From assembly GCA_004293935.1 (NCBI GenBank), contig RDZH01000011.1, positions 13,831 to 77,830 of the forward strand: a stretch of DNA of 64,000 bases. Reading direction: 5' to 3'. Origin of the DNA: Alphaproteobacteria bacterium. Its GTDB lineage: Bacteria; Pseudomonadota; Alphaproteobacteria; Rickettsiales; UBA998. A program made the position numbers and the translations under genes. Positions within the stretch are counted from its first letter, which is position 1. Every line of letters starts with the position of its first letter. Shown here piece by piece: positions 1 through 64,000 of the stretch. Below the pieces are notes generated by a model. The model worked only from the letters and a program-made list of their open reading frames with translations, did no database searches and was not told the DNA's origin.

Positions 1-671
1 CGAAGCGTATTCACGTGATTCACCGTGGTGTCGATTTAGAACAATTTCATCCACGCGCCATATCGGCACATTCAATGGCATCCCTGATCAATGATTGGTG
101 TTTGGATAGTGTAGACTGCCCAATTTTGTTCATGCCGGGGCGACTCACCCGTTGGAAAGGGCATCATTGGGTGTTGGACGCACTGGCACTGATGCCACAT
201 CGCAATTTTCTATGCTTATTTGCAGGGGATGCCCATAAGCACCCAAACTATTATAAAGAACTTTGTGAACAGATACGTCGCTTAAAATTAGATGCACATG
301 TGCGTTTTGTTCCTGCCACCACATTAATGGCAGAAGCCTATCAAATGAGCGATGTTGTCTTATGCCCTTCGCTTGCCCCTGAGGCCTTTGGGCGCATCCC
401 GATTGAGGCGCAAGCTATGGGTCGCCCCGTGATTACCACCAATCATGGCGGGGCATGTGAAACCGTGCTGCATGAACATACGGGATGGCTTGTCACGCCC
501 AATGATACGGCGGCTTTAACTGATGCCATCAGCACCGCACTTGCCATGACACAGGCGCAAAAGCATATTATGGGACACAGATCACGTACCCATATGGAGC
601 GTAATTTTTCACTGACGCATATGCAACAACAAACCTTGGATGTCTATCATTCTTTGCTCACAACATGGTGA
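1..671 (+). CDS. Glycosyltransferase, GT-B fold (GT4-like), C-terminal part; 5' end outside window
   Basis: Frame is open from nt 3 (KRIHVIHRGVD...) with no start in the window. C-terminal GT4-type signature EAFGRIPIEAQAMGRPVITTNHGGACETVLHEHTGWLV. Confidence 0.75.
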   Translation, partial: KRIHVIHRGVDLEQFHPRAISAHSMASLINDWCLDSVDCPILFMPGRLTRWKGHHWVLDALALMPHRNFLCLFAGDAHKHPNYYKELCEQIRRLKLDAHVRFVPATTLMAEAYQMSDVVLCPSLAPEAFGRIPIEAQAMGRPVITTNHGGACETVLHEHTGWLVTPNDTAALTDAISTALAMTQAQKHIMGHRSRTHMERNFSLTHMQQQTLDVYHSLLTTW

Positions 672-935
672 CGCAGCGTTGCATTTAAGCAACAGCGACT
701 CTATCGCTTGATGGATATAACACATATATAGCATCATCTTACACCACTGGTGGAAAAAAGATCATCTCCCTTATCCAGTTTTATTATTCGTTTGCCAATC
801 TATTACGCTTGTACTAAGTTGAAAAATGTGCTAGCCTCCAGAATGTTACCAATGAAACTACAGAGTTTGCAATCCTAGAATCCCTACGGTTTAAGTACGC
901 GTTTCTAAGGATGATGCAGCCTCATAGAGAATCAT

Positions 936-1700
936 ATGAAACACTATACACGACTAAGATGCGTTACATTATGTGGCATCATTGGCGTTTTTGCCCTGAT
1001 CCAGTCGATAAGTCCACGGGTTGATCATTCTATCACGCGCACACCTTATGCGCATTATGCTCAGGACACTTCTCCACCGCCCCCGCTTGCTCCAACGGAT
1101 GCTGTGCCATTCCCTGTATGCCGAGCGGGCTATATTGATTTATCTGAAGATGCTTCTTATCCCGTACCGCACTGGGTGTATTCCTTGCCAAAAGTGGCAG
1201 ATAAAGCCCTCATACTCGCCATCATCAAAAATGAGTCGCGTTTTCGCCCTTCCGTGCGTTCCCATAAAGGAGCGGTGGGGCTGATGCAGCTTATGCCCGA
1301 AACGGCAGATGTAATGGTGCGTAAATTGGGAGCAAAAGTACATTTAGCAAGTATGCAGGCGGATAAGCAATCTGTCTTTATGCCACGTAGTGCCTTTGAT
1401 TTTCAAGACCCCTATGTCTCCCTTGCTGTCGGCTATCGCTACATTAGCTACCTACAAAGCAAGCCTTATGTGGGGGATAATATCGTCTATATGCTTGCCG
1501 CCTATAATGCGGGGCCTGTTGCGCTGCTCAAATGGAAAAAAGAGCTAGGCGCACTTTCGCAAGCACAATTTGCGCGTTCTATTCCTTATAAAGAAACGCG
1601 GGAGTACGTCCAGAACGTACTACGCGACTACGCCTACTATCAGAGTATTATCCCTGATATACATGATACCGTTTGGGTAGAAGGAGAAACATGCTCATGA
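936..1700 (+). CDS. Soluble lytic murein transglycosylase (SLT domain), secreted
   Basis: N-terminal hydrophobic signal (CVTLCGIIGVFALIQS). Catalytic SLT motif IIKNESRFRPSVRSHKGAVGLMQLMPETA and downstream AYNAGP. Confidence 0.8.
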   Translation: MKHYTRLRCVTLCGIIGVFALIQSISPRVDHSITRTPYAHYAQDTSPPPPLAPTDAVPFPVCRAGYIDLSEDASYPVPHWVYSLPKVADKALILAIIKNESRFRPSVRSHKGAVGLMQLMPETADVMVRKLGAKVHLASMQADKQSVFMPRSAFDFQDPYVSLAVGYRYISYLQSKPYVGDNIVYMLAAYNAGPVALLKWKKELGALSQAQFARSIPYKETREYVQNVLRDYAYYQSIIPDIHDTVWVEGETCS

Positions 1701-2305
1701 GCTATGAATATCATTTAATATGCGGCATTGACGAAGCAGGACGCGGAGCATGGGCTGGTCCTGTTTATGCAACTGCCGTGATACTCCCCGATTTAGAGAT
1801 TCCCCACGATGTCTTATTGCGGGATTCTAAAACACTCTCGCCTCCACAGCGCAATCGAGCGGCTAAATGGTTATGGAACTATGCCATGATTGGTGTGGGT
1901 TTTGCGACAGTTGAAGAAATTGATGAGTTTAATATCTTGGCAGCCACGATGTGCGCCATGCAACGTGCCTATGCGGATATGGATTTCCATGCATCGCGTA
2001 CATTAGTCGATGGCAATCAACTACCCAAACTCGATTGCCCCACAGAAAGCAAAGTGCGCGGTGATAGCCTATACCCCCAAATTGCCGCCGCTTCGATCAT
2101 AGCAAAAACAATGCGTGATGCCTCAATGTATGCGCTTGCCACTATCCAACCTCACTACGCTTTTGATCGCCATAAAGGTTACGGCACGCCCATGCATATT
2201 GATGCGCTGCATCGTTATGGCGCAAGCGGTCAGCATCGTCGCTCCTTTCGTCCAGTACGCGATGCGTGCGATGCACGTGCGCACCATGAACGGATTGCTT
2301 CATGA
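1691..2305 (+). CDS. rnhB: Ribonuclease HII
   Basis: Motifs GIDEAGRGAWAGPVYA, DSKTLSPPQR, ASIIAKTMRD. AAGGAG at 1681-1686. The ATG at 1691 or 1697 overlaps the stop of the upstream gene (ATGA at 1697-1700). The track start at 1673 is probably an extension. Confidence 0.9.
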   Translation: MLMSYEYHLICGIDEAGRGAWAGPVYATAVILPDLEIPHDVLLRDSKTLSPPQRNRAAKWLWNYAMIGVGFATVEEIDEFNILAATMCAMQRAYADMDFHASRTLVDGNQLPKLDCPTESKVRGDSLYPQIAAASIIAKTMRDASMYALATIQPHYAFDRHKGYGTPMHIDALHRYGASGQHRRSFRPVRDACDARAHHERIAS

Positions 2306-2652
2306 ACACATCGCGCCGTCCCTCCAAAGAACGTCGCCACTGTTCTTTGTTCCCCATCGACATCACTGCCATCACTCAACAAACCATTCAACACGCCGCC
2401 GCACAGCGTGGCTTAGAAGATCGCGCTATTCTCGCCTTATGGCCTCGCGCTACTGGGGATATGCTCGCACCGCATACTATGCCCGTGCGGATCATTCGTA
2501 GCACGAAGGATACCGAACAAGGGGATGTGTTGGTCGTTAAAGTGACTCCCGTTTATGCTACCTTACTCATGCATCAAACAGAAATGATTTTACAACGATT
2601 ACATGAAATGCTAGGATATCGCCCTGCACGGCGCATCAAAATTCAACGATAA
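2302..2652 (+). CDS. DUF721 / DciA-like small protein
   Basis: ATGA overlap with the rnhB stop. Pattern LALWPRATGDMLAPHTMPVRI...GDVLVVKVTPVYATLLMHQTEMILQRL...RRIKI resembles the DUF721 (DciA) family layout. Confidence 0.5.
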   Translation: MNTSRRPSKERRHCSLFPIDITAITQQTIQHAAAQRGLEDRAILALWPRATGDMLAPHTMPVRIIRSTKDTEQGDVLVVKVTPVYATLLMHQTEMILQRLHEMLGYRPARRIKIQR

Positions 2653-2760
2653 TGCATAAAGTTTCCACTTGTTGGATAGAATAAAATCTTTTTCTTTGCA
2701 TTGAGTTGATGAGGATGATATTAAGATGCATATCTGTGTTAAGTGGCGTGAGTAAAAAGA

Positions 2761-4851
2761 ATGAATGTAAACGGCAAAACAAAACAAGCATTACGTGCAA
2801 GTGTGATGACCCTAGCCCTCGTAGCAGGGTTTGATGCACATGCTCGCGGGTTACTTCCCGATCGTCCCAGCGTAGAAATTCGCCTCGAAGCATTGCAACA
2901 TTTACGTGCCACGGCGCAACCACAAGCTGCGCGACCATCGCGCCCCATCATGATAGCTCCGCACAACCGCACGCGTTTACGCCAAGCACCTGCGCGCCCT
3001 CCGATTATTCATGCTGAAGCTGCACCTGAGCCAACTCAAGAATCACCCGCATCAACCGTGAAGCCATCATTTGTGCCGCAATCAAGCCACAAAGTGAAGC
3101 CCCCTGCTCCACCTAAAAAAATCACAGCCAAGCCTAATACCAAGGCACTTATTAAAAAGGCTACACCAGAAAAACAACCGAAAAAAGAGATCACGCCCCC
3201 TAAACCCGTTGCGATAGAACCCGCCACACCTGCACCCGTCAAACAGCCTGTTAAACAGATTGTAGAGCCATCGCTTCCTACCCCTATAAGTCTGCCTAAG
3301 CCGATTATTCCTGTTGTCGTTGCGCCAGCTATCCCTGAGCCAACGCCTATCCCTGAGCCGATCCAAGAGCCAATCCAAGAGCCAACACCGCAACCGCCTG
3401 TGGTTGAGTCCGTTGATTCGTCATTGGCAACACCGCCTGAAGAACCAGAACATAAGGAAATTACCCTTCCTGAACCCACCGAACTTCCGCAAGAGCCAAT
3501 CAGCGATGAGCTGCCTGCTATGCCTGAAGATGCTCTGCCTGAACCTGAACTTGATGATGTCGATTTTGAAGAATTTGAACAAGAGCAAGAAGAAGTCGTC
3601 CCTTTAGTGGAAGAAGAACCAATAGAGGAACAACCCGCTATTGTTGCGCCTACCCCCAAAGAAAAACCGCCCCTCACGACGGATGAATCAGAGGCGACAG
3701 CCAAAGAACAAGCAGCTACGCCCGCAAAAGAACCAGAACAAAGCCCAGCTCCTCAAGGTGCTGAAGTCGATGAACTTGATGCACTCATGAAGGATATGAC
3801 CGATCCTGCCAATGAAACCCCTGAGTCCACAGCAATAGAACCTGCTCTCGATGACGAACCACTCATCGATGAAGTACCTGCATCTAATGACGCTACGCTC
3901 GCTCCCCTAGAGCCTGCTACTGAATCACCCAAAAAAGAAGGGATGTTCCCAAATATCCGCCGTGCCTTCACTTCCTTCTTCTCCGATGATGAGAAAGAAG
4001 TTGCAGCACCAGCATCTGAAGTACCCCCTCCTGCGAATGAGCCACCGACAAGCGAAATCCCTACGAGTGAAGTCCCTGCCCCAATGGAAGGTGAACCCGA
4101 AGATCCTATGATGGCAGCCCCCGTCGAAGAAGAGCTTGAATCAACAAACATTGACGCGATGCTTGCCGCCGAGCCAGAAAAAACCGATCCTAAAAAACCT
4201 GCAGAACAACCTAAAGAGGATGATTTACCAAACTTACCTGCATTTGAGCAAGGGTCTGAACTCGAAACAGGCTTACCGCCACTGCCTGAGTTTGAAGAAC
4301 AACAAAATTCTGCATCCCTTGATGCGATGGATAATGCGGATGCCGATTTACCGCCACTGCCTTTTGGTGAAGCGGATGAGCCGATTGCAGTGCCAACAGA
4401 ATCTGTTGATTCTGAGGAGCTTCCTGCTCTTGATGCACCTTCCGACACGCAAGCCAATAAAGAACCCGCTATTGAAATTGCATCCAAAACTGACGCTCTT
4501 GAATTACCTTCCGAAAAAGAACTAAGTTTAGATGCATCATCCGAACCGGTGCGTTTATCCATTCAATTTGCGCAAACAGAAACGGAAGTTCCTCTTTCAT
4601 TCCAACAAAAGCTGATTGATTTATCGCAAGATTTGATTGCTAATCCGAATCTCAAAATCAAAGTAGTGGCATATGCATCCGCGAATGAAGATCAAAAAAG
4701 TGTTGCGAACCGCATTGCTCTAGCGCGTTCTATTGCTGTACGAGGCTTCCTGATTGATTTGGGCATCAACAATGACCGCATTTCTGTTTTAGCCTTAGGC
4801 AATGACCGCTCTGGCAACAATCCTGAACGGGCGGATATTATTGTTGAATAG
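2761..4851 (+). CDS. Secreted Pro/Glu-rich low-complexity protein with degenerate OmpA-like C-terminal domain
   Basis: Signal-like N-terminus (ASVMTLALVAGFDAHA). About 550 aa of P/E/A/K-rich sequence with tandem IPEP/IQEP units. C-terminus KIKVVAYASANEDQKSVANRIALARSIAVRGFLIDLGINNDRISVLALGN resembles an OmpA_C peptidoglycan-binding fold. Confidence 0.6.
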   Translation: MNVNGKTKQALRASVMTLALVAGFDAHARGLLPDRPSVEIRLEALQHLRATAQPQAARPSRPIMIAPHNRTRLRQAPARPPIIHAEAAPEPTQESPASTVKPSFVPQSSHKVKPPAPPKKITAKPNTKALIKKATPEKQPKKEITPPKPVAIEPATPAPVKQPVKQIVEPSLPTPISLPKPIIPVVVAPAIPEPTPIPEPIQEPIQEPTPQPPVVESVDSSLATPPEEPEHKEITLPEPTELPQEPISDELPAMPEDALPEPELDDVDFEEFEQEQEEVVPLVEEEPIEEQPAIVAPTPKEKPPLTTDESEATAKEQAATPAKEPEQSPAPQGAEVDELDALMKDMTDPANETPESTAIEPALDDEPLIDEVPASNDATLAPLEPATESPKKEGMFPNIRRAFTSFFSDDEKEVAAPASEVPPPANEPPTSEIPTSEVPAPMEGEPEDPMMAAPVEEELESTNIDAMLAAEPEKTDPKKPAEQPKEDDLPNLPAFEQGSELETGLPPLPEFEEQQNSASLDAMDNADADLPPLPFGEADEPIAVPTESVDSEELPALDAPSDTQANKEPAIEIASKTDALELPSEKELSLDASSEPVRLSIQFAQTETEVPLSFQQKLIDLSQDLIANPNLKIKVVAYASANEDQKSVANRIALARSIAVRGFLIDLGINNDRISVLALGNDRSGNNPERADIIVE

Positions 4852-4928
4852 GAAAGTGGGTTCTATGATTCCGTGAATGTCATAAAAAATTCATACACAC
4901 ATTCTTTTATCTATGCTATTATCGCGTT

Positions 4929-5750
4929 ATGAGTAGCACAAAGACAAAAGTTTCATTTGGCAGTTCACCAAAAGCCAGTTCATCGGGCATATCCCATTCC
5001 CATAGCGATCGCGCTACGGGCAATGGTTTTGCTGGTTCAACATTACGAGGCACGAGCAAAGGTTATGCCGATCACTCAGACTCCAGTTTCCGCTCCAGTG
5101 GCTTTGGATCAGGTTCTCATGATGGCGAAGGAACGCGCAGTATGGGGCGTGGCTATGGCGCATCTAATTTGGGTTCATCATCCAAACAAAGCACTGCTTC
5201 CATTTCTTCGGGCAATAGAGGCTATTCTACCTCCTTTCCTTATAGCGATCTCTATTTCATGAGCAGCATGTTGGGGCAAAATAGTGAATTAAATTCCTTG
5301 CGTCAAGAACAAGCGATTAACAACGAATTGTCGCAATTAGAGCAAAAAAGGCAGTATCTGGAGCGTAGCTATCACCTCGATGCTCCGAATTATTATGAAT
5401 ATACGCAAGAACACCCCAAGCGCACGCCTAAAGCCGCATCTCTTCCTCTCATAGCTCTCGGAGCGATAGGCGGCGGGATAATGTCTGGTGCATTGATGCG
5501 ATCCTCTGATAGTCCCAGCATCCTCGCTTCTTCCGCCCTCCTAGGCGCAGTTGTTGGTGGGGCATTGATGAATGCTCTCACAGGTGAAAATTATTTGAAT
5601 GTGAGGCGCGAGCATGTGCAGGGCTATAAAAACTTGCTTGACACGATGGAAATCAAGGCGAAAAGCCAACCGCAAACAAAGGTGGATGAGACACAACCCA
5701 TAGGGCGCGTGATGGAATCTGAACAAGAAAAAAGCGTAGCTCTTACTTAA
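4929..5750 (+). CDS. Hypothetical Ser/Gly-rich protein with coiled-coil segment and two glycine-zipper-like TM helices
   Basis: Single long ORF. S/G-rich N-terminal 110 aa, then QEQAINNELSQLEQKRQYLE, then LPLIALGAIGGGIMSGALM and ALLGAVVGGALMNAL. No family recognised. Confidence 0.5.
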   Translation: MSSTKTKVSFGSSPKASSSGISHSHSDRATGNGFAGSTLRGTSKGYADHSDSSFRSSGFGSGSHDGEGTRSMGRGYGASNLGSSSKQSTASISSGNRGYSTSFPYSDLYFMSSMLGQNSELNSLRQEQAINNELSQLEQKRQYLERSYHLDAPNYYEYTQEHPKRTPKAASLPLIALGAIGGGIMSGALMRSSDSPSILASSALLGAVVGGALMNALTGENYLNVRREHVQGYKNLLDTMEIKAKSQPQTKVDETQPIGRVMESEQEKSVALT

Positions 5751-5774
5751 GCGAGAGTCTAGTTATAAGCATTA

Positions 5775-5804
5775 TTCTGGATGCCTGCCTACGCAGGCAT
5801 GACG
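5775..5804. repeat. Short palindromic intergenic repeat (family 1, GC-variant)
   Basis: TTCTGGATGCCTGCCTACGCAGGCATGACG. 8-bp stems ATGCCTGC/GCAGGCAT with a 4-nt loop, between convergent genes, followed by GGTTTTTTT. Confidence 0.85.
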
Positions 5805-5833
5805 GTTGCAGGTTTTTTTACCCAAGAATCAGG

Positions 5834-6808
5834 TTAAACACCCGTCGCATACACCCTCAATTTATAGATGATGGGAAGATGGTCAGAACCCATATCTTGC
5901 TGCACCCGACGTTCTAATAATTCGATGTTGCGCGAGACAAGCATATGGTCAATAGGAATACGTAGCCATGCAGGTACAAAATTTGGCCATGTTCCCGCAA
6001 TATTGCCCCCTTGCATCACATTACTCAACTGACTTTGCTGCTGCATGGCATCAAACCATGGTGAATAGGGCGTACAATTCAAATCACCCATCACAATTTT
6101 CGCATGTGAGGATGGCGCATCGGCAATGATCGTGGCAACATGCAGCATTTGTTCATTACGTTGCTTGGCATAAGGATCTGGCATGGGCGGAATCGTGTGA
6201 ATTTCTACAAGCTCAATCGGCAGATGATGATGCAGCGTGCGTAGTTCCGCTTGCACATAATGATTCCAGCCATCAGGCGTTTTTTTGCGTTCCACGCGCA
6301 CTATAGGCAAGCGACTCAACAGCACCATCCCAAAAGGATTTTCTTGTGGTGCTTCAAATATATAGGGATAGGCATCACGCAATTCATGCATTGCTGCCCA
6401 AATTGCGGGGGTCATTTCTTGCAATACCACCACATCCGTTTGTTGCTGCACCAACCAATGTGCAATGTTCGCGCCTCGAAGATTATTATAGCGTACATTA
6501 TACTGCGCAATAGCAATATCTTCATAGACCTCATGCCTTGCCACATCACGCTCAGGCACTAACTTCACTATAGGCAATAAAAAATAGGCAACCAACAGAA
6601 TGTTCAGGATAATAATCCACCGAGACGCACGCATCCATAGAAACATACCACACAACAGCACCGCTGCCACAACATAATACTGCATAAAATGCACAGTAAG
6701 TTCAGCAACATCATGATGTTGGGCAAACAGAATACCTAGTGCTGCCACAAGCAATAAATACAGAACAAAGTAGCAATCATTTTTGGTAAATAATTTGATT
6801 TTCTTCAT
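5834..6808 (-). CDS. Membrane-anchored endonuclease/exonuclease/phosphatase (EEP) family protein
   Basis: Three N-terminal hydrophobic helices followed by EEP motifs VVVLQEM, GDLNCTP, IDHMLVS, GSDHLPI. Confidence 0.75.
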   Translation of the reverse strand: MKKIKLFTKNDCYFVLYLLLVAALGILFAQHHDVAELTVHFMQYYVVAAVLLCGMFLWMRASRWIIILNILLVAYFLLPIVKLVPERDVARHEVYEDIAIAQYNVRYNNLRGANIAHWLVQQQTDVVVLQEMTPAIWAAMHELRDAYPYIFEAPQENPFGMVLLSRLPIVRVERKKTPDGWNHYVQAELRTLHHHLPIELVEIHTIPPMPDPYAKQRNEQMLHVATIIADAPSSHAKIVMGDLNCTPYSPWFDAMQQQSQLSNVMQGGNIAGTWPNFVPAWLRIPIDHMLVSRNIELLERRVQQDMGSDHLPIIYKLRVYATGV

Positions 6809-6822
6809 AAGCGCACCCTATA

Positions 6823-7584
6823 TTATGATGTATGCACAAACACCATCGTCTGTGCATTGGAATGCTGCGCGGCATAGGCATAGCCCATTGCTGCAAAATC
6901 TTTCATCTCTTCTGGGTGCGTTATCCCATGACGCACGATAAAATCCACCATAGCACCACGGGCTTTTTTTGCATGTACCCCTATGGTGACTAATTTATCC
7001 GCCTTCACATGACGAAAATCAACATCCACGATGGCTGGGATAAGATCACGGCGTTGGATCACACGGTTATATTCTTGCGAGGCAAGGTTGATGAGATGCT
7101 TTGCGCCCATCATCTTCGCATCGTCATTTAATGCATTGGTGACGCGCTTGCCCCAAAAATCATAAAGCGATGTGCCGTGAAGTTTTGTTCCCATCTCCAA
7201 ACGATAGGGATAAAGCCGATCAAGCGGGCGTATCATTCCATACAGCCCCGATAAGATGCGCACATGTTCTTGCATAAAAGCACGCTGCGTCCCATCATAA
7301 AGTTCGGGCGTTATCGCATCATAGACATCACCATCAAAACAAAAAATAGCGGGCTTACTATTGCTGGCATCAACATTGCTTGGAAACGCTGCATAGCGTT
7401 CCACATTGAGTTGCGCTAATTTAGGGCTAATATCCATAAGATCCGCCAATTCCGCCACCGACATTGCCTGTAATTGCTGCACCAACGGCGCACATTCCTT
7501 CCAAAAACGCGGGATAGTTGCCCCCACTTCTTCATGCATTGGGGTTTCATCCAGCGTTTTGGCAGGGGAAATGACAAGGAGCAT
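6823..7584 (-). CDS. yaaA: Peroxide stress protein YaaA (UPF0246/DUF328)
   Basis: MLLVISPAKTLD N-terminus is typical of YaaA. The ATG at 7584 removes the overlap with tolB; the track start at 7617 is probably an extension. Confidence 0.8.
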   Translation of the reverse strand: MLLVISPAKTLDETPMHEEVGATIPRFWKECAPLVQQLQAMSVAELADLMDISPKLAQLNVERYAAFPSNVDASNSKPAIFCFDGDVYDAITPELYDGTQRAFMQEHVRILSGLYGMIRPLDRLYPYRLEMGTKLHGTSLYDFWGKRVTNALNDDAKMMGAKHLINLASQEYNRVIQRRDLIPAIVDVDFRHVKADKLVTIGVHAKKARGAMVDFIVRHGITHPEEMKDFAAMGYAYAAQHSNAQTMVFVHTS

Positions 7585-7592
7585 AGACACCG

Positions 7593-8921
7593 CTACATCG
7601 GCAATAAGGGCGACCATGCAGGATCAGATGCTTCCATTGGTGTCACGGTACGGCGCACATTATGCCCTGTAATATCGACAGAATAAATCTGTTGACGCGA
7701 TCCACCAGAATCTTTGCGCCCAAACATCAACACACGCCCATTCGGAGCCCATGTTGGTCCTTCCACCAACCAACCAGCGGTAAGGGTGCGCTCTCCTGAA
7801 CCATCAGGCTTCATCACACCAATATGGAATTGCCCTCCTGTTTGCTTGGTAAAGGCAATCAGATCGCCACGAGGAGACCATACGGGGGTGGAATAATTAC
7901 CGCGCCCAAAGCTGATACGCTGCGCACCGCCACCCGCTGCACTCATCACATAGATTTGTTGTGATCCACCACGATCCGAGTTGAACACAATTTTTGAGCC
8001 ATCCGGGGAATAAGAAGGGGATGTATCAATCGCTGGCGTGCTTGTCAAACGACGTAATTGACGACTCCGTAAATCCATATCATAGATATTCGTAATACCA
8101 CCTTTCGCAATCGACATCACCATCCGTGTACCATTATGGTTGAAGCGCGGGGCAAACGACATGCCATCAAAACGCCCTAAAGATTCTTCACGTCCCGTTT
8201 GCAAATCTCGTAAGAATACACGCGGTATGCCACCCGCATACGACATATAGAGTATTTCTTGGCTGTTGGGTGAAAAGCGCGGGGTCAACACCAAATGACG
8301 ACCATCAGTTAAAAATTTATGATTCGCACCGTCTTGATCCATAATTGCCAAGCGTTTGATTTTACGCAACGGCGTTCCACTTTCCGCGACATACACCACA
8401 CGCGTATCAAAATAACCATCTTCTCCCGTGACGCGTTTATAAATCTCATCCGCAACAAGATGCGCAATGCGTCGCCAATTATCCACTGTACCGTCCAACT
8501 GACGACCTGTCAGTTGCGTTTCCGCTAATGTATCAAACAAACGGAAGCGCACACGCATTTTTCCAGACCCTGCCGCATCCACTTTAGCGATAAGCAAAAG
8601 CGAGCTATCAATCAGCTTCCAATCAGCATAACGTGGCATTTCGGTTGGATAACTAATCTGTTCAATATGCGCCCCCCGTGGGACAATTTTGAACAAGCCT
8701 GATCGCTCCAAATCCGCTGCAACCACCTGCGACATTTGCTCACCAATCCCCGCCAACGCACCATCCATGGAATGAAATTGCGGAATGGAAATCGGTGTAG
8801 GCTCATAGACTCCGCCACCAATGTAAATCTCTTGTGGCTGCGATTGCGCCTGCCCCATCCACGGAGTCATTATCGTCATTATTAGGGCAGCCACCCTCAC
8901 CGCATTGCGAACACGTATCAT
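7593..8921 (-). CDS. tolB: Tol-Pal system beta-propeller protein TolB
   Basis: Signal peptide. N-terminal TolB domain, then repeated propeller blades ([47 protein letters not shown]). Confidence 0.9.
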
Positions 8922-9120
8922 TATCTACTCACCTTAGAAATTATCTGAAAAATGGCATAAAACATAACGAATTTTTTTTCTTTTGGCAAGCATTGATATA
9001 ACCATTGCACAAAAATGCAATTTAGTTCTGTTCATATGCGATGAATCTTGCTATAAGGCTGTAGAATAACCTTGAACCTTCATATGGTCTGCATAGTAAC
9101 CTAAGGATGATAACACGCTT

Positions 9121-10557
9121 ATGGCTCATACAGCATCTGCACCAAACGCGCTGAGTTTTAGAGATAAATTTAAACCCGTCATGATTTCAGGCAAGGAAGT
9201 CTGGGGAATTGTTGAAGGAGGAAAAGGCATTGGCGCAACCAATGGCGCAACCGCAGGGGCATTTGCAGCAGCGGGTGCAGTGGGAACTTTTTCTGGTGTG
9301 AACCCTGAACATTATGATGAACATGGCACGGTGATTCCTTATGCCTACACAAGCACCACGCGCCGTGAACGTCATGAAGAATTGATTGCCATGAGTACGC
9401 AAGGAGCCGTGCAGCAAGCCCAACGTGCCTATGACATTGCAGGTGGCAATGGGCGCATCCATATGAATGTCTTATGGGAAATGGGGGGAGCAGAACGTAT
9501 TTTGGTTGCCACCCTCGAACAAACACGCGGTATGATTCATGGTATCACCTGTGGTGCAGGTATGCCCTATCGCTTAGGGGATATTGCAGCACATTTTGAA
9601 GTCTATTATCACCCGATTGTTTCTTCCGTGCGTGCCTTCCGTGCTTTATGGAAACGCTCTTATTCTAAAAATAAACAATGGCTCGGCGGCGTGGTTTATG
9701 AAGACCCATGGTTAGCAGGTGGGCATAATGGGCTATCTAATAGCGAAGATCCACTGTTACCACAAGACCCCTATCCTCGCGTGGCAGAGATTCGTAGCTT
9801 CATGAATGAAGTCGGCTTGCACCACGTCCCCATCATCATGGCAGGTGGCGCATGGCATTTGAGCGATTGGGAGCATTGGATTGATAATCCTGAAATTGGT
9901 GCTGTTGCCTTTCAATTCGGTACGCGCCCTTTGCTTACCAAAGAAAGTCCAATCTCCGATGCGTGGAAACGTCGTTTGCTCACGCTTAAAGAAGGTGATG
10001 TGTTCCTTAATCGCTTTAGCCCAACGGGGTTTTATTCCTCCGCCGTGAATAATGCGTTTATCCAAGAATTACGCGCCCGCAATGATCGTGAAGTGGCGTA
10101 TGCCACCGCACCCGATGAAGAAAAGACGCACAGCATCCCTTTTGGTCCTCGCAATCGTCCGATTTATATAAGCGCAGCAGATTATAGTCGCGCCCAAGAT
10201 TATATCGCCCAAGGCTATGATGAGTTGATGAAAACGCCTGATGATACCGTCATTTTTGTGACCAAAGAAAAAGCGTTAGAGATTCATCAAGATCAAGTCG
10301 ATTGCATGGGATGCCTCAGCCATTGTCGCTTTAGCAACTGGAAGGATCATGATGATTATACGACAGGGAAAAAAGCCGATCCGCGTAGCTTCTGCATTCA
10401 AAAATCACTGCAGAATATCGTAGGTGGTGGCGATGTCGAACAAAATCTGATGTTCTCTGGGCATAATGCGTTCAAATTCGCACAGGATGCATTCTATGAT
10501 CACGGCTTTATCCCGACGGTTTCAGAATTAGTCGAACGTATCCGCACGGGGTATTAG
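9121..10557 (+). CDS. NMO (nitronate monooxygenase / 2-nitropropane dioxygenase)-family FMN oxidoreductase, long form
   Basis: TIM-barrel NMO-like motifs GITCGAGMPY, PIIMAGGAWH, AVAFQFGTRPL. C-terminal extension with CMGCLSHC. Confidence 0.6.
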   Translation: MAHTASAPNALSFRDKFKPVMISGKEVWGIVEGGKGIGATNGATAGAFAAAGAVGTFSGVNPEHYDEHGTVIPYAYTSTTRRERHEELIAMSTQGAVQQAQRAYDIAGGNGRIHMNVLWEMGGAERILVATLEQTRGMIHGITCGAGMPYRLGDIAAHFEVYYHPIVSSVRAFRALWKRSYSKNKQWLGGVVYEDPWLAGGHNGLSNSEDPLLPQDPYPRVAEIRSFMNEVGLHHVPIIMAGGAWHLSDWEHWIDNPEIGAVAFQFGTRPLLTKESPISDAWKRRLLTLKEGDVFLNRFSPTGFYSSAVNNAFIQELRARNDREVAYATAPDEEKTHSIPFGPRNRPIYISAADYSRAQDYIAQGYDELMKTPDDTVIFVTKEKALEIHQDQVDCMGCLSHCRFSNWKDHDDYTTGKKADPRSFCIQKSLQNIVGGGDVEQNLMFSGHNAFKFAQDAFYDHGFIPTVSELVERIRTGY

Positions 10558-10570
10558 ATTAGGAGGCGCG

Positions 10571-11272
10571 ATGCACTCTCCCCCCCCGCTCCTTCATCAT
10601 ATTTTGGTTGTGGATGATGATGCCCGATTGCGTAGCCTCTTGGCACGCTATCTTGGTGAACATGGGTGGCTTATCACCTGTGCGCGTGATGCTGAAGATG
10701 CCCGTGCAAAGATGGCGTATTTCACCTTTGATTTAATGGTGTTGGATGTGATGATGCCAAAGGAAACTGGTGTGGAGTTCACCAAATCATTACGAAGCCA
10801 AGGAAGCACCATCCCCATTGTCATGCTCACGGCAATGAGTGAAGGGCATGAACGTGTGCAAGGCTTAGAAGTAGGCGCGGATGATTACCTTACCAAACCC
10901 TTTGAACCTAAAGAATTAGTGCTGCGTATCCATAATCTTATCCAGCGCGTGGCGCGCACCAAACCACGTGATCCGCATATTCAGTTCGGTGCGTTTCGCT
11001 TGAATATGACACATAAACGCCTGACGCTACATGAACAGGCGGTACACCTGACTGAAAGTGAAATGCATCTATTGATCATCCTCGCGCAATCACTCAACCA
11101 GACAGTATCACGCGAAAGCCTATGTGATGCCTTAACGCCGCAAGGAGAAGACCCCAATCCACGTAGCATTGACGTGCTGATCACACGCCTACGCAAAAAA
11201 ATCGAAGTCGATCCGTCTCGCCCAACAATCATTCACACAGTGCGCGGTGAAGGCTATGCCCTACGAGGATAA
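10571..11272 (+). CDS. ompR: OmpR-family response regulator
   Basis: Close to E. coli OmpR over the receiver domain (ILVVDDDARLRSLLARYLGEHGW...LMVLDVMMP...GADDYLTKPFEPKELVLRI). Winged-helix end VRGEGYALR. Confidence 0.85.
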   Translation: MHSPPPLLHHILVVDDDARLRSLLARYLGEHGWLITCARDAEDARAKMAYFTFDLMVLDVMMPKETGVEFTKSLRSQGSTIPIVMLTAMSEGHERVQGLEVGADDYLTKPFEPKELVLRIHNLIQRVARTKPRDPHIQFGAFRLNMTHKRLTLHEQAVHLTESEMHLLIILAQSLNQTVSRESLCDALTPQGEDPNPRSIDVLITRLRKKIEVDPSRPTIIHTVRGEGYALRG

Positions 11273-11278
11273 CAAGCG

Positions 11279-12625
11279 ATGAATCCCTATCCTTGGATGA
11301 CCAAAAGGCTAAAGCGATTTATGCCCCCCACCTTGTTTGGGCGTGCGCTGTTGATTTTAGTGCTACCCACCATTCTTTTGCAAATCCTTGCCATTACCGT
11401 TTTTTTTGATCATCATTGGGGCAGTATTCAACGGCATTTATCCTCATCTTTGGCTGGGGAAGTATCCGTGGTTGTGGAACGCGCCATCCGCACGCCACTA
11501 GAGCAACGTGATTATGCCTTGGCACTTTATGGCAAAATGATGAATATGCGCATTCGGCTCTTGCCCCATCCACTCAACCGCGAACGTCACGATAAACAAC
11601 GTTATAAAATCTATGCCTATGAACTCAAACAACGTTTGCATCTACCCTTTAGTATTTATGCACTGCCCACCCATGAGATGATCCGCACACAAGTCGCACT
11701 TCCTGAACAAATATTGCAAATTGATGTTGGGATGAAACGCCTAGAAAGCTCTACTACTTCGATTTTCGTCTATTGGCTTGTCTGCTCAGCAGGATTACTC
11801 ACCCTGATTGCAGGTTTATTTTTGCGGGGGCAGATTCGCCCCATCACCCAACTTGCTGATGCAGCAGAACGCTTTGGTATGGGGCAGAATGTCGGAGATT
11901 TTCGCCCATCCGGGGCATTAGAAGTACGCACCGCTGGCAAGGCTTTTGTCGTGATGCGGGCGCGTATATTACGACAAATATCGACGCGTACTGCCATGCT
12001 TACAGGCATATCGCATGATTTACGCACGCCCTTAACGCGCCTAAAATTGCAATGCGCGATGATGAAAGAAACTGAAGATAGCCGTGCGATGCTGCTTGAT
12101 ATTGATGAAATGGATGCCATGCTCACCGAATATCTTGAGTTTGCGCGTGGCAATGATGAAAGCGTCCCCAGCGAACCTATCGACATCGCGCCATGGTTGC
12201 GTGGCATTGTGCAGAGCTATATAAGCACAGGCGCATCCGTGAGTTGCTCTTTGCGTCATACCGCAACGCTATGGCTACGCCCTTTGCAAATGAAACGCGC
12301 CGTTGAGAACATCATCAATAATGCCTTAAAATATGGGCAGAGATGCCATATTTCTATCGAATTATCCGACCATTGGCTGACCATCCTCTTTCACGATGCA
12401 GGCGATGGCATCCCCGAAGAAGCCATGGAGGAAATGTTTCGCCCCTTCACCCGCATGGAAGATTCACGCAATCATAGTACGGGTGGTGTAGGGCTAGGGC
12501 TAGCCATTAGCCGTGATATTGTGCAAGCGCATGGCGGAAAAATTATGCTCCGCAATCAAATGACACGCGAGGGGATTGTCGATGGTTTGATTGTGTCTGT
12601 TACTTTGCCACTTTCTAGGCTTTAA
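11279..12625 (+). CDS. envZ: EnvZ-like sensor histidine kinase
   Basis: Two TM segments, a HAMP-like region, H-box ISHDLRTPLTRL, N-box NIINNALKYG, G-boxes DAGDGI and GGVGLGLAI. Lies 6 nt downstream of the regulator. Confidence 0.8.
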   Translation: MNPYPWMTKRLKRFMPPTLFGRALLILVLPTILLQILAITVFFDHHWGSIQRHLSSSLAGEVSVVVERAIRTPLEQRDYALALYGKMMNMRIRLLPHPLNRERHDKQRYKIYAYELKQRLHLPFSIYALPTHEMIRTQVALPEQILQIDVGMKRLESSTTSIFVYWLVCSAGLLTLIAGLFLRGQIRPITQLADAAERFGMGQNVGDFRPSGALEVRTAGKAFVVMRARILRQISTRTAMLTGISHDLRTPLTRLKLQCAMMKETEDSRAMLLDIDEMDAMLTEYLEFARGNDESVPSEPIDIAPWLRGIVQSYISTGASVSCSLRHTATLWLRPLQMKRAVENIINNALKYGQRCHISIELSDHWLTILFHDAGDGIPEEAMEEMFRPFTRMEDSRNHSTGGVGLGLAISRDIVQAHGGKIMLRNQMTREGIVDGLIVSVTLPLSRL

Positions 12626-12640
12626 GAAGCTATCCAAAAA

Positions 12641-12670
12641 CGCATCATGCCTGCGTAGGCAGGCATGACG
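12641..12670. repeat. Short palindromic intergenic repeat (family 1, GC-variant)
   Basis: CGCATCATGCCTGCGTAGGCAGGCATGACG. 10-bp stems TCATGCCTGC/GCAGGCATGA, between the convergent envZ and lpdA ends. Confidence 0.85.
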
Positions 12671-12719
12671 AATTTATTGGTTTTATACAAGAGGTCTCTT
12701 GTAGAATCTGCCACGATTC

Positions 12720-14120
12720 TTACATATGAATCACTTTACCATAGGCATCAAGTACAGCCTCATGCATCATCTCCGATAATGTCGGATGCGGGAAAATGGT
12801 ATGCATCAAATCAAGCTCGGTGCTTTCCAACGTTTTCGCAATACCATAACCTTGGATCATCTCCGTCACTTCTGCACCCACCATATGCGCGCCCAAAAGC
12901 TCACCTGTTTTTTCGTCAAAAATCGTCTTGACTAAGCCCTCAGGTTCACCCAAAGCAATGGCTTTACCGTTGCCCATAAACGAGAAACGTCCGATTTTCA
13001 CTTTATAGCCTTTTTCTTTCGCAGCACGCTCGGTTAAGCCAACGCTTGCAACTTGCGGACGGCAATAGGTACATCCCGGAATATTTTCAACCTTAAGAGG
13101 ATGAATATCCTTGAGTCCTGCGATTTTCTCTATGCATAATACGCCTTCATGGCTTGCTTTATGCGCCAACCACGGCGCACCAACGACATCCCCAATCGCA
13201 TAGACGTTGGGTTCATCGGTTTCACACCATTTATTGATGACAATATGTCCGCGATCGACTTTCACTTTGGTTTTATCAAGACCAAGTTTTTCCGTATTAC
13301 CGGTAATCCCGACCGCCATAATCACGCGCTCAACGGTAATTTCTTCGGTTTTCCCGTCTTTTTCCAACGTTACCGTGACATTATTTTTGCCTTTTTTGAA
13401 GGATTTGACATTGGTTTTGGTACGAATCTGCATTCCTTGTGCTTCAAATTGCTTCTGCACAAATTTAGAAATTTCATCATCTTCCACAGGAAGAACACGA
13501 TCTTGCACTTCTATCAATGTGACTTTTGATCCCATATTGAGGTAGAAACTCGCAAACTCCGAACCGATTGCCCCTGATCCCACTACAAGAATAGAGTTTG
13601 GCAGCTCTTTCGGTGTCATCGCTTCTTTGTACGTCCAAATCAATTCACCATCTGGTTCAAGATTCGGCAATACACGTGCGCGTGCGCCCGATGCAATGAT
13701 AATGTTTTTTGCAGAAACGTCCGCCACTTTCGCGCCGTCTTTTTCTACTTTAAGCTGCAACTTGCCCGTGAACGATGCATGACCATCAATCACCGTGACT
13801 TTATTCTTTTTCATCAAATGGCTAATGCCCTTGGTGAGTTGCTTGGATACACCGCGTGAACGTTCAATCACTTTAGCGAAATCAAACTTAATATCCTTCG
13901 CACTAAAACCATACTGATCCAACGAGTGCAGAAGATGATTAATCTCCGAGCATTTCAGCAATGCTTTGGTGGGGATACATCCCCAATTCAAGCAAATACC
14001 GCCCATATGCTCACGTTCAATTACCGCCGTTTTCATCCCTAATTGCGCAGCGCGGATGGCGGCCACATAGCCCCCAGGTCCCCCGCCAATAATTACTACG
14101 TCATACTGATCTGCCATCAT
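12720..14120 (-). CDS. lpdA: Dihydrolipoyl dehydrogenase (E3)
   Basis: FAD motif VVIIGGGPGGYVAAIRAAQLG, redox-active GGICLNWGCIPTK, NAD motif VGSGAIGSEFA, C-terminal HPTLSE. Confidence 0.92.
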   Translation of the reverse strand: MMADQYDVVIIGGGPGGYVAAIRAAQLGMKTAVIEREHMGGICLNWGCIPTKALLKCSEINHLLHSLDQYGFSAKDIKFDFAKVIERSRGVSKQLTKGISHLMKKNKVTVIDGHASFTGKLQLKVEKDGAKVADVSAKNIIIASGARARVLPNLEPDGELIWTYKEAMTPKELPNSILVVGSGAIGSEFASFYLNMGSKVTLIEVQDRVLPVEDDEISKFVQKQFEAQGMQIRTKTNVKSFKKGKNNVTVTLEKDGKTEEITVERVIMAVGITGNTEKLGLDKTKVKVDRGHIVINKWCETDEPNVYAIGDVVGAPWLAHKASHEGVLCIEKIAGLKDIHPLKVENIPGCTYCRPQVASVGLTERAAKEKGYKVKIGRFSFMGNGKAIALGEPEGLVKTIFDEKTGELLGAHMVGAEVTEMIQGYGIAKTLESTELDLMHTIFPHPTLSEMMHEAVLDAYGKVIHM

Positions 14121-14127
14121 ACTCTCC

Positions 14128-15396
14128 TTACACCAACATCATCACAGGTTGCTCGATATATTTTTTGAATGCGCCGAGGAACTCCGCACCCACCGCACCA
14201 TCAACCACACGGTGATCGCATGAGAGTGTCACATTCATCTTAGTCACCGCAACGAACGCGCCGCGTTTCACGACCACAGATTCTTCCCCTGCGCCAATAG
14301 CCAAAATACAGCCCTGCGGAGGATTCACAATCGCATTAAAACTCTTAATTCCATACATGCCTAAATTAGAAATAGAGAAGCCACCGCCTTGATATTCTGA
14401 AGGCTGCAACTTACCAGCACGCGCCCGCGCAATGAGGTCTTTCGCTTCATTTGAAATCTGCGCCAAACCTTTTTGATCAGCATTTTTGACGATAGGCGTA
14501 ATGAGTCCACCTTCCAATGCCACAGCAACGGAAATATCCACATTGTTAAATTGACGAATCGCCGCTTCTGTCCATGATGCATTGGCTGCTGGCACATCGC
14601 GCAACGCCATCGCCACCGCTTTGATCACCATATCATTGACGGAGAGTTTATAGGCAGGCTTGCCATCTTTTCCCGCCACTGCCACCGCTTGATCATTGAG
14701 CATGGTGCGCGTAGCAAGCAACTGATCCAACTCGCAATCCAAGGATAGATAAAAATGCGGCACTTGTTGCTTTGATTCTGTCAAGCGTTTCGCAATAGTT
14801 TTGCGCATACCTGAGTTTGGAATCTCTATAAATTCTTGTGGGTTACGCCCCGCAAATGCCATAGCAATCGGGGTGGATGCAGTAGCAGATGGCGTAGCAC
14901 GCTTGGCTTCTTCGACATCTGCTTTAATGATACGTCCGTGTGGTCCTGTACCTTGCACATGCGTTAAATCAACGCCCTCTTGGTGTGCGATACGACGCGC
15001 AAGTGGACTTGCTGCCACTCTTTGCCCGTCTGTTGCATGAGCTGGTTGCTCTGCTGGTGCAGGTGCTGCACTCGCCGCAGGGGCAGCAGTGGCAACCACA
15101 GGCGCGCTGGCACTGCTCGCGCTTTGATAGCCTTCTACCGCACTTTTATCTTCACCTTCTGCAAGAATAAGGGCGATGAGCTTGTTCACAGGCACAGCTT
15201 CCGTACCTTCGGCAATCAGAATAGCACCCAAAATGCCTTCATCCACAGCCTCGACTTCCATCGTCGCTTTATCCGTTTCAATCTCAGCAATCACTTCTCC
15301 TGAACGGATGGGATCACCTACGTTTTTTATCCATTTTGCAAGCGTACCTTCCGTCATGGTCGGCGAAAGTGCAGGCATTAAAATCTCTATTGGCAT
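14128..15396 (-). CDS. pdhC: Pyruvate dehydrogenase E2, dihydrolipoamide acetyltransferase
   Basis: Lipoyl domain (EIETDKATMEVEA), Ala/Pro linker, E3-binding ASPLARRIA, catalytic DHRVVDGA. Confidence 0.92.
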   Translation of the reverse strand: MPIEILMPALSPTMTEGTLAKWIKNVGDPIRSGEVIAEIETDKATMEVEAVDEGILGAILIAEGTEAVPVNKLIALILAEGEDKSAVEGYQSASSASAPVVATAAPAASAAPAPAEQPAHATDGQRVAASPLARRIAHQEGVDLTHVQGTGPHGRIIKADVEEAKRATPSATASTPIAMAFAGRNPQEFIEIPNSGMRKTIAKRLTESKQQVPHFYLSLDCELDQLLATRTMLNDQAVAVAGKDGKPAYKLSVNDMVIKAVAMALRDVPAANASWTEAAIRQFNNVDISVAVALEGGLITPIVKNADQKGLAQISNEAKDLIARARAGKLQPSEYQGGGFSISNLGMYGIKSFNAIVNPPQGCILAIGAGEESVVVKRGAFVAVTKMNVTLSCDHRVVDGAVGAEFLGAFKKYIEQPVMMLV

Positions 15397-15419
15397 GATA
15401 TGTCACTCCTTGTATATTT

Positions 15420-16172
15420 TTAATCTTTTAATTCATAAATTACTGAAACTTGCGCCTTCACATCGAGCGTACCCATCGGCGGCTGTTGCCCCGCTGATGC
15501 ATCACCCGCATAACCCATTTCAGCACCCGCACTTTTCATAAGCATCGGAGCTGCCATAATGGGCGCATTCTGATAGACTTGTTGTTCTTGAATGTTGGTA
15601 GGATTCCCCAAAATACGCCCCCCTGCCTGTGCAAGTAAGGCTGCTTTTGCACGCGCATCCATCATCGCTTTCATTAAGGCTTGATGGGTGATGGTTTCAT
15701 CATCTTCAAGGGCATAGCCAACATGATGAATGCGATCCACCCCTGCACCAACCAATTTTTGGATCAAACCGCCCATATGCTCTAGCTTGTGAACACGCAC
15801 ATGCACATCATAGAGTGCTTCATAAGAAAGCAGCGTTCTGCGCCCCTGTTCATGGTACTGAAAAGTTGGCTGCACACGCAAGCCCGTCGTGCGCACATCG
15901 GCATCATCAATCGATAATTCCTTAAGTACCGCCTTCACTTTGCGCAACAAACTATCCGCACGTGATTTTGCCTCGTGTAACTCTTTAGCATCACCAAACA
16001 CGGTAAAATCTACAAAAGCAACATCAGGCACGGCTTTCACCGTATGTTCACCCGTCACATGCACCACATTACGCCCGAAAGGCTCAGATGCCCATGCACT
16101 TGCCCATGCATTTGATAGATTCACAAGGCACAGTGCCATAATACAATAAAATCTATTCCTCACGATGCGCAC
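15420..16172 (-). CDS. SIMPL/DUF541 (BP26/OMP28-like) periplasmic protein
   Basis: Signal peptide, then VTGEHTVKAVPDVAFVDFTV...RVQPTFQY and C-terminal VKAQVSVIYEL, typical of SIMPL-domain proteins. Start could be 16172 or 16139. Confidence 0.6.
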   Translation of the reverse strand: MRIVRNRFYCIMALCLVNLSNAWASAWASEPFGRNVVHVTGEHTVKAVPDVAFVDFTVFGDAKELHEAKSRADSLLRKVKAVLKELSIDDADVRTTGLRVQPTFQYHEQGRRTLLSYEALYDVHVRVHKLEHMGGLIQKLVGAGVDRIHHVGYALEDDETITHQALMKAMMDARAKAALLAQAGGRILGNPTNIQEQQVYQNAPIMAAPMLMKSAGAEMGYAGDASAGQQPPMGTLDVKAQVSVIYELKD

Positions 16173-16540
16173 TTGCCTCTTGTGGGTAGAGTTTTTGTAT
16201 TAATCCGCACATCATAGCCAAGGCTACGCGCCTTATCCCATAATGCATAAGCAGCATCATTATTGGGCAATGCATAGCTTGCTCTCGCTTGAAGCACCAT
16301 ACGCGTACCTTCGGTGCGTAGCAACATATTCGCACTAGGAGACACCTCAGCAAGCCCCGTCATCTGCGCCAACATCTCCTCGTGCAGTTTGCGTGCTGCC
16401 ACAAGATCAGCAACATAATCACGCTTAGAAAGAAGAAGTTGATATGAAATTTTCGGCTCACATGAGGGTTTAGCTTTGGTTGCTGCCCATACAGAAGATG
16501 CAGCTACCACCATGATCAGTCCCAAGAATAATCCACGCAT
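16160..16540 (-). CDS. Hypothetical small secreted protein
   Basis: ATG at 16540 shares one base with the pdhB TAA (TAATG). Signal peptide [19 protein letters not shown]. No family recognised. Confidence 0.45.
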   Translation of the reverse strand: MRGLFLGLIMVVAASSVWAATKAKPSCEPKISYQLLLSKRDYVADLVAARKLHEEMLAQMTGLAEVSPSANMLLRTEGTRMVLQARASYALPNNDAAYALWDKARSLGYDVRINTKTLPTRGKCAS

Positions 16541-17532
16541 TACGCCGCCACCTTGCGATAAGTAATATCACGCACCGCTTGCACAATATCTTTTTCTTGT
16601 GGCAAAGCCAACCGTTCAAGATTCGCAGCATAGGGCAATGGCACATCCACCCCACATACGCGCATCACAGGAGCATCCAACCAATCAAAGCATTGTTCAT
16701 TAATGATGGCTGCAATCTCCGATCCCATACCCGCTACTGGCCAACCTTCCTCGACCGAGAGGCAACGGTTCGTTTTCTTCACTGACGCGACAATCGTTTC
16801 AATATCCAATGGGCGCAATGTACGCAAATCAATCACTTCTGCATCAATGTCTTCCTTAGCGAGTTCTTCCGCTGCCCGAAGTGCCTTACCAACCATGATC
16901 GAAAAGGTCACAATGGTAACATCCGCACCTGCGCGTTTCACCGCTGCTTTGCCTAAAGGCACGATATAATCTTCATCATCAGGCACATCGAATTTTTCAC
17001 CATAGAGCAATTCATTTTCCAAGAAAATGACAGGGTTCGGATCACGAATGGCAGCTTTGAGCAAGCCTTTTGCATCCGCGCTATCATAGGGGGCTACTAC
17101 TTTTAATCCCGGAATATGGGCATACCAGCTAGCATAACATTGAGAATGTTGCGCGCCCACACGTGAGGCAGCACCATTAGGACCACGAAACACCATCGGG
17201 CAACGTATTTGTCCGCCCGACATATAATGTGTTTTTGCTGCGGAATTGATGATATGATCAATCGCCTGCATCCCAAAGTTCCATGTCATGAATTCCACCA
17301 CAGGCTTTAAGCCCGTCATCGCCGCACCGACCGCAAGCCCTGCAAAACCATGTTCGGTAATAGGGGTATCAATGACGCGATGCTCCCCAAACTCGGCAAG
17401 CAAGCCTTCTGTTACTTTATACGCACCTTGATATTCCGCTACTTCTTCTCCCATCACCAACACATCAGGATCACGGCGCATTTCTTCTGCCATAGCATCA
17501 CGCAACGCCACACGCACTGTTTGTTCTGTCAT
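16540..17532 (-). CDS. pdhB: Pyruvate dehydrogenase E1 beta subunit
   Basis: Typical E1-beta sequence ([13 protein letters not shown]-like N-terminus, [11 protein letters not shown], transketolase C-terminal domain). 330 aa, no fused lipoyl domain. Confidence 0.92.
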
Positions 17533-17536
17533 ATAT

Positions 17537-18547
17537 TTATTCTCCTACCAACACATGGGTCCATAATTCTGATTCATCAGGCTCAGGGGATGTTTTCGCA
17601 AACTCGGCTGCTTCATTCACCACCTCTTTGACATCACGTTCAATTTCTTTGAGGCTATCTTCGGTTGCGATACCCTCGGCAATCATCCATTCTTTCAATG
17701 AATTGATCGGGTCTTTTTGATCTTTATAAGTCTGCACTTCTTCTTTAGAGCGGTATTTCGCCGGATCAGACATAGAATGCCCACGGTAACGGTATGTTTT
17801 CATCTCCAACAAATACGGACCATTGCCCGCACGCACATAATCACAGACTTCACGCGCCACACGCGCCACTTCCAGCACATCCATACCATTGACTTGTCGC
17901 CCCGGAATGCCAAACGGTTCACCACGACGGAAGAACTCCGTGTTTGAACTTGCACGCTTCGTTGACGTACCCATGCCATATTCATTATTTTCAATGATGA
18001 ACACGACGGGCAATTTCCACAATGCTGCCATGTTGAATGCTTCATAGACTTGCCCTTGGTTCGCAGCACCATCACCAAAATAGGTAAGTGAAATGAAATT
18101 ATTGCCACGATATTGATTGGCAAACGCAATACCCGCACCAATCGGCACAGATGCACCCACAATACCATGCCCACCATAGAAATTTTTCTCCATAGAGAAC
18201 ATGTGCATTGAGCCACCCTTACCTTTGGAATAACCATCAGTACGCCCTGTAAGCTCTGCCATCACGCCACGCGCTTCCATACCTGCTGCAAGCATATGCC
18301 CATGATCACGATAGGTTGTCACCACGGCATCGCCATCCACCAATGCGGATTGCATCCCCACCACAACGGCTTCTTGCCCAATATATAAATGACAAAATCC
18401 CCCGATAAGCCCCATACCATAAAGCTGACCTGCTTTTTCTTCAAAGCGACGTATCAGCATCATATCCTGATAAAGCTTATGCAAAACTTCAGGAGACGGT
18501 ACAGACTCAAGGTGAATATTTTCTGATTGTTGTTTTTTTCCAGCCAT
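17537..18547 (-). CDS. pdhA: Pyruvate dehydrogenase E1 alpha subunit
   Basis: [33 protein letters not shown] and the ThDP motif [11 protein letters not shown] at 18547 follows GAGGAA. The track start at 18613 lies upstream of a plausible promoter. Confidence 0.9.
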
Positions 18548-18611
18548 TAGTTCCTCTGCATCACATACGCGGCATGAATCGCTACCATGCCTACGCAAAA
18601 AATCAGAATGC

Positions 18612-18639
18612 ATTATGGCAGGAGTCCTTATTTTTGCAA
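18612..18639 (-). promoter_or_regulatory. Putative sigma-70-type promoter for the pdh operon
   Basis: Minus strand TTGCAA (18639-18634), 16 nt spacer, CATAAT (18617-18612), about 60 nt upstream of the pdhA ATG. Pattern match only. Confidence 0.3.
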
Positions 18640-18719
18640 CCGTAAAAATACGGTGTATGTGATTTTCTGCCTAAAAATTGCGTCATTGCAACAGTAGAGC
18701 AGATCAGCACCAAAAAGCG

Positions 18720-19028
18720 TTAATGAACCATCATGATTTCGTGGGATTTTGCCATCATAAGTTGACGCTTTGCTAATTCTTCTAGCAAATCTTCATCAAT
18801 CTCTTTGCCCGTCAACAGATCAATACGATGCTCTAAGCGCATACGCTGCTCATAGGTTGCCTGAATATCATGGCGCAATTTTGCCTGTTTGTGTTCCTCA
18901 GTAAGAAACCCATTAATGCCTTGCGCACCATGCAACGTATGAAACGCGACATAACATAAGACTGCTATGCCTATGATGGTGCGGATTTTCATCGGTCGAA
19001 TGCGTTTGAGAGTAGAACCACATACCAT
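18720..19028 (-). CDS. ftsB: Septum formation initiator FtsB/DivIC-like
   Basis: Single N-terminal TM (IIGIAVLCYVAFHTL) followed by a coiled coil. Conserved eno-ftsB-pdhA position. Start is ambiguous (19028 or 18992). Confidence 0.6.
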   Translation of the reverse strand: MVCGSTLKRIRPMKIRTIIGIAVLCYVAFHTLHGAQGINGFLTEEHKQAKLRHDIQATYEQRMRLEHRIDLLTGKEIDEDLLEELAKRQLMMAKSHEIMMVH

Positions 19029-19086
19029 GATTCTACTCTGCGCCCACTCTGCACCAAACGCAAGAAGATTATGCATCGGACTCATA

Positions 19087-21229
<2,143 letters not shown>

Positions 21230-21230
<1 letters not shown>

Positions 21231-22222
21231 TATTCTTTCAACAATCCAGCTTCAATATAATAGCGTTTCGCGCCCTCATGCAACGGAGCAATCAGACCAT
21301 TAGAAATCATATCTTCTTTTTTCAGATGCGCCAACACGGGGTGAGTGATTTTGAAATTTTCAAAATTCTCAAATACTGATTTCACAAAAAGATAAACCAA
21401 CTCATCATCCACTTTTGCAGAGGATACAATCGTGGCTTTCACGCCATAGGTTGGAATATCATTAGGATTATCAATATACATATTCCCCGGAATAATCGCA
21501 TTGGCATAATAAGAATGACGCTTGAGCAAACTATTGACAGCATCACCAACAACAGGCACAATCACCGCATCACATGCAGACGTTACTTCTTGAATAGCAC
21601 CGTTGGGATGCCCTGTATTAAAAGCAAAGGCATCAATTTCATTATCGCATAATTTTTGCGCCTGCTCCGTGACTTTAAATTCCGTTGCTTGCTTGAAGAT
21701 ATTTTTGCTCCAGCCTTTCACGTGCATCAGCTCCTCAATGGTTGAGCGCGTACCTGAACCCAAATTGCCGATATTAAATCTTTTGCCCTTCAAATCATCC
21801 AATGATTTAATGTTGGCATCACGGCGCGCAACAATAGTAAGTGCTTCACTATGCAGCGAAAATACGGAACGCAAATCTTTATCCGTGCCTAAATCAGCAA
21901 ACACCCCCTCACCTTTATAATCAGCATCTTGCCAATCAGATTGTGCAAAAGCAAAATCAAGCTGCCCCTGACGTAAGGAATTGAGGTTGTAAATCGACCC
22001 GCCCGTAGATTCTACGGAACAACGAACTCCATGATCTTTCACCTTACGATTAATGAAGCGACACACCGTACCGCCAACAGGATAATAGACCCCTGTGACA
22101 CCGCCCGTGCCGAATTTAATCAGCTTTTCTTCCGCACGCACATGAACACTGGTGAGCGAAACCATAGCCACAGCTCCCAAAACCACAATATTTTTGATAC
22201 ACTTTTTCGTTGTATGACGCAT
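21230..22222 (-). CDS. TAXI-family TRAP transporter solute-binding protein
   Basis: Signal peptide, then [15 protein letters not shown] and the overall TAXI-like pattern. No adjacent TRAP membrane component in the window. Confidence 0.7.
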
Positions 22223-22320
22223 ATAATAGAATCCCTAAGGTATTTTTTTCTGAGCCTAACAGAACATAAACGAACTGACAAGCAATTCCTTCATTCTTCG
22301 GTGCTTTTTTGTTGCTCTTC

Positions 22321-22386
22321 CATATACCCATTCCATTTCAAGGAGTTGAGTCCTTGAAATGGAATTAAGGGTATATCTTATTAAAC
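22321..22386. repeat. Hairpin repeat element (family 2)
   Basis: ATACCC-ATTCCATTTCAAGGA-gttgag-TCCTTGAAATGGAAT-TAA-GGGTAT-ATCTTATTAAAC. Perfect 15-bp stem plus an outer 6-bp stem. Homologous flanks to the element at 33381-33440. Confidence 0.8.
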
Positions 22387-22412
22387 ATACGCATCGTTTC
22401 CACATGTTGATA

Positions 22413-23489
22413 CTACGCATCTTCATGTGCGATGAGTATAGCTGCCGCCTTGCACGGACATTCGCTCCAATGCTCGGCACAATAACGTTTTTTGAGTACA
22501 TTATTCAGCTCATCGCCTGATTGCACATCCAAACATAATTCGGCTAATCCTTCGATGAAATAGGGGTGAACGCCAAGTGCGGGGATGCGATGATATTCAC
22601 TCACCCCCTTTTCTTCAGCAAGTTCACGATATTCAATATCCAATTCCACAAGCGTTTCGGAATGTTCAGATACAAACGCAATCGGCACTAAAATGATCGC
22701 CACACCATCAGCACCCGCACGAGCAATTTCATCTTCTGTTGACGGACCAATCCATTGCAAAGGACCAACACGGCTTTGATAGCATACGACATAATCCAAC
22801 TGATCAAACATCAGCAATTTAACAATACGCTCCGCCGTTTGTTCCACCTGCCATTGATAGGGATCGCCCTGCTTGATGATTTTTTCAGGCAAGCCATGCG
22901 CAGAAAATAAAATACGCGGACGTTTTTTTGATGCCACGCGAAAATACACATCACGAATCAACGCACCATGCGCATTGATGAAGGATTGCTGATCGGCATA
23001 GCAGCATATTTTGGTGGTGGGTACATTCAGCCCTGCTTTGCTTGCAGCCAACGTCCAATCATCAAAGGAAGAACGTGTCGTGGTGGTAGAAAATTGCGGA
23101 TAAAGAGGAAGTAGAATAATATGATCAGGGGCATAAGCCTGCACTTCCTGCACCACTTGTTCACTCATTGGATGCCAATAACGCATACAGGTGAATAAGC
23201 GCACATTGCCTTCTTTGCTTAAGTGTTTTTCTAAGGCCGCACGTTGCTTTTCTGTTTGCTCTAAAATGGGCGATTTACCACCAAGTTCTTTATAAATCTC
23301 TTGCGCAATAGGCGCACGCTTACGAGAAATCAGATGGGCTAAGAGGATGCGGATTAATTTTGGTGCTTGAATGATCGCAGGATCATTGAACAAATTATAT
23401 AAAAATGGCTTCACCGCCTGCAAAGAATCTGGCCCACCCAAATTGAACAAAATAATCGCGGTACGCGTTTTCTCTGATATAATACGCAT
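22413..23489 (-). CDS. hemH: Ferrochelatase
   Basis: ILFNLGGPD, LPLYPQFSTTTT, SAHGLP. ATG at 23489 shares one base with the hemE TGA; the track start at 23492 is TTG. Confidence 0.9.
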   Translation of the reverse strand: MRIISEKTRTAIILFNLGGPDSLQAVKPFLYNLFNDPAIIQAPKLIRILLAHLISRKRAPIAQEIYKELGGKSPILEQTEKQRAALEKHLSKEGNVRLFTCMRYWHPMSEQVVQEVQAYAPDHIILLPLYPQFSTTTTRSSFDDWTLAASKAGLNVPTTKICCYADQQSFINAHGALIRDVYFRVASKKRPRILFSAHGLPEKIIKQGDPYQWQVEQTAERIVKLLMFDQLDYVVCYQSRVGPLQWIGPSTEDEIARAGADGVAIILVPIAFVSEHSETLVELDIEYRELAEEKGVSEYHRIPALGVHPYFIEGLAELCLDVQSGDELNNVLKKRYCAEHWSECPCKAAAILIAHEDA

Positions 23490-24520
23490 CAAGCACTCCC
23501 GCTACGAATTGTTTCAATCAAGGCCTGCATATGTTCTGGCGGTGTTTGAGGCAACACACCATGCCCTAAATTCATCACAAAAGGACGACCCTTCATCAAC
23601 TGCACCAAGGCACGCGCTTGCGCACAAATCACCTCTTTCGATGCCATCAATGCCAATGGATCAAGATTGCCTTGCAAGACAACAGATGGGGAAATGCTAC
23701 TATATAATGCCGCCATATCCGTAGTATAATCTACCGATAACCCATCGGGCTGCACATAATTATCAAAATGCTGCACATCATGCGCTCCGATTGCACGCGG
23801 AAAGCAAATCACTGGCACATGCGGATAGCGTGCTTTGAGTGCCTGAACAATCGTGCGCGTTGGTTGATATACCAACATTTCACGATGCGTTGCTGGCACA
23901 TGGGATGCCCAACTATCAAATATCTGCACCGCATCCGCCCCTGCCTCAATCTGCTGACATAAATGCTCAATGATTGCATGGGTCAATAAGGCAATGGTGC
24001 GCTCCACAAGTTTTGGATGCTCATAGATCGCGGTACGGCTACGTACAAAATCTTGCTTGCCGTTACCATCCAGCATATAGCACAGCAATGTCCACGGCGC
24101 GCCCGCAAAACCAATCAGCGCGATATGTGATGCAAGTGCAGCACGTGTTTGACGTATAGCTTGATAAACGGGGTGCAAAAATGCAACCATGCGCTCAACA
24201 TTCAATAAATTCAACTCATCTTCATCGACAAGCGGCTCAAGTTTTGGACCATAGCCTTTGATAAACTCCAAAGGTTGCCCAAGCCCATGCGGCACGACCA
24301 AAATATCCGAAAAGATGATCGCCGCATCCATACCAAAACGACGAATAGGTTGCAAAGTTATTTCGGTTGCGAGATCGGGCGTATAGCACATCACCAAAAA
24401 ATCTCCCGCAGATTCTCGGATTTTGCGATATTCGGGAAGATAGCGTCCCGCTTGTCGCATGAACCAGCACGGTGGATAATCCGCAACAATACCAGAAAAC
24501 GGAGCAAGAAAAGGTTTCAT
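23489..24520 (-). CDS. hemE: Uroporphyrinogen decarboxylase
   Basis: PPCWFMRQAGRYLPEYR, IIFSDILVVP, FDSWA. Confidence 0.92.
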   Translation of the reverse strand: MKPFLAPFSGIVADYPPCWFMRQAGRYLPEYRKIRESAGDFLVMCYTPDLATEITLQPIRRFGMDAAIIFSDILVVPHGLGQPLEFIKGYGPKLEPLVDEDELNLLNVERMVAFLHPVYQAIRQTRAALASHIALIGFAGAPWTLLCYMLDGNGKQDFVRSRTAIYEHPKLVERTIALLTHAIIEHLCQQIEAGADAVQIFDSWASHVPATHREMLVYQPTRTIVQALKARYPHVPVICFPRAIGAHDVQHFDNYVQPDGLSVDYTTDMAALYSSISPSVVLQGNLDPLALMASKEVICAQARALVQLMKGRPFVMNLGHGVLPQTPPEHMQALIETIRSGSA

Positions 24521-24683
24521 AGAGTCTGTACCTAATATTTTTTTGACATAGTTTATTCTCGTGCATCATACGTTTCTTGCAGTAAAATGCAACCATATGT
24601 TGCCTTTGTACCGTATGCTAAGGTTCTTTTTATATAGCGCATTGATGTTTTATATGTACAATACATAAGAAGCACGATAAAAA

Positions 24684-25577
24684 ATGTCTCATTACCAGTC
24701 AAAGTGCTATATGAGTGACAGAATGATCAATGACACTACACCGCAGCCACTCATTATCATTGCAGGAGCAACCGCATCAGGAAAATCTGCTCTCGCTTAT
24801 GCGTTAGCACAGGAACATCACGGAATCATCATCAATGCGGATGCCATGCAACTATACCATGGCGTTGAAATCATTACCGCACAGCCCTCACGCAGCGAGC
24901 AAGAAGAAATCCCGCATAGGCTCTATGGCATCCTCAATCCCGATGATCCCTGCAATGTTGCGCGGTGGCTATCCCTTATCCTCCCCCTATTGCATGAATT
25001 ATGGCAGGAAGGACGGCTACCGATTGTGGTGGGTGGCACGGGCATGTATCTTGATGCGCTGATGCATGGGTTAGCCACCATCCCCGATATTCCCACTGCG
25101 GTGCGCGATGAAGTACGCCACACACCCAGCGATGCCTTATGGGATGCACTCTGCCGCGAAGACCCGATCATGGCTACACGTTTGCGCCCATCAGATCGTC
25201 AACGTTTAGGGCGTGCGCTGGAAGTCATCCGCGCAACAGGGCATTCTTTGAGCTATTGGCACGCGCAACCCACCCATTCCCCCATCCCTGACGCGACTAT
25301 TGATTATCGCATCACCACCCTACCCCGTGCGGAGGTTTATACCCGCATTAATCAACGGGTAGATCAGATGATGATGCAAGGGGCATTGCGTGAGGTGGAA
25401 TCCCTGCACGCCCTCGCCCTTGATCGCGCTCTGCCCGTGATGCGCGCCGTCGGCGTGCGTGAATTATGCGATTATTTCGATGGTTTGCTCCCCTATAACG
25501 ATGCCATTGAGCGGATAAAACGCAACAGTCGTCGCTATGCGAAACGGCAATATACATGGTTGCGTGATCGAATATAG
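24684..25577 (+). CDS. miaA: tRNA dimethylallyltransferase
   Basis: P-loop IIAGATASGKSALA, DAMQLYHGVEIITAQPS, IVVGGTGMYL. Start uncertain (24684, 24711 or 24723). Confidence 0.88.
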   Translation: MSHYQSKCYMSDRMINDTTPQPLIIIAGATASGKSALAYALAQEHHGIIINADAMQLYHGVEIITAQPSRSEQEEIPHRLYGILNPDDPCNVARWLSLILPLLHELWQEGRLPIVVGGTGMYLDALMHGLATIPDIPTAVRDEVRHTPSDALWDALCREDPIMATRLRPSDRQRLGRALEVIRATGHSLSYWHAQPTHSPIPDATIDYRITTLPRAEVYTRINQRVDQMMMQGALREVESLHALALDRALPVMRAVGVRELCDYFDGLLPYNDAIERIKRNSRRYAKRQYTWLRDRI

Positions 25578-25624
25578 TTGCATTCTCACAGAATTATGCG
25601 TATAAACTCGCTCATATGGGATAT

Positions 25625-25699
25625 GCCGTTGTGGCTCAGTGGTAGAGCACGTCATTGGTAATGACGGGGTCGAGAGTTCGATTCTCTTCAGCGGCACCA
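25625..25699 (+). tRNA. tRNA-Thr (anticodon GGU), CCA encoded
   Basis: Manual fold: acceptor GCCGTTG/CAGCGGC, D arm GCTC..GAGC, anticodon stem CGTCA/TGACG with loop TTGGTAA, T arm GAGAG-TTCGATT-CTCTC, then ACCA. Confidence 0.9.
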
Positions 25700-25723
25700 T
25701 ATGTTTATAGATACAGCGATACA

Positions 25724-26395
25724 TTATGATGCTGGGACGTGTATCGTGGCACGATGTTTTACCCAATAAAAGTGATATAAAATGGTTGCTTTCACTGCAC
25801 CACTAACACTCCCCATCAGAATTAATGGCCAGCCATTTTCTATACCGATAACGATGCCAAATAAAATATTCGCAATGTCCTTTAAGCAAAAGAGTAGCGT
25901 CATAGGAAAAGACAGCACGCCAACGCTTGCTTTTTGTCTGATTAATGTGATTTGATGCACACCTCCTTGCAACAACAAACAGGTTAAGCCCACGAGCATT
26001 AGTTGCGTAACCCCCTTCATGACAGGAGCAAAATCCAAGCGATAATAATAGGCTGCACTAGCAACTACAACAGAAAATAACAAACCCAAAATACTATTGT
26101 AGAATGTTTGTTTGCTACGCTCTAATGCAATCATATAAATAATAAATGCTGTTAGTACACATGCACCGAATCGTGTGAAAAACAAAAACAAATCAATCTC
26201 TTCTAATAAAAATGAATAGAGAAAAAACCCATAAAATGAAAAAAAGCTCGATAAAAACTGGTTCAATGATAATGCAACTGTGGCATGTGTGTTTCCAGCC
26301 CGTCTTTCTTTGAAAATACGTTTTATTTGGTCCGTTAATCCTCCCAAACACAACACGAATAATACTGAGCTTAGCAAACCAATAGCTTCATACAT
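25724..26395 (-). CDS. 7-TM membrane protein with two PQ-loop-like repeats (possible exporter)
   Basis: Seven hydrophobic segments. Two internally related segments (LTDQIKRIFKERRAGNTHATVALS; GGVHQITLIRQKASVGVLSFPM) resemble PQ-loop/SWEET-type repeats. ATG at 26395 is preferred over the track start at 26431, which overlaps a putative -10 box. Confidence 0.45.
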   Translation of the reverse strand: MYEAIGLLSSVLFVLCLGGLTDQIKRIFKERRAGNTHATVALSLNQFLSSFFSFYGFFLYSFLLEEIDLFLFFTRFGACVLTAFIIYMIALERSKQTFYNSILGLLFSVVVASAAYYYRLDFAPVMKGVTQLMLVGLTCLLLQGGVHQITLIRQKASVGVLSFPMTLLFCLKDIANILFGIVIGIENGWPLILMGSVSGAVKATILYHFYWVKHRATIHVPAS

Positions 26396-26427
26396 AAAAA
26401 ACTCTCTACACATGTCATGTACGTTAC

Positions 26428-26456
26428 ACATAAACTGACATTATTTGCTCTGTCAA
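26428..26456 (-). promoter_or_regulatory. Putative sigma-70-type promoter for the membrane-protein gene
   Basis: Minus strand TTGACA (26456-26451), 17 nt spacer, TTATGT (26433-26428). Pattern match only. Confidence 0.3.
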
Positions 26457-26560
26457 GGATTAACGTGAACCGCTTGTAGCTTTTTATGCATATCATCGGT
26501 TGGCAAAAAAGACTCATTTTTTATGTCAAGACACGACTATAGGGCGTAGCGATAGTTTCT

Positions 26561-27664
26561 TTAGAACATCACGTCCATTTGCTTGCCTAAGCGTTCCGCA
26601 AAACTTTGTTGCTCGGATGAATACTCAAACAACGTTGGCAACGTTTCTGCATGACCGTGATATTCTGGCGGCATTACCACCAATGCATCTGATCCCCCCT
26701 GCCCTAATCCTGATAATGCCCGTGCCATCATCCCTGCAATATCCGTTCCCGCCATATCGTCAATATGCATAAATCCACCAGAGGGATTGATCTCTAAAAA
26801 CACCAATGTACCATCCTGATCTTCACGAAAATCCAATGCCCCATAGCGCAAACCAAGCGATTGCATGAGGGCGAGAATCTTGCGCTCCATGGATGCATCA
26901 AGAGTACATGCTTCAACTTTCGTGCGCACATCCATACGCACATCAAAAGGATATTCGGAGGTTCGCAAATCATAGCGTGCTGCCTGTATCTGATCATTAA
27001 TCACCGTCACACGATAATCATAATGCCCCGCTAGATAGCGTTGAAAGATGGTGGGACACAAATAGAGCGTATCTAATGCTGATGCCATCTCATCCTTCCA
27101 CAAACGCGTCGGTTGCCAATACATCGTATCCCCCATCCATGTGGTCGCCATTTTGAATATGGTGGCTGGGTCTTCTGAAACAAAAGTACGCGCATCATGC
27201 TCTGTTGAGGTGACGATACCTTCCGTGACGACTAAGCCCACTTCCTTTGCCTTGATTTTTTGAAATGCCCTGCGGCCTGCAGCATGCTGCGGATCGATGG
27301 GGTTATACCACTCAATGGCTTGGTTGCACTCTAATATGGCAAGCACAGACTCCCAAAATTGCGTAGTATCACGATGAATATAGCGGGTAACCGTAATATC
27401 ATTGATGCGTTGAAACGGGAAACTACCCGGCCTGCGCCACCAAATCGTCTGCACCTGATCAAAACAAACCTGTGTGCCGTCAAACATGGTGAGGATGACG
27501 CGTAAATCTTCAGTGATCGTTGCCGTATAATCAATGCCAAAGCGCGTATAATCACACAAAAACGGAATACTTGCTGCTGACATACGTTCCATAATGGGTT
27601 GGACATACACATCTTCCCATGTGGAAAAAATCAAGCATGTGGGGTAAAAAATTCGTGGCATCAT
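26561..27664 (-). CDS. ATP-grasp ligase, MvdC/MvdD (RiPP peptide maturase)-like, paralog 2
   Basis: N-terminal pre-domain PTCLIFST...VQTIWWRRPG. ATP-grasp core IFKMATT..., DYRVTVINDQIQAA, ALDFREDQDGTLVFLEINPSGGF. ATGATG directly follows the TAA of paralog 1, with AGGAG upstream. Confidence 0.6.
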   Translation of the reverse strand: MMPRIFYPTCLIFSTWEDVYVQPIMERMSAASIPFLCDYTRFGIDYTATITEDLRVILTMFDGTQVCFDQVQTIWWRRPGSFPFQRINDITVTRYIHRDTTQFWESVLAILECNQAIEWYNPIDPQHAAGRRAFQKIKAKEVGLVVTEGIVTSTEHDARTFVSEDPATIFKMATTWMGDTMYWQPTRLWKDEMASALDTLYLCPTIFQRYLAGHYDYRVTVINDQIQAARYDLRTSEYPFDVRMDVRTKVEACTLDASMERKILALMQSLGLRYGALDFREDQDGTLVFLEINPSGGFMHIDDMAGTDIAGMMARALSGLGQGGSDALVVMPPEYHGHAETLPTLFEYSSEQQSFAERLGKQMDVMF

Positions 27665-28756
27665 TTATCTCCTAATAACCTCAACATTGCCACCAACAGA
27701 TGCAGCAAAAGGCAGGCAGTTCGGGTCATAATCGAATCTATGCGCGTCATTGCGGATGGATGCATCATAATGCGCCTTGCCCCGATGAGTGGCAGAAAGT
27801 ACATCCGCCATAATCTGGGCTATATCAGAGCCTATATCTTGATCGACATACAGAAAACCACCTGACGGATTCACTTCAAGAAAGATCATCTCCCCATGGC
27901 GATTTTCACGAAAATCAAAGGCGGCATAGCGTAAGTGGGTGGCACGCATAAAAGCCTGTAGGGCGCGAATGGTTGCATCATCAATCGTGCATTGCTCCGC
28001 CTTCATGAAACGATCAATACGCACATCATACGGATAGCGGGATGATCCCGTATGGTACCGTGCAGCAATGACGTGATCATCAATCATCGTAATGCGATAA
28101 TCATAGACTCCATCAATATATTCCTGCACAATAATGGGGGCAACATAGAGCTTAGAAAGCTCATCAAGCATCTCATGCGTGAATTTTTTGGTCGGTTGCC
28201 AAAAAACATCATCACTGGAAAAAGTATGCTGTAGCTTGACGATGGCATCAGGATAATGCGCAATGAATGCTTCAACATCCACCTTTGAGGAGGTGATGAT
28301 CATCGGCACAGTCTTTAATCCAACATCACGGGCAATATGCTGCTGCACATATTTATTATCAATCGATCGTTCGTGATGTATATGATTATACTGGTAAATA
28401 TCGCGTTGATACATCAAGAATTCAAGCGCGTCCACCCAAAAACATACATGCTCCTTATAGACATATTTTGCGATCTCCAAACGAGAGAGCATATGATGAG
28501 GAAAGCCTTGCGGACGACGTATCCATACGGTGCTAAGCCGATCAAGATAGACTTCATCACCATCATAAAGTTGCAAGGTAATTATGCCATCATTTGTTAA
28601 ACTTGCGGTATAATCAACGCCATAGCGCGTATAGTCACAGATAAAGGGCATCGATGAGGACGACATATTTGCCACCACAGGCTCTATATGCCCATCAATT
28701 TTTTCTTCTCCCTTACGAACCGTGGATAAAATCAAGCATGTCGGATGGATTCTCAT
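27665..28756 (-). CDS. ATP-grasp ligase, MvdC/MvdD (RiPP peptide maturase)-like, paralog 1
   Basis: PTCLILST...LSTVWIRRPQG, AIVKLQHT, IVQEYIDGVYDYRITMIDDHVIAA, AFDFRENRHGEMIFLEVNPSGGF. Clearly paralogous to 26561-27664. Confidence 0.6.
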   Translation of the reverse strand: MRIHPTCLILSTVRKGEEKIDGHIEPVVANMSSSSMPFICDYTRYGVDYTASLTNDGIITLQLYDGDEVYLDRLSTVWIRRPQGFPHHMLSRLEIAKYVYKEHVCFWVDALEFLMYQRDIYQYNHIHHERSIDNKYVQQHIARDVGLKTVPMIITSSKVDVEAFIAHYPDAIVKLQHTFSSDDVFWQPTKKFTHEMLDELSKLYVAPIIVQEYIDGVYDYRITMIDDHVIAARYHTGSSRYPYDVRIDRFMKAEQCTIDDATIRALQAFMRATHLRYAAFDFRENRHGEMIFLEVNPSGGFLYVDQDIGSDIAQIMADVLSATHRGKAHYDASIRNDAHRFDYDPNCLPFAASVGGNVEVIRR

Positions 28757-28762
28757 AAGGCT

Positions 28763-28996
28763 CTACTTTTGCTCAGGTGTGATGGTAGTAATATCCGCCG
28801 TGGCGCGCACATAATAGGCGTTATAGGTGCGCCCCTCTCGACGCTTTGGTTCAAGGGGCAGTATGACATGAAGCTCCGTCTTAGGAAAACACAGCAAAGT
28901 TTTATCATATTGTTCCACATGCATGGTATCCGCATGTTCATCATCACAATAGCCGCGCACAACGCGCATATTTTCTTGGGGATGTATTTCAGTCAT
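28763..28996 (-). CDS. 77-aa ORF, candidate RiPP precursor peptide (or small accessory protein)
   Basis: ATGA overlap with the oxygenase stop. GAGGAA lies 9 nt upstream. Ends 6 nt before ATP-grasp 1. C-terminus GRTYNAYYVRATADITTITPEQK is rich in Thr/Asp/Glu/Lys. Confidence 0.5.
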   Translation of the reverse strand: MTEIHPQENMRVVRGYCDDEHADTMHVEQYDKTLLCFPKTELHVILPLEPKRREGRTYNAYYVRATADITTITPEQK

Positions 28997-29817
28997 GTGG
29001 GGCGTTCCTCATTGGTGAATTTTATTAAACAACTAAAGCGTTCCTGCTGTGCTGCATCGGTCACTACGCGATGTATGGGAACATGAATCGGCATCTCATG
29101 AGGCTCAGCCCATTCTCTCAAGGCAGCACCAAAATGTAGGAAAAAGCACTGTTGCGGAAAATGCAGATGGTAATATTCGCCTTGTGCATTCATAAACTGC
29201 AAAGCATTTTTACCAGAAATCACAGGGATCGTTAAGGTAATGCCCCACAAATCAATATGAGGTTTCATACGCATAAAATGGTTCTCTACTGGCTGTGCGC
29301 CTGCAATTTGCGTTCCCTCATGCACAGGATAATAATAATTATATTCCAAAAAATAATGCGATACATCAAAGTTGGATAATAGTCTTTGCGGAGGAAGTTG
29401 ATAGATATTCTCTAACATCGCAACCACGGTGCGCGTGCAATCGGTGAAGATGCGTACTGCCTCTGCTAGTTGCATACATAGAGAGCCTGAATCCTGTTCA
29501 TGCCCCACAATCTTTGTCCCCCCCCCCAAAAACATAAAGCGCAAAATATGGGAATAGGAATTATTATGGACGAATACATACCCCCCCTTATGGAGTGAAA
29601 AATCATCCAGAACATGCTTATGATGATCATAGAGTTCTTTAGGGTTATGACGCACAATAGGCACTGCCATTGACTGCAAAAGGTGCAATGCCCGAGCAAG
29701 AGGCGCGTCATCTGCTTCCACCATGAGCGCGCCATAGGTTTGGGCGTGATGCTTCACGATGGGAAGCATGTCTGCATCATCTGCCGATAAACGAGAATAA
29801 GGTATGATGTGTTCCAT
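28993..29817 (-). CDS. 2-oxoglutarate/Fe(II)-dependent oxygenase
   Basis: Facial triad and co-substrate motifs in the canonical order: KPHIDLWGITLT (HxD), ALQF, FFLHFGAALREW, IHRVV (distal His), ERFSCLIKF (RxS). Confidence 0.7.
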   Translation of the reverse strand: MEHIIPYSRLSADDADMLPIVKHHAQTYGALMVEADDAPLARALHLLQSMAVPIVRHNPKELYDHHKHVLDDFSLHKGGYVFVHNNSYSHILRFMFLGGGTKIVGHEQDSGSLCMQLAEAVRIFTDCTRTVVAMLENIYQLPPQRLLSNFDVSHYFLEYNYYYPVHEGTQIAGAQPVENHFMRMKPHIDLWGITLTIPVISGKNALQFMNAQGEYYHLHFPQQCFFLHFGAALREWAEPHEMPIHVPIHRVVTDAAQQERFSCLIKFTNEERPT

Positions 29818-29892
29818 GATTCTTTATATAAGACAGATTTTAATAATGGGTAAATGGGATATATTGAGACATCTGCATAGGTCTATCTTTTT

Positions 29893-29919
29893 GTCATACC
29901 AGCGAAGGCTGGTATCCAC
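29893..29919. repeat. Short palindromic intergenic repeat (family 1, AT-variant)
   Basis: GTCATACCAGCGAAGGCTGGTATCCAC. Stems ATACCAGC/GCTGGTAT. Lies in the divergent promoter region of the oxygenase operon. Confidence 0.85.
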
Positions 29920-30142
29920 AAACTATCAAAACTTAACATCATGAAATATACAGAGAATGACTCTATACTTAGTATTTACTTAAGTAATTATTATTTTTTT
30001 ATTAGTAAAACGGCAAAATAATGCACTTTTTCCCAAAACTGTAATAAATTAGTCATAATTGTTTGGTATATTTATTTTAACGGGGAAGAAAAAACATCCG
30101 TTTCAAACAACAACAAACAACAACAAATAATGGAGAGTAATT

Positions 30143-30364
30143 ATGGCTGGAAGAACAAGTGATGGACAAGGCGGTCAAACTTGCAAACAAGGTGACAAAA
30201 AATGTTACGATGATTTATTTTCAGAAAAAGATGGAAAAGAAGCACCGGGCGTGGCGTTCGCCGCTGCAGTGCAAGGAGTTGCACCTGTTTCTCCGCATGA
30301 TTCACCGACTGCACCATCTGTTCCAAGTGCGGGCAAAGGCAAGGATCAAGGCATGAGCGTATAA
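30143..30364 (+). CDS. 73-aa small protein (alternative precursor-peptide candidate)
   Basis: GGAGAG lies 7 nt upstream of the ATG and is preceded by (CAAACAACAA)x2. A 17-bp hairpin follows. Sequence is rich in G/K/D/S/T/P/A. No family recognised. Confidence 0.45.
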   Translation: MAGRTSDGQGGQTCKQGDKKCYDDLFSEKDGKEAPGVAFAAAVQGVAPVSPHDSPTAPSVPSAGKGKDQGMSV

Positions 30365-30383
30365 GTTCACGCACTCTAACTAT

Positions 30384-30424
30384 CCACGCAATGATAAGAT
30401 AGGAGTCATCTTGTCATTGCGTGG
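30384..30424 (+). terminator. Strong stem-loop downstream of the 73-aa ORF (no U-tract)
   Basis: CCACGCAATGATAAGAT-aggagtc-ATCTTGTCATTGCGTGG. 17-bp stem with one G-U pair, 20 nt after the stop codon. Followed by AAGTGCG, so not a canonical intrinsic terminator. Confidence 0.35.
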
Positions 30425-30745
30425 AAGTGCGTTCATAGAACGCCCATTCAATAATGAAACGTACCACTGCCTAAATTGAAAATCATAGGCAGTTGAGCGA
30501 AGCATATGCCACCTTATAGTTTAGAACAACGGCAAGGTAATAACCATGCTTCATCTCAACCACGTGGAAATTTACCAGATTTATGCATACAGCGATAATT
30601 GGATTATTGCTTCGGGCAAATAGCTTTGCGCCTTGGCAGGCATCATAGCGTGATAAGCAGATAAATTGCACGCAACCGCGATGATGGGCGTATCATGCGG
30701 ATCAAGCGCACCATGATGCTACATCACGCCCAATATACGCAAGTT

Positions 30746-30789
30746 CTCGCACGCGTGACATAATAATCTCGCGCATGTGACATAATAAA
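30746..30789. repeat. Tandem 22-nt direct repeat
   Basis: CTCGCACGCGTGACATAATAAT / CTCGCGCATGTGACATAATAAA, adjacent copies, 115 nt from the 3' end of tRNA-Ser. Confidence 0.7.
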
Positions 30790-30903
30790 TGAGTCGTTGA
30801 CTCCTATATCCATCACCCGCACGCACCAACCATCACATTTTTTGTAGGTTGATTGTGGGTGGAATTAAGATATATACAAAATCACATAGTTAATTGCGCT
30901 AAT

Positions 30904-30993
<90 letters not shown>

Positions 30994-31159
30994 AAATAAA
31001 ACACGCTACGAATATCCGTGCGTTCAGCGTCAAACGGTATTAGTGTTATACCCATTTTTCATGAAATGTAAAGTATAATTTTGATGTTTGGTTGATGATT
31101 TCACATTATGAGGATGTGAGGCGCACCCACGCTTTATCATGACACCTATCTGATCGCAC

Positions 31160-31188
31160 AAAACCTAAGCATGTTATGCTTAGGTTTT
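31160..31188 (-). terminator. Bidirectional rho-independent-type terminator
   Basis: Perfect palindrome AAAACCTAAGCAT-gtt-ATGCTTAGGTTTT, with the stem followed by a T run on either strand. Lies 52 nt downstream of the 31240-31995 gene. Confidence 0.55.
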
Positions 31189-31239
31189 CATGCTTAGTAT
31201 GATAACCACTGTATCATCAGCACATCAGGATTGGATGTT

Positions 31240-31995
31240 CTAACGTACAGCAGCCACTTCTTGAGTGCGCGCTTGCACTGGACCATGATACTGATTCGTA
31301 CCTTGTTCTGTTTTTTCTTTAGGGATGAGTGCTTTAGCAGTCAAATAAACAGCAGCCCCAGCAGCAAGCGATCCCGCAACAACCATTGCTTGTTTTCCGC
31401 CACCCAACCCTTTGAATTCATTCAAAGCGTTAGATGAAAATTTACCTATAGAGTTTTTTGCGTTCGTGAAGGCTTCACCAAAATTAAATCCACCCTTGGT
31501 AGTTTCTGTTCCAGCTTCAGTTACTTTTGCAGTCCCTTCTGGCACAACTTCTGCAGCTTTTTCAACGAATTGCTTAGCATTTTCTACAAGTTTTCCAAGT
31601 GCATCTTGGGCATTCTTTGCATTATTTTTAGCATCATCAGACAAACTTTCAGTAGCTTTTCCAAAATTTTTAACTATTTCTTCAGCCGCTTTTTTAAATT
31701 CTTCAGGAGAAGCCTTAGTATTTTTTTTAAGTTCTTCAAGTGCAGCTTTGGCAGCTTTGACCCCTTCTGCAGCACTTTCTGGCAAACCTGCAGCAGCTTT
31801 TCCAAATTCTTCAACTGCGCCGTTAACAAGATCTCCAAAATTATGAACAACTTCTGTAGCGGTTTCAGCAGCTTTTTTCAACATATTGATCAAACCAACC
31901 CCCGTACCAGCCGCTGCTGCAATACCAGTGGTAGCGGATGCCGCTTCTCTAACGAACGTTGTTTTTTCTTTTGGCTTAGATACGGTAGTCACCAT
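31240..31995 (-). CDS. Hypothetical Ala/Lys/Glu-rich helical-repeat protein with C-terminal TM anchor
   Basis: GAGGAG lies 9 nt upstream. Repeated amphipathic units (EEFGKAAAGL, VKNFGKATESL, AKQFVEKAAEV, IGKFSSNAL). C-terminal MVVAGSLAAGAAVYLTA. Terminator downstream. Confidence 0.6.
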   Translation of the reverse strand: MVTTVSKPKEKTTFVREAASATTGIAAAAGTGVGLINMLKKAAETATEVVHNFGDLVNGAVEEFGKAAAGLPESAAEGVKAAKAALEELKKNTKASPEEFKKAAEEIVKNFGKATESLSDDAKNNAKNAQDALGKLVENAKQFVEKAAEVVPEGTAKVTEAGTETTKGGFNFGEAFTNAKNSIGKFSSNALNEFKGLGGGKQAMVVAGSLAAGAAVYLTAKALIPKEKTEQGTNQYHGPVQARTQEVAAVR

Positions 31996-32046
31996 AATAC
32001 ATAACTCCTCATTTATGTTCTTGAATTGTAACTTACGCTAGTTTTG

Positions 32047-32469
32047 TTACATCTTTATGACAGAATTACATAAAAAATGCAAAAAAGGACGATCAGCGGG
32101 TGGCATATCCAAAAAAGCCAATTCTTCAAGGGTGTGCCACGCCATCTTCTGCCCCTCATTGGGATGTGGATCACCCTGCCAATGGGTGCATAGATAAAGA
32201 AGAAGGAGCAAAGGTTGCGTTGTGCCATCGGGGCGCAGAAGCTGGTCTGTATTAAAAGTGAGTGGCGTGCAATCATCGGGATGCACGATCAGATTCAACT
32301 CCTCAGCTAATTCACGGCACAATGCCACATCGGGTGCTTCCCCTGCCTCAATCTTCCCTCCCGGAAATTCCCACAACCCCGCCATCGAAGAACCTTCGGG
32401 TCGTTGCTGTACAAGAAATTGTTTGGTCACTCTATTATATAAAGCGGCAGCGGTAACTAAGATCATCAT
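32047..32469 (-). CDS. mutT: NUDIX hydrolase, MutT-like (8-oxo-dGTP diphosphatase)
   Basis: Nudix box GLWEFPGGKIEAGEAPDVALCRELAEELNL. Confidence 0.85.
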   Translation of the reverse strand: MMILVTAAALYNRVTKQFLVQQRPEGSSMAGLWEFPGGKIEAGEAPDVALCRELAEELNLIVHPDDCTPLTFNTDQLLRPDGTTQPLLLLLYLCTHWQGDPHPNEGQKMAWHTLEELAFLDMPPADRPFLHFLCNSVIKM

Positions 32470-32639
32470 ACATACTTATAGCATAGCACGTGGGTGCGCA
32501 CAACACTTTCAACACCATCTATTGCATCGAAGGTTTTTTCAAAAAAACCATGATATTGTGGCGCAATGTCATAAAAACGTCATAAATATTTGCTAGAGTG
32601 TGAGTTACATAAGTTCATCATATCCTATGAGGCACTCTC

Positions 32640-33260
32640 ATGATTGGCCATCTGATTCAACCAATCTTTCAAGCAGTAACCATCGCAGCGATTGCTTTTC
32701 CGGGCGTTGACTGGATTACAGAATCCATCCTTGAAGGATTTGATGCCGTTGGCACGACGGAAGTCGTCTCTAAAACGATTGAGGCAATGCCTGAAGGATC
32801 GGGCAAGGCTACCGCTTCTATTGCCTTTGGTATTGAACAACTGAATGAAAAATTTGCAGAACTCGCCGCTGCAACAGGCAACGCAATCAACCTAGATGCA
32901 TTGACAAATGCCGATAAACCCCTCACCGCTGCACATTTTACCGAAAATTTCGGGATCATCCCTAAAACATTGCAGGGAATAGCAACGGCTGCACCGGGAA
33001 TTGCCCAAACAGCATTAGCTGAAGAAAATAGAGCCGTCCTGCTCACTGGTATTGGAGTAGGAGGCATAGGTATAGCAATGTCTCCTCCTGCAAGCAAAGA
33101 ACTGAATGTGACGATTACATCGGGAGCGCAACAAGCCATGCAGCTTGCTCGCACTGCCACGGATTCCGCACGTCAAGGCTTAGCATCTGCAAGCAGTTTT
33201 GCACAGCGCATCACCGAACAACGCGCCGAAGCATCCCCTGATGTGGCGCGTGGTGCTTAA
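32640..33260 (+). CDS. Hypothetical Ala/Gly/Thr-rich protein
   Basis: GAGG lies 8 nt upstream. Strong terminator downstream on the same strand. Hydrophobic stretch LLTGIGVGGIGIAM. The antisense ORF 32669-33160 is rejected. Confidence 0.5.
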   Translation: MIGHLIQPIFQAVTIAAIAFPGVDWITESILEGFDAVGTTEVVSKTIEAMPEGSGKATASIAFGIEQLNEKFAELAAATGNAINLDALTNADKPLTAAHFTENFGIIPKTLQGIATAAPGIAQTALAEENRAVLLTGIGVGGIGIAMSPPASKELNVTITSGAQQAMQLARTATDSARQGLASASSFAQRITEQRAEASPDVARGA

Positions 33261-33323
33261 TCATATAGCATTTTCACTCTTATCAATCATCCAAAGATTG
33301 GATAAATGAAAAACGAAAACACT

Positions 33324-33376
33324 ATACTCATCACACATGAAGATGCGTAGTATCAACAAGTGTGATGAGTATTTTT
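33324..33376 (+). terminator. Rho-independent terminator
   Basis: ATACTCATCACAC-(23 nt)-GTGTGATGAGTAT. Perfect 13-bp stem followed by TTTTT. Confidence 0.6.
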
Positions 33377-33380
33377 AATA

Positions 33381-33440
33381 AGATATACCCTTAATTTCAC
33401 TTGGCAGACTCAAATCCTTCAAGTGAAATGGGTATATAAT
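33381..33440. repeat. Hairpin repeat element (family 2)
   Basis: AGATATACCC-TTA-ATTTCACTTG-(16 nt)-CAAGTGAAAT-GGGTATATAAT. Shares TAATAAGATATACCCTTAATT and GAAATGG..GGGTATAT flanks with the reverse complement of 22321-22386. Confidence 0.8.
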
Positions 33441-33443
33441 ACA

Positions 33444-34670
33444 TCATATCGCGCATAATGCATCTGGCAGTTGAATCCGTAATCCCCCTTGTAACATTCC
33501 CCGCAAACGCGCATTGTGCATCCAACCAAGATGATGCACCATCGAAAGTAAGGTGGTAGGGTCGGATAAATGATCCATAAAGCGGGCAATGGATTGCACC
33601 ACACGTATTTGCGCTTCTTGGGGTGGTAGTGTGCCATCGGGATAATGCATCATCAAACACATCAAACCAAGGCGCGTAATCGCATAACGCACGGCAATCA
33701 AGTTCAGACGTTCACGCGCATTGCTTCCATGCCCTGCATAAGGAAAAAGCTGCACCGAATATTGCATCGCACACCAGCGTTTGAGCATCGGTTGCAACGC
33801 CTGATTGCCATAACGCTCCCACCTATCATATAAGTTCGCATAGGATGCACTACTTTGTTCACTAATCATGATGCTTAGCTGCTGTGCATCAAAATGTACG
33901 GCAAGGGCAGAATACATATCCATTAGCGTATGATCTAATCGAGGACGCGAGGTTGGCTTGGATAATGCGATCAACACGCACAACATATTCAGCAAATTAA
34001 AGGCATCACTTGGTTGTACCTCCGGCTGCGGCACGCGCCCCGATGCAGTTCTCAAATAGAAAGGCAGTGCCTCAATCCAATCCGTCATAGCAATCGATGC
34101 CAACGCATCCGCGCTGATAGCACTATGCATCAATGCATCTTCTGCCGTCAGATCCTCGCGTAGCATATAATCGATAAAGATGCGATGCACGGCATAGGCT
34201 TGCTGAGTATCGAGTGACTCAGGCAAGTAGTCTTTCAAACCATAGGGAACGCGTTGTTCGCGTGCATCCCCAAGCGCGACGGGATTCTCATGCCATAACG
34301 CCAAACGTACTACTTCTGGGCATGAAAGCGAGGCACTCATCACCACATCGTCCCCTAAGGAACGCGTAGAACGGGGAAAAAAATTGCACGCATCCCCAAG
34401 GAAATCCGTCCCATAGGCGCGATGAATACCACACCATCCCGCTTCTAATTTTACGCAATGATCCGTCTGTGCATCTCTGCGCATAATATGCTGCGCTTCT
34501 CCTGATGTAATCGCATCAAGCAATTCGGGGGCATGGGTGCGATAACGCTCCACGGTTTCCGCCGTAAGCTGCATACCCCACCCTTTACAGCACGTATCTT
34601 CACAGGCAGAACCCAAACACTCAAATTGCTCAAGTGCTGCAATCGATCGCAATGTGCGCATCGCTAACAT
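33444..34670 (-). CDS. fliB: Flagellin lysine-N-methylase FliB-like protein
   Basis: N-terminal Cys cluster FECLGSACEDTCCKGWGMQL matches the Salmonella FliB N-terminus (SCSGSAC..HCCKGW). Similar length (408 aa). Adjacent to flagellar genes. Confidence 0.65.
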   Translation of the reverse strand: MLAMRTLRSIAALEQFECLGSACEDTCCKGWGMQLTAETVERYRTHAPELLDAITSGEAQHIMRRDAQTDHCVKLEAGWCGIHRAYGTDFLGDACNFFPRSTRSLGDDVVMSASLSCPEVVRLALWHENPVALGDAREQRVPYGLKDYLPESLDTQQAYAVHRIFIDYMLREDLTAEDALMHSAISADALASIAMTDWIEALPFYLRTASGRVPQPEVQPSDAFNLLNMLCVLIALSKPTSRPRLDHTLMDMYSALAVHFDAQQLSIMISEQSSASYANLYDRWERYGNQALQPMLKRWCAMQYSVQLFPYAGHGSNARERLNLIAVRYAITRLGLMCLMMHYPDGTLPPQEAQIRVVQSIARFMDHLSDPTTLLSMVHHLGWMHNARLRGMLQGGLRIQLPDALCAI

Positions 34671-34681
34671 AGAACCAGCCC

Positions 34682-35248
34682 TTACGTTGTTTGCGTACCA
34701 TCAATATTAATGGTCGTGAAATCATCACGCAGCATGTGACGCACCAAATAGGCATTATTGCGCAACACATATTGCTCTGCATGACGTGTCCGCTGATCAA
34801 TCAAAATCGGCGCACGCGCATTGACAGACATACGCACACTATTCATCTCACGATACACATTCACCACTAATAATAGGCTCGTATATTCAGGGATCATATT
34901 TACCGCGTTCATAGCCTCCATCAAATCCGCATGGGCGATGATAAGATTATGCTGGGCAAACGGCAAGGTGATGAACCCTAGCGTATCATCATCCAAACAA
35001 TGCAACAAACGAAAATGTGCAAAACGTTTGGAAGGATAAGGAATCAAGCAATAACGTTGATTTTCAGGCATCCCCAATATGCCCTTTGCAAAAAGCAATG
35101 GCTTGGTATAATCAAGAGCCACCGCACCAAAACGCGATTCAATCTCTACAATACCCGTTCGCTCTGCATAAGGCAAAGCAACGGCTTCGTTAGGCACATT
35201 CACTACTGGGGTATCGGTTAGTACATCTGGCGAGCTGAACATGGTCAT
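34682..35248 (-). CDS. fliW: Flagellar assembly factor FliW
   Basis: IESRFGAVALDYTKPLLFAKGILGMPE...FITLPF...MSVNARAPILIDQRTRHAEQYVL follows the FliW family pattern. Confidence 0.7.
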   Translation of the reverse strand: MTMFSSPDVLTDTPVVNVPNEAVALPYAERTGIVEIESRFGAVALDYTKPLLFAKGILGMPENQRYCLIPYPSKRFAHFRLLHCLDDDTLGFITLPFAQHNLIIAHADLMEAMNAVNMIPEYTSLLLVVNVYREMNSVRMSVNARAPILIDQRTRHAEQYVLRNNAYLVRHMLRDDFTTINIDGTQTT

Positions 35249-35300
35249 AAATTTACTTTTCCCTTATAAATTAACTATATCATCGATGAATAATAACGAT

Positions 35301-36215
35301 TTATCCCAAGAAATCGCTAAGTTTTAATGCTGAAATACGCGCAAATATCTGAAATGTTGCCTGCAATGTTGTCTCTTCCATAGCAACACGCGTAGTCACT
35401 TCAATCGGATCAGCGCGCACTAACGATTCCCCTACCCCTTGATAATAATCACGTAAATCTTCATTGCGCTTATTGATATTTTCTATATCCGTATATTTTG
35501 AACGCACGCTCGCGGTAAGGGAGTTAATCCCCGCAATGGCTTCATCCAACATACTTTGTGATTTTTTCAATGAATCATTCGCACCCGGCACAGGATGTGC
35601 TGTAATCGCATAGGATACCGCAGCAAAAAATTTCTGAAAGGCAGGATCATCAGCACGTGTACTATATTCTATCTCAATATTATCTTGAATACGTGCAATA
35701 ACATTCTCTTTTGATCCTTGATAATAGGCTATATCAACGTCACCTGCTTTTAATGATTCAGGAATCGGATCGACGATCGGCGGCATATCCGTGCGTGTGC
35801 CTGCAAATAAAAAACGCCCCTCAAGGTCGGTATTCAGCTCACGCCCAAAAGCCTCACGCAGATTTTTCATTTGCGTGACAAACTCCATATTATTTGCTAC
35901 CGTTGGGTTATTGCGCAATACCAGCAATTTTTTCACCTCATCCCCAATGGTTTGCATTTTTTCCAATGCTTTTTCTTGCGTTTTAAGACGCGAAACAGTC
36001 TCTGTATTATTCTCAAGAAAGGTTTGCAGCTTATTAACTTCACGATTTAAGGAGACAATTTCCTGCACATCGCCATCATAGGCTTTGAAGGTTCTACCCT
36101 TAAATCCGCTAGAAAGCTGATCTTGAAAACCTGCCAATCGTGTTTGCGTGCGGTTAAAATTTTCAACTGCCCGACTATGGATGGACATGGTGGAAATACG
36201 TGAAATCTCTGGCAT
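35301..36215 (-). CDS. flgL: Flagellar hook-associated protein 3 (FlgL)
   Basis: Flagellin-like N-terminus (RISTMSIHSRAVENFNRTQTRLAGFQDQLSSG) and C-terminus (TLQATFQIFARISALKLSDFL). Directly follows flgK. Confidence 0.8.
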   Translation of the reverse strand: MPEISRISTMSIHSRAVENFNRTQTRLAGFQDQLSSGFKGRTFKAYDGDVQEIVSLNREVNKLQTFLENNTETVSRLKTQEKALEKMQTIGDEVKKLLVLRNNPTVANNMEFVTQMKNLREAFGRELNTDLEGRFLFAGTRTDMPPIVDPIPESLKAGDVDIAYYQGSKENVIARIQDNIEIEYSTRADDPAFQKFFAAVSYAITAHPVPGANDSLKKSQSMLDEAIAGINSLTASVRSKYTDIENINKRNEDLRDYYQGVGESLVRADPIEVTTRVAMEETTLQATFQIFARISALKLSDFLG

Positions 36216-36235
36216 AACAACTCCTTATCTATACA

Positions 36236-38965
36236 TTACACAGCTTGCAATAAATCTTCAAACATTTGATCTGCAACGGAAATAATCCGCGCAGAAGCAC
36301 TATAGGCATTTTGGAACAAAATCATATTGGCTAGTTCTTCATCCACATTCACACCATTAATGCTATCTTGTCGCGTTAAGAATCCATCAAGCAAAATTTG
36401 GTTATCTTTTGCCTCTAACTCCGCCGCTGTGGCTTTGGATGCATGATGGGCAAGCACTTCACCAATATAGCCACTCAGTGACTGCCGTGATGTAGGCAAC
36501 CCACCTGCAGGTTCAAATTGCATGATGGTGGAAGATACTTTCGCTAAATCCTGCACCACGCGGTTTGCACCTTTGTTGCGTTGGTAGGTATAGGTTGGCA
36601 TCGCCCCGAGTCCTGTTTGTTGCAAGGTGCGCTCCGTTGTACCGAGCGAGATAAGATTCGGATTTTTCTTGATACGATCTTCCACATCCAACGTAATGGC
36701 ACTATTTTTCAATGTATCCCCTGTGGGAGTGGGATTATTGCTCTTGAAAAAGTTATTAAGTTCAAAAAAGTGTGAAAATCCTCGATTTGTACCTTGCGCG
36801 AACGGTACGGTTGAGGTCACTCCAAGCTGCTTGCTGGTGAGTTCATCAATCGCCACCGTATGAGTAGGATCGCTAGCAACCAAGGTTAAATAGCCTTCAT
36901 CATAATGATAGTCACCATCAACTTTCGGCAACTCCACGCCATTTTTATCCACCAACATGGCACGAATCCACGGACGATTATCATTCGGAACAAGTCGTCG
37001 TGCATCGCCCGTTGCTGCAATATGATCATGACGATCATTGCGCATATTTTGGGTTTCATTATACACACGGTAGGTGATAAAGGATTCGCTACCCGCTGAA
37101 TCTGCAGGGGCGGTCTCATGAAACACATTCACACGCACACGCACATCATAATATTCTGAAAGTGGCACTGCTGCGGGTATGGAAGCAATAAATGTTCCGT
37201 TCTCATTGGTACGGCGTTTTTCTCCCGCTTCAATCGAATCATACTGACGCGTTCCCACCCTCGGAACATGATTATCTGTCGTAGCAACCGTTTGGGTAGT
37301 ATTCAATGCCACTTCAAATGTATTCGCACCCGTCACAGAAGATACCACAAAAAATCGTCCAAACATCCCCGCCTGTGCGCCAGCACCACCAGTAGGAATA
37401 AACACCCGATCACCCAGCCGCACGCCATGATCCGCTGCGGTAACACGTACTGTATTCGTACCTACAAATGTTTCCGTTTGCGTGATGTTAAAGGTTGGCG
37501 CGCCCTGCGTGAATGTTCCTGCGGCAACACCCATATCATTCAGAATTTCAAAATCACGTACCACAATACGCGCATTTTCTCCTGATATATTATCCATGTC
37601 AAAATCAAATTCAAGGGTTGAAGGCGCGCCATTGGGTAGGACATCCGTCACCGTTGCAAGCTGTATATTATTGATATTTCCCAAACTCACCTTGGTGATA
37701 GGAGGGTTGAAATGATTGTTGATCTCATCAATGAGCGTTTGCACATCTGGTTGCCCCTTGCCTGTACCGCCATTAAGTTTTGAGAGATCAAGCGTGAGTG
37801 GGCGCATCCCCGTATGCGTTTCATTGTCAAAGCGCGAAGTGACGGGTTCACCATTTTTATCCAAGATCGAAATGCGCATCTCACCGCTCCAATCATAGGC
37901 TTCTTGGGCGCGCACCGCACGTGTACCCGTAAGCTGATTCACTCCGGGGAAACTTGAACCATTATTATGGATCGCATTAAATGTATCACGTATTTGTGCA
38001 GCAATCTGATCAAGCTGCTCCACCATCGCAGGCAACATGGTATCGCGCACATGCATCAAGCCGACCATCGATCCACCTTTCATATGGGTGTTCACCGCAC
38101 CACCGACCGCATCATTGCCTGAAGAAAGCTGCTCTGGTGGTGCGATACGCATCCCGTTACGGTGCAAACGATAGACATTGATCGGAAAAATATTCACACC
38201 ATCCACCAGATCATTGCGTCCCGGAATGCCATGATATTCCAATTCATAGGCGGATTCATCTAAGAGCGTCACACCGCTTGCGGCATAAAGAAACACCTCA
38301 TGCGTATCTTGAACCAGCACTTGTACATCCATGAACTCCGCTATTTCATTGATGATTATATCCTGTTCATCTTGCAAACCGCTCACAGGATTGCCTAAAA
38401 CGCCTGCATTGACAATCGCTACATTGATATTATCCAATTTGGCAAGCAAATTATTCACACGCTCCACGCCTTCGTCAATATCGCGATCCGCTTGCAAACG
38501 CAAATCCTCAAACGCACCCGCTAAGCCCGAGATTTCACGCGCCAATATCTGCCCTGAACGCACCGCTGATTCTCGTGAGGCAACACGCTCTGGCGTATCC
38601 CCCAAACGCTGCAAATCATTCATGAAGGTTTTCAGATATTCATCCAGCGTGTTGACATCTCCCGGTCGCCCAAGCAAATTCTGCAAGCGCAGCATATATT
38701 CATTGACAACATCCGTTTGCCTTGTTTCAGAAAGCTGCAAGCGCGTGCTATTATTCAGATATTTATCCACCTTGCGCACCACATCATCAATACGCACCCC
38801 TGCCCCTGTTTGGTCTCTGCCCATATAGACGGCAGATTGCTCCAAAGTTTTGCGTGTGTACCCTTCCGTATTGACATTCGCAATGTTCTGAGACACAACC
38901 GACAATGCTGCCTGATTGACATTAAGCCCTGAGAGTGCGGAGTTAATTGCAAGTTGAAGACTCAT
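36236..38965 (-). CDS. flgK: Flagellar hook-associated protein 1 (FlgK), unusually long (909 aa)
   Basis: N-terminus MSLQLAINSALSGLNVNQAALSVVSQNIANVNTEGYTRK. C-terminus EELANMILFQNAYSASARIISVADQMFEDLL. Confidence 0.9.
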   Translation of the reverse strand: MSLQLAINSALSGLNVNQAALSVVSQNIANVNTEGYTRKTLEQSAVYMGRDQTGAGVRIDDVVRKVDKYLNNSTRLQLSETRQTDVVNEYMLRLQNLLGRPGDVNTLDEYLKTFMNDLQRLGDTPERVASRESAVRSGQILAREISGLAGAFEDLRLQADRDIDEGVERVNNLLAKLDNINVAIVNAGVLGNPVSGLQDEQDIIINEIAEFMDVQVLVQDTHEVFLYAASGVTLLDESAYELEYHGIPGRNDLVDGVNIFPINVYRLHRNGMRIAPPEQLSSGNDAVGGAVNTHMKGGSMVGLMHVRDTMLPAMVEQLDQIAAQIRDTFNAIHNNGSSFPGVNQLTGTRAVRAQEAYDWSGEMRISILDKNGEPVTSRFDNETHTGMRPLTLDLSKLNGGTGKGQPDVQTLIDEINNHFNPPITKVSLGNINNIQLATVTDVLPNGAPSTLEFDFDMDNISGENARIVVRDFEILNDMGVAAGTFTQGAPTFNITQTETFVGTNTVRVTAADHGVRLGDRVFIPTGGAGAQAGMFGRFFVVSSVTGANTFEVALNTTQTVATTDNHVPRVGTRQYDSIEAGEKRRTNENGTFIASIPAAVPLSEYYDVRVRVNVFHETAPADSAGSESFITYRVYNETQNMRNDRHDHIAATGDARRLVPNDNRPWIRAMLVDKNGVELPKVDGDYHYDEGYLTLVASDPTHTVAIDELTSKQLGVTSTVPFAQGTNRGFSHFFELNNFFKSNNPTPTGDTLKNSAITLDVEDRIKKNPNLISLGTTERTLQQTGLGAMPTYTYQRNKGANRVVQDLAKVSSTIMQFEPAGGLPTSRQSLSGYIGEVLAHHASKATAAELEAKDNQILLDGFLTRQDSINGVNVDEELANMILFQNAYSASARIISVADQMFEDLLQAV

Positions 38966-38998
38966 GATAGACTCACTTTATTCATTAGATGATCATAG

Positions 38999-39505
38999 TT
39001 AAATAGATTGGCTCATAGAAAGAGAAACGGATGGGTCATCGACATGATGCCCCTTATTCGTATACAAGCCCTGCCGTGATTGTTCCTGCACCAATTCCGT
39101 GATGGCTTGTACAACACGTTGATTCACCTCACGCGCCACCAATAATCGTTTATGATTTTCTTGCATGATTTCATTAAAGATCATAATCAGCTCTTCCAGA
39201 TCATCGCGTTCATCATCATCAAGATTCAACCGCGCTTGTGGGCGACGTTGCAACACACGTTGTTGTTTTTCCAATGCATCCACTAACGAGCGTTTCTCTG
39301 GCTGCAATGCCCCCAAACGTTCATATTCCATGGATTCAAGCACATCCACTTCTTCTGCCAAAATTTGTGCCAACCGTGAAATGAGTAATTTCAGCACATC
39401 AAGATTAATATGATCGGGTTCATAATCACGTTGCGTCGCAAGAAGATATGCCTCCGCAGCACTATCTTTGGTTTGTACTTCTGCTTCCATCACATCATAA
39501 TCCAT
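38999..39505 (-). CDS. FlgN-like flagellar export chaperone (positional and weak sequence call)
   Basis: 168-aa acidic helical protein between the rod-binding protein and flgK. LISRLAQILAEEVDVLES...LQPEKRSLVDALE is FlgN-like. Confidence 0.4.
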   Translation of the reverse strand: MDYDVMEAEVQTKDSAAEAYLLATQRDYEPDHINLDVLKLLISRLAQILAEEVDVLESMEYERLGALQPEKRSLVDALEKQQRVLQRRPQARLNLDDDERDDLEELIMIFNEIMQENHKRLLVAREVNQRVVQAITELVQEQSRQGLYTNKGHHVDDPSVSLSMSQSI

Positions 39506-39507
39506 GA

Positions 39508-39999
39508 TTATTCTCCTTGTGTCTGTGCTTGTTTCTGTGCTTGTGTCTGTTCCATACGGAACTGTTGCGGTGTTGCCTGCTCCATTTGACGCAGAATATG
39601 ATCTTTCATCCCTATACCTCCTGATCTTGCAATTATCTTGCCATATTCCTCGATCATGAAGGATTGATAGACTTCTTCTGCATGTCCACCCCCAAATGTT
39701 TCATCTGGTTCAATCCCATCAAACATATGTTGCAGCATTTGTGAGAGAAACACCGCTTCAAAATCCTCAGCGGCGGCATTCAGTTTACGCTGATAGGCTT
39801 CTGCTTTTGCACGCTGCTTAGGGGATAGGGCTTTGCGATGTTCTTCGGGCATGGTGAACTGCATCGCACGCGGTTTTTTGGCTATGGTGGGATGGGAGTG
39901 CGCTGCCTCTTTCCCTAGCTCAAGAGCCGCATGGGTGCGCTTGCTCATCATCGGCATTGTCGCGTGAATCGAAGGTGTGGTGAGGGAAGATTCCGTCAT
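39508..39999 (-). CDS. flgJ: Flagellar rod-binding protein (FlgJ N-terminal domain / CheL-like)
   Basis: AAEDFEAVFLSQMLQHMF...EVYQSFMIEEYGKIIARSGGIGMKDHILRQM matches the Rod-binding family. No muramidase domain. Confidence 0.7.
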   Translation of the reverse strand: MTESSLTTPSIHATMPMMSKRTHAALELGKEAAHSHPTIAKKPRAMQFTMPEEHRKALSPKQRAKAEAYQRKLNAAAEDFEAVFLSQMLQHMFDGIEPDETFGGGHAEEVYQSFMIEEYGKIIARSGGIGMKDHILRQMEQATPQQFRMEQTQAQKQAQTQGE

Positions 40000-40001
40000 G
40001 A

Positions 40002-41132
40002 TTATCTCGTTTGTATCTCAGCTTGCATCGCGCCCGATGCTTTGATGTTTTGCAAAATCGTAATCAGATCACGCGGCCCAACTCCGAGTGCGTTGAGTCC
40101 CGCCACTAAATCACGCAATGTTGCATTGCCTTGCAGCATCGCCACACGCTGCTCCGCCCCTTCATCCACAACAATATCAGTACGTGGGACAACGGTTGTC
40201 TCTGCTCCCGGAGGCGCAAATGCTCCCGGTTGAATCACATCAGGACGTTCAATCACACGCACGATAAGATTGCCTTGTGCCACTGCCACCGTATCAATGC
40301 GTACATTTTCACCCATGACGATTGTACCCGTTGCTTCATCAATAACAATACGTGCCGGTTGATCCGTATCAATTTCCATCTGTTCAATATCGGCAAGCAA
40401 CATCGCCACATCGCCCTCATAAGAACCGGGAATACGCACCGCCACAGTTCCCGGATCAGATACGCTTGCAGTGTTTGGCCCCACTCGTGCATTAATCGCT
40501 TGCGCAATGTTGGATGCGGTGGAAATATCCGGATTCATCAAAGCAAGACGCACGGCGGATTTATTATTCAATTCAAAATCAATTTCACGCTCGATAATAC
40601 CGCCATTAGCAATATGCCCATTCGTGGGAACGCCTTTCGTCACAGTTGTGCCAGACTGCCCGCCTGCTTCAAAACCACCCACCGCAATCGGTCCTTGTGC
40701 GACGGCATACACATTACCATCAGCACCATAAAGCGGAGTCGCAAGCAATGTTCCCCCAAGCAAACTACGTGCATCACCCATCGCACCCACAGAAACATCG
40801 AGGCGACTGCCTGTACGTGCAAAACCCGGCAACGTCGCCGTCACCGTCACCGCAGCGACGTTACGCGTCCGCAGATTCGTTCCGCGTGTATTCACCCCCT
40901 GACGCTCCAAGAAGGCAATCAAACTTTGTTCAGTGAACGCATTATTCCGCAATCGATCGCCCGTGCCATTCAATCCGACAACCAAGCCATAACCCATTAA
41001 AATATTATCGCGCACACCTTCTACGGATACCACATCCTTGATGCGCGCAGCATTCGCGTGGGATGATAACATCATCACACTCACGACAAACATCATAATA
41101 ATACGGGATAGATACGAATAAAAAACAGGCAT
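40002..41132 (-). CDS. flgI: Flagellar P-ring protein FlgI
   Basis: Signal peptide ending HANA, then ARIKDVVSVEGVRDN, GLVVGLNGTGD, and C-terminal LQNIKASGAMQAEI. ATG at 41132 follows GAGGAA. The track start at 41174 is a TTG inside the sigma-54 promoter. Confidence 0.9.
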   Translation of the reverse strand: MPVFYSYLSRIIMMFVVSVMMLSSHANAARIKDVVSVEGVRDNILMGYGLVVGLNGTGDRLRNNAFTEQSLIAFLERQGVNTRGTNLRTRNVAAVTVTATLPGFARTGSRLDVSVGAMGDARSLLGGTLLATPLYGADGNVYAVAQGPIAVGGFEAGGQSGTTVTKGVPTNGHIANGGIIEREIDFELNNKSAVRLALMNPDISTASNIAQAINARVGPNTASVSDPGTVAVRIPGSYEGDVAMLLADIEQMEIDTDQPARIVIDEATGTIVMGENVRIDTVAVAQGNLIVRVIERPDVIQPGAFAPPGAETTVVPRTDIVVDEGAEQRVAMLQGNATLRDLVAGLNALGVGPRDLITILQNIKASGAMQAEIQTR

Positions 41133-41156
41133 GGTTATGTTCCTCATGCCATTACT

Positions 41157-41174
41157 ATGCAACCATCGTGCCAA
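41157..41174 (-). promoter_or_regulatory. Sigma-54 (RpoN) -24/-12 promoter upstream of flgI
   Basis: Minus strand reads TTGGCACGATGGTTGCAT, i.e. TGGCACG-N4-TTGCA with exact consensus spacing. The predicted start site is about 15 nt before the flgI ATG and its SD. Confidence 0.65.
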
Positions 41175-41413
41175 ATGAGCTTAGAACCTGCCACGAATCT
41201 CTCTCTTATGGTCTGCAAATGGCGGTTTTTTGTGCTTCCGCTACTCATGTACTTCTATGTACACTCCGTTGCGGTTCTCAAAAACCACCATTTTCGCCTC
41301 ATAATAAAAAGATTCGGGACGGGTTCTTATCCATAGCGTATCCCATAGGTGTTCTTCAAAAAAAGAACAACCTACGGGAACACACTAAGAGTGCTTACGC
41401 ACTATAGAGACGC

Positions 41414-42163
41414 TTAGAGCGAAGGAACTGGCTTAATCGCGTGAATGCGATAGTCCGTTTTGTTCCACGAAAGCGCAAACGCGATTTGAACGTAATCCAC
41501 TTTCACTTGCATTCCAGACTTCAACCACTCGACCGAGCAGTTATAAAGCCCTTCATCCGTGATGGACATCTCGACAAACTTGTTGCCTGAGCTGCCCTCT
41601 TGGAGGATGACTTCCCACGTTTTGACACCGCTAAACGTCCCTTTATAAGACGTTTTGACGATACGACCAACGCGAGAGCCTCCCGAGTATTGAACACCGC
41701 CCTTCACAGGAAGTATCGCACATGCTTTCGCAGGAGTACGCGTCACAGGCGCAATTTCTTGCGCCATGTACGTTGTGTCATACAGCACCGATCCGACCGA
41801 AGCCTGATTATAGCGAATCCAGACATACTCCCCAATATACGGGGTGAACTTTGCTGAATCCGCCACATCCGAGCTAAAATGCCACGGATTGAGGGTTTTA
41901 ACCTCATCCTTAGAGACACGTATGCTGAACGGCGTGGAATCGGCACCCAACATCATCGTTCCCTCGCCGGACTTTTTGAAAAGCCCTTTGACGGAAAACT
42001 TGCTGAGCTGACCCATGCGATAGCCCTCAGAAAATGTTCCAAGACCTGCAACTTTCTCTCCTCGTTCATTGACGGAACTGCCACATCCACTTAAGGATGC
42101 CAACAATACCAAACCAACCAACGAAAAAACCAAACCAGTTTTGCCCGCTTTAATCGAAGACAT
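41414..42163 (-). CDS. Hypothetical lipoprotein with an internal duplication
   Basis: Lipobox LLASLSGCGS after MSSIKAGKTGLVFSLVGLV. Two related segments (GYRMGQLSKFSVKGLF.. and GSRVGRIVKTSYKGTF..). Lacks FlgH motifs. Confidence 0.6.
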   Translation of the reverse strand: MSSIKAGKTGLVFSLVGLVLLASLSGCGSSVNERGEKVAGLGTFSEGYRMGQLSKFSVKGLFKKSGEGTMMLGADSTPFSIRVSKDEVKTLNPWHFSSDVADSAKFTPYIGEYVWIRYNQASVGSVLYDTTYMAQEIAPVTRTPAKACAILPVKGGVQYSGGSRVGRIVKTSYKGTFSGVKTWEVILQEGSSGNKFVEMSITDEGLYNCSVEWLKSGMQVKVDYVQIAFALSWNKTDYRIHAIKPVPSL

Positions 42164-42385
42164 GATCGTTTTGTGCCAATTTAGGACTTTTTGTTTTTTG
42201 AACAATCCCAACCTTTAGGGCTTTTTTAGACCAAAGTGTTTATAAAAAACACAGAGTATCTATAAAAAACAGGGTACTTCATCATGAGAAGAAGTATAAA
42301 GTAGGGAAGATTCGTTAATAGCCGATTACCTTTCACAAGTCAATAGAAAAAATCCGCTATTGCATAATGATGTCATCCATTCTAT

Positions 42386-45300
42386 ATGATGATCATGGAA
42401 CATATGAAGTGGGAAGGAGAGATACTGCATGGCGTGACCGAAGGCGCGCAACCGCTTGCAGTGCGTCATTTATTGGCACGCGCCGTTAAACCCTGCCTCT
42501 ATATCACGCATCATGATAAGCATTTAAGTCGGTTTATCGCGTGTGCGCCGTTTTTCTTGCCTCATATAGAGGTGATTGCTTTTCCTGCATGGGATTGCCT
42601 GCCCTATGATCGCGCCTCGGTGCGCCGTACCATTACGGCAGCGCGGGTGAGTGCTTTGACACGCATCCTTGAATTATCCCAGCAATCCATCCCGTTTGTG
42701 GTCGCAACAACTGTCAATGCGTGGATGCAACGCGTGCCACCTGTAGCGAATTTTCGTGGCACATCCACACATATGCACGTCAAAGGGCGTTATGATCGCG
42801 ATGCCTTAATGCGCACCCTAGAAGGCTATGGCTATCGTCGCGTTGCCAAAGTCATGGAGGCAGGAGAATATGCCCTGCGTGGAAGCGTCATGGATATATT
42901 TCCTGCCAGTAGCAACCTGCCCTACCGCCTCGATTGGTTTGATGATGATGTGGAATCGATGCGCCTTTTTGATCCGCTCACACAACGTAGCGGTGAGAGC
43001 ATGGAGCATTGCACCCTATGCCCCACCAGTGAATTAGTGCTAACTCCTGAAAAAATCGCCCTATTCCGCACACGTTACCGCGAAGCATTTGGTGCGCCAC
43101 ACCGCGATGACGCGCTCTATCATAGCGTATCCGAAGGCAATGATTATGCTGGTATGGAACATTGGTTGCCGATGTTTTATGACTCCATGGATACCTTGCA
43201 TGATTATGTTGGGGATGCACATTTATGCCTTGATCATGGCTTATTAGAGACGTGCGCACAACGCGCCGAGAATATTGTCGAATATTATCACGCACGCCGC
43301 AATGATGCTGGAAAAAAACAAAGCTCGATCTATCATCCCATTACGCCTGAAAGTTTCTTTTTGCATGAACGTTGGGAGCTACGCCTAGAGCGTCATAACG
43401 CGGTATTATGCACACCATTCGATGCAGCAGATCAGCAAGATTCCTTAAAGACTCGCCCCGCAAAAAATCTCTTTACCCTCGCACTTAGCCAAAAAATCAC
43501 GCCCTTTGACATGCTTAACCAAGAATTGATGCAGCAAGCCCGCCCCATTCTTTTAGCAGCACAATCAACGGGAAGTGCGGAGCGACTCGCCACAGTGCTG
43601 AGGGAACAGCATGTCGCAGCACCGCAGCGTATCTCTCATTATGATGAGATGAAGCGTACCAAGGGGGGATTATTCTTGAGTGTCCTACCTCTTGCGGGGG
43701 GCTATGCAACATCGGAATGCCTCATCTATTCAGAAAGCGATATGTTAGGGCAACGCATCATCCCAGCGCGGCGCAAAACCAAGCCTTCCGAAGCATTTTT
43801 AGCGGAGCTTTCCGCCTTTGATGTTGGTGAATTATTGGTGCATCGTGATCATGGGATAGGAAAATTTGATGGGCTTGAAACGCTCAGCATTAATGATCAT
43901 CAGCATGATTGCATTAAGCTCGTCTATCGTGATAATGATCGCTTATTTGTTCCCGTGGAGAATCTTGAACTACTCACCCGTCATGGCTCAGATATGGGCG
44001 ATGTGGAGCTGGATAAGCTCGGTGCAGGCAGTTGGCAGATGCGCAAAGCCAACTATAAGGAAAAATTACGCCTCACGGCAGAAGCGTTGCTGAAAACCGC
44101 AGCTCTACGCGAATTGCTGCACGCTGACGCACTGCACTGCCCTGAAGAAATTTATCAAAACTTCGTAAACCGCTTTCCCTATGAAGAAACAGAAGATCAA
44201 TTAAACGCCATTGATGATGTATTGCAAGATTTGGGGGGAACAAAACCCATGGATCGCTTGATTTGTGGGGATGTCGGCTTTGGTAAAACTGAAGTAGCAT
44301 TGCGTGCAGCTTTTGTTGCGGCAACCGATGCCGTGCGCCCGCAACAAGTGGCGTTTATTGCCCCCACTACCCTACTTGCACGCCAACATTATCATACCTT
44401 CAAAGAACGCTTTGCTGATACAGGGTTGGAAGTCGCACAATTATCACGTATGTGCAGTGCTGCAGAAGCCAAACGAGTGCGCGAAAAAATCGCTGATGGC
44501 ACGCTGGATATTGTTATCGGCACGCACGCCTTGCTTTCAGAACAAGTGAAATTCAAGCGACTTGGCTTAATGATCGTCGATGAAGAACAACGGTTTGGTG
44601 TGAAACAAAAAGAGCAACTCAAAAATATGCGTGCGAATATGCATATCCTCACCATGTCGGCTACCCCTATTCCACGTACATTGCAAATGTCGCTTACAGG
44701 GGTGCGCGATTTAAGCCTGATCACTACGCCACCGATGGATCGCTTGAGCATACGCTCCTTCGTGATGCCCTTTGATGCCGTGGTCATGCGTGAAGCCATC
44801 ATGCGGGAATTGCACCGAGGCGGGCAGGTGTTTTATGTCGCACCGCGTATTGCTGATTTGCCCGAACTTACCCATAAAATCCGTGAACTTGTTCCTGAGG
44901 CACGGCTTGCCGTTGCCCATGGTCAAATGCCCACCGCTGAGCTTGAACGCATCATGAATGCGTTTTACGATGGCAGTTATGATATTTTGCTTGCTACCAC
45001 CATCATTGAATCGGGGATTGATGTTCCCAATGCCAATACAATGATCATCCACCGCTCTGATCGTTTTGGACTAGCGCAACTTTATCAATTACGCGGGCGT
45101 GTAGGACGTGGCAAAGTGCGTGCCTATGCCTATTTTACCCTGCCCTATCATGGTGCGATGAGCAAGCAGGCGGTGAAACGTCTTGAGGTGATGCAATCAC
45201 TTGATACGCTTGGTGCGGGATTCACCCTTGCGAGCCATGATATGGATATTCGTGGATTTGGCAATTTAGTGGGGGAAGAACAATCGGGGCATGTCAAGGA

Positions 45301-45835
45301 TATTGGCATTGAACTTTATCAACAGATGCTTAGCGATGCTGTGCGCCTTGCACGTGCCACCAACGCGCATGAAGTGATTGTTGCGGAAGATGATTGGTCA
45401 CCGCAGTTGAATCTTGGTTTATCCATCATGATCCCTGAATCCTATGTCGATGATTTATCGCTACGTTTGAGTTTATATCGTCGTGCAGCAACGCTCACCA
45501 CCAGTGATGAAGTGGAAGCCTTTGCAGCAGAACTCATTGATCGCTTTGGAGCAATCCCTGAAGCAACGCAGCATTTATTCACGACTTTGAAACTCAAACA
45601 TCAATGCAAAAATGCGGGTATTTCGCGTATTGATACTGGTCCTAAGGGTGCAGTCGTGCATATGCATCATAGCTCCGTGCGCAATCCGCAAGCCTTGATC
45701 GGCTATATCGCCAAGCATGGGGATAAAATGAAATTGCGCGCTGATCAGAGCATCTTTTACGCTGCATCATGGGATCATGATGCTGCTAAATTAGCAGATA
45801 TTCGCCAATTAGTGAGCAATATTGCTGCGCTCTAA
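42386..45835 (+). CDS. mfd: Transcription-repair coupling factor
   Basis: 1149 aa. CarD-like segment GELLVHRDHGIGKF. Helicase motifs GDVGFGKTEVALRAAF, DEEQRFGV, TATPIPRT. TRG motif region and C-terminal D7-like domain. Confidence 0.93.
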   Translation: MMIMEHMKWEGEILHGVTEGAQPLAVRHLLARAVKPCLYITHHDKHLSRFIACAPFFLPHIEVIAFPAWDCLPYDRASVRRTITAARVSALTRILELSQQSIPFVVATTVNAWMQRVPPVANFRGTSTHMHVKGRYDRDALMRTLEGYGYRRVAKVMEAGEYALRGSVMDIFPASSNLPYRLDWFDDDVESMRLFDPLTQRSGESMEHCTLCPTSELVLTPEKIALFRTRYREAFGAPHRDDALYHSVSEGNDYAGMEHWLPMFYDSMDTLHDYVGDAHLCLDHGLLETCAQRAENIVEYYHARRNDAGKKQSSIYHPITPESFFLHERWELRLERHNAVLCTPFDAADQQDSLKTRPAKNLFTLALSQKITPFDMLNQELMQQARPILLAAQSTGSAERLATVLREQHVAAPQRISHYDEMKRTKGGLFLSVLPLAGGYATSECLIYSESDMLGQRIIPARRKTKPSEAFLAELSAFDVGELLVHRDHGIGKFDGLETLSINDHQHDCIKLVYRDNDRLFVPVENLELLTRHGSDMGDVELDKLGAGSWQMRKANYKEKLRLTAEALLKTAALRELLHADALHCPEEIYQNFVNRFPYEETEDQLNAIDDVLQDLGGTKPMDRLICGDVGFGKTEVALRAAFVAATDAVRPQQVAFIAPTTLLARQHYHTFKERFADTGLEVAQLSRMCSAAEAKRVREKIADGTLDIVIGTHALLSEQVKFKRLGLMIVDEEQRFGVKQKEQLKNMRANMHILTMSATPIPRTLQMSLTGVRDLSLITTPPMDRLSIRSFVMPFDAVVMREAIMRELHRGGQVFYVAPRIADLPELTHKIRELVPEARLAVAHGQMPTAELERIMNAFYDGSYDILLATTIIESGIDVPNANTMIIHRSDRFGLAQLYQLRGRVGRGKVRAYAYFTLPYHGAMSKQAVKRLEVMQSLDTLGAGFTLASHDMDIRGFGNLVGEEQSGHVKDIGIELYQQMLSDAVRLARATNAHEVIVAEDDWSPQLNLGLSIMIPESYVDDLSLRLSLYRRAATLTTSDEVEAFAAELIDRFGAIPEATQHLFTTLKLKHQCKNAGISRIDTGPKGAVVHMHHSSVRNPQALIGYIAKHGDKMKLRADQSIFYAASWDHDAAKLADIRQLVSNIAAL

Positions 45836-45846
45836 CCTATCTTCTT

Positions 45847-45873
45847 GTCATGCCTGCGTAGGCAGGCATCCAG
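45847..45873. repeat. Short palindromic intergenic repeat (family 1, GC-variant)
   Basis: GTCATGCCTGCGTAGGCAGGCATCCAG, 12 nt after the mfd stop. Confidence 0.85.
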
Positions 45874-45885
45874 TCAAAAGCGTTA

Positions 45886-45915
45886 TTCTGGATACCAGCC
45901 TTCGCTGGTATGACG
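45886..45915. repeat. Short palindromic intergenic repeat (family 1, AT-variant), inverted relative to the neighbouring copy
   Basis: TTCTGGATACCAGCCTTCGCTGGTATGACG. Together with 45847-45873 it forms a composite inverted pair (GTCAT...CCAG / CTGG...ATGAC). Confidence 0.85.
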
Positions 45916-45929
45916 CGCTACTTAGCAAC

Positions 45930-48326
45930 CTAATTCTTCAAAGGTTTATTATAATCCAGCATATATTGAATACGCGCACGGGTAGCTTCGGTGCGCATCA
46001 AACGCATAAAATGTTCAAGCTCTAAATCCAATAGATCCTGCTCACTCACTTCATCACGAAGATCAACCGCTCCACCGCTGAGGACTTCCGCAAGGTGCGT
46101 TCCCACCACCACATCATGCGGTGACGCTTTGCCCGTAAGTGCGAATGATTCCAGCCCCATCAACAAGGCAAGTTTGCCGCTTTCTCCTGCTACATGGAAG
46201 GTGCGTGGCTGTGGTGGCGCATAATCCTCTGCAAGGCTGAGTGCCAATGCTTTTGCATCAGGAAGCAAGCGTGTGCGGTTCATGCTGATACGGCTCGCTT
46301 TGTTCAGCAACAACATATCACGCGCTTCTTCTGCAGATGCAGCCACTTTCGCGGTCACAATATATTCATAGGTTTTGCTGAGTGCAGGCATCACACCTGC
46401 GGGCATGATCATTTCGGGACTTTTGCCTTGCGCAATGGCTGCTGCTGCATCTTCTGCCGCGTGCATGTGTCGCCATAATAGCTCTTTACATCCACCCCAT
46501 CCCGGAACTAAACCTACGCCAATTTCCACTAACCCCGGATAGGTTTCCATATGTGCTTGTACGGCATCACAGTGCAGCATCAACTCACACCCTCCACCGA
46601 GTGCCATACCGCCTACGGCTGCTACCACAGGAATCGGCGCGTATTTTAACGCCATATTGATCTTATGCCCACGGCGGATGACCCCTGCGATCAAATCCCA
46701 CGATGCCATATTGGCTAAGAACATCACAAAACCAAGATTTGCTCCTAACGAGAATTTTTCAGCATCCGATCCGATCACGAGGGCGCGAAAATCTTTGACG
46801 CTACGCTCAAGCGCACGCTCCATAATCTCTTGCGCCGTATCATCAATGGTGTTCATCTTGGTGGTAAGCTCAAGGCACGCAACGCCGTCCCCCAAATCCC
46901 AAACATTCCCCCCCGCATTGCTAAGGATAGGTTTTGTGCCACGAGTTTTATCCGCCAATGTCCATTTATGCGGGTGCGTTGGGATAGGATCATAGCTCCC
47001 CAACGATGTGCGCATAGTACGCCCCAACGGCGTTATTTGATAAAATGCTCCCTCCGTTCCCTCCAGCAATGCAGGTACAGAGAGTCCCATCTCACGGCAC
47101 GCATCGCGTAGCCATGCCCGCCCCGATTGTTGGGGTGTGGATAATGTATCAATCAACTCAAACGGTCCATATTTCCATGCAAACCCAAGGTGCATTGCTT
47201 CATCAATGGAACGAATATCATCAGATATTTCAGGCACTAAGGATGCAGCATAATGCAAGGTCTGCACCAGCACACGCTTGGCAAATTGCCCGCCAATATC
47301 GGGATGACTTACAAGAGCGTGCAGACCTGCTTTGGCATTGCTTACACTCTCAAGCGTGCTTTTGCCCTCCACCGCATACGCCCCTGTGATGAGGTTTTTC
47401 ACCATCTTCACCTTCTTGCCGCCTTCATTGCTTATGCAGTAAAAGCCACCCTTGCCTTTGCGTCCCGTATAACCATCACTAATCATCGAACGGATCAGGT
47501 CTGGCTCATGATATAGCGTTCTAAAGCGATCCTCCGCAGGGAGTGTCTGCAACATGGCGGTGGCAATACGCGGCATCAGATCAATGCCTATCAGATCAAA
47601 TAAGCCGAATAATGCCGTGCTGGGAATGCCAATCGGTTTACCCATGACAGCATCCGCATCTTCAACGCGAATCCCCAATGCCAAGGCTTCATATAAGCCA
47701 ACCAACATCCAGAATATACCGATACGGTTCGCCAAAAAGCCGGGCGTATCTTTGCAATGCACCACACCCTTGCCCAAATGTACATCAGAAAATTGTTCAA
47801 TGCGTTGCAGATGCGTCGGATCACAGTGCGTTCCGCCCGTGACTTCTAACAAGGGCAGAAAACGCGGTGGATTGAAAAAATGCGTAATCATGAAATCACG
47901 TTGAAACTGATCGGGCATTCCATTAATCAACACATGCAACGGGATGGTTGAAGTGTTTGATGAAACAACGCTTCCCTTTTTACGATGTGCATCCACTTGG
48001 GCATAGACCTTTTGCTTGACCGCAATATCTTCAAGCACCGCTTCAATGATCCAATCGCACTGTGCCAACACCCCTAAATCATCCTCCAGATTCCCAGCTA
48101 TGACGCGCTTGACATTGCGTTTATGGGTGAAGCCACTTGCAGGCTTGGCATCGATCTGTTTTTGTATCCCGCTTTGTGCGAGTACATTACGATCAGTTGC
48201 ACCAGCGGGAACAATATCCAGCAAATAAACCGTGCAACCCGCATTGGCAAGCAAGGCAGCAATGGCAGCACCCATCACGCCTGAACCAAGCACTGCTGCG
48301 GTAGATATGGGGAGAGATTCAGTCAT
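45930..48326 (-). CDS. fadN: Bifunctional 3-hydroxyacyl-CoA dehydrogenase / enoyl-CoA hydratase (FadN-type domain order)
   Basis: N-terminal Rossmann AAVLGSGVMGAAIAALLANAG and the 3HCDH domain. C-terminal crotonase fold (PVVAAVGGMALGGGCELMLHCD). 798 aa. Confidence 0.85.
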   Translation of the reverse strand: MTESLPISTAAVLGSGVMGAAIAALLANAGCTVYLLDIVPAGATDRNVLAQSGIQKQIDAKPASGFTHKRNVKRVIAGNLEDDLGVLAQCDWIIEAVLEDIAVKQKVYAQVDAHRKKGSVVSSNTSTIPLHVLINGMPDQFQRDFMITHFFNPPRFLPLLEVTGGTHCDPTHLQRIEQFSDVHLGKGVVHCKDTPGFLANRIGIFWMLVGLYEALALGIRVEDADAVMGKPIGIPSTALFGLFDLIGIDLMPRIATAMLQTLPAEDRFRTLYHEPDLIRSMISDGYTGRKGKGGFYCISNEGGKKVKMVKNLITGAYAVEGKSTLESVSNAKAGLHALVSHPDIGGQFAKRVLVQTLHYAASLVPEISDDIRSIDEAMHLGFAWKYGPFELIDTLSTPQQSGRAWLRDACREMGLSVPALLEGTEGAFYQITPLGRTMRTSLGSYDPIPTHPHKWTLADKTRGTKPILSNAGGNVWDLGDGVACLELTTKMNTIDDTAQEIMERALERSVKDFRALVIGSDAEKFSLGANLGFVMFLANMASWDLIAGVIRRGHKINMALKYAPIPVVAAVGGMALGGGCELMLHCDAVQAHMETYPGLVEIGVGLVPGWGGCKELLWRHMHAAEDAAAAIAQGKSPEMIMPAGVMPALSKTYEYIVTAKVAASAEEARDMLLLNKASRISMNRTRLLPDAKALALSLAEDYAPPQPRTFHVAGESGKLALLMGLESFALTGKASPHDVVVGTHLAEVLSGGAVDLRDEVSEQDLLDLELEHFMRLMRTEATRARIQYMLDYNKPLKN

Positions 48327-48337
48327 AATGATGTTCC

Positions 48338-48910
48338 TTATGCGTGGGGCAATTCTTTTAATAGTTTCATGAGGCGTGTACGCGCTATTTCATCAGCAAT
48401 ACCGTCATGTCGCCAAATAATTTCACCTTGTGGATTAAGCATTAGGGTACTAATCCTATCTTGCTTCATCTTCATATGCGCAAAAAATGCTTCACGATCC
48501 GTATAGATGGTGATGGTGCGCTCGCGTGCTGCATCTTCCGTCACGCCCGAACGCATCCCATTATTCACCCAAAACCGCCCTGCGGAGGTCATTTCGTAAA
48601 TCACAGGCAGTTCATAATAACGTAGATCAGAGCGCACTTTTTCAAACTCAGGCAAGGCTTTAATCCACGTATCAACGTCTTTTTGCTGTTCGCGTTCAAA
48701 GGCTATCGTCACCAATCGCCACTCACCCTCTAAATCACGAGGAACAACGCGATCTTTACCATGCAAATCAATCCCTTTGAGTGTTGGGAAGATATTCGCA
48801 CCCTGCATGGTGATCGGCGTATTCTCCCCCGAACCAATGCAGCTACTCATCATGCCCATGCCTCCAACTGCCATCAATGCCATGATACCCCAAATAAACC
48901 GACGACGCAT
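48338..48910 (-). CDS. Hypothetical lipoprotein
   Basis: ATG at 48910 shares one base with the thiolase TAA, and GGAGG lies 5 nt upstream. Signal/lipobox MALMAVGGMGMMSSCIG. No family recognised. Confidence 0.55.
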   Translation of the reverse strand: MRRRFIWGIMALMAVGGMGMMSSCIGSGENTPITMQGANIFPTLKGIDLHGKDRVVPRDLEGEWRLVTIAFEREQQKDVDTWIKALPEFEKVRSDLRYYELPVIYEMTSAGRFWVNNGMRSGVTEDAARERTITIYTDREAFFAHMKMKQDRISTLMLNPQGEIIWRHDGIADEIARTRLMKLLKELPHA

Positions 48911-50040
48911 TATGCCTCCATTTTTTCTAATAATGTTGCGATACCTTGTCCACCACCAATGCATTGTGTTGCTAGAGCGTAACGCTTGCCACTGCGATGC
49001 AGCAAGGAAGCGGCTTTACCCGTAATCCGTGCGCCAGAAGCTCCGAGCGGATGCCCGAGCGCAATCGCCCCGCCTTCGATATTCACTTTCGTTGCATCAA
49101 GAGCAAGTTGTGCGATGCACGGCAATGCTTGCGCCGCAAATGCCTCATTAAGTTCAGCAATATCAATATCTTGAGTCGTGAGTTTTGCGCGTTGCAGAAG
49201 TTTTTGCGTGGCAGCGATAGGACCTAGCCCCATAGACTCGGGTGCGACACCCGCCACGGCATGGCTATGAATGCGCGCAAGAATGGGAAGCGCATGACGT
49301 TTCGCATAATCCAAGGATGCCACCACCACCAACGCCGCCCCATCGGTAAGCGGGGAGGACGTACCCGCCGTCACCGTTCCGCCTTGCGTAAAGGCAGGGT
49401 TAAGCGTTGCGAGTGCATCCACACTAGACTCCGCACGGATGCACCCATCACGATCCACAATGCCCGCTTTGGTAGTAATCGGAATAATCTCATCCTGCAT
49501 ATTCGCTGCTGCTGCTTTGTGATGGCTCTCGACTGCAAATGCTTCTTGCGCTGCGCGTGTGATGCCACAGCTCGATGCGACATGCTCCGCCGTCAGCCCC
49601 ATACTCATATAGGCTTCTTTTCGTGTTTTATAAAGTGTAGGATTAGGCAGTGGATTAAAGCCCGTCATGGGAACACGGCTCATCGATTCCACCCCACCCA
49701 CTAAAAATAATTCCCCTGCGCCCATCGCTATTTTCCCTGCAGCAAGGTGAATCGCTTCCATCGATGATCCGCAAAAACGGTTGAGCGTTACGCCTGCTAT
49801 GCTATCGGGCAACCCTGCCAACATCACCACTTGCCGCGCCATATTAAAGCCTTGCTCCGCCTCAGGAAAAGCACAGCCCAGCACCATATCTTCAATATCC
49901 TCGGTGCGAAGCGGAAGTTTTTTGAGCAATCCTTGCACGAGTTGCGCCATCAGATCATCAGGGCGAACAGATGCAAGCGCGCCTTTATAGGCTGGCGTGA
50001 ACGGAGTGCGCGCAAAGGCGCAAAGTACAGCGTGGGTCAT
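48910..50040 (-). CDS. fadA: 3-ketoacyl-CoA thiolase (acetyl-CoA C-acyltransferase)
   Basis: Active-site regions NRFCGSSMEAI, and C-terminal NIEGGAIALGHPLGASGAR and CIGGGQG. Confidence 0.9.
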   Translation of the reverse strand: MTHAVLCAFARTPFTPAYKGALASVRPDDLMAQLVQGLLKKLPLRTEDIEDMVLGCAFPEAEQGFNMARQVVMLAGLPDSIAGVTLNRFCGSSMEAIHLAAGKIAMGAGELFLVGGVESMSRVPMTGFNPLPNPTLYKTRKEAYMSMGLTAEHVASSCGITRAAQEAFAVESHHKAAAANMQDEIIPITTKAGIVDRDGCIRAESSVDALATLNPAFTQGGTVTAGTSSPLTDGAALVVVASLDYAKRHALPILARIHSHAVAGVAPESMGLGPIAATQKLLQRAKLTTQDIDIAELNEAFAAQALPCIAQLALDATKVNIEGGAIALGHPLGASGARITGKAASLLHRSGKRYALATQCIGGGQGIATLLEKMEA

Positions 50041-50401
50041 GAAACATCCTTGTTGTAATTAGTAGTGACTATACCATCCTAATCGGATGATGAAGCATAG
50101 CTTGTGCATTTTTGCGCATGGATTGACGCGAATAATGTTGCAAGCGTGGTAAACCTATCACGCCTCCCTTCGTAAAGCGGAACACAGCACCCAAATTTGT
50201 TTCTATATACACAAAAAAATTAATGATTTTTCAATTTCCTTTTGCTATATTTATAAATATAAGCTAGAATAATATATAGTGATGATGTGGTTTTTATAAA
50301 TAAAAAATGCACTTCATTGCTTCTTTGTTTTATCATTACTTTGCAGCGAACCCTAAACTTTACACACCATCATCAAGCATTATAGAAGATCAATAACAGA
50401 T

Positions 50402-50782
50402 ATGTTTGGAACTATGAACCCTCCAGAAATACAACACAGTGCTGACTTATGCGTCGCCAAGATGCTTGCAGCGATGAAGCAATCTGCCGCAATGATGCCA
50501 AAGAACTTGCAAGATCTTTGCGATAGTGTGGCAGAGCAAGTGACTTCGCGGGTGGATCATGCAAAGATTATGGCAGAGAAACCCACTGTTGTTCATGATA
50601 TTAATGAGCCACAGCTACAACAGAAGGAAGTAGCTTCTGGCATGAGCAATGCATTAGATCAAGCCAAAGAAGCACTGAAAGGTTTGGGGGCAGGGTTCTC
50701 AGGTTTCACATGGGCTTCCGCTGGATCTGTTGCAGCAAGTACCACACCACAAGCTCTATCGACTGGTGGTCATGCCCGTTAA
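50402..50782 (+). CDS. Hypothetical small protein
   Basis: Isolated ORF in an AT-rich intergenic context, followed by a family-1 palindrome. No family recognised. Confidence 0.35.
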   Translation: MFGTMNPPEIQHSADLCVAKMLAAMKQSAAMMPKNLQDLCDSVAEQVTSRVDHAKIMAEKPTVVHDINEPQLQQKEVASGMSNALDQAKEALKGLGAGFSGFTWASAGSVAASTTPQALSTGGHAR

Positions 50783-50822
50783 TTGCAACCTTAGTTTCAA
50801 CACTAAAACTTTTCTTATCGTT

Positions 50823-50848
50823 GTCATACCAGCCTTCGCTGGTATGAC
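50823..50848. repeat. Short palindromic intergenic repeat (family 1, AT-variant)
   Basis: GTCATACCAGCCTTCGCTGGTATGAC. 11-bp stems, between convergent gene ends. Confidence 0.85.
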
Positions 50849-50870
50849 AAGAATTGAGAGTTATAGGTTG

Positions 50871-52823
50871 TTATATCAACCGTTGTGATCGTGATATCGA
50901 TTGGGCGCGTTCCACTCTCTGCCCTATTTCCGCATCACTAATATGGGTACTAGGTTCTTCTCGTTCAACAGCATATGCTTGTTCTTTTGCACTAATATTA
51001 CCAACATAGGAAATATTCGGCACGTTGCTCATATCAAGGTGCAGCAAATGCGATGCTTCATTCCTTATCTCTTCTTCTGTCAATTCCACACAGCGCGCCT
51101 TGGGATCAACATTGATGACATGCAAGGCGACAAGCTGCTCTGCACCTTCCCCAGAACGCACCGTCGCACAATAGATCAATTTATCATCCTCCTGTGAAAA
51201 GCCCATTTTCACCCGCTGATCAGGATAAATAACGCGTGAATTGCTTGCTATGGCGTGATTTAGTTCTTTAAGAAACGCAGAATAATCATGTTCTTGCTCT
51301 TGTTCTCGCTGCTGCACTAACTCAGGAATATTGATCTGTGGATTCAAACGCAAGAGCATAGGGCGTTTTTCGTGTACTTCATGATCCTTATATTGCCAGA
51401 CGGGCTTAGGGTATGCATCTTTCACAATATAGGTGGAATCATCCAGAGTAATCGCCCCTCCCTGCACCACAATATCATGCATCAGTTCGTCATATTCTTC
51501 TCGTGAAAAGCGAATGATTTTGGATTCACCATCCAACATTTTCACCGCGTGCGATTCATCTGGGTGAATCACCGTTCCTTCAAAAACATTGACGCGATTA
51601 TTTGTCAAAAACTCATCACCAGAGGTCATCATCATGCCCCCTGCCCCAAGAAAGGCTGAAAAGGCGGCTTTCACACGTGCAGCACGTTGCACATGTTCTT
51701 CAATATCATCTTCTGACACGCCTTGACGTTGCATATTTTCGATAATATGCTCTATTTGCGCGTTCACTTGATTATAGACGCGATTCGTATCATGCGTACT
51801 CAGCGGGGTAATCGTACCGCCGTGAATAGCCTCCTGTTTACGCATCACTTCATCGATCAGCCAGTGGCTTGGATCATTGACAAGATTATGGGGGATCAAT
51901 TCATCCTTCACATGCCCCCGATCTTCATGGTACTTATTATTCGGAAAAAAGAAGCCGCTATTTAAGCAATGTGTTGCCACCCCAACCACTTCTAAGGCAT
52001 TAGGAGATCGCTCATTATTCAACGTCTCAGCAATGATGATGGGTTGCTCAGGAATCAGATCATCAGGGTTTTGCTCCCGCAACTCATCTAACTTATTTTT
52101 GAATTGCGCTGCCGAACTTTGATGCAAATTCGCAGGGGTATCGGGCGATGAATCGATACGCATCCCCGTAAAGCCTAATTGCGCCATCATTTCAATATAG
52201 GGTCCAAATATTTCATTACGCGCAAATTCATTCACAGGGTGTTGTGCGTCTGTAAAAGAATAGTTGAACTTGATGGTATCATCCCAAATATCAATAGGAT
52301 CATACGGCACACCATTATTCAATTTCGGACGATAATGTTTGTCAAGATTATGAATATCATAATGCCCATTTTCGTAGGTTTTGAGCAAATTCACTCCTTG
52401 CTCATGAGCGCGTTCAATATAGACAGATCCCGGTGCTAATTGCCCTTGCACTAAATCAAACATGGGAGTCATATCCAATGATTTTGCAACACGGCAAAAT
52501 TCTTGCAACTGTTCACCGATGCCTTCGGTAGGATTGCCCTGTTCATCCAAGAAACTTCCTGATGCACCATTAAAAAACCGTGGATTCGCCTCAAGCATAT
52601 TTTCAACGGCATAAGGACAGCCAAAATCGCCAGCAGCTTTCGGATAATCCCCCACCTTAAACAATGGATTCACATAAATCACGTTAAAGCCCATCTCTTT
52701 AATACGTGGGAGATCTTCCGTCATACGCTCGATCGCACTTTTTTGTTCCTGTGGATCGATATAATTAGGCGGCCAGATATTATAAACTGAAACGGGAGAT
52801 GTGCTATGTGTTAATGATTCCAT
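50871..52823 (-). CDS. Divergent GH13 (alpha-amylase superfamily) protein, GlgE/debranching-like motifs
   Basis: MGFNVIYVNPLFKVGD...GDFGCPYAVEN...ANPRF, GFTGMRIDSSPDTP (nucleophile-Asp region), IIIAETLN (acid/base Glu), LSTHDTNRV. No signal peptide. About 250 aa of uncharacterised C-terminus. Confidence 0.45.
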   Translation of the reverse strand: MESLTHSTSPVSVYNIWPPNYIDPQEQKSAIERMTEDLPRIKEMGFNVIYVNPLFKVGDYPKAAGDFGCPYAVENMLEANPRFFNGASGSFLDEQGNPTEGIGEQLQEFCRVAKSLDMTPMFDLVQGQLAPGSVYIERAHEQGVNLLKTYENGHYDIHNLDKHYRPKLNNGVPYDPIDIWDDTIKFNYSFTDAQHPVNEFARNEIFGPYIEMMAQLGFTGMRIDSSPDTPANLHQSSAAQFKNKLDELREQNPDDLIPEQPIIIAETLNNERSPNALEVVGVATHCLNSGFFFPNNKYHEDRGHVKDELIPHNLVNDPSHWLIDEVMRKQEAIHGGTITPLSTHDTNRVYNQVNAQIEHIIENMQRQGVSEDDIEEHVQRAARVKAAFSAFLGAGGMMMTSGDEFLTNNRVNVFEGTVIHPDESHAVKMLDGESKIIRFSREEYDELMHDIVVQGGAITLDDSTYIVKDAYPKPVWQYKDHEVHEKRPMLLRLNPQINIPELVQQREQEQEHDYSAFLKELNHAIASNSRVIYPDQRVKMGFSQEDDKLIYCATVRSGEGAEQLVALHVINVDPKARCVELTEEEIRNEASHLLHLDMSNVPNISYVGNISAKEQAYAVEREEPSTHISDAEIGQRVERAQSISRSQRLI

Positions 52824-53336
52824 ATGGTGCGTTCCTCGTGCGCGTTATTAATGTGGGTATGATAAAAAATAATGACAGGTAAAAAACCAATGTCACCGCA
52901 TAAAATATTATCGATCATACCATTTCAATATTAAAACTAGCATACAATATATTACAAAGTACTGATGCTATTGCCTATCCTTGACAGTCTTAGAGACTAC
53001 AAAGAAAAGTCCACTTCTAAAACGCCACTAACATACCACATAATTGCTTGATAAATCATGACATTATGATGACAAATATTGCGCATCGCACCCTTTTTTG
53101 ATGCTTTGCAAAATTAGTATTTCTTTATGTATACAGATCGCACATAGGCGTGACTTTATTATGACACATAACCGTTCCACGGAAAAATTAAGACAATCCA
53201 CATATTTTTTTAACGGAAAATTTACTATCCTTTGTTAAAAATGATGCACTTTTTACTTGGTGAATAGTCTACGCACGCACATGTTCATTTATGCTTGCAT
53301 TATGTATTTTGTCCACCATATAGTAAGCATATCTAA

Positions 53337-54320
<984 letters not shown>

Positions 54321-54353
54321 TTTTATACATAACCCAACCAAGGAGTACTCATT

Positions 54354-55529
54354 GTGAATATCCATGAATATCAAGCAAAAGCAGTATTACGCAAATATGG
54401 CGTACCTGTACCAAACGGCAAAGTAGCCTATACCCCTGAAGAAGCAGAAAAAGCAGCACAAGAATTGAGTGGTGACATCAAAGTGGTGAAAGCACAGATT
54501 CATGCAGGCGGACGTGGCAAAGCGGGTGGCGTGAAAATTGCTAAAAACATCACCGAAGTGAAACAATATGCCAAAGACATGCTCGGCATGACGCTGGTGA
54601 CGCATCAAACAGGTCCTGAGGGGAAAGTCGTGAAGCGCGTCTATATTGAAGAAGCAAGCAATATCGCAACTGAATTATATCTTGGTATTGTGGTGGATCG
54701 CGCTTCAAGCTGCATCACGTTCATGATTTCTCGTGAGGGCGGTGTGGATATTGAAGAAGTGGCAGCGCATCATCCTGAGAAAATCATCATGGTGACTGTT
54801 GATCCTGCTGCAGGTTTCCAACCGTTCCATGCACGCAAGATGGCGTTTGCGCTTGGCTTAAACAAAGAGCAACAAAAGCATTTCCATCCCTTTGTGGTTG
54901 CACTCTATCAAGCATTTGTCGATACGGATGCATCGCAAGTGGAAATTAACCCGCTGGTGATTACCGCAGATGATAAATTGATTGCGCTGGATGCCAAGTT
55001 CAATTTCGATGAAAACGCACTCTATCGTCATGAAGATATTGCAGAAATGCGTGATCCTGATGAAGAAGACCCACTGGAGCAAAAAGCAGCCCAATATGGC
55101 TTAGCCTATGTGAAGATGGACGGCAATATTGGCTGTATGGTGAATGGTGCAGGTTTGGCAATGGCAACGATGGACATCATCAAACTGCATGGCTCAGAAC
55201 CCGCAAACTTCCTTGATGTGGGCGGTGGCGCAAACAAAGAGAAAGTGACTCATGCATTCAAACTCATTCTTTCTGATCCAAGCGTTGAAGGTATTTTGGT
55301 GAATATTTTCGGGGGCATTATGCGCTGCGATACTATTGCAGAAGGCGTGATTGCTGCAGCAAAAGAAGTGTCACTATCCATCCCACTGGTGGTGCGTTTA
55401 GAAGGAACGAACGTGGAATTGGGCAAGAAAATGCTCGCTTCTTCAGGCTTAGACATTATTCCTGCGGATAATCTGGAAGATGCCGCACAGAAAATTGTTT
55501 CTGCTGTGAGTCAGAAAAAAGCTGCGTAA
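54354..55529 (+). CDS. sucC: Succinyl-CoA synthetase beta subunit
   Basis: GTG start giving [20 protein letters not shown]. Also [26 protein letters not shown]. Confidence 0.95.
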
Positions 55530-55557
55530 TATGTATGTCTGGGGATAGGGAGGTCTG

Positions 55558-56271
55558 ATGAGTAAGAAGAAAACATATCATGTTGAAATCGTCTCTGATG
55601 ATGTTCAGGCATTACATGCGATACGAAGCATTGTAAAAACAAGCCCGTTCCTATCACATGAAGCACTACCAGATCAGGGTTTAGGGAGTCCCAATGCGCA
55701 TGTACAAACAGGTGTGTTATCTTCTAATTTAACTATATCTGTTGTCACTCAATCCGATCTGCATGATTTTACAGATCGGGTTGAGGGCTTGATAAAATAC
55801 GCTGGTGTAGATGTGGAAACATTGACGACTACGTATAACACTCCTGAGATGCGGACTGCGGAACAAAATGATCCAAAAGCACGCATCGCACGGCAAGATA
55901 AAATGTACGGAAGGAATGCTCCTAAAGAACCAGCGAATAAAATAATGGTCGTTGAATCTTGGTTGCACAATGTTGATGAGAAATATTTTCAAGAATTTTC
56001 TGATAGTAAACCTTATGGTGCAAAAATTAAAGTACAACATGCAGGAGAATATATGATAGAAACTAGTGATTTATTGCCACAGGGTACTGTAATGACAATC
56101 TCTCATATCACAGAAACTGGCACTTCGGATCACCCTGATCGTTTTGCACTAACACTAAAAACAGACGATGGTAAGAAAGTAGAGGCGCACACAACAAGTA
56201 TATTAGGACATGCTGGCAAGGAGACATTCCGTACTCTTCAACGTCAAATTCCTACAGAACTTTCACTATAA
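55558..56271 (+). CDS. Hypothetical protein inserted between sucC and sucD
   Basis: GGGAGG lies 6 nt upstream. Gaps of 28 nt and 24 nt to sucC and sucD. 237 aa with no TM segment and no recognisable motif. Visibly more AT-rich than its neighbours. Confidence 0.55.
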   Translation: MSKKKTYHVEIVSDDVQALHAIRSIVKTSPFLSHEALPDQGLGSPNAHVQTGVLSSNLTISVVTQSDLHDFTDRVEGLIKYAGVDVETLTTTYNTPEMRTAEQNDPKARIARQDKMYGRNAPKEPANKIMVVESWLHNVDEKYFQEFSDSKPYGAKIKVQHAGEYMIETSDLLPQGTVMTISHITETGTSDHPDRFALTLKTDDGKKVEAHTTSILGHAGKETFRTLQRQIPTELSL

Positions 56272-56295
56272 TTTATTAATTAAGGATGATATTAT

Positions 56296-57171
56296 ATGAG
56301 TATTTTAATCAATAAAGACACAAAAGTAATTTGCCAAGGCTTCACAGGGCGTGAAGGTACGTACCATTCAGAGCAAGCGGTAGCTTACGGCACAAAAATG
56401 GTCGGTGGCGTGACTCCAGGGAAAGGCGGAACAGAGCATCTTGCGATGCCCGTGTTCGATTCTGTAGCAGAAGCAAAAGATCGCACAGGCGCGAATGCCA
56501 GCGTGATTTATGTGCCACCTCCATTCGCAGCGGATGCTATTTTAGAAGCGATCGATGCGGAGATAGAATTGGTGATTTGTATCACGGAAGGGATTCCCGT
56601 GTTGGATATGGTGAAAGTGAAACGCGCCCTTTCTAATTCCAAAACTCGCTTGATTGGTCCGAACTGCCCGGGCGTTATCACGCCGGGTGAGTGTAAAATT
56701 GGCATTATGCCGGGTCATATTCACCGCAAAGGTAAAATTGGCATTGTCTCACGCTCAGGAACACTCACCTATGAAGCAGTGGCGCAAACTTCAGCAGAAG
56801 GCTTTGGGCAATCTACTTGTGTTGGTATTGGTGGTGATCCTGTCAATGGCACGAACTTCCTTGATGTGATTGAGCTGTTCTTAGCGGATGATGAAACGGA
56901 TGCGATTGTGATGATCGGTGAAATTGGTGGATCAGCCGAAGAAGAAGCGGCAGATTTTGTGAAAAGAAGCAAAATCAAAAAGCCAATGGTCGGCTTTATC
57001 GCGGGTCGTACAGCTCCTCCCGGTCGTCGTATGGGACATGCGGGTGCAATCGTTGCAGGTGGTAAAGGTGGCGCAGAAGATAAACTTGAAGCGATGCGTT
57101 CTGCAGGCATTCGCGTTTCTGATTCTCCCGCGCATTTGGGCAAAACTATGAAACAACTTTTGGCGGCATAA
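56296..57171 (+). CDS. sucD: Succinyl-CoA synthetase alpha subunit
   Basis: [33 protein letters not shown], phosphohistidine region GHAGAIV. Confidence 0.95.
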
Positions 57172-57188
57172 GCGAACATAATTTTATG

Positions 57189-57230
57189 ATGGGTGCGTCT
57201 TTTCATGAGGGCGCACCCATTCTTTGTTTT
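57189..57230 (+). terminator. Rho-independent terminator after sucD
   Basis: ATGGGTGCG-(14 nt)-CGCACCCAT followed by TCTTTGTTTT. Confidence 0.6.
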
Positions 57231-58824
57231 AACGCGCCACACGCATACTCAATAACGCCGCAGGTATACTCACCCCCACCAACATCAGCGCACTAGGGGC
57301 GGCATAGATCATCATTTCTTCTTTTGCTAATTCATAGGTACGGATTGCCAATGTGGTCACGTCAAAGGGGCGCAATAATAAACTGACGGGTAATTCTTTC
57401 ATCGTATCAATGAAAATCATAATGCAGGCGGCAACCATGGCAGAGCGAATCAACGGCACATGCACATAGCGCAAACGCTGCATGGTATTATATCCCAACA
57501 TCATCGCCGTTTCATCCATGCTTGGGGTGATGTACTCCATCGCGGATCGCATCGAATGGGTACTGATGGTGAGAAAACGTATACAACATCCCCATATCAC
57601 CGCAATCAATGTCTGCATCATCACATGTGCCTCAGAGAACCATGCAGATTGCAGCATGGTAATGCACACCAAAATCCCCACGGCAATCACGCTTCCGGGC
57701 AAGGCATAACCCATCGTTGCACAATGAATGCTCAACCGCATCAACCTATGCGTTGGACGATGCAGGGCGTAGGCGCAGAGGAAGCCTAACAGACAGGCAA
57801 GCATCGCCGTGCTTCCTGCAATAAGCACCGAATAACCCAATGCTTCAAGCGTACTAGGATCACGAAAGAGTGCGAGGTTTGGCAATGCCCACACCATCAA
57901 CATCACGCAGGGAATGATGAACCCGAGGCACAAGGGCAGTGCGCAAAGAGTCAAAACGCCCACCCAACGCCACCCTGTGAGATGCTGCTGCACCATCGGT
58001 GTGAAGGGGGCAGAAGAACTATGATGCGCCTGCTTTCTGTGGTAGCGTTCCAGCAGATATAAAAATATCACAATCATTAAAATATAGGTGGCAATATGCG
58101 CCGCTGCAACCGCATCATACATGCCATTCCATGCCCGTACCACACCTATGGATAAGGTAGGCACGCCATAAAGGGATGCAACCCCCACATCCGCCATAGC
58201 TTCCATCCCCACAAATGCCATCCCCACCACAAGCACAGGGCGCGCCATTGGCATACCAACACGCCAAAAAAGTGCGGATTGCGCGCATCCTAATATGCGG
58301 GCTGCATCATAGACTAACGCGGAGTGCATCCGAAACGCGCTACGTGCGAGCAGATAAATATAGGGGTAAAGCGTCACACTCAAAATAAAGATCATGCCCG
58401 CTTTGGAACGAATATTGGGAAATAGATAATCCTGAACATGCCACCCCGTCCACGCACGCAAGGTGGTTTGCAGCCACCCTGCACTGTCCAAAAGATGCCC
58501 ATAAATCATCGCGGCAACATAAGCAGGCATCGCTAGGGGGAGAATCACCATCCATTCTAGCCATATTTTGCCACGAAACCTATAATGCGTGGTGTACCAT
58601 GCCGTTGGCACGGCGCACAGCAACGCCCCGAGCATCGCACCGAACATCATCATAAGGCTATTGGTGGCATATTCACCTATCAACCCTGTGCGGTAGAAAT
58701 GCTCCAACGCTTCTGAATGACGACCGAACGCATATAAGGGAATGATAACGCACGGCAACGCCATACACCATGCGGGAATCAGCACCGCGCCATCACGCCC
58801 GAAGGCACTCATGCGTTGCCACAT
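57229..58824 (-). CDS. Fe(III)/thiamine-type ABC transporter permease (two fused permease domains)
   Basis: About 12 TM segments in two repeats, each with an EAA-like loop (YDAARILGCAQSALFWRV.., DETAMMLGYNTMQRLRYV..). ATG at 58824 shares one base with the binding-protein TAA. Confidence 0.75.
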   Translation of the reverse strand: MWQRMSAFGRDGAVLIPAWCMALPCVIIPLYAFGRHSEALEHFYRTGLIGEYATNSLMMMFGAMLGALLCAVPTAWYTTHYRFRGKIWLEWMVILPLAMPAYVAAMIYGHLLDSAGWLQTTLRAWTGWHVQDYLFPNIRSKAGMIFILSVTLYPYIYLLARSAFRMHSALVYDAARILGCAQSALFWRVGMPMARPVLVVGMAFVGMEAMADVGVASLYGVPTLSIGVVRAWNGMYDAVAAAHIATYILMIVIFLYLLERYHRKQAHHSSSAPFTPMVQQHLTGWRWVGVLTLCALPLCLGFIIPCVMLMVWALPNLALFRDPSTLEALGYSVLIAGSTAMLACLLGFLCAYALHRPTHRLMRLSIHCATMGYALPGSVIAVGILVCITMLQSAWFSEAHVMMQTLIAVIWGCCIRFLTISTHSMRSAMEYITPSMDETAMMLGYNTMQRLRYVHVPLIRSAMVAACIMIFIDTMKELPVSLLLRPFDVTTLAIRTYELAKEEMMIYAAPSALMLVGVSIPAALLSMRVAR

Positions 58825-59849
58825 TACCGCCAACCAGCTTCATCAAGCAATATAATCGCACGCCGACGCAATTTGCCAATTTCTTCCAATGGCGCGGCAT
58901 CAAGTTTGATATTGTCGCCCCAGCCACGAATAACATCAGATGGCGCAACCTTCGGATGCACAGGATATTCATTATTGGCATCTGCAAAAATACGTTGCGC
59001 TTCTTCACTAGAGAGATATTCCAACAATGCAATGGCTTCTTTTTTATGCTTGGCATGGCGCGTCACGCCACCACCACGTATATTAATATGCACGCCCGTT
59101 GTTTCTTGATCCAAAAAGACGGGAATCACTTTGCTTGCGACTTGCTCATCATGAAGGGCAGGATCAGCACCAAACAGCATGGCATAATAATAGCTATTGG
59201 CAATGGCAATACGCCCCTCACCTGCTGCTAAATGACGTAATTGATCCCGATCTCCGCCCACAGGTGTATGCGCAAGATTCGCCACGATCCCTTTTGCCCA
59301 TGCTAGGGCTTTTGCCTCGCCATGGTGGTAGATCATGAACGCCATCAAGGATTGATTATACACATCTTCTGAGGAACGAGCAAGCACTGCGCCCTTCCAT
59401 TGTGGCTTTGCAATGTCATCATAGGTTTTTGGTGCATTCGCTTTATCTTGCTTGCGCATAAACATAATACGTGCGCGTTTTGTGAACCCATACCATGTCC
59501 CTTGCGGATCACGCACTGCAGGAGGGATGTTCTCGTTTAACACTTTAGAATCAATAGGTTGAAGAAGTTTTTTGCTTTTCGCTTCATAGATATTGCCAAT
59601 ATCTGTGGTGAATAACAGATCGGCGGGGCTATGTTCCCCCTCATGTTCCAAGCGCGTGACAAGCCCTGAGGCATCCCCTGTAATGAGGCGGACTTTAATG
59701 CCCGTCTTGTCGGTAAATCGTTGCAATAAGGGCTTGATAAGATGCTCTTTTTGCGCCGAATAGAGGTTCACTTCTTGAGCATCAGCGCGAACAGCAAACG
59801 TCGAACTGAGGCATAATGCGCTAAGCGCGATCATGGTGTATAATTTCAT
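58824..59849 (-). CDS. Fe(III) ABC transporter periplasmic binding protein (FbpA/AfuA-like)
   Basis: Signal peptide MKLYTMIALSALCLSSTFAVRA, then VNLYSAQKEHLIKPLLQRFTDKTGIKV...SPADLLFTTD. The track start at 59888 is TTG. Confidence 0.75.
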   Translation of the reverse strand: MKLYTMIALSALCLSSTFAVRADAQEVNLYSAQKEHLIKPLLQRFTDKTGIKVRLITGDASGLVTRLEHEGEHSPADLLFTTDIGNIYEAKSKKLLQPIDSKVLNENIPPAVRDPQGTWYGFTKRARIMFMRKQDKANAPKTYDDIAKPQWKGAVLARSSEDVYNQSLMAFMIYHHGEAKALAWAKGIVANLAHTPVGGDRDQLRHLAAGEGRIAIANSYYYAMLFGADPALHDEQVASKVIPVFLDQETTGVHINIRGGGVTRHAKHKKEAIALLEYLSSEEAQRIFADANNEYPVHPKVAPSDVIRGWGDNIKLDAAPLEEIGKLRRRAIILLDEAGWR

Positions 59850-59900
59850 AGGCGCGACTTTAGCAAAGTTCAGAATGATTCGCAACAACTATCTGATGTG

Positions 59901-61187
59901 CTAGGACGCATGATCATCTTCATAGGCGAGCAACCAACCAAGCAGCAACCAAAACGGTATAGCCGACCATGTGACAAAAAAACTGGTAGCCGTCGAAAGT
60001 GGCCACAGACGCACGGCAAGCGCAATCACCAATCCAAGATAAAGCGGATTATGCAGACGCACCGCCACATTATGGCACACCCTCCGCCCAATCTCCCACA
60101 CCATCCATAAAAATAACAACAACCCTACCGCCCCTGCTTCGGTAAGCCATTCTAAATAAAGATGATGCGGATGTAAGTTACACCGCGGGAACTCAGTTGG
60201 TGTCTCTTGAAAATTATAACGCTCTTTTAGGCAGGCACTGCGAAAATGCTTTGCCCCTACACCAAAAAGCGGATGCTGCTCAATCATCATCAAGCTACTA
60301 CGCCAAATAACCCCATAATCAGATTGCGGCAACTGCGCAATCTTTTCATGTGTAGAATGAAACTGACGCTCCACACTCTCAGGAGCTAACATTGCCATCG
60401 CAACGCCACCGATTGCCACTAAAGGCACGATGAATTTCATCGAAGATCGCATGGATGGGCTGAAAAGAAACCATAACAGCACACCAAACAATGCCAACAA
60501 AAACGCCATGCGCTCTCCTGTGAGAAAGATACACGCCATAAATCCCCCTAGGATCAGAGCGCGCCACAGCCATTGCCTTATCCCGTCCCGTTGCATGGCA
60601 GCATGATACAGCACCGTTACCACGGGAAAAGCAAGCCATACCATCACAATACCTATTTTAGGATCACGGAAAAAACCCGTGAGGCGGATCGATCCAGCAT
60701 AGCCTATGATCACCTCATGACCCGTCATGTTCGTGCCTGTGGCATATTGTATGAGGGCATCGCTCCCTGCAATAATCACCGCACCTATCAGCATCCGCAA
60801 TAACAGACGCTGCGCGATGGGAACACGCAAGACCCACACACTTAATGCCGTTGCATAAAGAAGGAATCTAAGTGAAGCAACAGATTTTCCCAACGCCTCC
60901 ATAGGCACTTCTGCCCAAAAGCTCCGTAGAATATAATAGCCCCATAAGGAAGCTGCCGCCTTCATCCATGGTAATGTCACCCATGCCCATGATCGGGTAC
61001 GCACACAATGCACGATAAAACACAATACCGTAAGGCACAATGCCACATCCGAAACGGCAGCACCTATAAAGATGAAGAAAGGCTGCAAACTAGTGAGGAT
61101 AATCGCGCTACGGCAGAGCGTATCAATGGACGAATCGCCCCCTAATTCCCGAACATCACTAAACAGCTTTGCTGCACAATGCATCAT
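59901..61187 (-). CDS. O-antigen ligase (Wzy_C)-like polytopic membrane protein
   Basis: About 11 TM helices with a central loop TGERMAFLLALFGVLL and a periplasmic loop of the size typical of WaaL/Wzy_C proteins. Confidence 0.5.
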   Translation of the reverse strand: MMHCAAKLFSDVRELGGDSSIDTLCRSAIILTSLQPFFIFIGAAVSDVALCLTVLCFIVHCVRTRSWAWVTLPWMKAAASLWGYYILRSFWAEVPMEALGKSVASLRFLLYATALSVWVLRVPIAQRLLLRMLIGAVIIAGSDALIQYATGTNMTGHEVIIGYAGSIRLTGFFRDPKIGIVMVWLAFPVVTVLYHAAMQRDGIRQWLWRALILGGFMACIFLTGERMAFLLALFGVLLWFLFSPSMRSSMKFIVPLVAIGGVAMAMLAPESVERQFHSTHEKIAQLPQSDYGVIWRSSLMMIEQHPLFGVGAKHFRSACLKERYNFQETPTEFPRCNLHPHHLYLEWLTEAGAVGLLLFLWMVWEIGRRVCHNVAVRLHNPLYLGLVIALAVRLWPLSTATSFFVTWSAIPFWLLLGWLLAYEDDHAS

Positions 61188-61331
61188 TTAGGTACGCGCC
61201 TGATGCAATATCCGTTCTTTAAGAATTAAAAAATGCATTTTTTTGTGCCGATGATTATGGCGCATCAATTCCACAACATTTCTATCAGGAAGACTATTCA
61301 CAAAAGCAACAATAGCGACATGGTGCATCAT
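61188..61331 (-). CDS. 47-aa small ORF (below the ORF-track cutoff)
   Basis: ATGATG at 61331 follows GAGGAAG by 5 nt, immediately after the upstream gene's TAG. Its TAA abuts the ATG of the ligase-like gene. Translation MMHHVAIVAFVNSLPDRNVVELMRHNHRHKKMHFLILKERILHQART. Confidence 0.35.
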   Translation of the reverse strand: MMHHVAIVAFVNSLPDRNVVELMRHNHRHKKMHFLILKERILHQART

Positions 61332-61344
61332 AAAAACTTCCTCT

Positions 61345-61851
61345 CTATTCACATAATTGTTTCATTTTATTATACGCTAAGGTGAACCCGCTTAGCGAAT
61401 AGGTATCTTTTGACGTGGTATCTTTCACCGACACGCCCTGCACATCAAGACGCGAACCACGGCGCATTTCTTTCACCAACGCCGTATCCGTGGCACTATC
61501 CTTCGCCCATGCACGATCTTTTTGGGCAAAAAACGGATATTTTTTGCTTCCCAACGTCACCACAACATCTTTTTTCGCATGGTAGTCATAGCCTGACGAA
61601 ACACTCACTTCATCTAATGATTTTGATTTATGCGTTACCATCAAAAATGGTTCACCACGTTGTTTGAACGTCCCCTCATTCGCGGTGGGTACGCTGGCAA
61701 TATAGCACAAAGTGTTTTTGCCCTCAGTCGCGGTAAATACGCGCCAATGTTTTGAGGTAAGCTGCAAGGTCTGCGCCTGCGCTCCAGTAGAAGCTCCAGT
61801 GGAACATGACAAAAGAGTGACGGCAATAAAAAACATCTTCATTTTTTTCAT
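61345..61851 (-). CDS. IalB (invasion-associated locus B)-like secreted protein
   Basis: Signal peptide. W..(F)..C near the N-terminus. C-terminal half ALVKEMRRGSRLDVQGVS...YSLSGFTLAYNKM matches the IalB-family pattern. Confidence 0.5.
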   Translation of the reverse strand: MKKMKMFFIAVTLLSCSTGASTGAQAQTLQLTSKHWRVFTATEGKNTLCYIASVPTANEGTFKQRGEPFLMVTHKSKSLDEVSVSSGYDYHAKKDVVVTLGSKKYPFFAQKDRAWAKDSATDTALVKEMRRGSRLDVQGVSVKDTTSKDTYSLSGFTLAYNKMKQLCE

Positions 61852-61961
61852 GCTGACAAGAGTATGCTATTTTATTTCTTATGTCAAATATGTTTGCGGG
61901 TGTTTCTCGGTTTTAGCGAAGTTTTTTTTCATAAAACTGTCATAAAACAATCACAAAATGT

Positions 61962-63065
61962 TCATAAAGCAATCATCCGCGCCCCACTGGGCAACAATGC
62001 GGAAAAATCGGATGCATCCGTACCTGTCGCAAAAAGCTGTACCTGTGTATGCTCCAACACTTGCGCAAGCGCATCACGCCGTCCTTGATCAAGATGTGCG
62101 ACCATTTCATCCAATAATAAAATCGGATGCCGCGCACCATGGGCGCGATGGGCATAGAGATGCGCGCACATAAACGCCAACAGCAAGGCCTTCTGCTCCC
62201 CCGTAGAACATTGCTCGGCTGCTCTGCCTGTGGGAACAAACATCACCTCAAAACGGGTTTTATGCGCCCCTATTGAGCATCGCCCTGCATGTCGATCCTG
62301 TGTGCGCGTCTGCTGCCATTGTTGGCGCACATGCGCAATCACTTCATCATCGGATGCATAAAGGCTAAGTGCCTGTTCTGCCACGCCTATAATCTGCAAA
62401 GTTGCATGGGGGAATGGCTGCCTCACCTCACGCATACCTTCTTCCATAGAGCGCGCCATATGCATACGGGTGCGTGCAATCAACACGGCATATTCCGCCA
62501 TTTTCTGCTCTAATACATCCAGCCACGCTGCATCGGAGCGATCCATCATCAAGAGTTTGGTACGTTCGCGCATATAATGATCATAGGCATGAACATGCGT
62601 TGCGTGCTTCGCATCAAAACCATAGGCTAAGCGATCAAAAAATTTGCGCCGTACCGTCATGCCCTCTTGAAACATATGGCTCATCGTCGGAGTCAACCAC
62701 ATGATCGCATGATGAAGCGAGGGATGCGCCATCGAAGAAAGTGCCACATCGTCAAAGCTGATCGTACGTCGCGCTGCACCTTGTTGATGCGTCATCAACA
62801 AGGCATGGGTTTCATCATGGTTGCGCATCGTGACATGCACCCCCCATTGCTTATGGGAAGTTCCGTCTTGCGGATGGCGATGAATCTCATTGAGTGCAGC
62901 ATGACGCAAGCCACGCCCTACCGTACATAGCGATAATGCTTCAAGTATGTTGGTTTTGCCAATACCATTCACCCCCGTAATGATCACCGCAGGCGCATCC
63001 GTATCAAGCATCAAGGCTTCATGATTGCGAAATTGCTGCAACCGAATCTGAGTAATACGCACCAC
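61962..63065 (-). CDS. recF: DNA replication and repair protein RecF
   Basis: RLQQFRNHE, Walker A GVNGIGKTNILEAL, signature SGGEQK-like STGEQKALLL, Walker B ILLLDEMVAHLD. Lies downstream of dnaN. Confidence 0.9.
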   Translation of the reverse strand: MVRITQIRLQQFRNHEALMLDTDAPAVIITGVNGIGKTNILEALSLCTVGRGLRHAALNEIHRHPQDGTSHKQWGVHVTMRNHDETHALLMTHQQGAARRTISFDDVALSSMAHPSLHHAIMWLTPTMSHMFQEGMTVRRKFFDRLAYGFDAKHATHVHAYDHYMRERTKLLMMDRSDAAWLDVLEQKMAEYAVLIARTRMHMARSMEEGMREVRQPFPHATLQIIGVAEQALSLYASDDEVIAHVRQQWQQTRTQDRHAGRCSIGAHKTRFEVMFVPTGRAAEQCSTGEQKALLLAFMCAHLYAHRAHGARHPILLLDEMVAHLDQGRRDALAQVLEHTQVQLFATGTDASDFSALLPSGARMIAL

Positions 63066-63087
63066 AATAAATCAAAGCACCAAGGAA

Positions 63088-64000
63088 TTATACGCGCATC
63101 GGCATAATAATGAACAACGGCCCTAGATCTTCGGGATCGCACAAAATGGCAGGTCCAGTACCATCATCAAGGATAAAGCGCACCACATTGCCTTCAATCT
63201 GCCCAAGCACTTCCAACATATAACGCGCATTGAAACCTGTTGTAATCGCTTCAGGATGATTAAATTGTACATCTAATGTTTCTTCTGCCGTATTATTATC
63301 GGAGGCAGCAACCGAAAGCATGAGCTTATTATTCTCAACATAAAACTTCGTAGCGCGGGTTTTATCCGATGCAACAATAGACACACGATCCACCGCTTTT
63401 GCGAGTGCAACCGCAGGAATATCGATATTTTTATCATTATATTGCGGGATAACACGCGTGTAATCAGGGTATGTCCCGTCAATCAGCTTCGATACCAATA
63501 CCGCCGTTCCGCACACAAAACGTGCTTTATTATCACCAAGCGCAACGCGCACCTCAGGGGCATCTTGATCAAGCAATCGTGAAAGCTCCGCAATAGTTTT
63601 GCGCGGGATAATTGCCCCACCCATGCCCGCTGCACCTGCGGGAAGTGCTACATCCATACGGCACAGACGATGCCCATCTGTGGATACGGCACGCAATACG
63701 CGCAATTCTTCAGTTTCAATCGGATGCAGATACACCCCATTAAGATAATAGCGCGTTTCTTCCGTTGACATTGCAAAGCGTGTTTTCTCAACAAGCGCAC
63801 GCAATTCTTCGCGGGTAAGCGTGAAGTTATACGGCAATTCTCCTTCTGCTAAGGCAGGGAACTCATCCGCAGGCAATGTAGCAAGCGAGAATACAGAATT
63901 ATCCGCTTTGATTTTCGCCCGTGATGATGTTTCTTGCATGATTTCAACCTGAGAATCATCGGGCAAGCGACGCACAATATCATAGAGGGTATGCGCAGGG
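63088..64000 (-). CDS. dnaN: DNA polymerase III beta sliding clamp, C-terminal about 300 aa; 5' end outside window
   Basis: LVSKLIDGTYPDYTRVIP, FNARYMLEVL, C-terminal IIMPMRV. The frame stays open to the window end. Confidence 0.92.
   Translation of the reverse strand, partial: PAHTLYDIVRRLPDDSQVEIMQETSSRAKIKADNSVFSLATLPADEFPALAEGELPYNFTLTREELRALVEKTRFAMSTEETRYYLNGVYLHPIETEELRVLRAVSTDGHRLCRMDVALPAGAAGMGGAIIPRKTIAELSRLLDQDAPEVRVALGDNKARFVCGTAVLVSKLIDGTYPDYTRVIPQYNDKNIDIPAVALAKAVDRVSIVASDKTRATKFYVENNKLMLSVAASDNNTAEETLDVQFNHPEAITTGFNARYMLEVLGQIEGNVVRFILDDGTGPAILCDPEDLGPLFIIMPMRV

Follow-up and report, generated by a model that had tools for sequence, protein, structure and literature searches.

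What do the enzymes of this locus modify? Four genes lie head to tail on the minus strand of the 64-kb stretch of alphaproteobacterial DNA analysed here (the window). They encode two ATP-grasp ligases, an oxygenase and a 77-aa protein that occupies the place of a precursor peptide, and a fifth gene diverges from them. The features are as follows.

28993..29817, minus strand: gene for a divergent 2OG-Fe(II) oxygenase of 274 aa, predicted to have an IPNS/DAOCS/plant-2ODD-like fold
28763..28996, minus strand: core-less 77-aa ORF, a homologue of the N-terminal (leader) domain found in precursors of the clade
27665..28756, minus strand: ATP-grasp ligase 1, 363 aa, graspetide-type
26561..27664, minus strand: ATP-grasp ligase 2, graspetide-type, 367 aa (366 aa if translation starts at the second ATG)
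30143..30364, plus strand: 73-aa ORF (TAF77156.1), divergent from the operon and annotated as a hypothetical protein; a weak candidate for the core substrate
30365..30441, plus strand: hairpin immediately 3' of the stop of the 73-aa ORF, MFE -38.8 kcal/mol
30046..30145, no strand assigned: intergenic stretch separating the 73-aa ORF from the operon, with 99% conservation between strains

The tight packing of the four minus-strand ORFs and all their coordinates are as the earlier note had read them. The oxygenase stop and the start of the 77-aa ORF overlap as ATGA, a 6-nt gap (AGCCTT) separates the 77-aa ORF from ligase 1, and the TAA of ligase 1 abuts the ATGATG of ligase 2, with AGGAG upstream. 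These junctions stand as first described, except that the GAGGAA ahead of the 77-aa ORF lies 8 nt upstream rather than 9. Compared with a related strain (L169, ~95% nucleotide identity), third codon positions take most of the substitutions in each gene (by codon position, 4/5/30 in the oxygenase, 2/1/16 in the 77-aa ORF, 9/6/41 in ligase 1 and 10/5/41 in ligase 2). Because this bias holds in 4/4 genes, they are not chance ORFs. Against a distant locus, L004, pN/pS is 0.46-0.48 for the 77-aa ORF, 0.39 for the oxygenase and 0.42 for the ligase, and the 77-aa ORF is still open despite saturated synonymous sites; purifying selection acts on it as it does on the adjacent genes. L004 also keeps the order oxygenase, small ORF, ligase at ~53-57% identity, and its junctions, a 4-nt gap and a 4-nt overlap, are similarly tight. 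The 6-nt gap ahead of ligase 1 is variable: L169 carries an 89-nt hairpin-forming insert there. No protease or exporter was found next to the operon.

The two ligases are paralogues, as had been proposed (37% identity over 366 aa, E 3e-98), and contain every motif attributed to them (PTCLI[LF]ST, [VI]W[IW]RRP, DYR[IV]T[MV]I, [AF/AL]DFRE and FLE[VI]NPSGGF). Ligase 1 scores 123.9 bits against TIGR04187, 90.5 against MvdC, 87.4 against MvdD and 47.6 against RimK_fam; the corresponding values for ligase 2 are 129.2 (residues 11-317, aligned to positions 3-311 of the 312 in the model), 89.7, 86.5 and 46.8. The TIGR04187 E-values are 2e-37 and 7e-36, those of rimK_fam ~1e-12 and those of glut_syn 6e-6 or worse, while the Pfam RimK ATP-grasp domain matches above its gathering score (E 2e-10 for ligase 1 and 2e-6). 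All six best PDB profile matches are graspetide ligases (9bou, MdnB, CdnC, AMdnB, MdnC and PsnB; E 1e-20 to 4e-12), and RimK follows at 2e-5. Ligase 2 aligns over residues 9-329 to 9bou, an 'MvdD-like pre-ATP grasp domain-containing protein', and over residues 11-317 to PsnB (7drm). The profile comparison suggested earlier as a check thus places both ligases nearer to graspetide maturases than to RimK, GshB, LysX, Ddl or dipeptide ligases.

Both ligases also have the residues shown to be important in PsnB. K174, Q211, D281, E294 and N296 are kept in both paralogues and clade-wide, equivalents of R80, R221, D244-V-R246, D281, E294 and N296 are conserved in ligase 1, and the catalytic residues are all intact in both. 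In the 7drm alignment, DYR lies opposite PsnB Arg213, and DVR[IM]D, a Val variant present throughout the clade, lies opposite the D(F/W)R loop. For PsnB Arg72, the match to the leading Arg of W-x-R-R holds at the motif level only, because HMMER places a 2-residue gap there. Together, these comparisons identify the two proteins, by sequence, as paralogous graspetide-type macrocyclases.

Neither ligase reaches a curated graspetide family cut-off: against TIGR04187, TIGR04184, TIGR04185 and TIGR04192 (350, 425, 475 and 230 bits), they score 129/124, ~90, ~87 and 52/41, which places them, on profile scores, in a divergent branch outside the curated models. An exhaustive search returned about 18 representatives as close relatives, followed by a gap in the scores. 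In the tree, the two paralogues group together and with P0006, in a clade with different precursors; the pair stems from a duplication within this other clade, independent of the one that gave microviridin MdnB/MdnC. At ~90 bits, with cut-offs at 425 and 475, orthology to MvdC/MvdD was rejected. Of the earlier description as MvdC/MvdD-like, membership in the superfamily is upheld by profiles and PDB matches, and orthology falls to the scores and the separate duplication.

The oxygenase carries the PHID, IHRVV and RFS motifs expected from the first reading. It has no NCBIfam match, and PF03171 stays below its cut-off of 23 bits (E 0.077 and 13.8 bits in the window, 0.0096 and 16.7 bits in L004). 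H187, D189, H249 and R260 are nevertheless invariant in all three known homologues, and Ser262 is Asn in L005. Its weak PDB profile matches are all 2OG oxygenases, aligned via NYYPP, HxD, HRVV and RxS, and its HxD...H triad aligns to that of plant/DAOCS enzymes. The AF2 model (pTM 0.69, mean pLDDT 64, poor loops) displays a double-stranded beta-helix with a DIOX_N-like N-terminal part, and its top 50 Foldseek matches in the PDB are without exception 2OG oxygenases (probability 1.00, E 5e-7 to 1e-5, TM 0.4-0.55). In line with the original assignment, the 274-aa protein as modelled has the fold and the metal and 2OG ligands of an IPNS/DAOCS-like Fe(II)/2-oxoglutarate oxygenase. Its relatives form only three clusters in 5.8e9 proteins, and all of them neighbour ligases of a single sub-clade (monophyletic, 98/100 bootstraps). 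The gene contains a G10 homopolymer.

The 77-aa protein is best understood from sister loci of the clade. In L007, L008, L086, L088, L091, L092 and L170, the gene directly upstream of the ligase encodes a ~75-aa N-terminal domain followed by one to three cores of the form K[WY]xDDGGTxxKSxDD, with L170 serving as an independent confirmation of this leader-plus-core architecture. Such a precursor adjoins the ligase in these seven loci and not in the window, where the clade core motif is absent from all 64 kb, the 77-aa ORF included. A profile of the 77-aa ORF detects, in L007, L091, L092/93, L008 and L090, the gene immediately preceding the ligase, and in the alignment the ORF ends where the sister cores start; it is homologous to the N-terminal domain only. 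Its counterpart in L004 is an 80-aa ORF with 55% identity (E 4e-30). The neighbourhood comparison that had been proposed therefore bears out conservation of the 77-aa ORF next to homologous ligases. It does not bear out an ordinary precursor, as only the leader domain is present and the core is missing. Very probably, judging from the alignment, the ORF is derived from a precursor whose core has been lost. In L005, which has the oxygenase together with a single ligase, no homologue of the 77-aa ORF was found; members of the sub-clade can therefore do without the small protein.

A missing core might mean that the cluster is a decaying graspetide remnant heading to pseudogenisation, and the G10 homopolymer in the oxygenase gene and an 11-nt frameshifting deletion in a repeat gene of L005 could be read the same way. 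Yet strong purifying selection acts on 4/4 genes, both between strains and across saturated divergence, and all catalytic residues of both ligases and the oxygenase are intact; we regard decay as extremely improbable. It is also very unlikely that the enzymes act on a cellular protein or metabolite with no link to the locus, and that the small ORFs are incidental. Ligase scores under all curated graspetide cut-offs, the lack of a nearby protease or exporter, and L006 and L089, where an upstream precursor was not recognisable, are consistent with that idea, but the 77-aa ORF shares ancestry with bona fide precursor domains and is coupled to the rest of the operon at the level of translation, and L004, at ~53-57% identity, still has it between the oxygenase and the ligase.

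Characterised members of the IPNS/DAOCS/ACC-oxidase-like class mostly act on small molecules, and this raises another reading, in which the ligases attach an amino acid or small molecule to the 77-aa protein as a carrier or scaffold, the oxygenase tailors it, and a small-molecule product results, as in LysW/LysX amino-group carrier systems and scaffold-peptide ('pearlin') pathways. The missing core motif, the possibility of successive ligations by two ligases and their weak LysX/RimK similarity (E ~2e-5) fit this scheme. Against it, the C-terminus of the 77-aa protein varies, unlike that of carriers with an invariant acceptor; the ligases resemble macrocyclases far more than LysX/RimK and retain the Arg residues that recognise the core; and the sister loci are canonical RiPP loci. 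We consider a carrier function unlikely.

Less easily set aside, though still doubtful, is that the 77-aa protein remains the substrate itself. The ligases would then cross-link its own domain or short tail, for example at the conserved T24, E28, D31 and K32 or within TITPEQK, and the oxygenase would hydroxylate it, yielding a small cross-linked protein in place of a leader-plus-core peptide. The ORF holds the place that the precursor has in all sister loci, just ahead of the ligases, and it is co-conserved with them in L004 and L169. Two charged and hydroxyl-bearing patches, EQYDK[TS] and PLEPxRRxGxTY, are common to the window and L004 versions and absent from the sister leader domains. A promiscuous, protein-cyclising graspetide synthetase is moreover reported (PMC12291112). 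By contrast, the ORF contains no K-x3-D or K-x2-D unit and no clade core motif. The residues after the leader domain vary among the window, L169 (T70V, a change even in this close strain) and L004, where the C-terminus reads ...KEMGDPS instead of ...PEQK, and no Thr, Ser, Lys or acid position is conserved. The shared patches fall in predicted beta-strands, albeit in a poor AF2 single-sequence model (pLDDT 58) that is all-beta with a disordered tail (68-77).

If the cross-linked residues lie elsewhere, the only candidate substrate nearby is the divergent 73-aa ORF. It has a GGAGAG Shine-Dalgarno sequence 5 nt upstream, and in L169 it keeps the same 222-nt length with no stop or indel despite 61 nt differences, its identities forming a mosaic (22/24, 4/23, 12/12, 2/9, 4/5). 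On this comparison the ORF, which the earlier note had also named, is a real gene; it shows no significant similarity to any precursor, either to the L005 repeat peptide (shuffle p 0.15-0.9) or to the clade cores (shuffle p 0.33). Its conserved N-terminal block contains KKCYDD, a K-x3-D-D unit that occurs in 2/624 small ORFs and has a shuffle p of ~0.05, borderline given the K/D-rich composition. A putative core there would be N-terminal, an unusual place. In L005, the gene at the same divergent position encodes a peptide with KFMKDD in each of its 3-4 tandem repeats; this is the gene with the 11-nt deletion.

The elements flanking the 73-aa ORF are distinctive as well. The hairpin behind it (z = -7.2; 0/200 shuffles as stable) is likely a terminator or stabiliser, to judge from its predicted folding, and was missed by the terminator scan because it has no U-tract. 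The intergenic stretch at 30046..30145 is identical to that of L169 at 99/100 nt, compared with ~95% for the coding genes and 56-72% for the middle of the 73-aa ORF; it is unstructured (z = -1.1) and has no Rfam match.

The combination of an oxygenase with graspetide ligases had been put forward as a candidate undescribed class. It has precedents: corallotide (2026; group 15, Corallococcus, CorA/CorB/CorC/CorD; PMC13097080) and SmaO/SmaX (2025; group 18; PMC12186529) are characterised graspetide clusters with a 2OG-Fe(II) oxygenase. Since both are already described, that claim fails; the operon is an unusual variant of the known graspetide class, and a new class is not supported. Corallotide is the closer parallel. 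There too, a TIGR04187-like synthetase and a protein partner work with a divergent oxygenase confined to that cluster type, and CorC hydroxylates the cross-linked Lys (PMC13097080). Like the precursors of the sister loci, CorA begins with a long N-terminal region, behind which short Asp-rich Lys-Asp motifs are repeated; their verified rings (DGGxLVKVMDD, KIVADD; PMC13097080) closely resemble DDGGTxxKSxDD. To the 73-aa ORF (KKCYDD) and L005 (KFMKDD, 3-4 copies), the likeness is at the motif level only. The systems differ in that CorC is a PF13640 (P4H-like) protein, whereas the window oxygenase is PF03171/IPNS-like without a PF13640 match; in the beta-lactamase-fold CorD and single ligase of corallotide, compared with two ligases and no CorD in the window; in the precursor (~200 aa with five KxxxD repeats, as against a core-less leader-domain protein); and in the host, Corallococcus as against an alphaproteobacterial MAG. 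Neither PF13640 nor PF00144 matched in the operon genes and the four neighbouring ORFs scanned, and the 80 best genome matches included no Corallococcus locus. SmaO is likewise an Fe(II)/2OG enzyme in a graspetide-type cluster and acts on the precursor peptide by Asp beta-hydroxylation (PMC12186529), but its HD-domain partner SmaX, GG-leader precursor and PCAT exporter have no counterpart in the window.

Microviridin MdnB/MdnC share with the window two paralogous ATP-grasp ligases per operon, of the same superfamily, with W-x-R-R and, probably, an N-terminal pre-domain. In microviridin, one paralogue makes the esters and the other the amide. We saw neither a TxKYPSD-like motif, as in its TxKYPSDWEEY-type core, nor a PFFARFL-type helical leader; the leader domain in the window is all-beta in the low-confidence model.

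It is highly likely that the ligases and the oxygenase act on a peptide or protein. By analogy, each ligase would phosphorylate an Asp or Glu side chain with ATP and close a ring onto Lys (isopeptide) or Thr/Ser (ester), after which the oxygenase would hydroxylate the peptide, as CorC does on corallotide. We propose that the 77-aa protein is no longer a substrate. Rather, it may be a stand-alone leader or recognition module that docks in trans on the putative leader-binding domain of the ligases, with the cross-linked residues carried by another polypeptide. We put a graspetide-derived pathway with a separately encoded leader domain at a little short of an even chance, and action of the 77-aa protein in trans at about the same level. 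That the 73-aa ORF, whose K-x3-D-D unit resembles the KIVADD ring of corallotide, is the substrate is a weak assignment and somewhat unlikely. PF21068, the MvdD-type pre-ATP-grasp (leader-binding) domain, matches 8/20 clade members (best E 4e-8) and neither window ligase at E <= 0.01; its lack of direct detection there counts against a separate leader, as do the difference between the PF13640 protein CorC and the IPNS/DAOCS-like oxygenase, the absence of a core in 64 kb, the weakness of the 73-aa ORF, the sub-cut-off ligases and the missing protease and exporter.

Partner-dependent graspetide synthetases exist, namely rosaritide MirB/MirC and also the CorD system (PMC13097080), and in engineered fuscimiditide precursors the leader has been moved to the C-terminal side of the core (PMC13003496). 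MirC is homologous to PpiC-type isomerases and is not a domain derived from a precursor, and the repositioned fuscimiditide leader belongs to an engineered system. We know of no natural graspetide system with a leader domain encoded separately, in trans. The four genes are best explained as one operon that represents a rare, divergent branch of graspetide systems, in which the leader domain may have become a protein of its own.

The four packed minus-strand genes of the operon, and the junctions between them, are present as the earlier note had described:

28993-29817, minus strand: oxygenase gene, 274 aa (ORF list and sequence)
28763-28996, minus strand: 77-aa ORF (ORF list and sequence)
27665-28756, minus strand: ligase 1, 363 aa (ORF list and sequence)
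26561-27664, minus strand: ligase 2, 367 aa (ORF list and sequence)

The stop codon of the oxygenase gene and the start codon of the 77-aa ORF overlap as ATGA, with GAGGAA 8 nt upstream. A 6-nt gap precedes ligase 1, whose TAA abuts the ATGATG of ligase 2, with AGGAG upstream. The 6-nt junction is strain-specific, because the related strain L169 (Logan SRR7244341, ~95% identical to the window at the nucleotide level) carries an 89-nt hairpin-forming insert at that place. This AT-rich insert (L169 10235-10323, between the 77-aa ORF and ligase 1) contains an inverted repeat of ~16 bp and has an RNA-fold z of -5.3; a 29-nt piece of it is also present at L169 8475-8503. The insert may represent a small mobile repeat; alternatively, it may be a hairpin within the operon like those found 3' of the precursor gene in some RiPP operons. 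A promoter/terminator consensus scan gave matches at chance level only, and PADLOC returned no defence-system match for the operon genes.

All four genes are real and under selection. Relative to L169, substitutions at codon positions 1/2/3 number 4/5/30 in the oxygenase gene, 2/1/16 in the 77-aa ORF, 9/6/41 in ligase 1 and 10/5/41 in ligase 2. In the comparison with L004, a much more distant locus from a metagenome, synonymous sites have reached saturation but the 77-aa ORF remains open, and pN/pS is 0.46-0.48 for the 77-aa ORF, 0.39 for the oxygenase and 0.42 for the ligase. This selection contradicts the reading of the operon as a decaying cluster, which we consider extremely unlikely.

The two ligases are paralogous (37% identity across 366 residues, E 3e-98), and every motif previously quoted for them was found. 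The best NCBIfam model for both is TIGR04187 ('ATP-grasp ribosomal peptide maturase'; 129 and 124 bits), with MvdC and MvdD scoring about 87-90 bits and RimK_fam ~47 bits. In the PDB, a profile of the ligase pair matched six entries at E 8e-20 to 4e-12, all six of them graspetide ligases (9bou, MdnB 5ig8, CdnC 7mgv, AMdnB 7m4s, MdnC 5ig9 and PsnB 7drm); RimK enzymes came next, at 2e-5. Checked against RimK, GshB and dipeptide-ligase models, both ligases score best to graspetide maturase models, which supports their membership of the graspetide-ligase superfamily. A study of PsnB reported that Arg72, Arg213 and the D(F/W)R loop are conserved throughout graspetide ligases. In the alignment to 7drm, PsnB Arg213 corresponds to the Arg of DYR[IV]T in the window ligases and the DFR loop to DVR[IM]D, a Val variant common to the whole clade (the small group of ligases around the window pair); Arg72 matches the first Arg of W-x-R-R at the motif level. 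The likeness to MvdC/MvdD that the earlier note had emphasized does not extend to orthology: curated cut-offs are missed widely (129 versus 350 bits for TIGR04187, about 87-90 versus 425 and 475 bits for MvdC/MvdD), and the MvdD pre-domain model PF21068, found in 8 of 20 clade members, was not detected in the window ligases themselves. The window system lies outside the MvdC/MvdD and corallotide groups and is a divergent member of the superfamily. Clade ligases also carry a C-terminal extension of about 30-40 aa past the ATP-grasp core (e.g. 27665-27790 and 26561-26690), in which one Pro hardly ever varies and mostly forms part of a P-F/L pair; the C-terminus often has the form ...H-[IL]-x.

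Close relatives of these ligases are few. An exhaustive HMMER search of 1.84 billion representatives returned 8125 relatives, among them about 18 close full-length ligases (E 1e-86 to 1e-50), followed by a drop to the general graspetide background. On the fetched loci, the clade profile gives members at least 386 bits and all others at most 309; in genome and metagenome scans it recovered mainly generic graspetide loci, and a word-indexed homologue search with ligase 1 found essentially the query lineage only. In a neighbor-joining bootstrap tree, window ligases 1 and 2 group with P0006 (98/100), the ligase of L005, which is a second MAG locus with the oxygenase. The duplication of the window ligases is independent of that of the microviridin pair.

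PF03171 is sub-threshold for the window oxygenase (E 0.077) and its L004 homologue (E 0.0096). The weak PDB profile hits are all 2OG oxygenases, aligned through NYYPP, PHxD, LQ, HRVV and RxS, and H187, D189, H249 and R260 are invariant across the three known oxygenase homologues. The top 50 PDB matches to an AF2 model (pTM 0.69) are solely Fe(II)/2OG oxygenases (E ~1e-6), including SO_2589, T7H, HSL1, GA2ox3, TraH, IPNS, ACC oxidase, ANS and T6ODM. This places the enzyme in the IPNS/DAOCS-like class, unlike the PF13640 class of the corallotide oxygenase CorC. Its family is extremely rare: word-indexed searches of 5.8 billion clusters, with the oxygenase and with its profile, found it in the window lineage, L004 (53% identity) and L005 (31% identity) only, and it was absent from the other 160 ligase loci of the genome and metagenome scans. 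Because the ligases beside the oxygenase form one group (98/100), the oxygenase-ligase association must have arisen once. Inside the oxygenase gene, a G10 homopolymer coding Gly-Gly-Gly (29518-29527; C10 on the plus strand) exceeds every other G/C run of the 64-kb window in length; both L169 and variant L002 have it interrupted. It may be a site of phase variation by strand slippage or just a place prone to sequencing errors, and a run of G7 is found at 29581-29587.

Sister loci of the clade reveal what a canonical precursor looks like. In L086/87, L088, L007, L091, L092/93, L170 and L008 (counted in too, as its ligase branches next to clade members P0023 and P0025), a 96-137-aa protein is encoded immediately upstream of the ligase. 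It combines an N-terminal domain of ~75 aa that is conserved and predicted to be beta-rich (VV.EGY ... RLFL..DAEIT) with one to three cores, such as SILKWIDDGGTLSKSKDDT, TIYKYLDDGGTISKSRDDE, TDFKYADDGGTVPKSFDET, TYPKYYDDDGYSPLKSYDD and TVFKYYDDSGCVSKSRDDG; Pfam and NCBIfam hold no model for this family. The cores closely resemble the experimentally verified Lys-Asp isopeptide units of corallotide CorA (DDGVIVKIVADDP, DGGGLVKVMDDP), and by this analogy the parent clade probably makes small Lys-Asp lactam rings. With its beta-rich leader domain and K[WY]xDDGGTxxKSxDD repeats, the parent clade looks like a corallotide-like isopeptide family spread over several phyla. Its core motif had no relevant match in the searchable parts of the supplements to two graspetide censuses.

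Further features were noted around the relatives. A partial ORF at L135 2-607 (plus strand), upstream of a ligase of the next-nearest group, contains six copies of an LKF[LRIFQ]DDGGT-like repeat, so the K-aromatic-x-DDGGT core type is not confined to the studied clade. In L086, paralogous 68-69-aa ORFs (MPNSDLLPSLL...; 5131-5337 and 8995-9204) lie either side of the precursor-ligase pair, close to genes for a TIR-domain protein and DUF2971 (7477-8286 region), and in L088 a phage-type integrase (2055-3281) lies just upstream. These island-like contexts suggest that the parent family is mobile and possibly conflict-related.

The 77-aa ORF belongs with these precursors. A profile that includes it recovers the precursors encoded upstream of the sister ligases (E 8e-11 to 5e-6, with L090 a marginal hit at 0.011), and its L004 homologue is 55% identical (E 4e-30). 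The alternative that the 77-aa protein is a LysW/pearlin-like carrier for a small molecule seems improbable to us. In the multiple alignment, the 77-aa protein and its L004 homologue consist of the N-terminal domain only, ending in ...ADITTITPEQK and ...AEIQYVDSVKEMGDPS, respectively, where the sister precursors run on into linker and cores. The core motif was not found anywhere in the 64-kb window, and an adjacent leader-plus-core precursor, the defining feature of such systems, does not occur there in canonical form. Canonical precursors accompany both sister branches of the window ligases (P0007/L086 and P0009/L170), so that in the simplest history the 77-aa ORF would descend from a canonical precursor that lost its core, its leader domain being kept under selection. 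A single-sequence AF2 model of the protein is poor (pLDDT 58), with seven predicted beta-strands and a disordered tail. This tail has no position-conserved Thr, Ser, Lys or acidic residues, and T70 is replaced by Val in L169; that the cross-links are made in the 77-aa protein itself we regard as unlikely.

L005 offers a second arrangement. This locus, from an 'Alphaproteobacteria bacterium' MAG, encodes a single ligase and then the oxygenase, with no 77-aa homologue, and its ligase reads VWLHYVV where the window has VWWRRP, the WWRRP motif being otherwise near-universal. Divergently upstream of the pair lies a tandem-repeat peptide gene (4747-5200, minus strand) built from three complete MTKPERDKFMKDDRAQGEG units plus a truncated one. 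Repeat 3 lacks 11 nt, which may reflect either a genuine frameshift or faulty assembly, and this deletion divides the gene into two ORFs. Such repeat cores are typical of multi-core graspetide precursors. The equivalent position in the window is occupied as follows:

30143-30364, plus strand: 73-aa ORF (L169 counterpart at 8615-8836)

The 73-aa ORF is a real gene, and its evolution is unusual. A strong GGAGAG Shine-Dalgarno sequence precedes it, and a very stable hairpin (-38.8 kcal/mol, z -7.2) lies 3' of its stop codon. The intergenic 100 nt upstream (30046-30145) are 99% conserved relative to L169, above any nearby coding region; they are unstructured, with (CAA)n-like repeats ahead of the Shine-Dalgarno sequence, and had no match in an Rfam scan of the upstream region, which found tRNA only. 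Compared with L169, the ORF is exactly 222 nt long with no stop or indel, and its 61 nucleotide differences are spread 18/21/22 over the codon positions. Identities alternate between blocks (22/24 at residues 1-24, 4/23 at 25-47, 12/12 at 48-59, 2/9 at 60-68 and 4/5 at 69-73), a mosaic suggestive of cassette exchange or diversifying selection. Within the conserved N-terminal block lies KKCYDD, which is a K-x3-D-D unit comparable to KIVADD in CorA and KFMKDD in L005; given composition, K-x3-DD has p ~0.05, and the motif occurs in only 2 of the window's 624 small ORFs. A T-x4-D-K-x3-D-D core common to the 73-aa ORF and the L005 peptide was rejected (local-alignment shuffles p 0.15-0.19, ungapped identity p 0.33), as was a likeness to the clade cores (p 0.4-0.9). 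As a substrate, the 73-aa ORF is purely hypothetical, and that the system is unrelated to both small ORFs strikes us as very improbable.

Identity to L169, ~95% elsewhere, falls to ~82% over the 73-aa ORF and its flanks (~29,920-30,437) and to ~85% over a second stretch (~30,535-33,241) with a phasin-like gene, a Nudix gene and the intergenic DNA beside them. There, the 251-aa phasin/apolipoprotein-like protein (31240-31995, minus strand) is mosaic too against L169 6949-7710: ~39 N-terminal and ~60 C-terminal residues are kept, and the long middle, rich in Ala, Glu and Lys, has been rewritten and differs in length by 2 residues. The operon is flanked by two tRNA genes:

25625-25699, plus strand: tRNA-Thr
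30904-30993, minus strand: tRNA-Ser-UGA

Its G+C content (0.42-0.44) is slightly under that of most of the window (0.45-0.51), and no integrase, protease or exporter adjoins it. Flanking genes encode haem biosynthesis, miaA, the Nudix and phasin/apolipoprotein-like proteins and flagellar functions. A downstream 235-aa membrane protein (25724-26431) was rejected as an exporter, because its PQ-loop similarity is sub-threshold and the protein is not conserved in L005. A 408-aa protein (33444-34670, minus strand) matches the flagellin lysine-N-methylase FliB (NF038110, E 4e-39, above cut-off); in L169, FliW, flagellin and FlgK genes adjoin the FliB-like gene.

The sequence data establish the enzyme families, their intact catalytic residues, the operon structure, the origin of the 77-aa ORF in a precursor's leader domain, and selection acting on each of the four genes. 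From family knowledge, the ligases would form acyl-phosphates on Asp/Glu in an ATP-dependent step, rings would close onto Lys or Thr/Ser, and the oxygenase would catalyze hydroxylation. Our preferred reading, to which we give not quite an even chance, is that the 77-aa protein would serve the ligases as a free-standing leader or partner module, with the cross-linked residues on another polypeptide, for which the 73-aa ORF would be the sole local candidate. The full split-precursor scheme is more tentative, and on balance doubtful: the 77-aa leader would activate both paralogous macrocyclases in trans, the substrate would be a separate peptide with hypervariable segments, encoded either by an unlinked gene or by the 73-aa ORF, and an IPNS-like 2OG oxygenase of a family not seen before would tailor the product.

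What the earlier note observed holds, and its interpretation as an undescribed graspetide-like pathway is only partly supported: the pairing of a graspetide ligase with a 2OG oxygenase, then thought undescribed, has already been characterized twice. In the corallotide system (group 15), the TIGR04187-type CorB makes Lys-Asp isopeptides, which the divergent 2OG oxygenase CorC hydroxylates at C-delta with the help of its partner CorD (PMC13097080); SmaO/SmaX act in a group 18 cluster (PMC12186529). The 2026 corallotide paper also established partner-protein-dependent graspetide synthetases (PMC13097080). The window system differs in its IPNS-like oxygenase, where CorC is P4H-like, in a ligase pair that arose independently of that of microviridin, in its alphaproteobacterial host and, chiefly, in a precursor gene reduced to the leader domain. 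The operon is a genuine, very rare graspetide type with a core-less leader protein and a rare oxygenase lineage, and may be a natural split-leader system. That very rare lineage is of a fold class with no link to graspetides until now, so it could carry out chemistry unlike that of CorC and SmaO.

The graspetides, macrocyclic peptide natural products, are a class that is growing fast. To our knowledge, leader and core share a single polypeptide in all characterized members, and supplying the leader in trans or moving it to another position is an engineering trick. If true, a natural free-standing leader would show how the recognition modules of RiPPs can become separated from the substrates they serve, would give engineers a ready-made part for trans-activation, and might account for further 'orphan' ATP-grasp loci without a findable precursor.

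Follow-up and report, generated by a model that had tools for sequence, protein, structure and literature searches.

Organization of the Locus

The window analyzed here is a stretch of 64,000 nucleotides from a MAG labelled Alphaproteobacteria bacterium. Five of its genes, all on the minus strand, are flanked by tRNA-Ser (30904..30993, minus strand) and tRNA-Thr (25625..25699, plus strand), and a search of this region with Rfam returned no regulatory RNA beyond these two tRNAs. The genes and signals discussed below are, in the direction of the operon and then on the opposite strand:

28993..29817, minus strand: putative 2OG-Fe(II) oxygenase of 274 aa with weak PF03171 matches, first gene of the operon
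29005..29010, minus strand: Shine-Dalgarno sequence GAGGAA, read from the sequence, 8 nt 5' of the ATG of the small ORF and within the end of the oxygenase gene
28763..28996, minus strand: small ORF of 77 aa (GenBank TAF77154.1, annotated as a hypothetical protein)
27665..28756, minus strand: ATP-grasp ligase 1, 363 aa, graspetide-synthetase-like by NCBIfam and PDB matches and by an AFDFRE motif
26561..27664, minus strand: ATP-grasp ligase 2, 367 aa, a paralogue of ligase 1 (37% identity) with an ALDFRE motif
25724..26431, minus strand: polytopic membrane protein of 235 aa, 130 nt after ligase 2, possibly an exporter
30143..30364, plus strand: divergent ORF of 73 aa, the only other nearby candidate for a substrate

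The small ORF is coupled to its neighbors on both sides. At its start, the ATG (28996..28994) and the TGA that ends the 274-aa gene upstream (28995..28993) overlap in an ATGA, and its TAG stop codon is separated by 6 nt from the ATG of the 363-aa gene at 28756. An earlier note on this DNA had drawn attention to the overlap, the GAGGAA Shine-Dalgarno sequence, and the 6-nt spacing, and all three are confirmed from the sequence. Further downstream, the ATG of ligase 2 directly follows the stop codon of ligase 1. At least five hydrophobic stretches, each about 19 residues or longer, are present in the membrane protein, which matches no Pfam or NCBIfam family.

The Small ORF is a Conserved Gene

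The earlier view that the ORF is too well placed to be noise is borne out by two comparisons. In a strain variant (Logan contig L005) with approximately 94–95% DNA identity across the cluster, the small ORF shows 14 synonymous and 5 non-synonymous differences. The resulting dN/dS of 0.08 is on par with the values of the flanking enzymes (0.08–0.12). In addition, phmmer, run exhaustively against 1.84 billion representative proteins, identified one further member of the family, P0004, a protein of 80 aa that is 55% identical to the 77-aa protein (E 2e-18). P0004 is encoded on an independent metagenomic contig of 1.4 kb from JGI (locus L004), in which a 276-aa oxygenase-like orthologue is followed, after a gap of 4 nt, by the small ORF, which in turn overlaps a ligase 1 orthologue in an ATGA; this is the gene order of the window. 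Because L004 repeats this order at 52–58% enzyme identity, the linkage of the small ORF to the enzymes is, as judged from these two loci, kept across substantial divergence.

The 77-codon ORF is a real conserved gene under selection. That it might be a chance ORF or a mis-framed reading without a product, for which one could cite overlapping alternative ORFs (28745..29086, plus strand, and 28753..28962, minus strand) and a protein that matches no known family, has next to no probability and is effectively refuted by the low dN/dS in this frame, by the homologue in conserved synteny, and by a Shine-Dalgarno sequence together with start and stop coupling on both sides.

The family is nonetheless extremely rare. 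It amounts to two sequence clusters in about 15 billion proteins, and the sample consists of three sequences, one of which is the near-identical strain variant. Word-indexed searches, whether started from the ORF or from a profile of the two sequences, returned only the two known members. Likewise, scans of metagenomes with the small-ORF and oxygenase alignments and of genomes with the ligase alignments yielded no further loci, and there was no match to the small ORF in a viral scan with its alignment or in a tblastn search of plasmids.

Two Paralogous ATP-Grasp Ligases

For both ligases, the top NCBIfam matches are TIGR04187, MvdC, and MvdD (E 1e-24 to 1e-37); with ligase 1 the values are 7e-36, 1e-25, and 1e-24, respectively, all below the curated cut-offs. 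As the scores (124–129 bits for TIGR04187, 90–91 for MvdC, and 87 for MvdD) are far below these cut-offs (350, 425, and 475 bits, respectively), the ligases fall outside the named families. By sequence, they belong within the graspetide-synthetase clade and in none of its curated maturase families. Their best PDB matches are 9bou, 5ig8, 7mgv (CdnC), 7m4s (AMdnB), 5ig9, and 7drm, with alignments that cover nearly the full length of the ligases, including the pre-ATP-grasp N-domain. The entries 5ig8 and 5ig9, titled only "ATP grasp ligase," are presumably MdnB and MdnC. Both enzymes of the window contain a DFR motif (AFDFRE in ligase 1 and ALDFRE in ligase 2), which is critical for graspetide synthetase activity (PMC13097080). 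Matches to RimK and LysX are weak (E 1e-12 to 1e-5; about 2e-5 for LysX). The partial ligase encoded at L004 is 58% identical to ligase 1 in a gapless alignment, versus 43% identity, with a gap, to ligase 2.

The Upstream Oxygenase-Like Gene

The 274-aa protein and its L004 orthologue, which are 52% identical, match PF03171 (2OG-FeII_Oxy) weakly over the same region, with E-values of 0.077 and 0.0096, respectively, both below the cut-off. Invariant in both are H187-x-D189, H245/H249, and R260-x-S262, which may correspond to the iron triad and the 2OG site. An AF2 model of this protein, built from near-identical sequences, has a pLDDT of 31. In the 2OG-Fe(II) oxygenase superfamily, an HxD...H iron triad and an RxS motif that binds 2OG sit in a double-stranded beta-helix. 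The weak but consistent PF03171 matches suggest that the upstream gene may encode such an oxygenase.

Anatomy of the Small Protein

Comparison of the 77-aa protein with P0004 distinguishes two main parts:

28808..28966, minus strand: residues 11–63, conserved beta-rich region, proposed recognition ("leader") domain
28766..28807, minus strand: residues 64–77 (RATADITTITPEQK), variable C-terminal tail, proposed site of modification

The first 10 residues are variable (3/10 identical). Between residues 11 and 63, 32 of 53 positions are identical (60%) and many more carry conservative changes; the residues kept in P0004 include C17, C36, G15, G55, P47, P50, and six aromatic residues. Identity in this region exceeds that of the neighboring oxygenase-like enzyme (52%) between the same two loci. 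By contrast, only 2 of the 14 residues of the tail are identical, and the tails differ in length as well, with 14 residues in the 77-aa protein (RATADITTITPEQK) versus 19 in P0004 (NSDAEIQYVDSVKEMGDPS). Overall, the 77-aa protein is acidic, with 13 Asp/Glu against 10 Lys/Arg.

The earlier note had divided the protein differently, into a leader of 55 residues and a core made up of the last 22 residues, in which it counted four Thr. The C-terminal string that it gave has in fact 23 residues and five Thr, four of them within the last 14. The first half of this proposed core, G55–I69, is conserved, and the conserved block reaches into it as G-[RK]-T-Y-x-x-Y-Y-V-x-x-x-A-[DE]-I, whereas the end rich in Thr, Asp, Glu, and Lys (residues 64–77) differs in both sequence and length in P0004. 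The two proteins share T57 and an acidic residue at position 68. The alignment with homologous loci that had been proposed as a check gave a divided answer: at L004 the ORF is present and its N-terminal part is conserved, but no spacing of donor and acceptor residues is common to the 77-aa protein and P0004. Even the C-terminal residue differs (Lys in the window protein, Ser in P0004), and T70 is at least dispensable, judging from its replacement by Val in the strain variant.

The concentration of Thr, Asp, Glu, and Lys at the C-terminus, another argument of the earlier note, depends on the length considered. These residues account for 7 of the last 14 positions, a level reached by 2.3% of the windows of that length in the long ORFs of the 64,000 nucleotides, but for 8 of the last 23, which is reached by 12% of 23-residue windows in the same ORFs. 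For Thr alone, the level is reached by 0.9–1.4% of windows. This compositional signal is weak to modest. It is shared by the two tails of the family to the extent that Ser, Thr, Asp, Glu, and Lys make up 50% of the tail in the 77-aa protein and 47% in P0004, compared with 30–33% in the remainder of each, and that each tail has exactly one Lys. As had been noted, the known core motif TxKxPSDxE[DE] is absent from the 77-aa sequence; it is also absent from P0004.

An AF2 model based on the two-sequence alignment predicts six beta strands and no helix for the 77-aa protein, with low confidence (pLDDT 57.7); strands are placed at residues 11–16, 24–28, 34–38, 42–53, and 56–65, where the pLDDT is about 60. 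A Foldseek comparison of this low-confidence model with the PDB gave nothing below E = 1, and a profile search of the PDB with the protein gave only noise. The protein is also unmatched in Pfam, NCBIfam, PHROGs, and PADLOC (in Pfam and NCBIfam even at E up to 10). No homology to either neighboring enzyme was detected, and no relation to a defence system or phage was found. As a leader, residues 11–63 would be unusually long and well conserved, and their predicted all-beta structure is as compatible with a folded domain or a partner protein as with a leader.

An RRE or PqqD-like recognition protein was considered and rejected, with no profile match at E up to 10, no helices in the low-confidence AF2 model, and no fold match. 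The RRE is a winged helix-turn-helix with three helices and a three-stranded sheet.

Small ORFs Beside Related Ligases

A word-indexed search with the ligases returned only a grasp-with-spasm enzyme of 26% identity. Closer relatives were found in other collections. In the plasmid collection, Allorhizobium pseudoryzae plasmid NZ_CP049245 (locus L009) carries a ligase of 33% identity (E 6e-47; gene pair WP_165225915.1 and WP_165225913.1), and in the viral collection, the IMG/VR contig UViG_3300005519_000202 (locus L013) carries one of 29% identity (E 5e-43). At both loci, a 97–98-aa ORF overlaps the GTG start of the ligase in a GTGA; there is one ligase at each and no oxygenase, and at L013 the small ORF and the ligase look like a stand-alone two-gene module. 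The small ORF is the only candidate substrate in these minimal modules. Between L009 and L013, the small ORFs are 71% identical and the ligases 53%, and the last 15 residues of the small ORFs (KWVDDGGTISKSRDD) are the same. This degree of conservation makes the KWVDDGGTISKSRDD tail look like a graspetide core.

Two more distant relatives show a similar arrangement. On a Bradyrhizobium plasmid, a 73-aa ORF located 85 nt upstream of the ligase ends in VTVSTRADTCTCTGCPTNDSDA and looks like a classic precursor, and in Phyllobacterium an unannotated ORF upstream of the ligase has an end rich in Ser and Asp. Judging from the loci at hand, ligases in this part of the tree are as a rule immediately preceded by a small ORF whose C-terminus is rich in hydroxyl and acidic residues. 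As for sequence relationship, the 77-aa family gave no BLASTP alignment with the ORFs of L009 and L013, an hhalign probability below 1%, and shuffle p-values of 0.05–0.17. A match of "LCF" between the 77-aa protein and the L009 ORF was set aside; the segment is not conserved in L013. In a grasp-with-spasm locus, the 67-aa ORF that lies between the maturases is not the precursor of that locus, which has a double-glycine (GG) leader.

Possible Roles of the Small Protein

On balance, the 77-aa product is probably the ribosomal substrate of a rare and divergent graspetide-type pathway, in which a recognition domain is followed by a modified C-terminal tail. Residues of approximately 11–63 would form a long, conserved, beta-rich recognition module that acts as a leader and docks onto the ligases. 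The two paralogous ligases would then use ATP to activate side-chain carboxylates, with D68 and E75 as candidates, and these would be joined to hydroxyl or amine side chains, the candidates being the conserved T57 and then T66, T71, T73, and K77. This would yield rings closed by ester or isopeptide bonds, located within or close to the C-terminal segment. The 2OG-Fe(II) oxygenase-like protein, which is co-translated, might hydroxylate the peptide, activate the ligases as CorC does, or both, and the downstream membrane protein may export the product. We infer the identity of the substrate, the linked residues, and the roles of the oxygenase and of the membrane protein.

A precursor role is plausible by gene position and by analogy. 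The small ORF evolves under the same constraint as the flanking enzymes; the gene order recurs at L004, the sole other locus known; both ligases match graspetide maturases best and carry the DFR motif; L009 and L013 have a small ORF in the equivalent coupled position, with many Asp, Thr, Ser, and Lys residues in its tail; and both tails of the family are enriched in Ser, Thr, Asp, Glu, and Lys, with one Lys each and with T57 and the acidic residue at 68 retained. Other small ORFs on the same strand, upstream of the oxygenase gene and in the gap between ligase 2 and the membrane protein gene, are of unsuitable composition. A hydrophobic 21-aa ORF on that strand was also considered as a precursor and discarded: it is kept in the strain variant, but it has no part rich in Thr, Asp, Glu, and Lys.

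Several observations argue against a substrate. The tail rich in Thr, Asp, Glu, and Lys is the least conserved part of the protein and has no shared spacing; core motifs of known graspetide groups, in contrast, usually stay conserved within each group. The presumed leader looks like a folded beta domain, with six predicted strands and with Cys, Gly, Pro, and aromatic residues retained. Translational coupling in the middle of an operon suits a stoichiometric subunit equally well, and no homology could be detected between the 77-aa protein and either the sister-locus ORFs or any known precursor family. The leader-core precursor proposed in the earlier note is supported in part: it is a real gene that is coupled to two graspetide-like ligases and is the only small ORF on the operon strand that looks like a candidate, and it is weakened in that its core is not a conserved unit.

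It is unlikely but credible that the 77-aa product, rather than a classical disordered leader-core peptide, is a folded beta mini-protein and the first representative of a new class. It could be a protein-like graspetide substrate that keeps its domain, with the short tail or the conserved T57...D/E68 segment cross-linked and hydroxylated, or a new type of obligatory small subunit that presents a substrate to the ligase pair and to the 2OG oxygenase.

The main alternative, which we rather doubt, is a role as a partner, adaptor, or scaffold. The 77-aa product would then be a small folded beta protein that binds the ligases and the oxygenase and activates, stabilizes, or bridges them, and the true substrate would be the product of another gene (such as the divergent 73-aa ORF) or a host protein. 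Residues 11–63 outdo the adjacent enzyme in conservation, with Cys, Gly, Pro, and aromatic positions retained, and are predicted to be all beta; little of the tail is conserved, and the ATGA coupling implies approximately 1:1 expression with the enzymes. Precedents exist for graspetide synthetases that depend on a partner, namely MirC and CorC, which activates CorB (PMC13097080), and the small ORF between the maturases of the grasp-with-spasm locus is a non-precursor. The 73-aa ORF is kept open in the strain variant and has a conserved N-terminus rich in Thr, Lys, and Asp (TCKQGDKKCYDD), but it lies on the opposite strand, 326 nt away, and has no leader-like part before that stretch, and the operon strand offers no other convincing substrate gene. 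Two further points argue against an adaptor: L009 and L013 are essentially two-gene loci, each with a ligase and a small ORF that has a perfectly conserved tail of Asp, Thr, Ser, and Lys residues that is substrate-like rather than adaptor-like, and the topology predicted for the 77-aa protein in the low-confidence AF2 model has no helices, unlike that of an RRE, with no fold match found for the model.

It is quite improbable that the 77-aa protein serves as a carrier similar to LysW or to ribosomal protein S6, in which case the ligases would attach amino acids or a metabolite to one of its carboxylates and form no intramolecular rings. The resemblance, which is drawn from established knowledge of the LysW/LysX system, consists in the weak RimK and LysX matches of the ligases, in a small acidic protein encoded beside ATP-grasp enzymes, and in the layout of a folded domain plus tail. 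LysW has about 54 aa, a CxxC...CxxC zinc ribbon, a conserved acidic C-terminus (EDWGE), and a LysX-type ligase as its partner. The 77-aa protein, however, has just two Cys and no CxxC zinc-ribbon pattern, and its C-terminal residue is neither conserved nor acidic. Furthermore, the ligases score far better against graspetide maturases (E 1e-36) than against LysX or RimK and possess the pre-ATP-grasp N-domain, and no biosynthetic enzymes of a carrier-dependent pathway are encoded nearby.

If the 77-aa protein is a substrate, as we favor, it would represent an undescribed group of graspetides, characterized by a new precursor family that has no known core motif, an unusually long conserved recognition region of beta type, a dual ligase, and a divergent 2OG oxygenase-like protein. 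This reading also gives two genes annotated as hypothetical a concrete candidate substrate. If it is instead a partner protein, it would add to the very recent evidence that accessory proteins are required by some graspetide synthetases. Either version of the folded mini-protein would imply a mode of recognition that has not been described for graspetide synthetases. The wider impact is limited, since the family is extremely rare and graspetides are already known in great diversity (more than 40 groups and over 20,000 predicted precursors; PMC13097080).

Comparison with Known Graspetide Systems

The microviridin system (group 1), in which the precursor MdnA is associated with MdnB and MdnC, resembles the present cluster in that two paralogous ATP-grasp ligases of the same clade adjoin a small ORF, and the rings to be expected here are likewise side-chain esters and amides. 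Unlike MdnA, the 77-aa protein and P0004 have neither a PFFARFL-like leader motif nor the TxKxPSDxE[DE] core, and their conserved N-terminal part is much longer and predicted to be beta-rich. The ligases also score far below the MvdC and MvdD cut-offs (87–91 bits versus 425 and 475), and the cluster has an oxygenase-like gene and neither an acetyltransferase nor an ABC transporter.

In the corallotide system CorA-D (group 15), the synthetase has as its partner a divergent 2OG-Fe(II) oxygenase with two functions, hydroxylation of the product and activation of the ligase, and the precursor has an enzyme-binding N-terminal domain (PMC13097080). CorA is a protein of about 22 kDa with five KxxxD repeats, CorC belongs to PF13640, CorD is beta-lactamase-like, and there is a single ligase (PMC13097080). 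The pairing of a ligase with a 2OG oxygenase-like gene is common to both clusters, whereas the 77-aa protein has no KxxxD, PF13640 is not matched, the operon encodes no beta-lactamase, and two ligases are present. A similar association is found in group 18 (SmaA/SmaB/SmaO/SmaX), where an Fe(II)/2OG oxygenase is encoded together with an ATP-grasp ligase and a small precursor (PMC12186529). SmaA has a GG leader that is cut by a PCAT (peptidase-containing ABC transporter), its cluster also encodes an HD-domain partner, SmaX, and the residues modified are Asp in a DGDG sequence (PMC12186529). Here, a ligase, a small ORF, and a 2OG oxygenase-like gene also occur together, but there is no GG leader, PCAT, HD-domain enzyme, or DGDG.

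The rosaritide system MirA/MirB/MirC is a precedent for synthetase activity that requires a co-encoded protein other than the substrate; MirC is a protein of 315 aa with a SurA-like chaperone domain (PMC13097080). No such domain is detectable in the 77-aa protein by family and fold searches. The uncharacterized L009 and L013 modules differ from the present cluster by their single ligase, their lack of an oxygenase, and a strictly conserved tail, in contrast to the variable tail of the 77-aa family, and resemble it in having a beta-looking small ORF, here of about 100 aa and overlapping the start of the ligase, with many Asp, Thr, Ser, and Lys residues in its C-terminal tail. What is unusual in the present cluster is the combination of a long conserved N-terminal region of beta type with a variable tail.

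Differences from the sister strain

The sister strain's contig (L005) is about 94-95% identical in DNA to the window across the ligase cluster, and three stretches of small-ORF sequence and intergenic DNA depart from this general picture. Their positions are:

30143..30364, + strand, 73-aa ORF TAF77156.1, in divergent orientation, with a GGAGAG Shine-Dalgarno site
29991..30056, - strand, ORF for a hydrophobic 21-aa peptide (MTNLLQFWEKVHYFAVLLIKK), lying 5' of the oxygenase gene
28757..28762 (L005 10235..10322), interval from the small ORF stop to the ligase ATG

The 73-aa ORF is locally hypervariable: between the window and L005, 29 of its 73 amino acids differ (dN/dS 0.55), and its dS is about three times as high as in the genes beside it. 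The middle (~75 nt) is strongly diverged without any indel; conservation holds in the 5' UTR and in the ~25 codons at either end of the ORF, of which the first ~25 encode MAGRTSDGQGGQTCKQGDKKCYDD. Around the 21-aa ORF, the intergenic DNA is only ~82% identical between the two strains. This ORF is still open in the sister strain, as MTNLLQFKIKMHYFAILLIK, and may encode a small membrane peptide or act as an upstream ORF.

The tight spacing between the 77-aa small ORF, the candidate substrate, and the ligase is lost in L005 through an 87-nt insertion; the corresponding gap in the window is 6 nt long. The predicted hairpin formed by the insertion is stable, at -24.8 kcal/mol (z = -4.05), and is followed by no T-run. 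The inserted DNA could be an mRNA-stabilising or attenuating element behind a precursor gene, or a small mobile insertion; a search of the window for another copy found none.

Repeats around the cluster

Two pairs of repeats lie near the tRNA genes that border the cluster:

25704..25721 and 30580..30597, 18-nt direct repeat, two copies matching at 16 of 18 positions
30745..30788, tandem 22-nt repeat (TCTCGCRCRYGTGACATAATAA), two copies, near tRNA-Ser

The 18-nt copies, one immediately behind tRNA-Thr and the other ~300 nt from tRNA-Ser, enclose the entire cluster together with the 73-aa ORF, which hints at an inserted island. By a rough estimate, ~0.3 such pairs are expected by chance, and an integrase is absent.

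Loci of related ligases

Possible substrates, small or repetitive, also occur at the loci of ligase relatives:

L009 6708..8059 (NZ_CP049245.1), module of two genes carried by a conjugative Allorhizobium plasmid
L013 2235..3580 (IMGVR_UViG_3300005519_000202), two-gene module on an IMG/VR contig
L010 4430..5998 (Burkholderia stagnalis NZ_CP156686.1), 522-aa protein gene upstream of a related ligase
L006 220..411 and L007 1242..1445, grasp-with-spasm locus containing ligase P0003 (26% identical)

In both two-gene modules, which are uncharacterised, a graspetide-type ligase is overlapped (GTGA) by a 97-98-aa ORF. Between the two modules, small-ORF identity is 71%, with no difference in the C-terminal KWVDDGGTISKSRDD, and ligase identity is 53%; these ORFs are likely an undescribed graspetide precursor family.

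The 522-aa protein carries a zinc-metalloprotease motif, HEIGHWLNLRH, and in its C-terminal part the repeats [IL]-x-[TS]-x-D-x-x-P-T (e.g., IATADQPT, LATADHIPT), which may be ligase target sites that recur along a large protein. The string ATAD is common to these repeats and the tail of the window's small ORF (RATADIT), which may be coincidence.

At the grasp-with-spasm locus, an ORF that resembles a precursor and has a double-glycine (GG) leader (…LKQIRGG/DHTNINMPTYNTKCNCTINDGYSTEDNKKKKPTRV) is located well upstream of the ligase, and a separate 67-aa ORF is flanked by the ATP-grasp gene on one side and the SPASM-type gene on the other.
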